NCBI GenBank assembly: GCA_002269645.1
Contig: NIVC01000386.1
Span: forward strand, 248,001-312,000
Direction of reading: 5' to 3'
From: Macrostomum lignano
Lineage: Eukaryota
DNA: 64,000 bases
Part shown: positions 1 through 64,000 of the stretch, piece after piece
Layout of the letters: every line of letters begins with the position of its first letter
Numbering within the stretch: the stretch's first letter is position 1
Translations under genes and position numbers: made by a program
Notes under the pieces: generated by a model
Seen by the model: only the letters and a program-made list of their open reading frames with translations
The model's database searches: none
What the model was told of the DNA's origin: nothing

Positions 1-155
1 CAGCTGAATGGTGGGTCAGCTGAATGGTGGGTTAGATGGATGGTGGGTCAGCTGAATGGTGGGTCAGTGGGTCAGATGGATGGTGGGTCAGCTGAATGGT
101 GGGTCAGCTGGATGGTGGGTCAGCTGGATGTTGGATCAGCTGGTTGTTGGATCAG
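1..155. repeat. ~16-bp minisatellite (CAGCTGAATGGTGGGT) in NRBP intron 7
   Basis: Visible tandem units with variants. Confidence 0.85.
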
Positions 156-230
156 TGAGTGATCAGCTGGCTCAAACGATTTGTGGGTCAGCAGATAAGT
201 AGGTCAGAGCAAACAGAGCCGAGCTCTAAC

Positions 231-3200
231 CTGCAGGAAGTAGGGATAGGGCACTCGGTTCTGCGAGTGCAGCCACCACAGGGTGAAGGCGTCAACGCCG
301 GACTCCTTGGCCAGCTGCTCCCTGCAGTGGTAGCATCGGGCCGTCAGGTAGTTGGGCAGGTCAGACCGGCTCAGGTAGTCGCACCTGCGGCAGGTGATAG
401 CGAATAGGGAGTTTCCTTGATTCTGACCGCTTGTGCATTGTGATGACTTGAGAATTTAGGATGGCAAAGATGTCAGGAGATGAAATGTAATAATGACAGT
501 TATGGCATACTGACAACACCACAGGAGTCGCAGACAAGATGCCAGATTACATGACAAGAACCTCAGATTACATGACACGAATCTTGGAATGCATGTCAAG
601 AATCTCAGATTACATGACAAGAATCTCAGATAACATGACAGGAATCTCGGATTACATGACAAGAATCTCAGATAACATGACAGGAATCTCGGATTACATG
701 GCAATACTCGTAATCTCAGATGACATGTGAATGTCAGATTACATGACAAGAACCTCAAATTACATGATAAGAATGTCAGATTACATGACAAGAATCTCGG
801 ATTACATGACAAGAATGTCGGATTACATGACAAGAATGTCAGATTACATGACAAGAATCTCGGATTACATGACAAGAATGTCGGATTACATGACAAGAAT
901 GTCAGATTACATGACAAGAATGTCAGATTACATGACGAATGTCACATTACATGACAAGAATGTCACATTACATGACAAGAATGTCACATTACATGACAAG
1001 AATGTCACAATACATGACAAGAATGTCAGATTACATGACAAGAATGTCACATTACATGACAAGAACCTCAGATTACATGACAAGAATGTCACACTACATG
1101 ACAAGAATGTCACAATACATGACAAGAACCTCAGATTACACTACACGGCAAGAATTTCCGGTCCCACTTCCGCAGCAACCAAGCCCCTCACTTGTCATGC
1201 CACCGGCACTCCCTGTAGGACCGGCAGGTGGGGCCGCAGCCCCAGAACAGCTCGCTAGGCGGGGCCTCCACCGGCACCAGCACGCAGTCGACATCGTCGT
1301 GGTTCGGCTGCCTCGGCCCGGCGCAGATCCTCTCGTAGGTGCAGTCCCGCAGCCGCTGCCGCTCCTCCGCTTCCTGCCTCTGCTTGGCCAGCGCGTCCAG
1401 CTTCCTGCTGAGCAGGTCGCAGTCCAGCTGGTGCGAGAGCAGCGGATTCTGAGGCTGGCCTGGAGCTGCGGCGGCGGTGGCAGGGGCGACGGTCGGGGCG
1501 GCAGCGGGGGCGGCAGCGGCGGTGGGAGGAGCGGCGGCAGTGGGCGCGGCGGACACGGGCGGCGAGCCCCGGTTGTTGCCGCCGCCAGAGCTGCCAGCGC
1601 CGCCGCCATTGCCGCCGCCGCCGGCCGGGTAGTCACGGCTGGCCTGGCGAGAGGTGCCCGTCCGCTCGCCGCTGCTCTGCGTTTCCAACTGCTGCTGCGG
1701 CTGCGCCTGCGGGCTGGGCGGCTGGGCCCAGCCGAGCTTGGTGCACAGCTCCTGGTAGTCGCGGACCCGCCCGTTTTGAGTCGGATGGCCCAGGAATGCG
1801 AATGCGATGCGCCTGGCCAGGGCCTCTTCGTCCTGAGTGCCGCACACCTGCGGGGGGAGTCGGAAGTGCGGCTGGCTGCATCCAGATGCTGGATTTTGGG
1901 AGGCAGGGTTCGGAACACTTGGAATATTTGGGATCAGAGTCCCTGGGATATTTGGGATCAGAATCCCTGGAATATTTGGGATCAGAGTCCCTGGGATATT
2001 TGGGATCAGTATCCCTGGGGTATTTGGGATCAGAGTCCCTGAGATATTTGCGATCATGGGATCAGAAGCCATGGGATATTTGGGACCAGAATCCCTAGGA
2101 TATTTGGGATCAGAATCCCTAGGATGTTTGGGATCAGAGTCCCTGGAATATTTGGGATCATAAGCCCTGGGATGTTTGAGATCAGAATCCCTGGGATATT
2201 TGGGATCAGAATCCCTGGGATATTTGGGATCAGAATCTTTGGGATATTTGGGATCAGAATCCCTGGGATGTTTGGGGTCCGAATCCCTGGAATATTTGGG
2301 ACCAGAATCCCTGGAATATTTGGGATCAGAATCCCTGGGATATTTGGGATCAGAATCCCTAGGATGTTTGGGATCAGAGTCCCTGGAATATTTGGGACCA
2401 GAATCCCTGGAATATTTGGGATCAGAATCCCTGGGATATTTGGGATCAGAATCCTTGGGATTTTTGAGATCAGAATCCCTGGAATATTTGGGATCAGAGT
2501 CCCTGGGATATTTGGGATCAGTATCCCTGGGGTATTTGGGATCAGAGTCCCTGAGATATTTGCGATCATGGGATCAGAATCCCTGGGATATTTGGGATCA
2601 GAATCCCTGGGATATTTGGGATCAGAATCCCTGCGATTATTGGGATCAAAAGCCATGGGATACTTGGGATAAAACTCCTCTTGGATACTGAGGAACACCA
2701 CAGCCGAGTGGCGCAGCTTGCCACCCACCTGGTCCTCCACAAACTGCCTGGCGATGGCCCTGGGCTGGGAGTAGCGCTGCTCAGTCAGCTGCACATTCAC
2801 GTTGCGCAGGATGTGCCGCTCGTCAAACCAGACCTTCAGATGGCAGTTCCAGCGGCCGAGGCCGATGTACTGCAGCTCGGTGTCCAGGAACTGCAGGCTC
2901 TCCTGCCTGTCCTGGGCCGGCGGGCCGTGCAGCCGCTCCAGCTCGCGCAGGTCCAGCAGCGAACGCTTGCCGTCCTCAGCCTCTTCTTCATCCTCGTCTT
3001 CGACCTCGTCGTCGATCAGCTCGCCGGCGTTAGCAGCCGCGGCGGCCGAGGCGGAGGCGTCGACGGCTGGCGCTGCCGCGGCCGTCTCGATGACTTCGTT
3101 AGCGGAGGCGACAGCGGCCTGAGGCGCGGCCAATGAAGCTGCTGCTGCAGAGTCCGTGACATCGGCGCCGTTCGTTGCGGCACCAGGCATGGCGCCACCG

Positions 3201-6200
3201 GCAGCACCGCTATCGACGGGGACGCAGCCAACGCCACCGCCGCCGGCGTGCTCTGCGACCGCGGCGCTGCCGCTGCCGAGACACGGCACGATGGCCACGG
3301 CGGCTGTGGACTTCTGCGGTGGTGGCGGGTGAATGAGACAACTGCTATCAGATGGCTGAGTCAATATCTCAGTTGCAGCGGATCTAGAGATCTCAGGAGA
3401 GATTCATTGAGATGGATATCTTAAACGAGACAGCTCAAGAGCTTTTGGTCTCCATGGAGATTAGCTGCGGCAAACAGAGGGATGTCACTGTCACTGAGGG
3501 TCAGATCTCAGGAGAGATATTCGCAAAGTCAAGTCTCAGGTGAGATATTTGGAGAGTCAAGTCTCAGGTGAGATATTCGGAGGAGAGTCAAGTCTAAGGT
3601 GAGGTATTCGGAGGAGAGTCAAGTCTCAGATGTCTCACCTGCGCAATGTCCTCCTCCGCAACGGAGCCGGGCCAGGTGGCGCAGCGGTTGCCCAGCATGC
3701 CCTGTCCGCCCGCCGTCGCGGGCGTCGCTGCTTCGTCAATGCCGCCGGCGCCCGCGCCGCCAGCAAGGGAGATGCCGCCGCTCATGATTGGCTGGCCGCT
3801 GCTGCTGATGAGGACGCAGCCGCCGGAGACCTCAAAGCCGCCGGCGACGCTGTCGACGCCCCCCTGGCCGGAGGAAGCGGCGGTGGTGGCCGAGGCCAGG
3901 CTGGTGTAGTCCGAGGCCTCCGAGCAGCGGCAGTAGACAGCGTCAGACAGCATCCTGGCCGGGTCCTTCGGCCGCTTCAGGTGCGGCTTGCCGTCGAGCA
4001 TGTGCACCTCGTCGCGATCGCCGAAGCCAAAGATCGGATGGAAGCCGTTCTTAACGTCTTCCAAGAACTTGCAGTTCAGCGTGTGGCAGATCAGGTCCTT
4101 GTACAGCCGCTCGCGCACCTGGCCGGCTCTCCGCATCTCCACCATCACCGTGTCGTTCTCGAACCTGGCGAAGGCGGCGACATGTGCAACTGATCTAGCA
4201 CTCACTGCCACTGATCTAGCACTCACTGCCACTGATCTAGCACTCACTGTCACTGATCTAGCACTCACTGACACTGATCTAGCACTCACTGACACTGATC
4301 TAGCATTCACTGCCACTGATCTAGCATTCACTGACACTGATCTAGCACTCACTGTCACTGATCTAGCACTCAATGTCACTGATCTAGCACTCACTGTCAC
4401 TGATCTAGCACTCACTGTCACTGATCTAGCACTCACTGACACTGATCTAGCACTCACTGACACTGATCTAGCACTCACTGACACTGATCTAGCACTCAAT
4501 GTCACTGATCAAGCACTCACTGACACTGATCTAGCACTCACTGACACTGATCTAGCACTCACTGTCACTGATCTAGCACTCACTGTCACTGATCTAGCAC
4601 TCACTGACACTGATCTAGCACTCACTGACACTGATCTAGCACTCACTGACACTGATCTAGCACTCAATGTCACTGATCAAGCACTCACTGACACTGATCT
4701 AGCACTCACTGACACTGATCTAGCACTCACTGTCACTGATCTAGCACTCACTGTCACTGATCTAGCACTCACTGACACTGATCTAGCACTCACTGACACT
4801 GATCTAGCACTCACTGACACTGATCTAGCATTCACTGACACTGATCTAGCATTCACTGACACTGATCTAGCATTCACTGACACTGATCTAGCACTCACTG
4901 ATACTGATCTAGCATTCACTGCCACTGATCTAGCATTCACTGCCACTGATCTAGCATTCACTGACACTGATCTAGCACTCACTGTCACTGATCTAGCACT
5001 CACTGACACTGATCTAGCATTCACTGACACTGATCTAGCACTCACTGTCACTGATCTAGCACTCACTGACACTGATCTAGCACTCACTGACACTGATCTA
5101 GCACTCACTGACACTGATCTAGCACTCACTGACACTAATCGCACTGCAACAGAGCCAACCCGCACTGACCTCTCCAGCATCTGGTCCAGCTGCTCCCGCA
5201 TGGCCTTGTGGTCCAGGTTGGGCGGCAGATGGCCGATGTAGGCCCTGGCAGCGAAGACGTCCAGCTTGGGCACTACGAACACGGCGGGGTGTCTGTACAG
5301 GTGCCACCAGGTGTGCCGCTGGCCCGGGTCCGTGTGCAGGCAGCCTTTGATGAAGTCCTTGGTGACGGGGCTGCTCACCTTCCGCAGCATGGCCTCAATG
5401 CGGTCTTCCGAGTTGGGGATCAGGTCGTCCTTCCGCTCCCAGACGGCCAGCTCAAGAGCGATGACTCCAAGTGCGTAGATGTCCACCGCGGGGGTGATCT
5501 TGCAGGCGGCGTCCGCGTACTCGGGGCCAGGTAGTGCTTCACGGTCACGAACTTGGACCGGTCACGGTTCGCCTTCGGGTTCAGCAGGTCGTCCATGGCC
5601 ATCGTGCCCACCTGAGTGCGGGTGCGAATCAGTGACACCCGTCAGCGGCCACGTCTGAACCACGATTCACAACTGGTCAGTCACCAATCTACCTAATCCG
5701 ACCCTTTGGTCAGTCACCAATCTACCTAATCCGACCCTTTGGTCAGTCACCAATCTACCTAATCCGACCCTTTGGTCAGTCACCAATCTGCCTAATCCGA
5801 CCCTTTGGTCAGTCACTAATCTACCTAATCCGACCCTTTGGTCAGTCACCAATCTGCCTAATCCGACCCTTTGGTCAGTCACCAATCTAACTAATCCGAC
5901 CCTTTGGTCAGTCACCAATCTACCTAATCCGACCCTTTGGTCAGTCACCAATCTACCTAATCCGACCCTTTGGTCAGTCATCAATCTAACTAATCCGACC
6001 CTTTGGTCAGTCACCAATCTAACTAATCCGACCCTTTGGTCAGTCATCAATCTAACTAATCCGACCCTTTGGTCAGTCACCAATCTACCTAATCCGACCC
6101 TTTGGTCAGTCACTAATCTACCTAATCCGACCCTTTGGTCAGTCACCAATCTGCCTAATCCGACCCTTTGGTCAGTCACCAATCTACCTAATCCGACCCT

Positions 6201-8368
6201 TTGGTCAGTCACCAATCTACCTAATCCGACCCTTTGGTCAGTCACCAATCTAACTAATCCGACCCTTTGGTCAGTCATCAATCTAACTAATCCGACCCTT
6301 TGGTCAGTCACCAATCTAACTAATCCGACCCTTTGGTCAGTCATCAATCTAACTAATCCGACCCTTTGGTCAGTCACCAATCTACCTAATCCGACCCTTT
6401 GGTCAGTCACTAATCTACCTAATCCGACCCTTTGGTCAGTCACCAATCTGCCTAATCCGACCCTTTGGTCAGTCACCAATCTACCTAATCCGACCCTTTG
6501 GTCAGTCATCAATCTAACTAATCCGACCCTTTGGTCAGTCACCAATCTACCTAATCCGACCCTTTGGTCAGTCACCAATCTACCTAATCAGACCCTTGAC
6601 CCACAACTGTTGTCATTCTCGAACCAACCCTTATCTAGCTTAAAAGGTTCTCAGCCGCTAGCTCACCTTCAGATTGCCGCTCTTCTGCTGGTAGTGGATG
6701 GTCTCGCTGGTCAGATTGCCGTGGGTGAGGCCCAGCTCAAGAAAGAACTTGAGCACAGACAGCAGGTTGGCCATGCAGCGCTGCCAGATCGCCCGGCTTC
6801 GGGTTGTGTTGCTCATGAACTGCTTCAGGGTGCCCTCCTCGGTGCGCTCGGTGATAAGCACGAGCTTGGCGCCCCGGTCCTCCAGCTCGGTGATCCAGTA
6901 GTCAAGGTAGCGCACCATGTTGGGGTGGTGCTTCCTGTTCAGCCGCTTCATCGTGTTGGTGAACCTGTGACGCAGCGCCTCGCTCACCTGCTCCTCCTGC
7001 GGGGATGTCAGAGACAGGGTGGGAGAGGGGATGTCAGTCAGGGTGGGAGAGGGGATGTCAGAGTCATGGTGGGAGAGGGGATGTCAGAGTCAGGGTGGGA
7101 GAGGGGATGTCAGTCATGGTGGGAGAGGGGATGTCAGTCAGGGTGGGAGAGGGGATGTCAGAGTCATGGTGGGAGAGGGGATGTCAGAGTCAGGGTGGGA
7201 GAGGGGATGTCAGTCAGGGTGGGAGAGGGGATGTCAGTCATGGTGGGAGAGGGGATGTCAGTCAGGGTGGGAGAGGGGATGTCAGTCATGGTGGGAGAGG
7301 GGATGTCAGTCAGGGTGGGAGAGGGGATGTCAGAGTCATGGTGGGAGAGGGGATGTCAGAGTCAGGGTGGGAGAGGGGATGTCAGTCAGGGTGGGAGAGG
7401 GGATGTCAGTCATGGTGGGAGAGGGGATGTCAGTCAGGGTGGGAGAGGGGATGTCAGAGTCAGGGTGGGAGAGGGGATGTCAGTCATGGTGGGAGAGGGG
7501 ATGTCAGTCAGGGTGGGAGAGGGGATTTCAGAGTCATGGTGGGAGAGGGGATGTCAGTCATGGTGGGAGAGGGGATGTCAGAGTCAGGGTGGGAGAGGGG
7601 ATGTCAGAGTCAGGGTGGGAGAGGGGATGTCAGTCATGGTGGGAGAGGGGATGTCAGTCAGGGTGGGAGAGGGGATGTCAGAGTCATGGTGGGAGAGGGG
7701 ATGTCAGAGTCAGGGTGGGAGAGGGGATGTCAGTCAGGGTGGGAGAGGGGATGTCAGTCAGGGTGGGAGAGGGGATGTCAGTCAGGGTGGGAGAGGGGAT
7801 GTCAGTCAGGGTGGGAGAGGGGATGTCAGTCAGGGTGGGAGAGGGGATGTCAAAAGGTCAGGGCGTCAAAGGGGTGTCAAAGGGTGTAAAACGGTCGGGA
7901 GGCAAGGCAAAAGCCGGGCTAATCAGGCCGCACCTTGAGTATAATCTCATTCCAGATGACGTCCTTGCCGACCCGCTGGTCGATGGCCAGGTAGGAGCCG
8001 GTGACCCCGGGCGCGTGCCTGGGCAGCCGGTTGTTCCGCTTGGCCCAGCGCTCGTTGTGCGACCGCTCGATGATTTTGTCCTCCTCCTCCTCCTCCTCGT
8101 CTTCGTCGTCTCGCTGGTCGTCGTCTTCATCGTCATCGTCCTCCGCGTCTGCCGGCTGCTGCTGCCCGCCGCCAGAATCGGCTGGCGGCGGCTCCGAGCC
8201 GGCTGGCAGTTCAGCCGCAGCCTCCGCCTCCGGCCTGGCCTGAGTTGATGATGAAGCTTTCAGCGGCTCAGCCGGCGGGGCGTCCGAGTAGCCGCTGGTG
8301 CCGACAGACTGGGAGGCGGTGGACTTCAGCTGGCGCTGCTGGAAGCTGCTGTCAGCCGGGTCGGTCAT
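231..8368 (-). CDS. NRBP1: NRBP/Madm-family pseudokinase with extended C-terminus (PHD-like finger); 3' end lies beyond the left edge of the window
   Basis: Exons (minus): 7934-8368, 6667-6996, 5170-5611, 3639-4164, 2729-3313, 1192-1847, 231-384. All introns are GT-AG and phases are compatible. NRBP-like motifs recognised from memory: EEEDKIIERSHNERWAKR..PGVTGSYLAID..VIWNEI, HGNLTSETI, HPAVFVVPKLDVFAA, KFLEDVKNGFHPIFGFG, FVEDQVCGTQDEEAL. One -1 frameshift in a G4 run at 5523-5526 (HYLAP/EYADA). About 1043 codons in the window after repair. Confidence 0.88.
540..1140. repeat. 21-bp minisatellite (CAGATTACATGACAAGAATGT) in NRBP intron 6
   Basis: 7-aa periodic ORFs (MSDYMTR) arise from it. Confidence 0.95.
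1920..2670. repeat. 24-bp minisatellite (GGGATATTTGGGATCAGAATCCCT) in NRBP intron 5
   Basis: 8-aa periodic ORFs (IPGIFGIR). Confidence 0.95.
3515..3630. repeat. Short ~30-bp tandem repeat (GAGATATTCGGAGGAGAGTCAAGTCTCAGGT) in NRBP intron 4
   Basis: 3-4 visible copies. Confidence 0.75.
4190..5140. repeat. 21-bp minisatellite (ACTGATCTAGCACTCACTGAC) in NRBP intron 3
   Basis: 7-aa periodic ORFs (SVSARSV / TDLALTD). Confidence 0.95.
5670..6595. repeat. 33-bp minisatellite (TGGTCAGTCACCAATCTACCTAATCCGACCCTT) in NRBP intron 2
   Basis: 11-aa periodic ORF (VTDQRVGLGRL). Confidence 0.95.
7001..7855. repeat. 24-27-bp G-rich minisatellite (GGGTGGGAGAGGGGATGTCAGTCA) in NRBP intron 1
   Basis: Visible tandem units abutting the acceptor site. 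Confidence 0.95.
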
Positions 8369-11300
8369 GGCTGTCAGACTTGTCAGCCCTGGCTCTGAAT
8401 GCAGCAATTGAGATTGCAGCTCGTTCGATTGGATAAATTTGTCAGGCAAGGGAATTTATGGCTGTGATTTAATGATGGTATTAGTATGATAGCTTACATC
8501 ACAGGATAGATTACAAGATATGCAGCTCAGTAAAATTTATGGTAGTCTCCATGGCCAAGGGAGTCGAGATTATAGAGAAACACTATCTATAGTAAAGGGC
8601 ATATTGGGATGGCATTGCACTGCAGAAATCATACATGCAATAGGGATACTTAAAGTACCATGACTTTCAAAGTTGCATTTTCAAATTAGGCCTTAGATGT
8701 GATTTTGTATCTTATATATCCTAGTGCTAGCAAAAAATCCTAAAATAGGTTTTAAAGTTATTTTTATGCAATAAATATGCTATAAAAATGAACTTTCTAA
8801 ATTGCATCCTGAAATTGGACCTTATTAATACCATCTTGCACCTTGAAGAAGACATGTGTGCTTAGAATTTTAGGGTATACAGTACTCAAGAAATTTGGTG
8901 TACATATTAGTGCACAAAAAGTGATTTTGGGCTTTTGGTATAAATATTTTATATTTTGGTGTGACTTAAAAAAATTACATTATCAATAATAGTCACTATA
9001 GTTGTCTATGTATATAAAATTGATAACTCTTTTGTGATAAACTATCTAGTATAGCATAGTAGTCCATGGCAGAACAAGAACAAATAGAATAGAATATGCA
9101 AGTAGTAATCCAAGATGCAATATATTTAGCTTGTTGAGTTGGCCAAGATCCCAGAATCACCAGGATCCTAAGATCCTGGAATCCCCAGGATCCTGGCTTT
9201 TTGTTAGTGTTTGGGATCCTAGGATTAGGGGTCCAGGATCCCAGTAAACATGGGATTGGAATTTACACTTTTTAGAAATGAATTTTTTGTCTTGCAGTTA
9301 GCACTTAACAGTTTTGAGAGAATTTTTACAACCTGAGTATGAAGTTATAGAATGAAAGACAGTAAGAATATCAATCAACTGTATCAAGCACTACTAGTTA
9401 CTAGACTAAGGGTCTAGTCTAGACTTTATCTAAGTGGCAATGGCCTGGACACTAGGCCCACTGGCCTAGGCCACGCCGTAAGATGCAAGTGCAGCTAAGG
9501 AAAGGGGGCAGAAAAAAGGGATGGGGTAGAGACTGGGTCTAAGCCTATGTGTGAGGTGGTCTATGTTGGGAGCAGAGAGAAGCACCAGCACAGCATATAT
9601 AGTCCTAATCCAAGGGGAGAGGGTGTAGTTTAGTATTTATATACAAACAACTAACTTCAACTATTTTATCAATGCAGTGTACACTAGAAATAGAAAATAG
9701 AAACACAAATGATGCTCAAATTGGTTGAGAAATTTGTTTTGTGGACAATAAAAAGTGTCCTGTAAATTTGTTTGTTCAATCCTAGGATTGGCCCAAAATC
9801 TTGGGATTTGGTAAATTTTTTGTCTAGGATCCTAGGATTATAAAATGTCTAGGATTTGGGACCCTTACATAGTAATCTACTAATAATAAAAACAGTGACA
9901 TTTCATAACTATATTAACCCTATCACAATTTAATGCAAAACTGACTTCTATGTTTTTTACAAAGTAAAGATTTGAAATTTCTAACAAAAATGCATAAATT
10001 TTACTTTACTATTTTACTATATAAATAAAACACTATAGCTTTTTAGTTTTTAGTTTTTCTAATTAAAACTAAATATTAGATTCAAAATTATTAGTCCATT
10101 AGTAACCTTTCAAAATTGACAAATTAGAGCTTTGTATAAGATATTATATATAGCCTATATTAAAAAAATTCATATAGGACACAATGGCAATGTTCTAAGT
10201 ATTTAATAACTTAATAAGCCTAACTTTACTTTTTGCTTTGTTTGACTTGGTATAATAGTTTAGTAATAATTTGATTAGTATTTTTTTCAATATATTATAT
10301 TACAATATATATTTACTGGTCCCAGGTCAATTCGGTGACAAGACATTTCGGTGACAACAACTTCGGTGACAACTTGGGACGTTTCGGTGACACCAGTGGT
10401 CAATTTGGTGACAAGCTTTAGACTTGATTTGACTATTTTTCGTTGTTAAATATTAAAATATATAGCTGTTAATATAAACTCTTATTAAAGTAATAAAGGT
10501 TCGTATGTTATCTGCATTTATTATTTTGTTTGAGTGCGTTTCGAGGCATAACATTTACAGCGCGCACTTAATTTTATCCATACTTTTAATTTTTCAACCC
10601 AAGTCAATGACAATTGATTATTAGATTTTTTGTACTACATCTACGTGTACATGTAAACTTACTTAAAATAATACTTAAAAGCCATTGAACAAGTTTAGAA
10701 AACAACTGTATACCTATAGCGTAGCTTATGACTGTACATATGTTTATGTTATGTGCTAATTCAGGGACTATAAGGCAAGGAGCGCCAATAGGGGCGGACC
10801 CGCGGATAGAGCTTGATAGAACTTATTGAGCCCCCAAAAACCTAAGTTTGCACCCTTTAAACTAGATTTTTCGCCTCCTACGCATTTTTTTACCCCTAGC
10901 TTAAAAATTGGCGCCCCTCATACTCATGTTGGTGCCCAAAACTTGGATTGACGCCCCCCCCCTTCGGCCCCCAAATGAAATTCTAGATCCGCTACTGTAT
11001 GTGCGCCTCACAGAGTATAGATTATGGGTGAGTTGGCTTGAAATTTATCTTGTAATTAATTTTGGCGCTTATTGACAACTGTCCTGTGCGTGTACTGTAA
11101 ACTTATGGTCGTGGCTCGTGACCATGGCAACATAAACACGTGTATAAGTGTAAAGTCAAACAAAACTTGGTCTTCTACATTTAGTAAATGAATAACACTT
11201 ATTCGTTCATTCAGCAACACAGTTAAGTGAAGGTGACAATTATACTATAAAAGAAAATTGCTGTGCTCTTGTTGGCACTCATTACATCACAATTTTACCA

Positions 11301-11615
11301 TGGTTGCTAACCGCTAAATCCATGAATCACAGAACCAGCATTAAGTTATGCTAGGTAATCTGAACGGATGTGGTCAATCGGAATTGCTTACTTTCTACGC
11401 AATCGAAATTCTGTGATATACCCTATTGGTTAAAACGCCATCTATATTGCGCATGCGTCCTATAACTCCATACTTGTACAGAAGCAATTGAACGCAAGAT
11501 CCATATAGCTACCGGTCTGCGCACTATATATTTACTCTTTAACACTCAAGAATATCGACTTAATATCTTCCCTACATCTAAAAAGCAACTAGCTTACTCG
11601 TTAACTAATTGTCTG

Positions 11616-13404
11616 ATGGAAGTCGAAGAAGACGTCTGTCCAGCGTGTGTCAAAGCAGTAACTGACGAGGAGCCTGCATTAAATTGTGACAAGTGCAAAC
11701 ATTGGTTCCATCGACTGTGTTTGAGTGGTAAGTTTATGCCCTATATTCTGCATTCCATCAACTTAGCGTGTATTCACTCTTAAAATGGAAGAGGAAAAGA
11801 GGATAGAGGGGGGAGAAGGTAGAGGAGAGAGTGAAGAGGGAAAAGAGGGTAGGGGAGAGAAGGTGGGGAGAGAGGGTAGAGGGGGGAGAAGGTAGAGGAG
11901 AGAGTGAAGAGGAAAAGAGGGTAGGGGAGAGAAGGTGCAGGGAGAGGGGGTAGAGAGGAGAGAGGGTATGTGGAGAGATGATAAATTGCTGAAATTTTTT
12001 TGCTTTTTATTTTAGGAGCATCGTTCATTTCTACTGCACAGTATAAGAAATTGACGAAGAAGAGTTCTTTTACTTGATGCTGCATGATCTGCACTACTCA
12101 GGAGGTACATGTAGAGAGCGATGCTGAAGTTGAAGTTGCTGCTGCCGGTGGTGATGAGGTAGAGAGCGATGCCGAAATCGAAGTTGCTGCTGCCGGTGGT
12201 GATGAGGTAGAGAGCGATGCCGAAATCGAAGTTGCTGCTGCCGGTGGTGATGAGGTAGAGAGCGATGCCGAAATCGAAGTTGCTGCTGCCGGTGGTGATG
12301 AGGTAGAGAGCGATGCCGAAATCGAAGTTGCTGCTGCCAGTGGTAGCGAAAGTGATGAGGTAGAGAGCGATGCTGAGATCCAAGTTGCTGCTACTGCTGA
12401 TTCATCGATTGAAGATCCAGACCCTCAACCAATCGCTGCTCACAATCGTCCAGAGACATTTGAGGTACTTCAAAACGCAAGCAGTAGAGGTTCAGTCCTT
12501 GTTGTTTCCTCAAAAGGATACAGCTATGGTTTTCACCGTAGGCGTGGTGATCACGAATACTACAGATGCACTCAGCGCAATCGACATACGCCATGCTGTG
12601 CAACCCTAAATCGCAGAGCCGGTGAAGACTTCCAACCAGGAAAAAGGAACCACTGCCATGCACCAACAGCTGATGCTTGTGCAGTACGAAAAATCATTCG
12701 AGACGTGAAGACATCAGCAGCTGCGGATGTCTTCAAATCTGCTGCGGCTCTATCTGAGGAGCGACTTCTACACAGTTATCGTTCGTCAGAGGCTAAAAAC
12801 TTGCCAAATCCAGCGAATCTTGCTAGAACAGCTAATCGTTTTCGAGAAAGGCAACGGCCAGAGGAGCCAAAGACATTAAACTTTGAGCTGCAGCACGAAG
12901 CGATTCCCGATGGCTTTTACAGAAGCGATGTTTGAGTCGGTGATGGCACTGCCGTACCTGCCACGTGACGAGATTAACGAGGTGTTTGAAAGCCTCCGAG
13001 CTTCGCAAGCTGCTCAGGCAGACGAAAGACTGCAGGAACTATGCGAGTACATTGGCAGTACATGGTTGGGCGAAGGCAGCAACTGGAAAGCGGATGACAT
13101 TTGCGTGTTTGGTCAGCCCATCAGGACCAACAACGACCTGGAGGGCTGGCACTATCGCCTAAACCGTAAAGCTGGGAGGCGCAACCTCCAGTTCTATCTG
13201 TTGCTGCAACTGCTCCACGAGGAAGCTATCCTGGTGCCACTCCAGGCTCACCTGCTGTCCAGAGGGGTACTGCGTCGAGAGCAGCGGCAAGGGTACCGCA
13301 CAGTTCAGTCTCGTTTGTTTCGCTACTGGGCGGAACATGAACAAGGTACTCGAAGCACTCGGCGGCTGCTTAAATCCTGTGGTCGTCTCTTTAATCCGAA
13401 GTGA
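11616..13404 (+). pseudogene. Disrupted MULE transposase gene: PHD finger - acidic 48-bp repeat - FLYWCH-like finger - [catalytic core deleted] - MULE C-terminus
   Basis: Exon 11616-11727 encodes MEVEEDVCPACVKAVTDEEPALNCDKCKHWFHRLC. A GT-AG intron runs to 12015, then an in-frame TGA at 12075-12077 falls where W of W-C-x2-C is expected. FLYWCH-like GYSY..YYRCTQR..C..NHCH follows. A TGA and frame switch at ~12933-12945 join DGFYRSDV to MALPYLP. The C-terminus has the MULE motif RTNNDLEGWHYRLN. Confidence 0.85.
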
Positions 13405-13528
13405 CATGACGACTGAGCTTCACCAAAGACTACATATGTGCTAGACATATACACTAGACTGTACATGTACTAGAATCAAGGCCGGATATTTAGGGAACTA
13501 TACTACTCGCGTATACCATGTACTCTTG

Positions 13529-13644
13529 CAGTAGCGCAACCAGAAATTTGTTGAGGGGGGGCGAATCATTCGCTTGGTCCCCTTTAATTTTTTCCGACGT
13601 CCGCCAAAGGAGGGGCAACCGCCCCCCCCCTGGTTGCGCCACTG
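13529..13644. mobile_element. 116-bp hAT-like MITE nested in the MULE
   Basis: TIRs CAGTAGCGCAACCAG / CTGGTTGCGCCACTG; flanks (TACTCTTG vs TTACTCAT) are not a clean TSD. Confidence 0.6.
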
Positions 13645-16600
13645 TTACTCATTCTGATTCGTATACTCATTATATTAAATACTGTACTGTACATGTTGTA
13701 TCGACTTGTGTTGACGCCTTTTTGGTGCAAATATGTGTACTGCTTCTCTGTCCTTACTAAAATACACTGCTAAATAACTGAACTATCATTCAGCTCATTA
13801 TTACTATACTATCGATTCATATACTTGCACTGTACTGTAACTAATTGCTTTGAAATAGCTTGATTAAAGTTAGTAACCACAATAAATTTGTTTACGAAAA
13901 TCAGACACCAAGAAAAAGCTATATAGCCTTTGACAATACATCAAAGGGGGGAGGGGGCGGGGGGCTTCGGTCCAAGTTTTGGGCGCCAACATATGTTGGC
14001 ACCTCATGAGTATGAGGGGCGCCAATTTTTAAGCTAGGGGTACAAAAATGCGTAGGAGGCGAAAAATCTAGTTTAAAGGGTGCAAACTTAGGTTTTTGGG
14101 GGCTCAATAAGTTCTATCAAGCTCTATCCGCAGGTCCGCCCCTATTGGCGCTCCTTGCCTTATAGTCCCTGAATTAGCACATAACATAAACATATGTACA
14201 GTCATAAGCTACGCTATAGGTATACAGTTGTTTTCTAAACTTGTTCAATGGCTTTTAAGTATTATTTTAAGTAAGTTTACATGTACACGTAGATGTAGTA
14301 CAAAAAATCTAATAATCAATTGTCATTGACTTGGGTTGAAAAATTAAAAGTATGGATAAAATTAAGTGCGCGCTGTAAATGTTATGCCTCGAAACGCACT
14401 CAAACAAAATAATAAATGCAGATAACATACGAACCTTTATTACTTTAATAAGAGTTTATATTAACAGCTATATATTTTAATATTTAACAACGAAAAATAG
14501 TCAAATCAAGTCTAAAGCTTGTCACCAAATTGACCACTGGTGTCACCGAAACGTCCCAAGTTGTCACCGAAGTTGTTGTCACCGAAATGTCTTGTCACCG
14601 AATTGACCTGGGACCATATTTACTATATATATGAAATGAACCTTAACTATAAGAATAGCTAGGGGGCCTAACTTTTAATAGAAATGTCTATTTACCAAAA
14701 TGTCATATAGACTATATAGCCTATAAAACAATAATATAGAAACCCTATACGAACAAGTTAACAAATTTTGGATGGCTGTTATGTCAATTATGCTATCAAT
14801 ATTTTCTAGTGTTACATTGTGATAGAGATAATATCTAGGTATGTTGTGGCATATTATGGTCAATAGGTGGTGACACAAAAAGTATAATGTAGGGGCCTAT
14901 GCGACACTATAGGAGTAGGCTCACATAGGCCTTAGTAATTAGTTGTTGTTTAAAACTTTGAGTATAGAGTTTTAAAATGTTTAGGCCTAACTTTAATTTT
15001 TGTTTTTTATTAATTATAACTTATTATTTACTTTTTCTACCATTTTTTAATTTTTCAAATCATATTTTTGCATTTTGCATTGTGACAGTATTGTTTTGCA
15101 TTGCACTTTTTCATACTTTTGACTTTTGTCTTGTCTTGTGTATTGAGCTACATTTTTTGCACTGGTATTGCACATTTTAGGTTTTTAAAACTTATTCCAA
15201 TTGAAAATATAGGTTAGATTTAAAAAATTATATATTTTACAAAAAATAAAAAAACATGTGCATTTAGGGACCTAAATGTGTGTCATGATTATGCACAAAG
15301 AGCATTAGAAACCTTTGACAATTTGTATCATGCTAGAATTTTCTATGATAAAACCAAGGCCATCTTCTAAATCACTTTATAGCACTGGACTATAGAGCAA
15401 CAGCTTTAAGTTAGTGAAATCACTGCGAATGACTTATTGTTTCTCATGGAAATAACTCTTAACTAAACTAATTTATAGCTAGGAGCCTATATAGGCCTTG
15501 AGGTCTACAAGTTAAACTAAGTTAGGCCTAACTATAAACTAATTGAATGAAACTAATCTTAAAATTATAACTATTAAAATAACTAGTCTAGATTTTTATT
15601 ATTAGCGCCTAATCAATTTAAATTATTAATACTAATACTAAAGTAAATTATTATTTTAGTCTATTATTAAAGCCCACAATAATATTTTTGCCAAAGTTTA
15701 GCCACTCCTTTTCTTATATTTAAATGGCTTTCTTTTCTGGGAAGTATCAGGCAAAAGTTAAATTATTATTAAATTTAAAGTCCTGTTCAATTTTCAAAGT
15801 CTGCCGACTTTATGTACAAAAATGCTATACTTTTTGCATACTATTATAAACTGATTTATACGTTTCTTTTAACTAGTGTCATAGAAAGTTCCGTAATTTT
15901 AATCAATATATAAAGTAAAGTTTGGCTCAACACTTTTTACTTTAAAACTGAGTTCATAGTTCTAGCAAAACATTGATTTTCAAAAAAACACTAGTATTTT
16001 TTAGCATTTTTTTCGTCTTGATTCTGTCTTCTGCATCAGTCAATCAAGACAATCATAAGTCATTATCCCAAATGTTTTGATTTGACTGATTGATCTGAAA
16101 ACGTATCGAGCTGTCTGAGTTTTTTTCGTCCTCAAAAGGTAAATGTATTTTACTGTATGATAGATTATAGATAATACAGCTACAGTAGCTGTGTTTTTTT
16201 ACACAATTTTAGAACGTGAGAATCTTGCATAGCATGTTCGAAGGATCAAAGCTACAGCTAGTATACATGTACCTAGCTTGTCTTACGTGCTCATCAATCA
16301 GAGAACTACACTGTACTTATATGAAGGAAGGTGTCATCATTCACCTGTCCACCTAACAGCAAAACATTAAATAATTCTCCCAACAGAAGAGTACATGTAT
16401 CATCGGATTACATGCTACTTCCGATTACATGTATTGATGTAGAAAATCCGATTGAGCCGCCGGTTTCAAGGCACTACTACAAGCTACTATACACATTAGG
16501 CACATGTACGTAGCACGCACAGGGGTATGTACGCCGGCATACAGTCACATACAGGTGGACACACAGACACAGCGGCTCTGATCCCCTGCAGCTTCTCATT

Positions 16601-17179
16601 GTCAGGTCCAGCGGGAATCGTGGCCGCTGGACATGTAATCACAGCTGAGGTCATGCAAGAAGCCATAGCGACATTAAAGCGTTAAAAGCCCTGATGCAAC
16701 AAGTGAGACTGCAGGAAATGAAATTCTGTAGGCCGGGAAGTTAACAACAGTTTGCGGCTACGAGACTGACTGAGCATCATGTGGTTGGACCGGAAGCTTT
16801 CACAGCGAGCCATGCATTAACGAAAGATCAAGAGAGTGCCGCCTCTCAAGTACAGAAATAAAAGAGCTAGTCATCGAATATCGCTTTATCCCGTGTGTCA
16901 TTAGCCGAGTGAGATCTAACTGTAATAAATCTACATTCGCATGTGTAATGGTAAGAACTAAAAGCTGCATTGACTGGGGACACTAAAGAGCACACCTCGC
17001 AGTGCCTAGCTAGGCAGAGCCTGCATAGCACGAATGGCAAAAGCGCAAATGAAAGTGACTGCCAGCCTAATGAGGTAGTAATTAAATACGAGCTCGTTAC
17101 TGACTGCCCCAATTGTCAGTCTAAACCATAAACCTGCGAAAAAGTCTGTTTTTAAACACTTTCCTGTAAGTCTCTAGAG

Positions 17180-18625
17180 CACCTGATCTCTCATGCAATC
17201 ACACCTGATCTCTCATGCAATCACACCTGATCTCTCACGCAATCACACCTGATCTCTCATGCAATCACACCTGATCTCTCATGCAATCACACCTGATCTC
17301 TCATGCAATCACACCTGATCTCTCATGCAATCACACCTGATCTCTCATGCAATCACACCTGATCTCTCATGCAATCACACCTGATCTCTCATGCAATCAC
17401 ACCTGATCTCTCATGCAATCACACCTGATCTCTCATGCAATCACACCTGATCTCTCATGCAATCACACCTGATCTCTCATGCAATCACACCTGATCTCTC
17501 ACGCAATCACACCTGATCTCTCATGCAATCACACCTGATCTCTCATGCAATCACACCTGATCTCTCATGCAATCACACCTGATCTCTCATGCAATCACAC
17601 CTGATCTCTCATGCAATCATACCTGATCTCTCATACAATCATACCTGATCTCTCACGCAATCACACCTGATCTCTCATGCAATCACACCTGATCTCTCAT
17701 ACAATCACACCTGATCTCTCATGCAATCACACCTGATCTCTCATACAATCATACCTGATCTCTCACGCAATCACACCTGATCTCTCATGCAATCACACCT
17801 GATCTCTCATGCAATCACACCTGATCTCTCATACAATCAAGCATGATCTCTCATACAATCACACCTGATCTCTCATACAATCAAGCATGATCTCTCATGC
17901 AATCACACCTGATCTCTCATGCAATCACACCTGATCTCTCATGCAATCACACCTGATCTCTCATACAATCAAGCATGATCTCTCATACAATCACACCTGA
18001 TCTCTCATGCAATCACACCTGATCTCTCATGCAATCACACCTGATCTCTCATGCAATCACACCTGATCTCTCATGCAATCACACCTGATCTCTCACGCAA
18101 TCACACCTGATCTCTCACGCAATCACACCTGATCTCTCATGCAATCACACCTGATCTCTCATACAATCACACCTGATCTCTCACGCAATCACACCTGATC
18201 TCTCATGCAATCACACCTGATCTCTCATACAATCACACCTGATCTCTCATGCAATCACACCTGATCTCTCATGCAATCACACCTGATCTCTCATGCAATC
18301 AAGCATGATCTCTCATACAATCACACCTGATCTCTCACGCAATCACACCTGATCTCTCATGCAATCACACCTGATCTCTCATACAATCACACCTGATCTC
18401 TCATGCAATCATACCTGATCTCTCATGCAATCACACCTGATCTCTCATGCAATCACACCTGATCTCTCATACAATCAAGCATGATCTCTCATGCAATCAC
18501 ACCTGATCTCTCATGCAATCACACCTGATCTCTCATACAATCAAGCATGATCTCTCATGCAATCACACCTGATCTCTCATGCAATCACACCTGATCTCTC
18601 TCATACAATCAAGCATGATCTCTAC
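17180..18625. repeat. 22-bp minisatellite (ACACCTGATCTCTCATGCAATC), ~65 units
   Basis: Visible tandem units downstream of EGFR-A. Confidence 0.95.
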
Positions 18626-19150
18626 TTTGAAAAAGTCACGAAAATAAGGCCAGGCGAGTTAAACTAAGCTTTCTACGCTCGTATATTTATTTAAAAAGTG
18701 TCTGCCATGCAAAGGGCTTACAAACTTATACGCTGGTAAAAGATACCAAAAGCCATCACATCCATCTTAACAAACGATTAAATTTTAACGCGAAATTAAA
18801 GTAAGACTCAGACTCTAAGCAAAAAACTACAGAAACCGGATAAATCCGAAAAACAGAAGTCTAGGAGCGTGTGGTATATGCACTCTAGAAAACAAAACCG
18901 AGAAAAGTATATCGAAGATATTATAACTGTGCAATGGTTTCAGCAATCTGTGACCAGCAACAGGCGTCAAGTTAGAGAGCAGAATTTGTTTAGTTGGGAC
19001 ACAGCGCTTTTATCTCATACAGTGAAGCCGTACTATTCTAAGAAAGAGTTCCTACAACAATAATATCATCGTCCAACGCAAACCACATACGTTGGTTTTA
19101 AAGTAATTTGCAAAGCAAACACAAATATTTCTCTTTGCTTAGATTCGAAC

Positions 19151-22100
19151 TCAGGCGTCAGGCTCAAGGTAAGCGCCGTCGTCATGCTCCACCAGTGCGC
19201 GCTGCTGATCCAGGAAGCGGCAATACGCCGCAACATTAGTCGGCCGGCGGACCGAGATCACGAGGTTCGGGTGCACGGGGTTCGCTATGTACGCATTGAC
19301 CCTGCGCCTGGCGTAGTCAACGGGGATGGCAGCACCGAAGGTGGTCATCTCCACTTCTTTGTCACTGAAAATTCCGCGACTGGCGGCTGCGATGTACTTG
19401 GACGGACAGGCGAGGCAGTCATTCATGGTGCCGACCATGTCGCGGAAGCTCGGCCGAGACTCCGGATGCGGCAGCCAGCAGCTCAGCAGGATGTTGTAGA
19501 AGTCGATGCTGCAGATGTCGGGCTGGTTCAGCCGGATGCCCTTCTTCAGCAGGCCGGTGATGTCCTCCACCGAGCGGATCCCGTACGGGTTGTAGGGCGA
19601 CTCGCCGAACGTGCAGATCTCCCACAGCAGCACGCCGTAGCTCCACACATCCGACTTGTGGCTGAACAGTCCGGACTCAAAGCACTCCACGCCGAGCCAT
19701 TTCACCGGCAGCAGGCCGGCCGTCTGGATGAACTCGCCCTCCGACATGTCCAGCAGACGGGCCAGCCCGAAGTCCGTGATCCTCACTTGGTCCGGAGTCT
19801 GCAGCAGCACGTTGCGGGCAGCCAGGTCGCGGTGTACAATGCCCAGAGACTCCAGGTACTCCATGCCCTCCGCCACTTGTAGACCCCAGCGCAGCATTCG
19901 CTCCGCACCGATCTGGTTGCGGTGCGCTCGCAGGAACTCCAGCAGACAGCCCCGAGGCATCAGCGCCGTGATCAGCTGCGGCTCCTGGGTCAGGCACAAA
20001 GCCACCAGTCGGATGCAGCATGGATGCTGCACTCTGGCCAGCATGCTCGCTTCGTTCAGCAGCTCTTGGCCCAGCTTCGGACTGTGGCCGCGCAGCACCT
20101 TGATCGCGACGGGCAGCTCGCGAACTCCCTTGTTCGTGCTCGACCGCAGGATGCCCTTGTACACCGTGCCGAACGCGCCACTGCCAATCTCCTTCTGCTT
20201 CATCACATCGTCGTCATTCACAATCAGCAGCTTCGCCATGGCGTTCGGGTTGCTCGGGTCCGTCAGGTACTCGTCCAAGTCGACGATTTCGTACTTTCGC
20301 ATCCGCCTCCGGTAGTGCACGTAGGCCACCGGCAGCAGCACCAGCAGCACCAGAATGAGCAGCCCGACGCCAATGCCAACGGTGAGGAGTCTCGCAGACG
20401 CCACCGAGTAGCAGCGGCCCTTCGAGTCGGCGCGCATCTCTCGGCTGCTGCAGGCGGCCACGCACTTGCCGTCCTCCTCCAGGTTGCTGCAGCGCTCGCA
20501 CTCGGAGGCGCTCGGACTGCTGCAGCCGCCCTCGCACTCGCTGTGGCACTCCTGACATTCTCCGCTCAGATTGTACCGACCGGCCTCCTGGCACGTGGCG
20601 TAGCAGCGGCCGTCCACCTCGAAGTTCCGGCAGGCTACGCACATGTCGGGTCCGGGTCCCCAGCACTCGTCGCGGCACTGGGGGTCGCAGACGGCGTTTC
20701 TGCACACCTCGCTCGTGTTGTCGAAGCTGCGCTCCTTATCTGTTTCGCTTGGCCAGTGCTCCTTCAAGTCTTGCAGCTTCGCCGCGAAGTTGAACGGAAA
20801 CCAGCGAGCGCAGAGACCTCTGACATTTCTCAGGCCGAAACAGGACACGTATTTCAGAGAGGCGAAGCCAAAATGAGTAATTCTGCAGTCATCAACAAAT
20901 AGGTGCCCTGAAACTTGCACGAGATTTTTAAGAAAGCTAAGGCTTCCTATGTGCTCTGGAATATTTTTTATTACAAATTTTTCGACCAAAATAGCTCGAA
21001 CGGATTTCAGATTCCAAATTCCAGAATCTGCATCCAGCGGTCCCAATCGCAGTTGATTTCCATCGATGCTTAAAACTTTTTTAAACTTCAACTCTGTCGG
21101 TGCCAGTGTCGAACAGTTGCTATACTTTCCTAGAAATTCCTCAGTAAGGGTTCTCTGAAAGCCGTCTTTGCACACGTAGCAGCCCTGTCGCACTCCGGCC
21201 ACTGAGCAGGGAGTGCAGATTCCGCTGATGGGCATTTGACCATCAGGACATTCGACAATGCAGTACTTGTGATTGGAATCAATCACGAAGTCTCTCGGGC
21301 ACTGGTCAACGCAAACGTTTCCTGCCTGCATCAGAGAATCCTGCGCCGTGTTGATTCGGCTGTATGCCGCATCATACGAATTATTGCGGCAGCTATGGGC
21401 GCACCTGCCGGCCAGAAGCACACTGCGGCACGCGCGACACTCGCTTGGTTGAAATGACCGGCACCCTCCGAGACAGCTGTTGTCGCAGCATTCTTCCTCG
21501 CCGGTGGGCCGAGTATAGCAGGAGTGGCAGCTTCGCTTCCTGCACTTGGACACCATCTGGCACTCCGTGCTTGACCAGCACAATCGGTGGCCTTCCTTGC
21601 TCATGGGACAGTCGTCAGGGCACTCGGGGAGATGAGAACAGATGTTAGCCTGATCAGCCGGTTTGAGCGAACTGTTGGTCATGTTATTCAAGTGAGTCAC
21701 TGCATCGAGCAGATGCTGTTCTTTGTGCTCGAATACTTCACTCCAGCTAATTTTTCGGGTTAGCTGGCAATAGAGGTGGATGTCCATGCTGGTGGAGAAC
21801 ATTACACCGGGTCCTTGGATCGAGACGAGCTTTGGCATGAGTATCTGAGTCGGCGTGTTGCAGTATCCGATCTCCAAGGCGTATAAAGGGTGAGAGGGGC
21901 TTTGCGAGTAGATGAAGCCTCTGATGGCTCTGAGGTTCCGCAGCTCGAGTCGCTTGATGCCGAGGCCCGTGATAACAACTCTACCGGATACCTCTCTAAT
22001 GGAATCAAGAAAGCTAGTATTCATTTCATAGATGTTGCGGTCGATTGTGACTCCGGTGAAGTGCGACCCCAGAAAATGGACGTGCAAATCTCCGTTTACG

Positions 22101-22291
22101 AATTGACAGCCGTCCACCTTGCGGGAGAGAATTTCATGCAGATAGCTCACATTCTTTAGCTGTTTGTAGTCGCTGTTCGTGATGCGGAGGCTCCGGCAGA
22201 TTTTGGGCTCCGGAACTTTGGCCGAGTGGCCGGGCTTCGGCACCCGGAACGCCATCAGCCACAGTAGGACAAGGACCGCGTCGCTTCGCAT
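19151..22291 (-). CDS. EGFR: EGFR/ErbB-family receptor tyrosine kinase, copy A (intronless, ~1046 aa from the ATG of MRSDAVLVLL)
   Basis: Signal peptide, L1 (CQFVNGDLHV, LRNLRAIRG), furin-like Cys-rich region, L2, short CR2, TM (LLTVGIGVGLLILVLLVLLPVAYVHY), kinase motifs IGSGAFGTVYKG, VAIK, HRDLAARN, DFG, SDVWSYG. The ORF track starts 45 nt earlier at a less likely start. Confidence 0.92.
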   Translation of the reverse strand: MRSDAVLVLLWLMAFRVPKPGHSAKVPEPKICRSLRITNSDYKQLKNVSYLHEILSRKVDGCQFVNGDLHVHFLGSHFTGVTIDRNIYEMNTSFLDSIREVSGRVVITGLGIKRLELRNLRAIRGFIYSQSPSHPLYALEIGYCNTPTQILMPKLVSIQGPGVMFSTSMDIHLYCQLTRKISWSEVFEHKEQHLLDAVTHLNNMTNSSLKPADQANICSHLPECPDDCPMSKEGHRLCWSSTECQMVSKCRKRSCHSCYTRPTGEEECCDNSCLGGCRSFQPSECRACRSVLLAGRCAHSCRNNSYDAAYSRINTAQDSLMQAGNVCVDQCPRDFVIDSNHKYCIVECPDGQMPISGICTPCSVAGVRQGCYVCKDGFQRTLTEEFLGKYSNCSTLAPTELKFKKVLSIDGNQLRLGPLDADSGIWNLKSVRAILVEKFVIKNIPEHIGSLSFLKNLVQVSGHLFVDDCRITHFGFASLKYVSCFGLRNVRGLCARWFPFNFAAKLQDLKEHWPSETDKERSFDNTSEVCRNAVCDPQCRDECWGPGPDMCVACRNFEVDGRCYATCQEAGRYNLSGECQECHSECEGGCSSPSASECERCSNLEEDGKCVAACSSREMRADSKGRCYSVASARLLTVGIGVGLLILVLLVLLPVAYVHYRRRMRKYEIVDLDEYLTDPSNPNAMAKLLIVNDDDVMKQKEIGSGAFGTVYKGILRSSTNKGVRELPVAIKVLRGHSPKLGQELLNEASMLARVQHPCCIRLVALCLTQEPQLITALMPRGCLLEFLRAHRNQIGAERMLRWGLQVAEGMEYLESLGIVHRDLAARNVLLQTPDQVRITDFGLARLLDMSEGEFIQTAGLLPVKWLGVECFESGLFSHKSDVWSYGVLLWEICTFGESPYNPYGIRSVEDITGLLKKGIRLNQPDICSIDFYNILLSCWLPHPESRPSFRDMVGTMNDCLACPSKYIAAASRGIFSDKEVEMTTFGAAIPVDYARRRVNAYIANPVHPNLVISVRRPTNVAAYCRFLDQQRALVEHDDGAYLEPDA

Positions 22292-23559
22292 CTCTTGCGA
22301 GTGGTGCTTAGGGTCTTTTATCTGAAATTGAAGCAATTTTTAGGGCTTCAAAATCTAAATCTCATGTTAAAAACTGGCCAATGCAAATTGCGCATACCCT
22401 CTTGCTACACAAGACGTGAAGTTCCCCCTTTTTAATTTGCTTTGAGGGGCGAACCGTTTGAGTTTGGCTAGCAGCTACTTATTAACTAGCCACGAAGACT
22501 TGTCAGCTTACCGCAAATTGCTCTGAGGCGCAGCATGAGAAGCGAAATTTCGTGCAACCTGTGCAGCGGGGGCAGCAGCAGCCAAGAGATGCAATCCAGC
22601 TTTTATGCCCTGAGTCCATTAAGCTCACCCACTCCCCGGCCTCTCCAACCGAGGCGCAAGTGCAAGAGAAGCAGCCAATCTGACGGTAGTTGCCAGCTGT
22701 CTACACGGTTGCACCCGCGAATTTTCCAAAAGAAAGGCACAGTTGGGTGTCCGTCCGTATTGTCAGGAAACAAGTGACCATGATTTACAAGCCGCCATGC
22801 TGAATAGAATCCGTTGTTTACCGCTCTTTGTGTCTGTCGAATCCGCCTGATTCAGTGTGCATTGTCTATTGGCAATTAATTTTCGCGGAAAAAAGTCTTT
22901 GATCTCGCTGAAGTGGGAGCGGCGATCCGAATGAGGATCTGAGGAGAATTCAAGAGTCACGTGAAACCCAATAATTGCTTGAAAGAACAGCTACTGAGTG
23001 CCTTCTAGAACAAGTGATTTGAGCAGCTCTGAGCAGCCCAAATCAGGCTTTATCGCCGATTCAGCAGAGAACGTTTTGAGCCGATAAAGAAGAGACAAAA
23101 GGGTATAACTAAGTGGCCGTTTAGCAGACTATTCAGCGCATTTATTTGATGCATCGCACTCGGCATTCCGTGCATTATCTGACTACTTCGATTAGTTGCG
23201 AAGTGGCACTTTTGATGGCTCAATGAACGTTCGAAGAGAAGATTTTAGCGGGAGCAGGTCAACGCCCCCTCACAGCATGCAGCACCAGGACGGTGCAGCC
23301 CACGTTTTAAAGGTCTGTAGAGAGATCCAAACCAAGAGAACTGAACTCACCTGCAAGACTTGTGATTAACGATATGCCTTTTCAATTTTTGCAGTAGAAA
23401 TTTAGAAGCGGCCCACGCTACCGCGGATAAAAACAAAGAGTAACTCATGAGTGAAGGACGTCCGGGAAGAATGAAAATGTACGAAACAAATGCTCGAATT
23501 CTATCCCTGCTTGTTGAGCGCCATTGTTAACTGCTTGAAAAGGCCCAGTTTAATACGCA

Positions 23560-24400
23560 GTGGTGGGAACAATATCTTTTTGCGATCGATCAACGGCTCG
23601 TGGATGACATCTTTTGCTCTGCAAGGCTCCAGACACTCCGTCACTGGCCACTAATTTTGAAAAATATTGTCTTTTGCGTGACTGCACAAAAACAGGGATT
23701 ACTTGATATAGCCCGACTGTAAGCCCAGTAGGAAATGAACTATCTGCAAATCTACGCAGACAACCCATTCATGATCATGGTAGGCTATTTTCAGCAGAAC
23801 ATACTTGCGTACTTGAACGCATCATATTGTTCCTTTAGTGTTGTCGATTGGGCTAGAGGTATTGATGGTATTGATGGCCTTTGTGTAGCAGTACACATTT
23901 CAAAGAGCGCTTGCTGGGGTCAATACGTCCACCCAAAGTAGCCTAGGGGACAGGGAGACGCAGGTACAGCTCTGCTGCAGCATCGGTCCTATCAGCGCTC
24001 CAAAACTTCCACAGCCTTGTTGGTACGCCGATGTGTAGTAGAGGGTCCTTCCTCACAGCGAAGTCCCGCGGATCCGCCTTAATAGACACCCCCTGCAGCG
24101 CGATGACATCACAGCTTAGGTTGAGAGCTAGCTTTGCCAGAGCCCCTCTCCGCCCTGGCGGCCCCGAGAGTGCGGCAGTTCAGCGTCCCGACCCGAAGTA
24201 TGAGCAGTTGAGCCTCACGGAAGATCCGCATGGGCCAGCGCAGCCGCAGTTCGGGGGACAGCACCACGTCGCCGACCGCGCCAATTTCACTTCACGTCGG
24301 AGCTCAACACGCCGACGTTCGCTCCGCTGCTCTCGCTTAGTCCTGCCGCTGTTGGCCGCCGCAGCAATGAAGCGCGGTCGACCGTCTTGACGACTTGGAG
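23560..24400 (-). mobile_element. Degenerate, internally deleted RTE-like LINE
   Basis: Frameshifted endonuclease remnants LRVGTLNCRTL / DVIALQ / LYYTSAYQQGCGSFGALIGP at ~23850-24215, joined to a C-terminal-like RRFADSSFPT segment at ~23560-23770. Confidence 0.65.
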
Positions 24401-25091
24401 GTCGCAAAATTTACTTTATCCACGTGCAAACAATACAGGACTCCCCTCTCCATAAGTTTGGCTCAAGCCCCGATGCCTGGCATCATTTGTCACTTAGTGA
24501 GCCATTTTGCACTGCATCTGCAGATGCTCAGTGTAAGCTAAAAAACCTTCCTTTGCTTGACTCAACTGGCCAAAACGAGTCCAACACCACTAGCAATGCA
24601 AAGTGCACTGAAGGCCAAGATTTTGTTAGAGAGGAAGAAACAAACAATATCGCGTTACACTGACGCAGCTTTCCCAACTTTGCTGTAATTTTAGCTCGCT
24701 AATGATTTAAGATGCACAAGAAACATCAGCAAACTTCATGGTTGCAGCTTGAATATTAGGCTCGCTACTTACAACAGTATATGCGGGTCTGTGTGCTAGA
24801 TAATTATCACGCCTATGCCAATGTGTTAGTCGATAAGTCAAATATGGATAAACAAAAATTTAGATAGATTTCGATCTGTTTGTGAAGCTGCTGATGATGA
24901 CATTTAGACACAAAAAATGCAAAACCCATTCGACTGAGAGATGCATGCTGCAGTTCGAGATATCTGGGCTTTTAGCCCGGCTGCTTTTCACACCGCAACA
25001 ACCACTCCAGTGGACTACTGGGAGTAATGGGGTTACAACGGTAACCACCAACTATCTGTTGCCTATTCGTCTTTCAAGTCACTGATTAAAC

Positions 25092-25870
25092 CACCAACCA
25101 CCAACCAGTCCCGGGATCCCACACCAACCAGTCCTGGGATTCCCCACCAACCAGTCCCAAGATCCTGAACCAACCAGTCCCGAGATCCTGCACCAACCAG
25201 TCCCGAGAGCCGAGATCCCGCACCAACCAGTCCCGAGATCCCGCACCAACCAGTCCCGAGATCCCGCACCAACCAGTCCCGAGATCCCGCACCAACCAGT
25301 CCCGAGATCCTGCATCAACCAGTCCCGAGATCCTGCACCAATCAGTCCCGAGATCCTGCACCAACCAGTCCCGAGATCCTGCACCAACCAGTCCCGAGAT
25401 CCCGCACCAACCAGTCCCGAGATCCTGCACCAACCAGTCCCGAGATCCTGCACCAACCAGTCCCGAGATCCTGCACCAACCAGTCCCGAGATCCTGCACC
25501 AACCAGTCCCGAGATCCTGCACCAACCAGTCCCGAGATCCTGCACCAACCAGTCCCGAGATCCTGCACCAACCAGTCCCGAGATCCCGCACCAACCAGTC
25601 CCGAGAGCCGAGATCCTGCACCAACCAGTCCCGAGAGCCGAGATCCCGCACCCACCAGGTCCCGAGATCCCGCACCAACCAGTCCCAAGATCCTGCACCA
25701 ACCAGTCCCGAGATCCCCCACCCACCAGGTCCCGGGATCCCACAACAACCAGTCTCGAGATCCTGCACCAACCAGTCTCGAGATCCTGCACCAACCAGTC
25801 CCGGGATCCTGCACCAACCAGTCCCGGGATCCCCCACCCACCAGTCCCGAGATCTCGCACCAACCAGTCA
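25092..25870. repeat. 23-bp minisatellite (CACCAACCAGTCCCGAGATCCTG)
   Basis: 23-aa (3 x 23 nt) periodic ORFs in all minus frames. Confidence 0.95.
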
Positions 25871-26244
25871 GGGGACACTATGCATCCAACGCCGCAACAG
25901 TTGCAGCACATCGTGTGGCAAGTCAGCGTTAGAGTTTCAAGTGAAAACTCGTATTTCAATCCAATGCAGTCCGGAGGGCAGAGTTAATGAATTCACGGGC
26001 ATGAGCCGGCGCAAAACATAATGCAGGATCATTTCGTTCTTCACGATAAATTTAACCAAGCCTAACAGCTGCGCAAATTGTGACTGACATTTGCAATATC
26101 TGAGGCCATGTGGATGAGCACTGGACACTCAAACAGAAATGAAATTGCAATAAACCGGCGAGCAGTCAGGCTGCAAGCTTGAGTTCGAAACATGCATAAT
26201 ACGGTTGGGTTTTAAAATGTTTAAAACTGTTTTTACGGTTAGGC

Positions 26245-26565
26245 CATCGGGGTCACGGAAGGCCATGGGGTCATGGGGGTCAGGGGAGTCATGAAGGTCA
26301 GTGGGGTCATGGGGGTCATAGGGGTCATGGAGGTCAGGGGGATTAGGGGGTCAGTGCGTTAGGGGGTCAGGGCGTTAGGGGGTCAGGGGTCATGGGGGTC
26401 ATGGAGGTCAGGGGGGGGTCAGGGGGTCAGGATTTCAGGGTGTCAGGGTGCCAGGGTCAGGGGTCATGGGGGTCATGGGCGTCATAGGGGTCATGGAGGT
26501 CACGCGTCAGGGTGTCAGGGGTTAGGGGGTCATGGGTCAGGGTGTTAGGGGGTCAGGGGGTCATG
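26245..26565. repeat. Degenerate G-rich GGGGTCA(T) repeat
   Basis: Dense G4-G5 runs; G-quadruplex-prone. Confidence 0.8.
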
Positions 26566-27099
26566 ACACCTAAAATTTGTCTACTGCACCTGATTGGCGG
26601 CTCGGACACGCTAAGCGGTTGAGCCGTTTTTTTCTAAAATTAAAAAAATAGCTCTGGGGCTATTAAATTTTGCAGAATTCCTCCTGCGAAATGTCATAAT
26701 TAGGCCGTGTTTGCTTTCGAAGTTGCCGCGCGCTTCCCTCTTGGCCCCAGATTTCCGCGCAAATATTTTCCCCATCTTTAATTTGCTCACTCTGCTGAGC
26801 TCCCTTAACAAAAAGTTTGCAGAAATCCAAGCCAGCTCTGTGCAGTTTGAGTTGCCGCACTCAATCTGGCACTTTTATTGCTGCGGCACGAGAGGCAATA
26901 AAAGCCAGTGAAAAACGCTGGGCTGCGCAAGCAGGCAGCGGCTGCACTAATCGCGTCCTGCACTCAGCGAGTTCGTCTGTTCGTCTGGATGAAATAACAG
27001 ATTTTGCCGTGAAGCCGCTGATAAATGCAGGCTGCGAAATCCGACTGCGCTGCTGGCTGAACTGCCTCTTCCAATCCTCTGCGCTTCGTGTCCGCCCTC

Positions 27100-27545
27100 T
27101 GCCGCTTCTTAGCGGACTCTACTTTTCCCTCTAGCGCTCTACGCTTTTCTCCACCCGCTCTACTTTTCCCTCTAGCGCTCTACGCTTTTCTCTACCCGCT
27201 CTACTTGTCTCTCTACCGCTCTACTTTTCTCTCTACCGCTCTACTCTTCCCTCAACCGCTCTACTTGTCTCTCTACCGCTCTACTTTTCTCTCTACCGCT
27301 CTACTCTTCCCTCTACCGTTCTACTCTTCTGTCTACCGCTCTACTTTTCTCTCTACCGCTCTACTCTTCCCTCTACCGTTCTAATCTTCTGAATATCGCT
27401 CTACTTTTCTCTCTACCGCTCTACTCTTCCCTCTACCGTTCTACTCTTCTGACTATCGCTCTACTTTTCTCTCTACCGCTCTACTCTTCTCTCTACCACT
27501 CTACTCTTCTCTCAAAAGCGCTACTCTTCCCTCTACCGCTGGACT
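27100..27545. repeat. 20-bp pyrimidine-rich minisatellite (CCGCTCTACTTTTCTCTCTA)
   Basis: Visible tandem units. Confidence 0.9.
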
Positions 27546-28120
27546 TTCCTATCAACCAAATGATTATTTGATCCAACGATTCGCCTGATATCACATCACT
27601 ATAGGTAAATTTCAATACAGGAGTTCTGCGAAAGCGCTAATCTGGGCCTTTGCCATATCAAGGACTTCATATTTAATAAATGATTTGTCCGCCCACTCAC
27701 CAAACTCTAAATTGACAAGATTGGCGATTGATATTCATCATCTGGAATTTTCTAATGCTTTAAAGTTTTTTTTTCTGACCGCATGGACACAATTCTTCAC
27801 TATCTGTTGCCTATTAGTCCTTCAAGTCACTGATTAAACTTCAAAGCTTAAAAAGTTTCTGGCCATTTCTGTGTCTACCACCGCCTGTCCTCTGAAGTCC
27901 GGGCCGCTCTGAATGATAAACAACACCCACAGAAGCGAAATAGCTGCTGCTACTGTTGCTACTAGGGGCAGAAAATATCTGTGCCGCTGAAAGAGCGAGT
28001 TGGCTCATCTGCTGCTGAGATGCAAAGCAGAGGCTGGCATCGAACTGCAACTGCGTAATTCACAACAGCACATTGCTGCATAGCGCTTGCCGAACTCTCT
28101 TAGTAACTGAATATGACTGC

Positions 28121-28810
<690 letters not shown>

Positions 28811-29459
28811 CAGATGATACAAGGACACACAGACAGGCATAATGAGATGCAGACAGGCAGGAATTAAAAGCTACAGAGCCCATCAAGCTAATCAGATTTG
28901 TCTTTTCACTCAGCGCCACTTCCTGATGCTAATGAGAGCAGAAGGCTCTGGCACTCTGATGCCGCTGTCATTAGAAATGCATCATCCAAGCAATCCGGTC
29001 ATGCTTGGACATCAATGATTCCGCATGACTGCGATGACGCAACTGGCCAATTGGCTCAAAGCAGTTTGTAGAAAGCTGAAAGTCAGCGGCTGAAAGCGGC
29101 ATTCCGCAATGCAGCCACAGCAGTGCGACGATAATCCGCTAGTTGTAATAAACCAAATTCGGTAACTTGGTGAGCCAAAATCAGCTGACAGGAGTGATGG
29201 ATGGGGGGGGGCATTCGAGAAGGGAGAAAGTGTCGCTACAAACGCACTGCGCATGCAGACAGACGGACCGGAACTTCACTGAAATGAGATTTCCCATGAA
29301 TCCGAGCTTCAGGGATGCGAGAAGGAAATTTTTTGCAGTGGAAATTTATTGGATGCGAGGGGTGAGGGGAAATGCGAGTGAATGGAAAAGGAAGAGTAGG
29401 TGATGAGTGCGGTAAGGTTGGATAGCTAGTGGATTGAGGGGCAATAGAGGGTCAAAGTA

Positions 29460-29990
29460 GGGAAGTGGAGTAGAGAGGGGTAGACTGGTGTAGAGAGGGG
29501 TAGACAGGTGTAGAGAGGGGTAGACTGGTGTAAAGAGGGGTAGACAGGTGTAGAGAGGGGTAGACTGGTGTAAAGAGGGGTAGACAGGTGTAGAGAGGGG
29601 TAGACTGGTGTAAAGAGGGGTAGACAGGTGTAGAGAGGGGTAGACAGGTGTAAAGAGGGGTAGAGAGGGGTAGAGAGGGGTAGAGAGGGGTAGAGAGGGG
29701 CAGAGAGGGGTAGAGAGGGGTAGAGAGGGGCAGAGAGGGGTAGACAGGTGTAAAGAGGGGTAGAGAGGGGTAGACAGGTGTAAAGAGGGGTAGAGAGGGG
29801 CAGAGGGGGGTAGACAGGTGTAAAGATGGGTAGAGAGGGGTAGACAGGTGTAAAGAGGGGTAGAGAGGGGTAGAGAGGCGTAGAGAGGCGTAGAGAGGGC
29901 TAGAGAGGGGTAGAAATATGTAGAGAGATGTAGAGAGGGTAGAGAGCAGTAGAGAAGGGTAGAAAGGGGTAGAGAGGGGTAGAGAGAGTA
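29460..29990. repeat. Purine-rich 10/20-bp minisatellite (GGGGTAGAGA / GTAGACAGGTGTAAAGAGGG)
   Basis: Visible tandem units. Confidence 0.9.
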
Positions 29991-30507
29991 GATCGGCGAC
30001 ACCGCCTTAACTTGACATCTGGACTGCCACAGAGCTCTGCCGTTCTGTCCCAACGTTTAACAGAACACAAGCGTAAAATGAACTTGCAATCTTGCGCCAC
30101 TAAAATCTGCACCTCTGTACACCAAGAGCTGAAGCGCCAAACGCCCGCGCAGACATGGATGGCCAAACTGCAGGTGAAAGTCCGATAGCAAAAACTCGAG
30201 CCATTTGATTTTGCATTTTGTGATCTCGGCAGTTCAACTTAACGCACTTGCTGTTAATTTTCTGTGTTTATCAAAATTGTAAATTAAATTTTATCATTTT
30301 CTGCGAAGAAAAACAGCGCGGCATTCGTTGACTACGCGAAAAATTTTAATAAACTGCTAATTGTTGTGACGCAGGACAACTGATGCGTTGCCTGTTGCAT
30401 TAAGCATACTTAGCTCGGATATGCGATGTTCTTTCTGAGAGGGCGTCGCTTTTACAAACTAGAAATGCCCGTTATTTTCACAAGCTCAAATTTATGAAAG
30501 CCAGTAA

Positions 30508-32150
30508 CGGGTGTCAGACTGTCAGGATCGCTAGAGTGGGTGTCAGACTGTCAGGGGACCAATAGAGTGCGTGTCAGACTGTCAAGGATCGCTAGAGTGG
30601 GTGTCAGACTGTCAGGATCGCTAGAGTGGGTGTCAGACTGTCAGGGGACCAATAGAGTGCGTGTCAGACTGTCAGGATCGCTAGAGTGAGTGTCAGACTG
30701 TCAGGATCGCTAGAGTGGGTGTCAGACTGTCAGGAGACCAATAGAGTGGGTATCAGACTGTCAGGATCGCTAGAGTGGGTGTCAGACTGTCAGGGGACCA
30801 ATAGAGTGGGTGTCAGACTGTCAGGGGACCAATAGAGTGCGTGTCAGACTGTCAAGGATCGCTAGAGTGGGTGTCAGACTGTCAGGATCGCTAGAGTGGG
30901 TGTCAGACTGTCAGGGGACCAATAGAGTGCGTGTCAGACTGTCAGGATCGCTAGAGTGGGTGTCAGACTGTCAGGGGACCAATAGAGTGCGTGTCAGACT
31001 GTCAAGGATCGCTAGAGTGGGTGTCAGACTGTCAGGATCGCTAGAGTGGGTGTCAGACTGTCAGGATCGCTAGAGTGGGTGTCAGACTGCCAGGATCGCT
31101 AGAGTGGGTGTCAGACTGTCAGGATCGCTAGAGTGGGTGTCAGACTGCCAGGATCGCTAGAGTGGGTGTCAGACTGTCAGGGGACCAATAGAGTGGGTGT
31201 CAGACTGTCAGCATCGCTAGAGTGGGTGTCAGACTGTCAGGACCGTTCTTGGTGTAGAAAGCACACGGTATACTTTGCCTGTTTCTGGTCTCCAATAGCA
31301 GATTAATTTCAGTTCGTTTTGAAGCGACACTGGGGATGAATTCCAGCAAATCCCGTATAAAATTTCCGGGATAAAGCAGCACGAAAAAAGTTTAAGTGCA
31401 AGATATTATAGCCATCCTGTTGCTATGGGGTCTACGAGAAGTTCTGAACCCGGACGAACTGCACTTGGGATTTGCCAGCCTGCGCCCCCTCCCCCCAGTT
31501 CAAGAAGACGAGGTCTTTCTGATTGTACAGCTTACCAACAAACCATTCGCTGCTTTATCAAGGATACAGAAAAACTGAAAAATGTCAGCAGTTCGGTACA
31601 TCCTAGCTTGTCTCGTGGAATTAAAGCTTTTAGTTGTAGAGGTCTGTCTAAGTGAGTGACTGCATGTTCTCGATCTTCGCTTGCTACACTGGTTAGCATT
31701 AAAGCTGACGGGTGTCAGACTGTCAGGATCGCTAGAGTGGGTGTCAGACTGTCAGGCTTGCTATATGGGGTGGGTGTCAGACTGTCAGGATCGCTAGAGT
31801 GGGTGTCAGACTGTCAGGATCACTAGAGTGGGTGTCAGACTGTCAGGATCGCTAGAGTGGGTGTCAGACTGTCAGGATCGCTAGAGTGGGTGTCAGACTG
31901 TCAGGATCGCTGGAGTGGGTGTCAGACTGTCAGGATCGCTGGAGTGGGTGTCAGACTGTCAGGATCGCTGGAGTGGGTGTCAGACTGTCAGGATCGCTGG
32001 AGTGTTTGTCAGACTGTCAGGATCGCTGGAGTTGGTGTCAGACTGTCAGGATCGCTGGAGTGGGTGTCAGACTGTCAGGATCGCTAGAGTGGGTGTCAGA
32101 CTGTCAGGATCGCTAGAGTGAGTGTCAGACTGTCAAGGATCGCTAGAGTT
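30508..32150. repeat. 29-bp minisatellite (GTGTCAGACTGTCAGGATCGCTAGAGTGG) in two blocks, 30508-31245 and 31709-32150
   Basis: Same unit in both blocks, separated by ~460 bp of unique sequence. Confidence 0.93.
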
Positions 32151-32261
32151 TCTAAAATTCTAGAGTGACTGTCAGAACAGTGCCATGACAACGCTTTTCC
32201 AGGAAACGCTATGAACACAATTTACCAGCACAAGGAAAGCTCGGAGCGCAGCAACCCTGAA

Positions 32262-32849
32262 TAGGGAGTACAATCCAGGGATTTTGGTTAGGCCTAAATT
32301 CCGGGATCACAATTGTCCGATATTCGAAAATCCCGGGATTGACCATCGGGATCCTGATCCTGCTTTGCAATGATCTCGAGTATCTGCAGCTGAGATACTT
32401 TTCAGGTGAAAATCATAACCCAGTTGTCCTACCTTGATTTCTTAATCGTTTTAAGCATGCAGGCTAGCGAGTAGAAGGCTATAGGGCTGTAGGGACACGA
32501 AACAGAAGCTGTTAGCAGGTCGTAAGGGTATTTAAGGTGTACTAATGTAGAACTACTTTAAGCAGTCCCTACCTTCAAAACTCCTTGGCCGTAGTTGGGA
32601 TTAGAACAGTGGGACATTGCTATCAGACCACAACCCAAGCTACCAGTTCTCCATCTAGGGCGGTGCCCCTTGGAGGGTGAGGTCTGATCCCCTTCTACCC
32701 AGGAATCAGCACCTCGGGCCATAGCTCTGTAAGCTATCATTCCCCAGGTTACATCACAATCAAGTGTGATTTTCCTGAGCTGTTACAGCACCTTTAAAGA
32801 AATCCCGACAATCCCGGGATTGGCAAAACTCGGGATTTTGTATTCCCTA
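32262..32849. mobile_element. hAT-type MITE (588 bp)
   Basis: TIRs TAGGGAGTACAA / TTGTATTCCCTA, subterminal CCCGGGAT repeats, perfect 8-bp TSD ACCCTGAA at 32254-32261 and 32850-32857. Confidence 0.88.
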
Positions 32850-33541
32850 ACCCTGAAAATTTAAGTGGTTTGCCATGATGCCATGCCATTGCCATCGGTT
32901 TGTCACAACCCACCAATATTTTCAGTCAGTTTCATTTTATTAATTGGACCAGTGCCCAATCCGAGTCAAATGTACAGTGCGCACGGAATGCACACTCCTT
33001 GTACACTCAGTCACTCTGTGCGCTTGAGGCCACAGCTGAGGAGTGGGGCTGGGGGGTGCTTGCGATAAGTCAGCTCGCAGTCAATTGGGTGACGGGGCAC
33101 AGCGGGGGGGTCTGCATTTGAAAGGCAGACCGGCCCCATTTTACTGATAAGCGAATGGAGGCCTGATATGGCATAAAGCGTTGTAGCGATCTCGCAGTGC
33201 TTTATATAGCCTGGCTGGCAAACTGCGTGGGCCGCACGAGTAGAGAAAAACGCAACAAACAGGTAAACCGACCAAGCTGCCAAGAGAAGCCTTTGATTTG
33301 GCAGCTCACCTGCAATCAACTACGCTTTAGTATTGTTTGTTTGTTAAAAACCTTCGCAAAAGACTGCCTTATTGGGGCATTTCCCGCAACTGCGCGAGCC
33401 TGATAAGATAAAGGCCGATTCAATTCACTTTCAAAGGACAGGCTCAGCGAGCGGAAAGGCGAGGCAAAACGAGTAATTAACAGCTGAAAAATACTGCAGA
33501 ATTTCCTGGCAGCCTGCGCGAAACAGTTGACGCTGGGAAAC

Positions 33542-36500
33542 ATGACTCTAAGGCTCCGGCTGCTCACTCTGCAGCTGCTGCTGCTGGCCGCATCAGCTTC
33601 AGCCAGCCAGCCGCTGGGCTCCAGCAGCCGCCTGTGCAAGACGGTCTACATCTCAAGTCGCGAGTACCGCACCCACAGGAACATCAGCCGGCTGCATGCT
33701 GAGCTCCAGGCCAGCGTGGACGGCTGCCAGTACGTTCACGGCGACGTAATCATCCAGAACATCGGCGCCGACTCCGTCACTGAGGAGCCGATTGACGAGG
33801 CCATCCGCGGCCTCCAAACCGACTTCCTGGACTCCATCATCGAGATCAGCGGCCGATTGGTGATCAAACGGATTAACCTGGAGCGCATCAGCTTGCGCAA
33901 CTTGCGCGCCATCCGCGGCTACAACCTGGAGAACACCAGCCCCTTCTTCGCAATGGAGGTTTTCCAATCGAAGTACCCGGTCAAGCTAGAGCTGCCGCAG
34001 CTGAGCGCCATCCTGCAAGGCGACGTCCGCATCATCGGCAACCTGCACGCCGACCTTTACTGCTACCTGTCCCGCCGGATTAATTGGCCCAGCCTCTTCC
34101 AGAGCCACTCGAGCCGAACGCCGCAGCAGTTCAACGACAACGTCGAGATCATGACGCTGGGCGACCAGCAGATCAACGTCAGCGACTACGCCGCAACCGA
34201 GAAGGTCTGCACGTCGCTTCCAGCGTGCAACTCCAGCTGCCACACGGAGAAGTCCGGGCGGCAGCTCTGCTGGTCCGACAGTCCCGGGGGCTGCCAGAGC
34301 TTCCACGGGTGTCTCGTGCGCCCATGTCGGAACTGCTTCCGCCATCCGTACACAGGCAACGAGGAGTGCTGCGAAAGCGACTGTCTTGGCGGTTGCTCGA
34401 ACAAATCGGACGGCTGCTTCTCCTGCCGCGATGTCAGCCTGGACGGCGTCTGCAAAGGCAACTGCCCGATGAAGACCGATCTGAACCCCGGCACCAACAA
34501 GATCGAGACGCGGAACTCCAGTACAACTATGAAGCGAGTGGGCAACATCTGCGTGAAACAGTGCGAGATGCCCTTCGTCACCAGCTCCAACGACAAGTAC
34601 TGCGTGAGCGAGTGCCCTCTGACCGAGATTCCCGTCAATGGCATCTGTACGCGCTGCGCGGCCAAGCACCAGTCTGCCTGCGAGACGTGCACCGTCGACA
34701 CGCTAATCATGAGCGACAAAGTGGCGCAGGCTTTGAAGAACGGCAACTGCACGATTTGGCGGACCGACTCGTCGCTGGATATCAACTCGGAGAAGCTCAA
34801 CAGCAGTGCCAGCCTCGAGACGCTGGAGTTTCTGCGAATTTTCTATGGCCGACTGTTCATCAAGCGGACGGATCGGCTGGTGGACAATCTGCGGTTCCTT
34901 CGCAATCTTAAATTTGTTTCGAACAACTTTGGCATCATGATGCTGCACACGCGGTACCTGGGCCTCGCCAGCCTGCGATACGCCAAAGCTCTCTGGCTCA
35001 TCAAGATCAGCGGGCTCTGCGAAGCTTGGTACCCTAGCAGAACAATTCGACAGATTACAGAGGTCACGAAAGAATTTACCATAGGCACCCGTGAAATCAG
35101 CTTCGACAACACGAGCGAGGTGTGCAGGAACGCCGTCTGTGACCCCAGTGCCGCGACGAGTGCTGGGGACCCGGACCCGACATGTGCGTAGCCTGCCGGA
35201 ACTTCGAGGTGGACGGCCGCTGCTACGCCACGTGCCAGGAGGCCGGTCGGTACAATCTGAGCGGAGAATGTCAGGAGTGCCACAGCGAGTGCGAGGGTGG
35301 CTGCAGCGGTCCGAGCGCCTCCGAGTGCGAGCGCTGCAGCAACCTGGAGGAGGACGGCAAGTGCGTGGCCGCCTGCAGCAGCCGAGAGATGCGCGCCGAC
35401 TCGAAGGGCCGCTGCTACTCGGTGGCGTCTGCGAGACTCCTCACCGTCGGCATTGGCGTCGGGCTGCTCATTCTGGTGCTGCTGGTGCTGCTGCCGGTGG
35501 CCTACGTGCACTACCGGAGGCGCATGCGAAAGTACGAAATCGTCGACTTGGACGAGTACCTGACGGACCCGAGCAACCCGAACGCCATGGCGAAGCTGCT
35601 GATTGTGAATGACGACGATGTGATGAAGCAGAAGGAGATTGGCAGTGGCGCGTTCGGCACGGTGTACAAGGGCATCCTGCGGTCGAGCACGAACAAGGGA
35701 GTTCGCGAGCTGCCCGTCGCGATCAAGGTGCTGCGCGGCCACAGTCCGAAGCTGGGCCAAGAGCTGCTGAACGAAGCGAGCATGCTGGCCAGAGTGCAGC
35801 ATCCATGCTGCATCCGACTGGTGGCTTTGTGCCTGACCCAGGAGCCGCAGCTGATCACGGCGCTGATGCCTCGGGGCTGTCTGCTGGAGTTCCTGCGAGC
35901 GCACCGCAACCAGATCGGGGCGGAGCGAATGCTGCGCTGGGGTCTACAAGTGGCAGAGGGCATGGAGTACCTGGAGTCTCTGGGCATTGTACACCGCGAC
36001 CTGGCTGCCCGCAACGTGCTGCTGCAGACTCCGGACCAAGTGAGGATCACGGACTTCGGGCTGGCCCGTCTGCTGGACATGTCGGAGGGCGAGTTCATCC
36101 AGACGGCCGGCCTGCTGCCGGTGAAGTGGCTCGGCGTGGAGTGCTTTGAGTCCGGACTGTTCAGCCACAAGTCGGACGTGTGGAGCTACGGCGTGCTGAT
36201 GTGGGAGATCTGCACGTTCGGCGAGTCGCCCTACAATCCGTACGGGATCCGCTCAGTGGAGGACATCACCGGCCTGCTGAAGAAGGGCATCCGGCTGAAC
36301 CAGCCCGACATCTGCAGCATCGACTTCTACAACATCCTGCTGAGCTGCTGGCTGCCGCATCCGGAGTCTCGGCCGAGCTTCCGCGACATGGTCGGCACCA
36401 TGAATGACTGCCTCGCCTGCCCGTCCAAGTACATCGCACAGCGGTACAGCACCATGGACCCGAACCTGTTCGACACCGATGATGCTGTCGGGTTTGTGAC

Positions 36501-36813
36501 CGAAGTGTCAAAGCCGGCCGCACCGCAGCCGTTGCAGAAAAGCCCGGACAAGCACGGCGTGGAGCTGAACTCGTACATCTCTGACCCGACCTACCGCTCG
36601 GCATCGAAACTGCGTAACTCGCCGGCACGGGCGCTGCAAGCTCAGGCCAGCAACACCAGCGAGAGCGCCGGCCTGCTGAGCGGCCAGATGAGCGTGCCCG
36701 ACGCAAACGACGACTACCTGACGCCGACGTCGCCGGGAGATAACAACGGAGACGTGCACGACGGTGGCGGAGCAGGCGGCCTGGACGACTACCTGACGCC
36801 GAGGAAGGCGTGA
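33542..36813 (+). CDS. EGFR: EGFR/ErbB-family receptor tyrosine kinase, copy B (intronless, ~1090 aa after repairing one frameshift)
   Basis: Signal peptide MTLRLRLLTLQLLLLAASASA and the same domain order as copy A. A -1 C at 35143-35146 (GACCCCAG vs GACCCCCAG in copy A) splits it into ORFs 33527-35191 and 35182-36813. The tail carries DDYLTP x2. Confidence 0.88.
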
Positions 36814-38034
36814 GCTGCCGGCCTACCACCCTTGCACCGGTTGACCTGGGAGAATTTTTATTTATGGATTGAATTTTTATCCCTTTTGCACTCGCTTTAC
36901 CATGTAATGTTTCAATTTCTCAATATTTAATCATGTAGGTATTACAAACTCTTATGAATCAGTAAGCTGATCAGTCTGGACACTTGGGTCAATGGTGCTC
37001 AGCCTCCCCTAGCAGTGAGCAGCGGGAACTCTGAACTCTGTAAAGGACGCCAATCAAATAAGAGAATCGCAGCCGACCTCAGTTGTTTACAGACGAAATA
37101 GGTTTCTCGAGCTTCAGAATTGGCTGCCTTTTTTACCTGTACCTGGGCTTTTTGTGATTGCTATTGCGGCTCTTCGTGTAGCGTTTGGGTTGCTTGTAAT
37201 AGCAATTTTTTTAACTGTATTAGCTTGCACAAACATATTTGTACCTGTCATGCAGAGCCCATTGCAAATTTATTATACTTAACAGTTCACCAATAATTAT
37301 TTATTTTTGTTATCATTGAATATTAATTATTAACAAGTTTGTTGTTGTAAAGACAAATATTTAAGCAACTAAAATGTGTATCATCTTCATGTCTGTATTT
37401 TATTCTCTGCTTTGCGTCTCGCTTGTAATTGTAATCGAAAAGCTTTTGTTGATGTTGTTGATGGGCTGCATGTGTGACGCAATACATCTGGTAATGAGCC
37501 TTGTTCGTTTCCAGAGCAAGATGGATTGCCTAATGTCATTTCAGCAACTATTTTTAATGCTCTTTACAAACGTGTACCTCTGTGTTGTCGCTTCTCAATA
37601 ACAAATCAGTTAATTGGAATTATGAATATTTTGCTCGGATTTTGAATCCCCAATCCGTCAATGTGCTGCAAAATTTGATTGAATAAAAAACTGCTGGCAT
37701 CACAGAAATTTTCTTTTTTCGCTTGGCTCGACCTGGTTGTTGGCGTCATCGCTGCAGTTTTCATAAATAAAAGCATCAACGGTCATTACAGGACAAGCAA
37801 ATGCAAAGTTTTACACAGCACGTGATAAGCTGCAGTTTGGCTTGCATCATTTTTTTCTTTTTAAAGGAGATTCCATAGAAACGCATGGCTCACAGACCAC
37901 CCGTGTGTTTGCACCGGTGTAAGGCCAGTGCAAATGGAAGTGTACGCTTGCACTTTTGCCCGATTATGACGCCACTACGCCAGCACGAATCCATTGGCAG
38001 TTGCGCTCTCTTACGCAGGTCCTAAACCAGCATG

Positions 38035-39112
38035 CAGGGGCGTCGCCACCGGGACATGGGGGACATGTCCCCCCCAGTGATAGCTATGGGGGTGACATCT
38101 GCCAATGCTTTGTCCCCTCCCCCACCCAGACTTGTGACTCGTTATGGAAATCGATATTTTTGCTTCCCGGTGAAAAAATATATAGCGCCTGTGGCACCAA
38201 AATGACTCCCTAAAATTATTGACTGCGACGCTAAAGTTAATGCCTGTGGCGCTAAAGATAATGACTGCGGCGCTAAAGTTAATGCCTGTGGCGCTAAAGT
38301 TAATGCCTGTGGCGCTAAAATGAATGCCTGTGGTGCTAAAGTTAATGCCTGTAGCGCTAAAATGAATGCCTGTGGCGCTAAAGTTAATGCCTGTGGCGCT
38401 AAAGTTAATGCCTGTGGCGCTAAAGTTAATGCCTGTGGCGCTAAAGTTAATGCCTGTGGTGCTAAAATGAATGCCTGTGGCGCTAAAGTTAATGCCTGTG
38501 GTGCTAAAATGAATGCCTGTGGTGCTAAAATGAATGCCTGTGGCGCTAAAATGAATGCCTGTGGTGCTAAAATGAATGCCTGTGGTGCTAAAATGAATGC
38601 CTGTGGCGCTAAAATGAATGCCTGTGGCGCTAAAGTTAATGCCTGTGGCGCTAAAGTTAATGCCTGTGGTGCTAAAATGAATGCCTGTGGCGCTAAAGTT
38701 AATGCCTGTGGTGCTAAAGTTAATGCCTGTGGCGCTAAAATGAATGCCTGTGGTGCTAAAATGAATGGCTGTGGTGCTAAAATGAATGCCTGTGGCGCTA
38801 AAGTTAATGCCTGTGGTGCTAAAGTTAATGCCTGTGGTGCTAAAGTTAATGCCTGTGGCGCTAAAATGAATGCCTGTGGTGCTAAAATGAATGCCTGTGG
38901 TGCTAAAGTTAATGCCTGTGGTGCTAAAATGAATGCCTGTGGTGCTAAAGTTAATGACTGTGGCGCTAAAACGAATGCCTGCGGCGCTAAAATGAGTGCC
39001 TGCGGTGCCAAAGTGAGTGCTGACAGCACCGATTCTGAAAAGAATGTCCACATACATGCAGAATTATTCGCATTGAACCCCCCTCACCATAAAGTCCATG
39101 GTGACACTCTTG
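38035..39112. mobile_element. hAT-type MITE hosting an internal 21-bp minisatellite
   Basis: Left TIR CAGGGGCGTCGCCA; decayed right TIR TGGTGACACTCTTG at 39099-39112; perfect 8-bp TSD CCAGCATG at 38027-38034 and 39113-39120. Confidence 0.82.
38230..39010. repeat. 21-bp minisatellite (GCCTGTGGCGCTAAAATGAAT) inside the MITE
   Basis: 7-aa periodic ORFs (NACGAKM). Confidence 0.95.
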
Positions 39113-39320
39113 CCAGCATGTACATGACGCATGCGTTTGGTCAGTCAATACCGATTGATGATCAGCCTTGCATAATTAAGTACATGACGTGAATCAGTTT
39201 CCTGAAAAACTACAGCGACAATGACGGTTCACAGTTTTTGCTCTTTGGTACCTTTTAAGTTGTGTTAGTAGGTTTTTAAATTGTTTTTAAATGAATTCAA
39301 GGTGGTTGTATACTTAGTAA

Positions 39321-39627
39321 GGCAGTTTTAGCCTTGCGGTTAGAGCGTCGGACTCACGACTAAAAGATCGGGGGTTCGATTTTCGACCCAACTCGGAACA
39401 ATTTGTGTCCTTGAGCAAGACACTTAGCTCTCCATTGTTTCAGCTCATCCGCTGTAAAATGAGAGCCAGCATTATAACTGGTGTACGTAATTGAGGGTGC
39501 GTGTGGCGAACCCCAGCCCTTGGACTGAACAGCCGTACGCAGCCTTCAGATGCGCCCCTTAACACAGCTGCGATTGAGCTGTCGGTTGCACAACTGTCCA
39601 TAGGGCAGGTGTAATCAGCTATTATTA
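39321..39627 (+). mobile_element. tRNA-derived SINE
   Basis: A-box-like TAGCCTTGCGGTTAG and B-box-like GGTTCGATT. Central GTGTCCTTGAGCAAGACACTT motif of the kind common in metazoan tRNA-SINEs. (TAT)n-like 3' end. Confidence 0.7.
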
Positions 39628-41163
39628 CACGGATTAAAATGATAGATAAAATTGCATGTATATTCTCGCCGTGAAATCAAACATGTGCGATGGAGCCCAA
39701 ACGTCAAGATTCGAGTGGATATGCTATAGCATGTCACAGTTTCTGATGCAGAGAGAGTATAGCACGCTAGAGCCATCAAAAGATGTAATTATGTGCATCT
39801 CTTCCGTATGTTAACAGTATAGTGTCTGCAGATGAAAACTGAAAATCCAAGGCCAATAACTACTGCTGCCAATCCATCAAAGCTGCGTTGTGCAAGTACA
39901 ATAAAATTGTGGGTCGTGGATTGCTCCATAAAGCCTCGCCCTCACTGCACATGGTATATCTGGCATTTCGTAGAGGATCAGGCAGTTCATTCCGCATGTA
40001 TTTACATGGCACTCACAATATTGCATCAGCACTAATAAAGCTGTTCCATGCAATCGAGTTGGAGAGCCAATCCTTCAGATTTTGCAACTGCAGCGTAAAT
40101 CCGTTGTGTGAACCCAAATTACAGCGTACATATAGTTTTAAAATAGAGTATTTCTGTTTCGATTAATTCTAATTAAAATCCTTGAATTTTTGCGTATTGT
40201 ACCTTTAATGTAACCTCTAGTGTACCTTGGCGCATGTAGTCCAGCAGCTCAACTGCCGTAGAACGAATTCGGAGAATGTATTACGCGAGTGTATTTACGC
40301 ACGTGACAGTAAGAATCTGTTTATGCATATTGTAAACATGACCCGGGCATCCATCCTATCGACACAGCCAATGCAATCAAATCAACGGCATATGATGAGA
40401 GCTGCTATTTGTATTCATTAGCAAACCATAACATCAAATGTAAAATTAGTGTCATGACTCACGCCAGTAATGGATGGCAAGCATTTTCATCGGCCTTCAA
40501 CAACACTGCATGCAGTGTGCGCGCCATTTTCCTGACCAGCAATTCCTATTCGCGTAATGCATACTGCTTAATTCCTTCATGTAGGCATGGTGTACTGTAA
40601 GTAGCACTACAGGGGCTTAAGGAAATATGATTACAGGTTTGGTTCAAACACCCAATGATTTATTATGCATCTTCACTTATGACCGACTGTGGCACTAGCC
40701 GGCTGCAACTCATCTGTGCTTAAAGCTTATATTTATAACAAACCTCTTTGTTACAGTGGGCATGGCAGTATTGCCTGCGCAGCGTATGTACAGAGACACG
40801 ACACTGCAGGATGAAATTCAGACTAATTAATATATCAGCTTTCAGACTGGAAAGATTAATAAAATGTTAAATAATAAAACTTGCTAACCATGTACTTAAG
40901 AGACAATTATAATCTAAAATATGAGTGCGCAGTCAGGTTGACTAATTACATGTATGCAGCCTTCGAGAATCGGGCTTCCGAAAGAAGAATAGCATGTAGC
41001 ATTCGAGAACTAGGAACAGACACGGAGCAGTCTAACAGAAACCGGCAGCTAATAATAGGGGCTGAAATAATATTCACCTGGCTAATAATAAAGTCCGTAC
41101 TCTGTGCAGACAGCGAACATTGCTGGGCAATGCATTGCCCGAAAATCCCATGGACACCTCGGC

Positions 41164-44100
41164 TTAGGCTGGGGGCAGCAGCTTGGCCAGGAACTCCTTC
41201 ACGTCCGACATTTCCTGCGATGCGATCGATGGGGACACGGGATCCTGGTGATTGCGATGGCTGACAGAAAGCTGACACACTGAAAGTGCACATGAGACAC
41301 CCCACACTCACCAGCCTGCAATGTGCATGAGACACCCCACACTCACCAGCCTGCAGTGTGCATGAGACACCCCACACTCACCAGCCTGCAGTGTGCATGA
41401 GACACCCCACACTCACCAGCCTGCAGTGTGCATGAGACACCCCACACTCACCAGCCTGCAGTGGGCATGAGACACCCCACACTCACCAGCCTGCAGTGTG
41501 CATGAGACACCCCACACTCACCAGCCTGCAGTGGGCATGAGACACCCCACACTCACCAGCCTGCAGTGTGCATGAGACACCCCACACTCACCTGTCTGCA
41601 GTGTGCATGAGACACGCCACACTCACCAGCCTGCAGTGTGCATGAGACACCCCACACTCACCTGTCTGCAGTGTGCATGAGACACGCCACACTCACCAGC
41701 CTGCAGTGGGCATGAGACACCCCACACTCACCAGCCTGCAGTGTGCATGAGACACCCCACACTCACCAGCCTGCAGTGTGCATGAGACACCCCACACTCA
41801 CCAGCCTGCATACATGAGCACCCAGTGTGAGCACAACATGCAGACAATAAAATGTCTGCCTGACTGAAGCCAACAGCATTGAGCTTGGGCCAGACCTCCA
41901 TAAGAAATCAAGATCAAAAGAGCTCAGGTTCAATAATCAATATTATGCCCGCATATTTCCCTCACACACGGCTTGAGCATCATGCTGCAATTCAGGCGTG
42001 CATGGCTGCATCTAAAATCAGTTTCTCAAGCCTTAGGTAATAAAAATAGAAAAAGTTGCCTCATTTTTGGCTTGAAACGCCCGCCCAGTGCAGTTGTTAG
42101 AATATAGAGGCTTATGAACTGGCCCAAAAGTGACTGGGAGAGGGTGGCAGCGGCCCACAAGTGACTGGGAGGGTGGCAGCGGCCCACAAGTGACTGGGAG
42201 GGTGGCAGCGGCCCACTGAGTGACTGGGAGGGGATGGCAGCAGCCCACTGAGTGACTGGGAGGGGATGGCAGCAGCCCACTGAGTGACTGGGAGGGGATG
42301 GCAGCAGCCCACTGAGTGACTGGGAGGGGATGGCAGCAGCCCACTGAGTGACTGGGAGGGGATGGCAGCAGCCCACTGAGTGACTGGGAGGGGATAGCAG
42401 CAGCCCACTGAGTGACTGGGAGGGGGAGGGGGAGACCATAAATGTTCGAAGACCGATCTTCATCAAACATTTATGAAGCTGTACAGATAACTATAGGGAC
42501 TGTTCGGCACAAATCTCTGTTATCAAGACATCTACAAGGACCTGAGAAGCAACTCATGTCAATCCTGGCGGCTCACCTGGTCAGAGGACGAGTGCATGAG
42601 CCCCGGGTAGGACTTGAACTGAGCCTCGCCCACGCCCATCTGCTTGATCAGCTTGTGCGTCATGTCGCCCATGACGAACGGCACCATCTGGTCGCTGTCG
42701 CCGTGGCCTTGGAAAACCTGCGGCTTGTTGACCACCTGGCCGGGACTGGACAGCAGCTTCTGGTGCATCGGCAGCCAGCTGGATAGCGCCACGACCCCGG
42801 CCGGGCTAACCTTCGTGCTGGTCAGGCCGGTGTACAGCGCCAGAGCGCCGCCCATGGAGAAGCCGCCGATGGCCAACCGGCTGGAGGGGATGCCGGCCGC
42901 CGTCTCCTCGGCGATGAGCTTCTCCACCATGTCGCGGCCGCGCTCGATGCCAACTTCGTCCTGCTCGGCATTGGGGCTGAGGCCGCGGATGTCGAACCAG
43001 GCCGGCATCCGCATGCCGCCGTTCAGCGTCACCGGGATGGCGGGCGCGTGCGGGCAGACCAGCTTGCAGTAGGCCGGCACCACCTCCTGCAGAATGGAGG
43101 CCCAGCCATGGCCGGTGTCGCCAAGGCCATGCAGAAAGATCAGCTGATTCGGGGAGGGTGACAGGTTAGTAAGCTCGAGTTGAATTGAGCTGAGCTGGTT
43201 GGATATATCCAAGTTGGAACACAGCTTGAGCTGGTGACCTAAAGACTGACCTGCCTGACATGTACCTTAAGTTGCCTGACCTACAGCCTAAGCTGCCTGA
43301 CCTACAACCTTAGCTGCCTGACCTACAGCCTAAGCTGCCTGACCTACAACCTTAGCTGCCTGACCTACAACCTTAGCTGCCTGACCTACAACCTTAGCTG
43401 CCTGACCTACAACCTTAGCTGCCTGACCTACAACCTTAGCTGCCTGACCTACAACCTTAGCTGCCTGACCTACAGCCTAAGCTGCCTGACCTACAACCTT
43501 AGCTGCCTGACCTACAGCCTAAGCTGCCTGACCTACAACCTTAGCTGCCTGACCTACAACCTTAGCTGCCTGACCTACAACCTTAGCTGCCTGACCTACA
43601 GCCTAAGCTGCCTGACCTACAGCCTAAGATGCCAGACCTACAACCTTAGCTGCCTGACCTACAGCCTAAGCTGTCTGACCTACAACCTTAGCTGCCTGAC
43701 CTACAGCCTAAGCTGCCTGACCTACAGCCTAAGCTGCCTGACCTACAATCTTAGCTGCCTGACCTACAACCTTAGCTGCCTGACCTACAACCTTAGCTGC
43801 CTGACCTACAACCTTAGCTGCCTGACCTACAACCTTAGCTGCCTGACCTACAACCTTAGCTGCCTGACCTACAGCCTAAGCTGCCTGACCTACAGCCTAA
43901 GATGCCTGACCTACAACCTTAGCTGCCTGACCTACAGCCTAAGCTGCCTGACCTACAACCTTAGCTGCCTGACCTACAGCCTAAGCTGCCTGACCTACAG
44001 CCTAAGCTGCCTGACCTACAATCTTAGCTGCCTGACCTACAACCTTAGCTGCCTGACCTACAACCTTAGCTGCCTGACCTACAACCTTAGCTGCCTGACC

Positions 44101-47100
44101 TACAGCCTAAGCTGCCTGACCTACAGCCTAAGCTGCCTGACCTACAATCTTAGCTGCCTGACCTACAACCTTAGCTGCCTGACCTACAACCTTAGCTGCC
44201 TGACCTACAGCCTAAGCTGCCTGACCTACAACCTTAGCTGCCTGACCTACAGCCTAAGCTGCCTGACCTACAACCTTAGCTGCCTGACCTACAGCCTAAG
44301 CTGCCTGACCTACAACCTTAGCTGCCTGACCTACAGCCTAAGCTGCCTGACCTACAACCTTAGCTGCCTGACCTACAACCTTAGCTGCCTGACCTACAGC
44401 CTAAGCTGCCTGACCTACAACCTTAGCTGCCTGACCTACAACCTTAGCTGCCTGACCTACAACCTTAGCTGCCTGACCTACAGCCTAAGCTGCCTGACCT
44501 ACAGCCTAAGATGCCAGACCTACAACCTTAGCTGCCTGACCTACAGCCTAAGCTGTCTGACCTACAACCTTAGCTGCCTGACCTACAGCCTAAGCTGCCT
44601 GACCTACAGCCTAAGCTGCCTGACCTACAATCTTAGCTGCCTGACCTACAACCTTAGCTGCCTGACCTACAACCTTAGCTGCCTGACCTACAACCTTAGC
44701 TGCCTGACCTACAACCTTAGCTGCCTGACCTACAACCTTAGCTGCCTGACCTACAGCCTAAGCTGCCTGACCTACAGCCTAAGATGCCTGACCTACAACC
44801 TTAGCTGCCTGACCTACAGCCTAAGCTGCCTGACCTACAACCTTAGCTGCCTGACCTACAGCCTAAGCTGCCTGACCTACAGCCTAAGCTGCCTGACCTA
44901 CAATCTTAGCTGCCTGACCTACAACCTTAGCTGCCTGACCTACAACCTTAGCTGCCTGACCTACAACCTTAGCTGCCTGACCTACAGCCTAAGCTGCCTG
45001 ACCTACAATCTTAGCTGCCTGACCTACAACCTTAGCTGCCTGACCTACAACCTTAGCTGCCTGACCTACAACCTTAGCTGCCTGACCTACAACCTTAGCT
45101 GCCTGACCTACAACCTTAGCTGCCTGACCTACAACCTTAGCTGCCTGACCTACAACCTTAGCTGCCTGACCTACAGCCTAGGCCTATGCTGCTTGACCTA
45201 CAATCCAAGCTGACTGACTTAAAACCTGACTAAACTTGAGGTGCCTAACCTACAAATTAAGCTAGTAACATACCAGCTTAGTAAAACCTATGTTGATTAA
45301 CATACAACCCAAGTTGTCTAAACCACAACCTATAATATAGACAACAGAATAATAAAAGACTATAATAAATTAATAAAATATTGTTTATAAAGGCAAACCT
45401 AGTATCAAATCAGTTTTTTTCAGTGCAAGCTCTGCTGATTATTTAATCTAAACCACAGCATTATTCTTAACCAGAATAGTCTCTTCATATATGACTTATA
45501 ATTAAAAAAGAATGTTAAAAATCTTTAATCCATAGTGTAAAAGGATCTCTATGTATGATAGATAATAAAGTAAATTTCAGTTTGACTCTTATATGACAAT
45601 ACAACAATAGTCAAATAATTTTACTTTAAAAAATATTACAACTCTACAAGTAATGTAAATAGTAGTAATATAACCACTCATTCATTTAGAAAGTCTTGTT
45701 GGGATTGTGAACTTGTGAATACATATAATGTACGATAGCATGACCAATATATATAACCCTATTGGAATAAGTTGACAAAATATGGACAACAATCTGTCAC
45801 ATTTTCAGATTCTCCTGGTATTGCGTCGCGTGACAGTGGTGTCAAGTGGTGTGTTGCATTGCGCGACAGTGCTGACAGTGCGCGGCACTGTGGCAACCTA
45901 GTGTTGTCATGTGTCATGTTGTGCGACATAACAATATGGTAACTTGGCGGCTAGTCTTGTCATATGTTGCATTGCGGCCTGGATCTGCAGCCAAAACCTT
46001 GCAAATTGCATTTCATTTTAATCTGTTCACGATTGTTTCTTGGTATTTAAATGTTTCAAACATTTTTGATAATAACTAGTTCTTGAATTGTTTTTTTTAT
46101 TTTGACAATATAGTAACTAATACTTTAAATATAATTTTTAGAAATGTTACTTGTCAGTTACAATGTGTGCTGTTTTTCTAATTGCTGTACCTTAGTTGTT
46201 TTACTTTTTATTGTTTTTAAATTTCATTTCTTTTTCTGTGAAATTGAAAGGAATACTCTCGTCCCCTGCCCCATGGTCTCGGGGCTAGGACAACTAGTTG
46301 GGCAATGTGCAATATGGCTGCTGTGGCATTCTCCCCCCCCCCTTTCCTAGTCATTCGGTCAACAGACATTGGTGTCGCATCGCCGCATCGCCCCCTCCCC
46401 TAGTCAACAAAATGTGTGTTGCATCGCACTTTTGAGGGCACAATTTTGGCACCCATGTCGCGCGTCCATAGATTTTTGAAATTTTTTCCAATAGGGCATA
46501 TATAATAATACAATAGGTACAACAAAAGGGCCCTTGCAAAAATGACTGATGTATGATATATACAATGGCCAGCCTCAGAGTAAAATGAAAATTTCCATTG
46601 TACAACCATCCCTCTACACAGTACACTATGGTCTATAATCTATTCTTTATATTAAATGCTTAGTTTTGCTCAAATTTTTATATAGGCCTACTAATAATAA
46701 TAATAGTAGGCCCTAATCCAACAATCTTTTTAATCTAAAATCTAATAAATAGCTTGTCTTGAAAAAAACCTTTTAGTAAATAATGTAGATGGTGTTATTT
46801 TCGTTGGTAATTAAAAATTGTAACTGATAAAATGCATGCATAATCTAATTAATACTAAAGTTGTATTTAATATAGTTTTTGCCTATAAAAATAATTTTGC
46901 CATGATTAGACAAAACTTTAACGCATATAAAAGTCCCCACATATCATACCACTACTCTAATAATAAACAAACAGCATTTAAAACATTTAACGTGACTAAA
47001 ACGGACTAGTCATTGTCACTGCCACTGCCACTGCCGCGAGCCCACTCTGCACTGATACCGACAAATCTAAAAAATTTTGTTACTAAAATTACAAAGAATA

Positions 47101-47151
47101 AAGACTCACCGTAGCAGTGTGTACAGTTGGTTTAATAACTACAGCCGCCAT
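41164..47151 (-). CDS. LYPLA1: Acyl-protein thioesterase / lysophospholipase (APT1/2), 219 aa, 3 exons
   Basis: Exons 47110-47151 (MAAVVIKPTVHTAT), 42577-43143 (LIFLHGLGDTGHGW..GGFSMGG..GHGDSD..HSSSDQ) and 41164-41214 (EMSDVKEFLAKLLPPA*). All introns are phase 0, GT-AG. Ser-Asp-His triad motifs are present. LYPLA1 vs LYPLA2 cannot be resolved. Confidence 0.92.
41285..41815. repeat. 35-bp minisatellite (CATGAGACACCCCACACTCACCAGCCTGCAGTGTG) in LYPLA intron 2
   Basis: Visible tandem units. Confidence 0.95.
42128..42425. repeat. 32-bp minisatellite (GTGACTGGGAGGGGATGGCAGCAGCCCACTGA) in LYPLA intron 2
   Basis: 32-aa periodic ORFs. Confidence 0.9.
43245..45200. repeat. 21-bp minisatellite (CTGACCTACAACCTTAGCTGC / CTGACCTACAGCCTAAGCTGC), ~93 units, in LYPLA intron 1
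   Basis: Two linked unit variants; 882-bp higher-order duplication. Confidence 0.95.
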
Positions 47152-50100
47152 ATCGTCACCTCTTTGCTGTCCTCGAAGCATAAAACAATTTCCCATAGAC
47201 TTGAATTAATCGCCCGCAATGATACTTGTTACTATTTCTTATAAAAAATACAAAGTCAAAAAACTTTTCTAGTCTTTTTCATTTTCTGTCGCCCTATATT
47301 AATTTTTAAACACACATAATTTTAAAGTGCACAATATTAACTTTTTTGCAAAAAAACTATTTAATAAAAAAAGAAATAATTTGTTGTTTTTTTCTGTTTA
47401 ATTTATCGCGCTTTAAGCCAGCTTTTTCTTCGAAGAATTTTATTCTTTGATTCGGGCCTGATTTATCAAGATAAAAATTTACCTATTAAGTTTCAGACGC
47501 CAAATATTTTTTATTTAGCACATATTTTGGTATTTTGTGGACCTGCATGCATAGTTTGTTTATTAATTATTTAGTAAAGCTAATGATAAATTTACCTAAA
47601 TAAGTTGCACTTAATAGTTTCGCGCCAGTTTCAGTTTGCAGGCTTGCGCAAAAAAATATTTGGCAATCCTGAGGATTCCCGCGTTTAAATATTTTACGGA
47701 ATTATTTCGCACTCTGTTCAAGGGTGGTGGGGGTGGCGGTTATAATTAAACGCGGGAATCTTCAGGATAACCAAATATTTTAGCTTAGCAGCATTAGTTC
47801 TAAAATAAAATTTTAGCAACTAGTTACATCAAAATATGTTTTCCCAGGAAATGGAACATAAATACTAAAAAGAGAGGGGCACAAAGAAGCTTCAATTCAA
47901 ATCCTTGCTACTGATTTTTTGCTAGATTTATCATGGCTCCATAGTCAGGATCATGGCACCTGCGCCGGAATAAATCCTATCAAAAAAGTTTGCTTGCGCC
48001 ATGCGTTGGAACTATTTATATAAAAAAGTTTGCTTGAGCTATGTACCACAACATTTTGAAAAAAAGCAAAAATCTGTAATTTTCTGTTTGAAAAATACTA
48101 GTAAAACTTGTATTTGAAATATTGAATCTGCTTCATAGAAAATGCAATATTGAAATAAATTAATTAAAAAGCTGTCAATACACTGGCAAACAAAAAGTGC
48201 TAATAAAAATAAATAGTATGCCAATTTTCTATCAGAAAAAATATTGTCTTGTCAGAAGTTTTTTTCTTACACCAATTTCCAAATTGTGCCAATTTTTTGT
48301 CTTGTGTTGTACTGGGCAGATTTTTCTTCCTTGCCTGCTGTTATGCCAGAATGCACAAGCACAGTGCATGTCCAACCCCTTTTTGTGCCAGAATTTTCCC
48401 TTAAAAAGGCTATCTTCCTGACTATGGTAACATGGCTAGCAGACATCTTGTAGCCCTGAGTTTTATTGTTTAGTTCCAAATTTTCTTTGCAATATTGCCA
48501 TCTTGACCAACTAGAATACCACTCTTTTTAGCTCAGTGGTGAGTGGCAAGACATCTAATAGTCAATGATCAGGTTGCTGACAATGTAAGCCTATCATTTT
48601 ATTCTAAACCAGTGCCACTGCAGTGCTTGTCTAGCTAGCGACAGTATCATGCTGATACATCTTCAATGTTGAGCAGGTGATCAGTACGTTGATGGCTTTG
48701 CTTGGCATTGCAATTTGCAAAGATTGCTAGTTGTAGGTTTTAATCTATAAGGACTCATTATTTGAGTCCTAGTGCTGCTAGTCCATAGCTTATTTACTAG
48801 GGTAGGCCTAGTTGCCCTAGTAGTGTAGTAGTCAATTGAGGTGAATGGTAAACCAAGGAAAAGCTGCTCACCAAGTGTAGATGAGCTCATAAACACTTGT
48901 TGATTGGCATAATTTCATTAGGGATATCTGTGCCTAGTACTCATTGACTATCTAAATGAACTAGGAGGCCCTAGTTGGGGCTTAGTTGGGAAGTGAAAAT
49001 ATAGAAGTCATATTTTATATACCAAAAATTTTATCAAGGTTGCACATTGGCCTAGCTAATTGATAGGTGCTAGCATGCTTGGGCATAACCTAGGGATTCA
49101 CCTGGCCATTTCTATTGGCAACACATACATGTAAGTTGCTATTAGACAGAATAGTAATCACGTGACTGCTCTTAGCCAATAGCGACTTACATGTGTATGT
49201 TGCCAATCAAAATGGCTAGGTGATTCCCAAGGTTGCACATGTATGGGTGCTAGGAATAGTAGAGTGTGGCATTCAGAAATGCATGATAACACTAGTTGAG
49301 CCTAAGGAGTATATTTGCGACAACCTTGTTGCCAATTATCACTTATTATACTCTTTTGGGATTTGCATCTTGACAATTAACTGACAAGCTTACAACCAGC
49401 TGCCTAACTAGAAACCACAGTATTGTGAACCACTAGCTGCATTTAGTAAACCCACAAGATGCAACAATTCATATGAATCTTATTAAAGTCACATAGGCTG
49501 ATAGACTAACTAATAAGTTATTAGACTCAACTTAAAATTAACTTTTTATTCATAATCATAGCTTTAATAGTTCAATTCCAGTTATGTTTTGTCATTAGAA
49601 ATGAATTTTCATATAAATTTGAGTTTAGTGAATGATTTTTAAAGATTTCCATAAGGCCTATATATGAAAATGCAGAGTGTAAAATGACTAAATCAAAATA
49701 TATATAGTCTTATTATGCTTATTCCACTGGTGAATGAGCAAATAAACAAGTGAACCTGAGGTCCTACCAGGGAGAGAGACAAAGAGCAATGAGATAGTTA
49801 CAAACACAATAAGAGAAAGTATGCTGACAGTTGAGAAATGCCAAAATGAGAGAGATTTAGATTATTTTTGAGCTTCTAAAAGCTTGAGCTTTTGAGCTTC
49901 TAAGTAATAGTAGGTTCACTAGGGTGTTCCATTGTCTATGCTCGTATATATAATAAATGATTACTATTTGATATTTGGTAGCAGAGTTTAAATGCTTATT
50001 AAAAATGAAATCTGTAGCTATCAGAAATCAAGAAATCTGGGTGTTGATTCTGACTATTGAAATCCTAGGCTCCCAAGTTTGCCTGATTTGATGTTGTCTG

Positions 50101-50192
50101 ACCCCTATTTATTAGCAGGAGTTTTAACAGTATTTTCATCCCACCTAATCCTGTAATCAACTGACTCCCCCTCCTCCAGCATCAGCTGGGCA

Positions 50193-53100
50193 ATGAGCTC
50201 CAGCAGCTGCATCATCAACAACAGCAGCTGCAGCAGTGCCAGGCCAGCTGGCCACCCACACGGTGCAGTCCAGGTGGCATCTGACAATGAAGACAGCACC
50301 TCCGACCGCTTTGTGCTGGCCAGCGACTCGCTGCCACACAGCCCCGCGGCCTCGGCTGGCGACCCCGCCAGCTCTGGAGATGCCGCGGCACCTTGCACAG
50401 TCGCCTTTCGTACAGAGCACCCAGAGGGCACCCGCCTGCACCGCCTGGCCTTCGCTGGCGACGTGGCCGCCCTGGCCAGGGCTGTGCGCGACCTCGGATC
50501 CGAGGAGGTGGCCCGGCTTATCAATATCCAGGATAAGCATGGTGAGAGTCGCCGCTGTTTTGGTTGCTATGGAAACAAGCTAACTGTCGGCCTAACTGTG
50601 TCAGATCTAGATAGAGTATTTAGTATATACTAGAGCGTTATGGACAAACATACAAACAAACAAATATTAGAGATTTAGTATATTTAGATTGGATTGCTTG
50701 ATGAATTAGGTAGTATGGTTAAGTTCACGACGAACTTCTGGGCGCTGCCCAGATCTCTGGCTCTGATATGCAGCCGAAGTTGTTGCTGGCCAACCATTTT
50801 TGTATTTATAGGTGAAATCTTAAAAACAGTAGTCAATCTTGGTTGCTAGGCAACCATCTTTGTAGGTAAAATCTTTAAAACAGTACTCAATCTTGGTTGC
50901 TAGGCATCTATCTTTGTTTATGGGTAAGATCTTGAAAAACAATACTCAATATTGGTTGCTAGGCAACCATCTTTGTTTTTAGGTAAAATAGTAAAAAACA
51001 GTACTCAATCTTGGTTGCTAAGTAACCATCTTTGTTTGTAGGTAAAATCTTAAAAAACAGTACTCAATCTTGGTTGCTAGGCAACCATCTTTGTTTGTAG
51101 GTAAAATCTTAAAAACAGTATTCGATCTTGGTTGCTAGGCAACCATCTTTGTTTGTAGGTAAAATCTTAAAAAACAGTATTCAGTCTTGGTTGCTAGGCA
51201 ACCATCTTTGTTTGTAGATAAAATAGTAAAAACAGTAGTCAATATTGGTTGCTAGGCAATCATATATTTTGTTTGTAGGTAAAATAGTAAAAACAGTACT
51301 TAATCCTGGTTGCCAGGCAAGTTGAACTAATCAAAGCATCTATCTTCGTTGCCAGGCAACACAGCGCTACACATCGCAATAATGCGCGGTCACCACGCCT
51401 GCGTGACGCTACTGACGGGCGAGGGCGCCTCCGTGCGGATCCGCAACCGGGAGTGCTGGTCACCCATCTGCGAGGCCGTCAGCTATGGGGACAGGAAGAC
51501 CAGTAGGTGGCTCGCGTGTTGCAAGGCTGGGATGGTGTGTCTGGGTCTGTGTTGCGGCTGTCTGTAATTTGTCTCTTTTTGTGTTGTGTCTGGGTCTGTG
51601 TTTCGTCCGTCTGTAATGTGTCTCTTTCTGTGTTGTGTCTGGGTCTTTGAGTTTTGTCTGGGTTTCTGTGGTCTGTATCACTGAGCTATTTCCGTCTTTG
51701 TGGTGTTATGTGACTCTGAGGTGTGTCTTGGTCTATGTGTTGTCTAGATCTCCAGTTATCTGCAGTACCTTTGTGTTTTTTACCTGTGTCTCTCAAGGTA
51801 TCTCTGGGTCGATCTGGGTCCTTTCTTCTGTCTGGATTTGCCTGGGTCTCTTAGGGTATCCCTGGGGTTTCTCAGGGTATCCTTGGGGTCTCTCAGGGTA
51901 TCCCTGGGGTTTCTCAGGGTATCCTTGGGGTCTCTCAGGGTATCCCTGGGGTTTCTCAGGGTATCCCTGGGGTCTCTCAGGGTATCCCTGGGGTCTCTCA
52001 GGGTATCCCTGGGTCTCGTAGGGTATCCCTGGGTCTCTCAAGGTATCCCTGGGTCTCTTAGGGTATTCCTGGGTCTATCAGGGTATCCCTGGGGTCTCTC
52101 AGGGTATCCCTGAGGTTTCTCAGGGTATCCCTGGGTCTCTTAGGCTATCCCTGGGTCTCTCAGGGCGTCCCTGGTGTCTGTGTATGCCTGGGTCTCTATG
52201 GGTGTCCCTGGTGTCTGTGTATGCCTGGGTCTCTCAAGGTGTCCCTGGTGTCTGTGTATGCCTGGGTCTCTCAAGGTGTCCCTGGGTGTCTGTGTATGCC
52301 TGGATGTCTCAGGGTATCCCTGGGTCTCTCAAGGTGTCCCTGGTGTCTGTGTATGCCTGGGTCTCTATGGGTGTCCCTGGTGTCTGTGTATGCCTGGGTC
52401 TCTCAAGGTGTCCCTGGGTGTCTGTGTATGCCTGGATGTCTCAGGGTATCCCTGGGTCTCTCAAGGTGTCCCTGGTGTCTGTGTATGCCTGGGTCTCTAT
52501 GGGTGTCCCTGGTGTCTGTGTATGCCTGGGTCTCTATGGGTGTCCCTGGTGTCTGTGTATGCCTGGGTCTCTCAAGGTGTCCCTGGTGTCTGTGTATGCC
52601 TGGGTCTCTCAAGGTGTCCCTGGTGTCTGTGTATGCCTGGGTCTCTATGGGTGTCCCTGGTGTCTGTGTATGCCTGGGTCTCTCAAGGTGTCCCTGGTGT
52701 CTGTGTATGCCTGGGTCTCTCAAGGTGTCCCTGGTGTCTGTGTATGCCTGGGTCTCTATGGGTGTCCCTGGGTGTCTGTGTATGCCTGGGTCTCTCAAGG
52801 TGTCCCTGGTGTCTGTGTATGCCTGGGTCTCTCAGGGTGTCCCTGGTGTCTGTGTATGCCTGGGTCTCTCAGGTATCCCTGGTGTCTGTGTATGCCTGGG
52901 TCTCTATGGTCCATCGGGTGCTCTTTTGGGCGAGTCTGGCTCTGTTTTTTGCAGCAGATTTTCTTGTTTTTCATCTTATAAAGAAGGCTTCTGGTCTGGC
53001 ATGTGTCTTCATCTGCGGGTCACGAGTATGTGTGCGGGCTGCAGCTGTGAGCAGCGCCTTCATCCTCTCCCCAGTCAGAATTTCTCGAAACCCCAGCTGC

Positions 53101-56100
53101 TTCGGTGCTCAATTGGAACAGACATTTTATTATTATGGATTCTGTGTTCCCAGCACTAACGATAACCCGCTCTGGCAGGCCGCCTTCCCGCCACCCCGCC
53201 CTCGCCTTTGAGTCCTCGGGCGCGCGCGCCGCCTCAATCGGCTTGAGGGTGGAGGGGGGGGTAATTAACTAGAGGGAAAGAGACTGTAAGCCTCATCGGC
53301 TCTTAATCAGCGTCTGCAAATGACTGAGCTGTGTCTGCTTAGGAATGCTTATTGTATTTACTGACTGAGCTCCCTGTGTGATCTTGATGGCGCTGCTGAG
53401 CTGCCCTAGAATTCCCGTAGCTCTAGCCATTAGCTCCGCATTGTAAGCCGCTGTTGAGTGACAGACCGGCTGACGGACTGAGTGACAGACTGGCTGACAG
53501 AGTGGCTGACAGAGTGGCTGACAGACTGGCTGACAGAGTGTCTGACAGAGTGGCTGACAGACTGTCTGACAGACTTAGTGACAGATTGGCTAGCTGACTG
53601 AGTGACAGACTGGCTGACAGACTTAGTGACAGACTGGCTGACAGACTGAGTGACAGACTGGCTGACAGACTGGCTGACAGACTAGCTGACATACTGACTG
53701 AAAGATTCCAATGCCAAACCCATTTCCAGTCCTGCACATCATCCGCCTGCTGCACCGGGAGCTGCAGGAGCTCGGCGAATCGCGCAGGCAGGACCTCATC
53801 CGGCTGCTCAAGTCTCTGCCGGACTTCTACCTGGAGATCAAGTGGGACTTCCAGACCTGGGGTGAGTGGCAGCTTAGTTTCCTGTCAATCCGACTGCCAC
53901 CACCTGGTCGGTCACTCCCACTGCCGCACCTGTCACTCTCCCACCTGATGCGTCACTCCATCTTCTACACCTGTCACTCTCCCACCTGATGCGTCACTCC
54001 CTCTGCCACACCTGTCAGTCTCCCACCTGATGCGTCACTCCCTCTGCCACACCTGTCACTCTCCACTCTCCCATCTGATCCGTCACTCCCTCTGTCACAC
54101 CTGTCACTCTCCCACCCGATCCGTCACTCCCGCATCCCCCACGCAGTGCCTCTGCTGTCCCGCCTGCTGCCCAGCGACGTGTGCCGGCTGTACAAGAAGG
54201 GCGCCCGTGTCCGCATGGACAGCACCCTGGTGGACTTTGAGGACATGCGCTGGACTCGGGGCGACATCTCCTTCTTGTACAACGGCGAGGAGAAGGCGCG
54301 CAATGCCTTCGTCATGCTGGACAACGCGGCCCGCTGCTACCAGCGGATGCGGCGCGAGAGGAACAGCGAGAGGGACCTGGCCTCCGAGGCAGACATGCTC
54401 ATGGCCAGCGATGTGGTCTTCGCCAAGCTCGACACCGCCAGGGCCAAGTTCTCCAGGCAGCAACAGGTGGGAGTCTGCGCGGGACTGCCTGCTGAGCAGT
54501 GGGATTCCTGTGCCTGTGGGATTCCTGTGTCTGTGGGATTCCGATGCCTGTGGGATTCCTGTGTCTGTGGGATTCCTGTGCCTGTGGGATTCCTGTGTCT
54601 ATGAGATTCCTGTGTCTATGGGATTTGTCTGTGGGATTCCTGTGTCTATGGGATTTGTCTGTGGGATTCCTGTGTCTATGGGATTTGTCTGTGGGATTCC
54701 TGTGTCTGTAGGATCTGAATTAACGGAAGCTCATAGTGTTCCATCCCCAGCTTCGTGAGTCTTGGCTTCATCTCTATGTGCCCAGGCCTCCCAGCTTCAT
54801 GTACTCACTCACCCGAGCTCCATCACTCCCCCTCCGCAGGGCTGGCTGTGGCGGCGGCACGAGCGCAGCGAGCAGGTGGGTGCCTGGAGCGCCAGCTTCT
54901 ACGAGGTGCGCGGCCTGCGGCTGTGCGTGCGGAAGCGGCGCGAGCACCTGTCTGCTGAGGACGTCCGGCGCAACAAGGAAGTGATGGAGAAATTTGCCAA
55001 AGGTCACGTGGCCCAGAATCTCGAATTCGAGGAGCGCCATTCGCTGCCGCCGCCGACCCCGCCGCCGGAGCCCGAGGATGAGGCGGCCCTGGAAGCTGCC
55101 TGGGCGGCCTACCTGGCCGGAGACAGTCCCTACCTGGGCCGCAAGCCCGTGCTGAAGGACAGCATCAAGACCCACACATGCCGGCTGGCTATGGCCGAGG
55201 ATTTCCCGCTGGATGTGAAGCAGTAAGCAGTTTCCCTGTGAGATTCCTATCATGAGATTGTGAGATTCCTACCATGAAATTAAAATTCCTACCGTGAGAT
55301 TATAAGACTCCTACCATGCGATTGTAGATTCCTACCATGAGATTGTGAGATTCCTACCGTGAGACTATGAGGCTCCTACCATGGGATTGTGAGATTCCTA
55401 CCATGAGATTATGAAACTTCTAACATGAGATTGTGATATTCCTACCGTGAGATTATGAGGCTCCTACCATGGGATTGTGAGATTCCTACCATGAGATTAT
55501 GAAACTTCTAACATGAGATTGAGATTCCTATCGTGAGATTAAAATTCCTACCATGAGATTGTAGATTCTTACCATGAGATTGTAAGATTCCTACCATGAG
55601 ATTGTAGATTCTTACCATGAGATTGTGTGGTATTTACTGTGAGATTATGAGGCTCCTACCATGAGAATATGAGATTCATACCATGAGATTGTGAGATTCT
55701 TGCAATTCCTAGCATTAAGATTCCAGTATGAGATCTCCCCTGGAATTATCCCAAGACCGCAGTCCCAAACCCCAAATCGATCCGCCAGATTCCTCGAGCT
55801 GCTCCGCCTGCTGGCGCCGTTCAAGCAGTTCAACCGGTTGCGCGAATTCCTCAGCAACCAGCTGCCGCCCGGGTTCCCGGTGAAGATCGGTGAGCTTCGC
55901 TTTGGTGACAGTGCGGCACCATAGGCGGCCATGCCTACTTGCAGTAGTATAAGTGCTGTGGGATGCAGTCTTGCAGTTTTTTGCTAGTGATTTGCAATTG
56001 AATATGAGCAGTGCAGAGGTAATACCAAATAATGAATATATAAATATGAGCAAGCTATAAGTAGGTGGCATGACCTTTATGAGCAGGTTAAAATAGGCAT

Positions 56101-57041
56101 AACCATTATGAGCAGGCTATCAGTAGGTATGACCATTATAAGCAGGCTATAAGTAAGCATGACATTTATGAGCAGGCTATAATTATACATGACCATTATC
56201 AGTAGGCTATAAATAGGCATGACCATTATGAGCAGGCTGTCAGAAGGCATAACCATTATGAGCATTCTATCAGTAGGCATGACAATTATGAGCAGGCTAT
56301 AATTATACATGACCATTGTGAGCAGATAATAAGTAGGCATGACCATTATGAGCAGATTACAAGTAGACATGACCATTATGAGCAGGCTATCAGTAGGCAT
56401 GACCATTACGAGCGTATGAGCAGGCTATCAGTAGGCATGACCATTATGAGCATTCTATCAGTAGGCATGACAATTATGAGCAGGCTATAATTATACATGA
56501 CCATTATGAGCAGATAATAAGTAGGCATGACCATTATGAGCAGATTACAAGTAGGCATGACCATTATGAGCAGGCTATAAGTAAGCATGACATTTATGAG
56601 CAGGCTATAATTATACATGACCATTATCAGTAGGCTATAAATAGGCATGACCATTATGAGCAGGCTGTCAGAAGGCATAACCATTATGAGCATTCTATCA
56701 GTAGGCATGACAATTATGAGCAGGCTATAATTATACATGATCATTATGAGCAGATTACAAATAGACATGACCATTATGAGCAGGCTATCAGTAGGCATGA
56801 CCATTATGAGCAGGCTATCAGTAGGCATGACCATTATGAGCAGGCTATTAGTAGGCATGACCATTATGAGCAGAACCAAGCCAGCAGCCTCGCACACCCT
56901 CCCGCAGAGATGCCGGTCTATCCCACCATCACGGCCCAGGTGAGCTTCCGCCACTACGAGCTGCGCACCGACCTCGCCGACTCGCTGTTCGCCATCCCGG
57001 AGGGCTTCAAGCACAGCCGCCGCCGGTTCCCCAACTTGTGA
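50193..57041 (+). CDS. ANKRD13C: Ankyrin repeat domain-containing protein 13C-like, 7 coding exons
   Basis: Exons 50193-50541, 51356-51502, 53730-53861, 54147-54466, 54840-55222, 55789-55889, 56908-57041; GT-AG and phase-compatible. Motifs QDKHG/NTALHIA..WSPICEAVSYGDR, DFYLEIKWDFQTW/VPLLSRLLPSD, LREFL..LPPGFPVKI/EMPVYPTITA, ending RRFPNL* with no UIMs, as in 13C. An upstream non-coding exon is possible. Confidence 0.9.
50563..50576. promoter_or_regulatory. Canonical RFX X-box motif GTTGCTATGGAAAC near the start of ANKRD13C intron 1
   Basis: Matches the established 14-bp X-box consensus (GTYRCY-AT-RGNAAC); function untested. Confidence 0.45.
50780..51320. repeat. ~59-bp minisatellite containing the palindrome GGTTGCTAGGCAACC in ANKRD13C intron 1
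   Basis: About 10 units; perfect GTTGCTAGGCAAC at 50842, 50955, 51073, 51131 and 51190. Confidence 0.92.
51840..52905. repeat. Compound minisatellite (~20-bp CCCTGGGTCTCTCAGGGTAT grading into ~37-bp GGTGTCCCTGGTGTCTGTGTATGCCTGGGTCTCTCAA) in ANKRD13C intron 2
   Basis: Visible tandem units. Confidence 0.9.
53455..53700. repeat. 12-bp repeat (GACAGACTGGCT) before the ANKRD13C exon 3 acceptor
   Basis: Visible tandem units. Confidence 0.85.
53900..54125. repeat. ~41-bp repeat (CACCTGTCACTCTCCCACCTGATGCGTCACTCCCTCTGCCA) in ANKRD13C intron 3
   Basis: 4-5 visible units. Confidence 0.8.
54495..54712. repeat. ~17-bp repeat (TGTGGGATTCCTGTGTC) in ANKRD13C intron 4
   Basis: Visible tandem units. Confidence 0.85.
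55235..55700. repeat. ~22-bp repeat (GAGATTCCTACCATGAGATTGT) in ANKRD13C intron 5
   Basis: Visible degenerate units. Confidence 0.85.
56060..56875. repeat. 30-bp minisatellite (TGACCATTATGAGCAGGCTATCAGTAGGCA) in ANKRD13C intron 6
   Basis: 10-aa periodic ORFs (LLIMVMPTDS). Confidence 0.92.
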
Positions 57042-57204
57042 CGGGACCTGGGGGACGCGGCCCTCCTGCTGCCGCTGACCGCGCCGCTGGTGGCCGAGGC
57101 TGGCGACGGCGGCCACCTGCTGTGCGTCGACCTGCCGCTGTCCAATGTCGGCGAGTCCGGGCCCGTCCTCCGAGTGGAACTCTGATGTCCTTGATAGAAT
57201 GCTG

Positions 57205-57805
57205 CATTGAGTCCTTTGATGTGTGCCGCCCCCGCTGCTATCTGAATCCTTTGATGTGTGCCGCCACCGCTGCTATCTGAATCCTTTGATGTGTGCCACC
57301 CCCGCTGCTATCTGAATCCTTTGATGTGTGCCGCCCCCGCTGCTATCTGAATCCTTTGATGTGTGCCACCCCCGCTGCTATCTGAATCCTTTGATGTGTG
57401 CCGCCCCCGCTGCTATCTGAATCCTTTGATGTGTGCCACCCCCGCTGCTATCTGAATCCTTTGATGTGTGCCGCCCCCGCTGCTATCCGAGTCCTTTGAT
57501 GTGTGCCACCCCCGCTGCTATCTGAATCCTTTGATGTGTGCCACCCCCGCTGCTATCTGAATCCTTTGATGTGTGCCGCCCCCGCTGCTATCTGAATCCT
57601 TTGATGTGTGCCGCCACCGCTGCTATCTGAATCCTTTGATGTGTGCCACCCCCGCTGCTATCTGAATCCTTTGATGTGTGCCACCCCCGCTGCTATCTGA
57701 ATCCTTTGATGTGTGCCGCCCCCGCTGCTATCTGAATCCTTTGATGTGTGCCGCCCCCGCTGCTATCTGAATCCTTTGATGTGTGCCGCCCCCGCTGCTA
57801 TCTGA
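57205..57805. repeat. 35-bp minisatellite (TCTGAATCCTTTGATGTGTGCCGCCCCCGCTGCTA) 3' of ANKRD13C
   Basis: Visible tandem units. Confidence 0.95.
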
Positions 57806-58539
57806 TCACAGAATGTCCGGTATTGTTCAATCTACTCTAGAGAGCAGATTATTTTTAATTTTTACGAAACCAATTTTAGTTTTAAAGTTTTAAAAATGCT
57901 TATCGTGATGTTTTTACTGTTTATTTTAATCGAAAGCTGAATTAAAATTTTAGTTGTAGTTTAAAACTGATTGCTTACTCTCGATGATGAGGATTATCAT
58001 GATGTTGTTAATTGATGACGCAACTAGAGTGCCGGAGCAGTGCGCCTGCACTTGTACGATATCCGGGTCCAGTGGTTTGCCTCTTGCCTCATTTTCTATT
58101 CGAACTGTCGCTCAGCCTGCGGTAGCCCAGTTGTCTCAGGTAGTGAGATGCAGCACCCCACATTGTTGGCCAATATTTGAAGGCCGATTTTTGCAAATTT
58201 GCACGCAACGAAAATGGAAAACTGACGACAGCAGCCCGGAACTGTCAAATTTTCTAAACCAGTCGCTCGCGCCCCAGTGGCTTTTTTTGCAACTTCTGAG
58301 CTGTCAGCATTGATGATTTTGTAAAAATTCAATGAAATAATTCACTGTTCACACTTACAAGCACCAGTGCTTTGAACCAACTGGCATATCTGTGTCCATT
58401 GTGATCTGCTTTCTATTCAGCACTGGACTTTGGCTTTTTAAATACACAAGATTCTAATAAATTTTGTCTGGCTTTTGATTTTTTATCCAAATAGATAGTC
58501 AGAGATGCGACCCCTGTTTTTGTAACAATTTATGAATTC

Positions 58540-58975
58540 CTGGGGCAGCACACACTGAGGCCTGAAGCACTGGGGGCAGCACACACTGAGGCCTGAAGCA
58601 CTGGGGCAGCACACACTGAGGCCTGAAGCACTGGGGGCAGCACACACTGAGGCCTGAAGCACTGGGGCAGCACACACTGAGGCCTGAAGCACTGGGGCAG
58701 CACACACTGAGGCCTGAAGCACTGAGGGCAGCACACACTGAGGCCTGAAGCACTGAGAGCAGCACACACTGAGGCCTGAAGCACTGAGAGCAGCACACAC
58801 TGAGGCCTGAAGCACTGGGGGGCAGCACACACTGAGGCCTGAAGCACTGGGGGGGTGGGGCAGCACACACTGAGGCCTGAAGCACTGGGGCAGCACACAC
58901 TGAGGCCTGAAGAACTGGGGGGCAGAACACACTGAGGCCTGAAGAACTGGGGGCAGAACACACTGAGGCCTGGAG
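58540..58975. repeat. ~31-bp minisatellite (GCAGCACACACTGAGGCCTGAAGCACTGGGG) upstream of the REV7-like gene
   Basis: Visible tandem units. Confidence 0.92.
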
Positions 58976-59062
58976 GTCTTCTGGCATGAACCACTCTGCA
59001 TGAATGAGGTCAAAAAACACAAAAAGAGCTCTTAAACCGCTTCAGCCCTTTCCACATCCCGA

Positions 59063-59764
59063 ATGTCCGCACCGGAGCCATTGGCCGGCCGCAGCACCGC
59101 CGACCTCAGGCGAGGCGGAGCCAGCGAGGCGGAGCGCCGGCTGCTCACCTACGCGGCGGAGTTCATCGAGCTGCTGCTGCACCAGCTGCTGCGCCGGCAC
59201 CGGGTGTACCCGACTGGCGCCTTCCAGCTGCGCCAGCGCTACGGCTTGCCCGTGTGGCAGTGCGCGCACCCCCGGGTCGCCGAGTACACCGCGGCCGTGG
59301 CCAGCACCTTCGAGTTGTGCGCTGGCGCCGTCGACCGACTGCGGGTGACGTTCCGGCCCTGCCGCCCAGACCGTCGGGCAGTTCGCTACTGCCTGCTGGT
59401 GCGGCTGCGGCCTCAGCGGTTCGAGGACAACGCGGACGCCTGTCTGCGTCTGGAGGCCCAGCTGGCCCGCCTGCTGCTGTGCGCGCTGGAGCCGCCGCAG
59501 TGCAGGGAAGCCGCCGCAGAGCCGGCTGACGGAGCCGAGGAATCAGCTGAGTGGAGCGTGGAATTCGTTGCTAAGGAACCGCTGGAGGGACTCGCGAGTC
59601 CGCACTTCCCCATCGGCCGGGTCGGCTGCGAGGATGGCGGCGAGCGAGAGACATTCGGCGACGGCGCCCGCAGTCGATTGGCGCCGATGGGTAGCGCCGT
59701 GGCGCCGTTTCTGGGCCTGGATCTCGTTTTGGAGGAGCTGCCTGAGGATGCTGGGGAGGCGTAG
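59063..59764 (+). CDS. MAD2L2: HORMA-domain protein, REV7/MAD2B-like (233 aa, single coding exon)
   Basis: AEFIELLLHQLLRRHRVYPTGAFQLRQRYGLPVWQCAHPRVAEY resembles the REV7 N-terminal motif (EFLEVAVH..LY.R.VYP..IF..RKKYNVPV....HPEL..Y); the C-terminal half is divergent. Confidence 0.78.
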   Translation: MSAPEPLAGRSTADLRRGGASEAERRLLTYAAEFIELLLHQLLRRHRVYPTGAFQLRQRYGLPVWQCAHPRVAEYTAAVASTFELCAGAVDRLRVTFRPCRPDRRAVRYCLLVRLRPQRFEDNADACLRLEAQLARLLLCALEPPQCREAAAEPADGAEESAEWSVEFVAKEPLEGLASPHFPIGRVGCEDGGERETFGDGARSRLAPMGSAVAPFLGLDLVLEELPEDAGEA

Positions 59765-59767
59765 GCG

Positions 59768-60150
59768 GATGTGGGAGAGGCATGCACTGATGTGGGGGGA
59801 GGCATGCACTGATGTGGGGGAGGCATGCACTGATGTGGGGGAGGCATGCACGGATGTGGGGGAGGCATGCACGGATGTGGGGGAGGCATGCACGGATGTG
59901 GGGGAGGCATGCACGGATGTGGGGGAGGCATGCACGGATGTGGGGGAGGCATGCACGGATGTGGGGGAGGCATGCACGGATGTGGGGGAGGCATGCACGG
60001 ATGTGGGGGAGGCATGCACTGATGTGGGGGAGGCATGCACGGATGTGGGGGAGGCATGCACGGATGCGGGGGAGGCATGCACTGATGTGGGGGAGGCATG
60101 GACTGATGTGGGGGAGGCATGCACTGATGTGGGGGAGGCATGCACTGATG
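59768..60150. repeat. 21-bp minisatellite (GATGTGGGGGAGGCATGCACG) starting at the REV7 stop codon
   Basis: 7-aa periodic ORFs (DVGEACT). Confidence 0.95.
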
Positions 60151-60439
60151 ACACCCAGCTGCCCAGTGTTTCTACAAAGCTGAAATTTGTGCTCATTTTT
60201 ACTTCCAGTTTGAACCGTTGCATTTTTGTAAATACAAACTGCGCGCTGTGATCTGCGGTGAAAATGTTATTAAAAAATAAAAACTTTTCTTTTTGCTGAG
60301 CTTTGAATAGTTAATCTTTATTATTTATATAGCCAGGGCATCCTAAATATTTCTTGCTAAAGTTGCCAAAGTGATTCAGAGTAACTGTTTAATGGGGTCG
60401 AGTTTAATGTGGGGGTAAATTCTGGTTTAATTTGGTTGT

Positions 60440-60950
60440 GAAGTCGGGTTTAATGGGGCTGTGAAGTCTGGTTTAATGGGGCTGTGAAGTCGGGTTTAAT
60501 GGGGCTGTGAAGTCGGGTTTAATGGGGCTGTGAAGTCGGGTTTAATGGGGCTGTGAAGTAGGGTTTAATGGGGCTGTGAAGTCGGGTTTAATGGGGCTGT
60601 AAAGTCGGGTTTAATGGGGCTGTGAAGTCGGGTTTAATGGGGCTGTGAAGTAGGGTTTAATGGGGCTGTGAAGTAGGGTTTAATGGGGCTGTGAAGTAGG
60701 GTTTAATGGGGCTGTGAAGTAGGGTTTAATGGGGCTGTGAAGTAGGGTTTAATGGGGCTGTGAAGTAGGGTTTAATGGGGCTGTGAAGTAGGGTTTAATG
60801 GGGCTGTGAAGTAGGGTTTAATGGGGCTGTGAAGTAGGGTTTAATGGGGCTGTGAAGTCTGGTTTAATGGGGCTGTGAAGTAGGGTTTAATGGGGCTGTG
60901 AAGTCTGGTTTAATGGGGCTGTAAAGTCGGGTTTAATGGGGCTGTGAAGT
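60440..60950. repeat. 23-bp minisatellite (GGGTTTAATGGGGCTGTGAAGTA)
   Basis: Visible tandem units. Confidence 0.95.
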
Positions 60951-61851
60951 TGGCTGCAAGAATTCAGAAGAGTCCATAAGATTTTTCCGCCGAGATTTGC
61001 CCACAATGCTTTTTTCTGCAGTGCGTTTTGACTCCAATTCTCTTAGTAAAGAGAGTTAAGAGAGAGAAATGAAGTCCTGCTGCATGGAAGAAATTTGATA
61101 TGCAGTTACATGTACTACCGCCACGTCTTGATTGGGTAAATTTCTTCAGTAAGATTTACATGTAATAGGAAAAGCATTGCGGGCTACCTACATGTACCTT
61201 GGATTGCCTGATGTCTTGCGCTTCTGACGTCACAACGTGCTGAATTTCTCTTGCAGAGTAAACTTGTGTGAAAGAAATCTAGCACTTTGTGATGCCTGAA
61301 GCGTGACTGCTCACAGCTAAAACAGAGCTGGAAACCATCGACAGTAAAGTAAATTGAGAAGGTGCTCAGACTTGAAACTGCTTCGAGCGCATGCTTTGTC
61401 AGGATTGACAAACTGCAGTCAACCAAACTGGCTGTGTCAACCTTTGTAAACTTGCAAATTTATGCAAAACTGCCCCTGCAGACGAGATAAACCTTCCTTT
61501 ATTGAGTCTTGACTCTAACCAGTGATGCTGCGCATTATTCACCAGCTGCACTGAGTTTATATTTCAGACTCTATCTGGTCCCGTTTAACAGGCACTATCA
61601 AAGAAAATATTAAACAGACACTGCTCAAAGAGCTTTGTTGGGTTTGCTCACGACTGCTTTAAGGACTAAAATCCTCTGGGTTTATTTTTTGACAACTCTC
61701 TTTCCTTGCTCAGATTGCTAGTCAAACACGAGAGTGTTCTCAGTATTGTCACCTCGTAGCATCGTGTTCTCACTGGCACTTCTTTGCTCGGCTTGTAAGC
61801 CAAGCACTCTCGGTTTGCTTCAAAGCATTGGGTTCTCAATCTGCTCAAGCC

Positions 61852-63830
61852 TCAAACCTGCTGGCACCAGCTGTCCAGCAGCGCGAACTCGCTCTGCGTG
61901 AGCACTCGAGTGCTCAGGCCAAAACATGAGATGCTGCCCCGCACAGAGAAGCTCGAATTTCCGGGGAAGCCTCCCAGATGCAGGCATTGGAAATTGGCGT
62001 TGCTGAGACCGCCGACCGCCTCCGTCTCGTCCAGGGTGGCGCCGCGCGCGTTGCCGTTGAAGTAGAAGCCGGAGGCAGTTGTCGAGTTGAAGGAGACCCC
62101 AGCAGCAATAGAAGCCGCGGAGCTGTTCGAACTTGCATTAAACGCGGCGTCAGACCTGAACAGGCGGGATATCGACTCGGCTGGCCAGAACACGTTGTGC
62201 CAAATCTTTCCATCGTACACGAAGAAGTCGTGAGAGACGTTGTTGCTGATGCACTGCCGAAACACGGCATACGTGGCGCTGCGGTTCAGAGGTGACTTGC
62301 GTGCACTTGCCGGCTAAATGAACAGCGAGCTGTTTCAGACTTTTAGAAAATTATACTCACTCAATGTTCAGCGGGTGCTTGGCCCGGACGAAGAAGGAGA
62401 ACTTGTTGCCCTTGTTGACCACCGTCTCGAAGCCGGGCGTCTCCGCCATCAGGAAGGAGTCCAGGCTCTGCACAAAGTGCGCACCAGAGGCGTTCACAGT
62501 GGCGTTGCCGCTACTCAGCCGGTACTTAGAGGGATCGGCGACGTTCTCGAGGCCGTGGCTGGCGAACCTGTAGAGCAGCTTGAGGCACAGCTGGGCCACA
62601 ATCGGGTCCACGGATGACGGCACTGGAATGGTTTGATGATGGTCAATCGGGCGATTGTGAAAATGATTTATGAGTTGCTGACAAGACCGAAACGAGATGT
62701 CAACTTAAGCATGGGAAATCATCAATCCGTAATGGGGAGGAATGCCCTTCCTGCCTCTCCGGTGTCGAGAATGCGGAGCACTTCATCTGTGACTGCTCTG
62801 CCTATACTCAGAACAGGTGTAGTGACTGTGCATCGGGCCTAGGTGTTGTCAAGCGACCATCCACGACCTGGACTCTCCGAAGGAAAACCGCGCAGCGGAT
62901 CTTCAAGGATCTCCTTGTGCGACAACGCAACACCAGCTGCCCGTGGTCACCAGAGGTCAGCAAAATGGGCGGAGACGCCTCCCCACTGTATCCAAATGTC
63001 CGGAACCCCCTGCAGCTGGGTCAAGTAAGTCACGGGAATCCATTGGTTCACAGGGGATATAGGGGATAAAACTGGGATTTCACCTTAACTTAAACCTAGA
63101 ACGGAGCCCAACGAAAAGTTTCAAACTAAAGCGCCTTCAACCGGAACCCCTGCATCCCTGGAAGCCCCTTGTGAGGGATCTGGAGGAGAGGTCACGGCTT
63201 CTCTAATCGACTGTTCCGAAGAAATGATCGAATGCAGTCCGTCTGGTCCAGGGGCCCAGCTTCACAAGAAAAAAATAACAAAACATCGAAAAATATTATC
63301 GGGTCTTTCGCAAGACCGAAGCATTGGAAAACCCTCATCAACAACAAGCGCTACCAGCCTGATTGATGAATCCTTTACCCATTCTGAGAACTTGGCATCG
63401 GCAAAAATGTATGACCAGCCAACTGCCTTTTCATGTAAACAGTCTTTCAATCTGACCAAGCGGTTTTCGGTCTTGCATGTATGATATCTCAGTCCTTATG
63501 GATAAGCGACCCCCACGTCATGCACAGCCTCGCACCTTGTCTATACGACTCGCAGGGCCCATTGCTCCACAGGGCCAGTCCCTCGCACGTGGAGTTGCCA
63601 TGGTAACAGAGACCAGCTGTCCGGTTGAAGTGGAACAGGTCGCAGTCCGGCCTGCTGCTGCACGCAGCGCCGCAGCCAATCTTCGAATTCTCGGCTCGGG
63701 CGGGCAGCGCGGAGAGCCGCGGGCACAGGGCGGCCGCTTTGAACTGCTTGACTGTGGAGAGGCCGGGGCAGCCCTGCAGCAGCTGCAGGAGAACGACGCA
63801 GAACAGAAGGAGCTCGCGGTGGGGGCTCAT
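61852..63830 (-). CDS. Secreted protein (327 aa) with an N-terminal PAN/apple-like Cys module and a C-terminal LamG/ConA-like domain
   Basis: Exons 63536-63830, 62361-62622 and 61852-62278 are GT-AG, phase-compatible and total 984 nt. Signal peptide MSPHRELLLFCVVLLQLLQGCPG; CGAACSSRPDCDLFHFNRTAGLC is PAN-like; the end F.G.ISCFGLSTRVLTQSEFALL is LamG-like. Domain calls are by eye. Confidence 0.68.
62640..63030 (+). mobile_element. 3' fragment of a non-LTR retrotransposon in intron 1 of the PAN-LamG gene
   Basis: CPSCLSGVENAEHFICDCSAY at ~62743-62805 is the C-terminal CCHC motif typical of I/R1/Nimb-type ORF2; possible CAAGTAAGT tail at ~63023-63031. Confidence 0.6.
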
Positions 63831-64000
63831 GGCAAGGGAGGTTGCAAGCAGCGGGGAGAATTGGAGACGGGGAGGCTGGATGCTTTTTATGCATCTTCGG
63901 ACTCCCAACTCAGCCAATGACCACCTGGATGAATAATTCACAGTCTCCGAGAAATTTGCGAGCCATTGTGTTTGTCAGCGATGGAGGAAATGCTGGGCTG

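What the first reader, a model, noticed from the sequence alone, without database searches (positions are those of the whole stretch)
19388..36438. Head-to-head EGFR pair sharing a ~99% identical inverted CR2-TM-kinase block: candidate invertible ectodomain/tail switch
Seen: 19388-20729 (minus) and 35098-36438 (plus) are near-identical, with about 14 substitutions counted by eye (2 non-synonymous) plus one homopolymer indel. The block starts at SFDNTSEVC and ends exactly at CPSKYIA. Outside it, the L1-CR1-L2 ectodomains are strongly diverged (only motif-level similarity) and the C-tails are unrelated (A ends DDGAYLEPDA; B has two DDYLTP). Inference: the sharp two-sided boundary points to recent gene conversion or exon-free shuffling. 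Because the copies are inverted, one crossover would flip the 14.4-kb spacer holding both promoters and both ectodomains. That would pair ectodomain A with tail B and vice versa, a shufflon-like way to recombine ligand input with docking output on a shared kinase.
Basis: partly seen in the sequence, partly recalled or inferred. Interest (0 to 1): 0.88.

Follow-up and report, generated by a model that had tools for sequence, protein, structure and literature searches.

The report
Gene-converted EGFR pair in a flatworm
Two neighbouring, oppositely oriented EGF-receptor genes of the flatworm Macrostomum lignano share a 1.34-kb stretch that was copied from one gene into the other in an old gene-conversion-type event. 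It is a clean but ordinary mosaic, and nothing suggests it works as a DNA switch.

Summary
Window 19388-20729(-) and 35098-36438(+) are inverted copies that differ by 14 substitutions (12 synonymous) and one C5/C4 indel. Each lies in frame inside one of two intronless, head-to-head EGFR genes. The window is Macrostomum lignano contig NIVC01000386.1 (assembly Mlig_3_7).

The block is a real mosaic. Ectodomain trees group gene B with paralog C (99% bootstrap) and leave gene A outside. The block groups A with B (100%). GC3 is 0.87 in the block, 0.82 in B's own flanks and 0.61 in A's ectodomain (0.40 next to the junction). That points to B as donor and A as recipient.

The transfer is old. A-B dS is about 0.04, equal to or above the dS between the three homeologous copies of the locus (0.008-0.029). 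A is no closer to the B on its own contig than to the other two B copies. Eight differences are fixed.

All three homeologs and an independent gene model keep the same orientation, and no chimeric protein model exists. No recombinase or recombination site is present. The shufflon-like switch is geometrically possible but unsupported. The tails are not unrelated: both keep NxYIx(N/D)P and YLxP motifs. The indel frameshifts gene B in this contig only.

The parts
19151..22291 (-). Gene A: intronless EGFR-family receptor tyrosine kinase, 1046 aa plus stop (Met at 22291).
   Evidence: Continuous ORF. Pfam Recep_L_domain, Furin-like, GF_recep_IV, PK_Tyr_Ser-Thr. 99-100% identical to M. lignano UniRef models P0001/P0013.
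20730..22291 (-). Gene A native ectodomain L1-CR1-L2 (521 aa).
   Evidence: 34-36% aa identity to B, C and D. Lies outside the (B,C) clade. GC3 is 0.61, falling to 0.40 in the last 300 nt. No nucleotide-level hit to C or D.
19388..20729 (-). Arm 1 of the inverted repeat: CR2 (domain IV), transmembrane, juxtamembrane and kinase of gene A. Inferred to be the recipient copy.
   Evidence: 98.9% identical to arm 2. GC3 0.87 versus 0.61 and 0.73 in A's own flanks. Eight synonymous sites differ from all three B copies, so it is a distinct genomic copy.
19154..19387 (-). Gene A native C-tail (78 aa) with NAYIANP and GAYLEPDA motifs.
   Evidence: The same junction KYIA|AASRG is present in models P0001, P0013, P0014 and P0057.
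22292..33541 (.). 11.25-kb divergent intergenic spacer between the two start codons (14.37 kb between the repeat arms). About 35% is minisatellite or (GATA)n.
   Evidence: Tandem repeat. No credible ORF with a Pfam hit. Collinear but with array-length differences in the two other homeologs.
33542..36813 (+). Gene B: intronless EGFR-family receptor. 1090 aa when the 1-nt deletion is repaired; frameshifted in this contig.
   Evidence: Intact 1090-aa orthologous copies P0015 and P0055 lie on contigs NIVC01000639.1 and NIVC01001626.1. NCBI annotates this copy as the 549-aa protein P0056.
33542..35097 (+). Gene B ectodomain L1-CR1-L2.
   Evidence: Sister to paralog C (45-50% aa, 99% bootstrap; 66-71% nt). 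GC3 0.82.
35098..36438 (+). Arm 2 of the inverted repeat: CR2-TM-JM-kinase of gene B. Inferred to be the donor copy.
   Evidence: GC3 0.875 matches B's flanks (0.82 and 0.82). The kinase part is 78-81% nt identical to C versus 72-75% to D.
35143..35146 (+). C4 homopolymer (C5 in gene A and in the two other B copies). The 1-nt deletion frameshifts gene B in this contig.
   Evidence: It cannot be decided here whether this is real or a residual PacBio homopolymer error.
36439..36813 (+). Gene B native C-tail (124 aa plus stop) with NSYISDP and two DDYLTP motifs.

Best explanation
Genes A and B are two old members of the lineage-specific EGFR expansion of Macrostomum lignano. They sit head to head, 11 kb apart.

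Inferred event: a single non-reciprocal repair event replaced 1,341 bp of gene A with the corresponding stretch of gene B. This was interlocus gene conversion, or a template-switch repair with the same outcome. The replaced stretch encodes CR2/domain IV, the transmembrane helix, the juxtamembrane region and the whole kinase domain. The event was in frame. It left A's ectodomain and tail untouched and resolved without a crossover, so nothing was inverted.

Inferred timing: before, or around, the genome duplications that produced the three subgenomes of this species.

Since then both arms have drifted apart at roughly the neutral rate under purifying selection (12 synonymous versus 2 non-synonymous changes).

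Consequence: two receptors with very different ligand-binding ectodomains drive an essentially identical, catalytically complete kinase module. Their short tails still carry the same family docking motifs.

The 1.3-kb, 99% identical inverted arms are a passive substrate on which non-allelic homologous recombination could occasionally invert the spacer. That would be an accident, not a mechanism.

What is shown: the mosaic, the tree incongruence, the compositional asymmetry, the age relative to the homeologs, and the conserved orientation. What is inferred: the direction B to A, a single event, and the repair mechanism.
For: Mosaic:
- Identity steps from about 50% to 99% and back within a few bases.
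- Ectodomain NJ tree has (B,C) at 99% with A outside; block tree has (A,B) at 100%.
- By analogy with paralogs C and D, the unconverted kinase would be about 72-81% nt and 70-79% aa identical.

Direction:
- Block GC3 is 0.87. B ectodomain is 0.82 and B tail 0.82. A ectodomain is 0.61 (0.40 next to the junction) and A tail 0.73.
- The block kinase is closer to C, which is B's sister, than to D at nucleotide level.
- The block begins with SFDNTS, as in C.

Real, not an artefact:
- The A arm differs from every B copy at 8 synonymous sites.
- Both junctions are in frame with continuous domain architecture.
- The same junctions appear in gene models P0001, P0013, P0014 and P0057, which I take to come from a different assembly.
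- All three B homeologs show identical block boundaries against A.

Age, and no ongoing exchange:
- dS(A-B) is 0.039-0.045. dS among the B homeologs is 0.016-0.029 in the block and 0.008-0.014 in the ectodomain.
- A_win differs from B_win, B_L001 and B_L002 at 14, 17 and 14 sites. There is no excess similarity within a contig.
- At least two distinct A copies (Y,Y and H,F ectodomain variants) carry the block with identical junctions.
- Published CDS divergence among the three subgenomes is about 1.1% (PMC10733133), the same as the A-B block divergence of 1.0-1.3%.

Functional genes:
- 12 synonymous versus 2 non-synonymous changes.
- The G-loop GSGAFG, VAIK, HRDLAARN and DFG motifs are present.
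Against: - Before the event the two genes were probably only about 65-80% identical in this region. Classical homologous conversion is inefficient at that level, and no microhomology is evident at either junction. The exact repair pathway is therefore unclear.
- The protein tree of the block does not resolve whether it sits with C or with D (47.5% versus 51.5%). The direction rests mainly on composition.
- High GC3 in the block could in part be a product of GC-biased conversion rather than a marker of origin.
- B homeologs are about twice as divergent in the block as in the ectodomain, and one B copy shares the Ser state with A at codon 71. This may indicate some later small exchanges.
- Gene A DNA from the other two homeologous contigs could not be retrieved. 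The test of 'no ongoing exchange' therefore uses a single A sequence.
- Pilon polishing with multi-mapping short reads (PMC5730564; 93% of read pairs multi-map, PMC10733133) may have altered a few variant sites.
Confidence: 0.75

Rival explanations
1. Long-term concerted evolution. A and B have exchanged sequence repeatedly (many small conversion tracts), perhaps favoured by selection for an identical kinase or dimerisation module. The block is kept similar continuously rather than copied once.
For: - B homeologs show about 2-fold higher synonymous divergence in the block than in the ectodomain. That is expected if variants are imported from A copies.
- The Ser/Gly site is polymorphic among B copies, and one B carries the A state.
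- Both block ends coincide with transitions from conserved to non-conserved sequence among all paralogs. Homology-limited tracts would end there.
Against: - Eight differences spread evenly over the block are fixed between A and all three B copies.
- A is not closer to the B of its own contig (14 versus 17 and 14).
- dS(A-B) is at least as large as dS between homeologs.
- Repeated tracts of varying length should give a graded boundary, not a step within a few bases.
- A is not B's sister in the ectodomain, so the similarity cannot have been maintained since a duplication of A/B.
Confidence: 0.13
2. The inverted arms mediate recurrent (germline-polymorphic or somatic) inversion of the 14.4-kb spacer. 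This would produce A-ectodomain/B-tail and B-ectodomain/A-tail receptors as a regulated or selected source of diversity.
For: - The geometry is correct and both products would stay in frame.
- Arms of 1.34 kb at 99% identity contain perfect stretches of up to about 395 bp.
- Inverted gene/pseudogene repeats close together on one chromosome do cause recurrent inversions in humans. IDS-IDSP1 inversion is the most reported Hunter-syndrome rearrangement, seen in 130 patients among 2798 families (PMC11610362).
Against: - All three homeologous loci, which have diverged about as long as the arms themselves, keep the parental arrangement B-ectodomain/block/B-tail/Abhydrolase_2.
- Fused model P0057 maps collinearly across A-tail, A-block, spacer and B.
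- Seven of seven protein models are parental.
- The arms diverge at the neutral rate. Arms that recombine often are normally homogenised, as in the human Y palindromes (my own knowledge).
- No site-specific recombinase and no short recombination sites are present; the only transposase is a decayed FLYWCH/MULE fragment 6 kb beyond gene A.
- The tails share the same docking motifs, so little 'output' would be swapped.
- No programmed inversion of this kind is known in animals (my own knowledge).
Confidence: 0.05
3. Assembly or polishing artefact. The shared block is a collapse, mis-join or over-polishing in a highly repetitive, triplicated genome.
For: - The genome is very hard to assemble. It has 180 Mb of duplicated blocks at 95% identity or more and was built by Canu plus Pilon (PMC5730564).
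- 93% of read pairs multi-map (PMC10733133).
- The C5/C4 indel has the signature of a PacBio homopolymer error.
Against: - A 1.3-kb repeat is far shorter than PacBio reads and is anchored by unique sequence on both sides.
- Both junctions in A are in frame and join the correct domains.
- The A arm is not identical to any B copy; it has 8 private synonymous sites.
- The same mosaic A occurs in gene models that I take to come from a different assembler.
- A transcriptome-derived partial sequence carries the A-specific junction ETDKER|SFDNTSEVC.
- Polishing cannot turn about 75% identity into 99%.
Confidence: 0.03

Closest known systems
RHD/RHCE hybrid alleles in humans (segmental gene conversion between oppositely oriented paralogs)
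   Same: Two adjacent paralogs in opposite orientation. An internal segment of one replaces that of the other, giving an in-frame mosaic membrane protein with two defined breakpoints (PMC11073622). That the genes lie in opposite orientation is from my own knowledge.
   Different: RH genes are tail to tail, have introns, are about 97% identical throughout and convert repeatedly in present-day populations. Here the flanks are nearly unalignable, the genes are intronless and head to head, and the event looks single and old.
IDS/IDSP1 and similar inverted low-copy repeats that mediate NAHR inversions
   Same: A gene segment repeated in inverted orientation a few kb away at very high identity. Intrachromosomal recombination between the arms inverts the intervening DNA (PMC11610362).
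   Different: In IDS the partner is a pseudogene and the inversion destroys the gene. Here both partners are complete genes and the products would remain in frame. No inversion has been observed here.
Shufflon of plasmid R64 (Rci recombinase, sfx sites) and other bacterial invertible-segment systems
   Same: Only the abstract logic: inversion between inverted repeats inside a coding region would exchange one end of a protein while keeping a constant part.
   Different: Shufflons use a dedicated site-specific recombinase and short specific sites, switch at high frequency, and have one constant N-terminal part with alternative C-terminal cassettes (my own knowledge). None of these features is present here.
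Lineage-specific EGFR expansions in flatworms (Barberan et al. 2016)
   Same: A and B belong to the independent EGFR expansion reported for M. lignano (8 EGFRs). Their partial 'EGFR-3' is this block (PMC4914847).
   Different: That study did not report the head-to-head pair or the mosaic. It found introns in all six Schmidtea EGFRs, whereas A and B are intronless.

Membership tests
EGFR/ErbB-type receptor tyrosine kinase | Extracellular L domain, furin-like Cys-rich domain, second L domain and domain IV (growth-factor-receptor Cys-rich), followed by a single TM helix. | tested here: met
   Pfam hits Recep_L_domain, Furin-like and GF_recep_IV in A and in the two halves of B. The second L domain aligns with paralogs but gave no separate Pfam hit. 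A hydrophobic TM stretch LLTVGIGVGLLILVLLVLL is present.
EGFR/ErbB-type receptor tyrosine kinase | Cytoplasmic tyrosine-kinase domain with intact catalytic motifs. | tested here: met
   PK_Tyr_Ser-Thr E = 3e-78 and 6e-79. GSGAFG, VAIK, HRDLAARN and DFG are present. Best non-flatworm hits are animal EGFRs.
EGFR/ErbB-type receptor tyrosine kinase | C-terminal tail with tyrosine docking motifs. | tested here: met
   YLEP (A) and 2 x YLTP (B), plus NxYIx(N/D)P in both, conserved in paralogs C and D. The likeness to human EGFR DEYLIP is from memory and is seen in the koala EGFR sequence. Phosphorylation was not tested.
Interlocus (ectopic) gene conversion tract | A segment whose phylogeny conflicts with that of the flanking sequence of the same genes. 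| tested here: met
   Ectodomain tree (B,C) 99% versus block tree (A,B) 100%.
Interlocus (ectopic) gene conversion tract | Near identity at synonymous sites inside the tract and abrupt loss of identity at both ends, with both copies retained. | tested here: met
   dS 0.039-0.045 inside the tract. Identity changes stepwise at 20729/20730 and 19388/19387, and at 35097/35098 and 36438/36439.
Interlocus (ectopic) gene conversion tract | Homology-dependent mechanism (flanking homology sufficient for strand invasion). | tested here: inconclusive
   Pre-event identity is inferred at only about 65-81% from paralogs C and D. No microhomology at the junctions. A template-switch or microhomology repair pathway cannot be separated from classical conversion.
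Programmed DNA inversion system (shufflon / invertase-type switch) | Dedicated site-specific recombinase encoded at or near the locus. | tested here: not met
   Pfam scans of the window's long ORFs found only a FLYWCH domain next to a MULE-like transposase fragment, broken over two frames, at 12084-13404. Spliced genes could be missed by ORF scanning.
Programmed DNA inversion system (shufflon / invertase-type switch) | Both orientations present in a population of molecules. | tested here: not met
   Three homeologous contigs and one independent fused gene model all show the same orientation, and 7 of 7 protein models are parental. Power is low: one inbred line and consensus assemblies.
Programmed DNA inversion system (shufflon / invertase-type switch) | Short, specific recombination sites at the inversion boundaries. 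| not tested
   The repeat is a 1.34-kb coding block, not a short site. No search for sub-motifs was made, because no recombinase candidate exists.
NAHR-competent inverted low-copy repeat | Inverted arms of about 1 kb or more at about 95-99% identity or more on the same chromosome. | tested here: met
   Arms of 1341/1342 bp, 98.9% identical, 14.37 kb apart.
NAHR-competent inverted low-copy repeat | Observed inversion polymorphism or recurrent rearrangement. | not testable with these tools
   This needs raw long reads or population samples. None were accessible.

The most novel reading that the evidence does not exclude
In natural M. lignano populations (or rarely in the soma) the 1.34-kb in-frame inverted arms mediate NAHR inversions of the spacer. 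Both arrangements would then segregate, giving reciprocal A-ectodomain/B-tail and B-ectodomain/A-tail receptors. Because the junction lies inside an identical kinase module, every recombinant would be functional. That would be a natural, non-programmed 'domain-swap by inversion' polymorphism in a signalling receptor.
Probability: 0.06. Interest if true: 0.6.

Novelty: new member of a known kind. Interest (0 to 1): 0.3.

Why it matters
It is a very clean animal example of a domain-precise sequence transfer between receptor paralogs. Two receptors with ectodomains only 34-36% identical now drive the same transmembrane, juxtamembrane and kinase module. This is useful in four practical ways.
1. 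It is a caution for phylogenies and orthology calls of flatworm EGFRs, because kinase-based trees will wrongly pair A and B.
2. It is a caution for RNAi, in situ probes and read mapping in this model organism. Any probe in the 1.3-kb block hits both genes and all six copies.
3. It is a dated marker of ectopic exchange relative to the recent genome duplications of M. lignano.
4. It is a natural experiment for asking what the ectodomain and tail contribute when the kinase is held constant.

It does not reveal a new mechanism.

Tried and rejected
1. Retrieving gene A DNA from the two other homeologous contigs.
   - Exact-product look-ups of the window's A protein and of P0013 found nothing, because A has no NCBI protein in Mlig_3_7.
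   - I then searched for an annotated neighbour on A's far side using the FLYWCH/MULE ORFs. No Mlig_3_7 protein came back.
   - The 10-kb flanks of the B look-ups stop 0.2 kb (L002) and 1.4 kb (L001) short of A's start codon.

2. Exon-boundary explanation for the sharp edges.
   - Paralog C has an intron 8 codons upstream of the block-start equivalent. It has none at the 3' edge, and D has none at either edge.
   - A and B have no GT/AG signals at the junctions. Rejected.

3. Whole-locus palindrome. Apart from the block there is no inverted similarity in 14-42 kb. Two CTCTAC-type minisatellites in opposite orientation flank the (GATA)n array, but they are not centred on the gene pair. Rejected.

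4. Viral or bacterial origin of an 'intronless EGFR'. Rejected once the contig was identified as M. lignano.

5. Donor inference from the protein tree of the block. Unresolved; I relied on GC3 and nucleotide similarity instead.

6. Looking for chimeric proteins in the databases. The two searches returned only clusters whose members are all parental. These are genome-derived models of one line, so the negative result is weak.

Full report
OBSERVATION

- A gapless search gives arms 19388-20683 and 35143-36438 (1296 nt, 99%, 14,459 nt apart).
- Allowing the single indel, the match extends to 19388-20729(-) versus 35098-36438(+), 98.9% over 1342 columns.
- It is the only inverted similarity between 14 and 42 kb.
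- There are exactly 14 substitutions and one 1-nt indel: C5 at 20680-20684 versus C4 at 35143-35146.
- Twelve substitutions are synonymous. Two are not: Ser/Gly at block codon 71 and Leu/Met at codon 368.
- In a 60-column sliding window, identity goes from 22-36/60 to 57-60/60 and back to about 20/60.
- At base level the switch happens within a few nucleotides at both ends.

THE GENES

Gene A (19151-22291, minus strand) is one uninterrupted ORF of 1046 aa. Gene B (33542-36813, plus strand) has the same architecture, but the 1-nt deletion splits it into two ORFs here.

Both genes carry Recep_L_domain, Furin-like, GF_recep_IV and PK_Tyr_Ser-Thr domains. Both have a complete set of catalytic motifs. 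The block covers domain IV (CR2), the TM helix, the juxtamembrane region and the whole kinase, from SFDNTSEVC to CPSKYIA.

ORGANISM AND CONTEXT

- Gene A is 99-100% identical to UniRef models of Macrostomum lignano.
- Repaired gene B is 99% identical to PAA79361.1 / BOX15_Mlig012838g10.
- The window is 100% identical to NIVC01000386.1 of assembly Mlig_3_7, GCA_002269645.1.
- The line sequenced (DV1) carries three homeologous subgenomes. These differ by about 2.2% overall and about 1.1% in coding sequence (PMC10733133).
- The assembly is Canu on PacBio reads, polished with Pilon (PMC5730564).
- As expected, the locus exists three times: contigs 386 (this window), 639 (L001) and 1626 (L002).
- The three copies are collinear. 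They are 97% identical around gene B and 86-95% identical in the repeat-rich spacer.
- Gene B is intact (1090 aa) in the other two copies. The frameshift is therefore private to this contig. It is either a real loss of one of three redundant copies or a residual homopolymer error. I cannot tell which.

IS IT A MOSAIC, AND IN WHICH DIRECTION?

M. lignano has further EGFR paralogs. I used C (P0016) and D (P0017) as comparators.

Identities by segment:
- In the ectodomain, A is 34-37% identical to B, C and D alike, whereas B and C are 45-50% identical.
- A neighbour-joining tree with insect and mammal outgroups gives (B,C) 99% bootstrap with A outside.
- In the block, A and B are 99.5% identical (100% bootstrap), while block-C, block-D and C-D kinases are 70-79% identical.

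That incongruence is the formal signature of a transferred segment.

Composition points to the donor:
- GC3 is 0.87 in the block.
- GC3 is 0.82 in both native flanks of B.
- GC3 is 0.61 in A's ectodomain (0.40 in the 300 nt next to the junction) and 0.73 in A's tail.

Nucleotide similarity points the same way:
- B's ectodomain still matches C (66-71%). A's ectodomain matches nothing.
- The block kinase is nearer to C (78-81%) than to D (72-75%).

I therefore infer B as donor and A as recipient. The protein tree of the block does not resolve this by itself.

NOT AN ARTEFACT

- The A arm differs from all three B copies at eight synonymous sites spread over the block. It is therefore a separate genomic sequence.
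- Both junctions are in frame and join the right domains.
- The junctions DKER|SFDNTS and KYIA|AASRG recur in models P0001, P0013 and P0014 and in the 3053-aa fused model P0057. I take these to come from the other assembly (ML2). That assembly used the same PacBio data with a different assembler; this provenance is my inference.
- A transcriptome-derived partial 'M. lignano EGFR-3' in the supplement of Barberan et al. 2016 carries ...ETDKER|SFDNTSEVC... (PMC4914847). This also suggests that A is transcribed. The text is machine-read and that contig is chimeric further downstream, so this is weak evidence.

AGE, AND WHETHER EXCHANGE CONTINUES

Synonymous divergence:
- dS between the A and B arms is 0.039-0.045.
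- dS among the three B homeologs is 0.016-0.029 in the block and 0.008-0.014 in the ectodomain.

Further points:
- A of this contig differs from the B of the same contig at 14 sites, and from the B copies of the other two contigs at 17 and 14 sites. A is not closer to its own neighbour.
- Eight of the 14 differences are fixed against all B copies. The rest are private variants of single B copies.
- At least two different A copies (ectodomain variants Y,Y and H,F) carry the block with identical junctions.

The simplest reading is one transfer that predates, or is about as old as, the split of the subgenomes. Ordinary divergence under purifying selection followed.

Two small observations leave room for some later patchy exchange. 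The B homeologs differ about twice as much in the block as in the ectodomain. One B copy has the A-type Ser at codon 71. Both could also be noise or polishing effects.

THE SWITCH HYPOTHESIS

The geometry is sound. A crossover between the arms would invert the spacer together with both promoters and ectodomains, and would yield in-frame reciprocal chimeras.

Nothing indicates that this happens:
- All three homeologs have B-ectodomain, block, B-tail and then the same Abhydrolase_2 gene.
- P0057 maps collinearly on the plus strand through A-tail/A-block (19154-20848), the A start region, the spacer and the whole of B.
- All seven protein models in the two clusters are parental.
- Arms that recombine often are normally homogenised. 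These arms have drifted as much as the homeologs have.
- No recombinase gene was found near the pair. The only transposase-like sequence is a FLYWCH plus MULE remnant broken over two frames at 12084-13404.

Both contain NxYIx(N/D)P and an acidic YLxP motif, in the same order as in C and D.

What remains is the generic possibility of NAHR between inverted low-copy repeats. This is well documented for IDS/IDSP1 (PMC11610362). The data here come from one inbred line and from consensus assemblies, so they cannot exclude it at low frequency.

MECHANISM AND OPEN POINTS

The tract length of 1.34 kb is ordinary for conversion. However, the pre-event identity inferred from C and D (about 65% in CR2/TM and 72-81% in the kinase) is low for homologous strand invasion. 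I see no microhomology at the junctions. A template-switching repair event would give the same product.

Both ends coincide with the points where all paralogs change from alignable to unalignable sequence. This fits a homology-limited tract.

Exon boundaries do not explain the edges:
- C has an intron 8 codons upstream of the 5' edge.
- Neither C nor D has one at the 3' edge.
- A and B have no introns at all.

COMPARISON AND VERDICT

This works like the segmental conversions that create RHD-CE-D hybrid alleles (PMC11073622). Structurally it resembles inverted gene/pseudogene repeats such as IDS/IDSP1. It is not a member of any programmed inversion system.

My literature searches found the M. 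lignano EGFR expansion (8 genes, independent of other flatworms; PMC4914847) but no description of this pair or of the mosaic. It is a new, tidy instance of a known process. It has practical consequences for phylogeny, probe design and read mapping in this model, and modest general interest.

Noticed in passing
window 35143-35146: Gene B is frameshifted by a C5-to-C4 deletion in this contig only, and NCBI annotates a truncated 549-aa product (P0056). The two other homeologous copies are intact (1090 aa). It is either a real pseudogenisation of one of three redundant copies or a residual PacBio homopolymer error.
   Followed up: partly
window 12084-13404 (+): FLYWCH zinc-finger ORF with a 48-bp coding repeat, followed in another frame by a MULE-type transposase fragment. 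It is 50% identical to an M. lignano FLYWCH protein and about 40% to MULE/FLYWCH proteins of amphioxus and oysters. It looks like a decayed DNA transposon.
   Followed up: partly
window 1-64000, e.g. 4189-5140, 5674-6597, 7001-7852, 17180-18623, 25099-25869, 28121-28819, 43251-45180: The window is packed with minisatellite arrays of 20-35-bp units and a (GATA)175 array. Nearly all long ORFs outside the two EGFR genes are translations of these arrays and have no credible Pfam hit. Array lengths differ strongly between the three homeologous contigs.
   Followed up: partly
window 27117-27540 and 29470-29986: Two related CTCTAC-type 10/20-bp minisatellites lie in opposite orientation on either side of the (GATA)n array in the middle of the spacer. 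Their centre (about 28505) is 0.6 kb away from the centre of the gene pair (about 27915). blastn finds no significant inverted match between them.
   Followed up: partly
window 42559-43212 (-): Exon of an Abhydrolase_2 (acyl-protein thioesterase / lysophospholipase-like) gene, annotated as 234 aa with introns. It is conserved downstream of gene B in all three homeologous contigs and serves as an orientation anchor.
   Followed up: yes
L004 10001-17121 and L005 10001-18547: Paralogs C (P0016) and D (P0017) have 4 and about 9 introns, whereas A and B have none, although B is C's sister in the ectodomain. C's whole ectodomain is a single exon. This suggests intron loss or retroposition in the history of A and B.
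   Followed up: partly
window 35098-36438 versus L001 and L002 11557-12898: Among the three B homeologs, synonymous divergence is about twice as high inside the block as in the ectodomain. One copy (contig 639) carries the A-type Ser at block codon 71.
   Followed up: partly
gene A, window 19151-22291: Gene A has no protein record in the NCBI annotation of Mlig_3_7, although gene B does. Only UniRef models and a partial transcript in a paper supplement represent it. A further paralog ('EGFR-2' of Barberan et al., ...LCPSKYIAARNAA...) was not returned by my protein searches.
   Followed up: no
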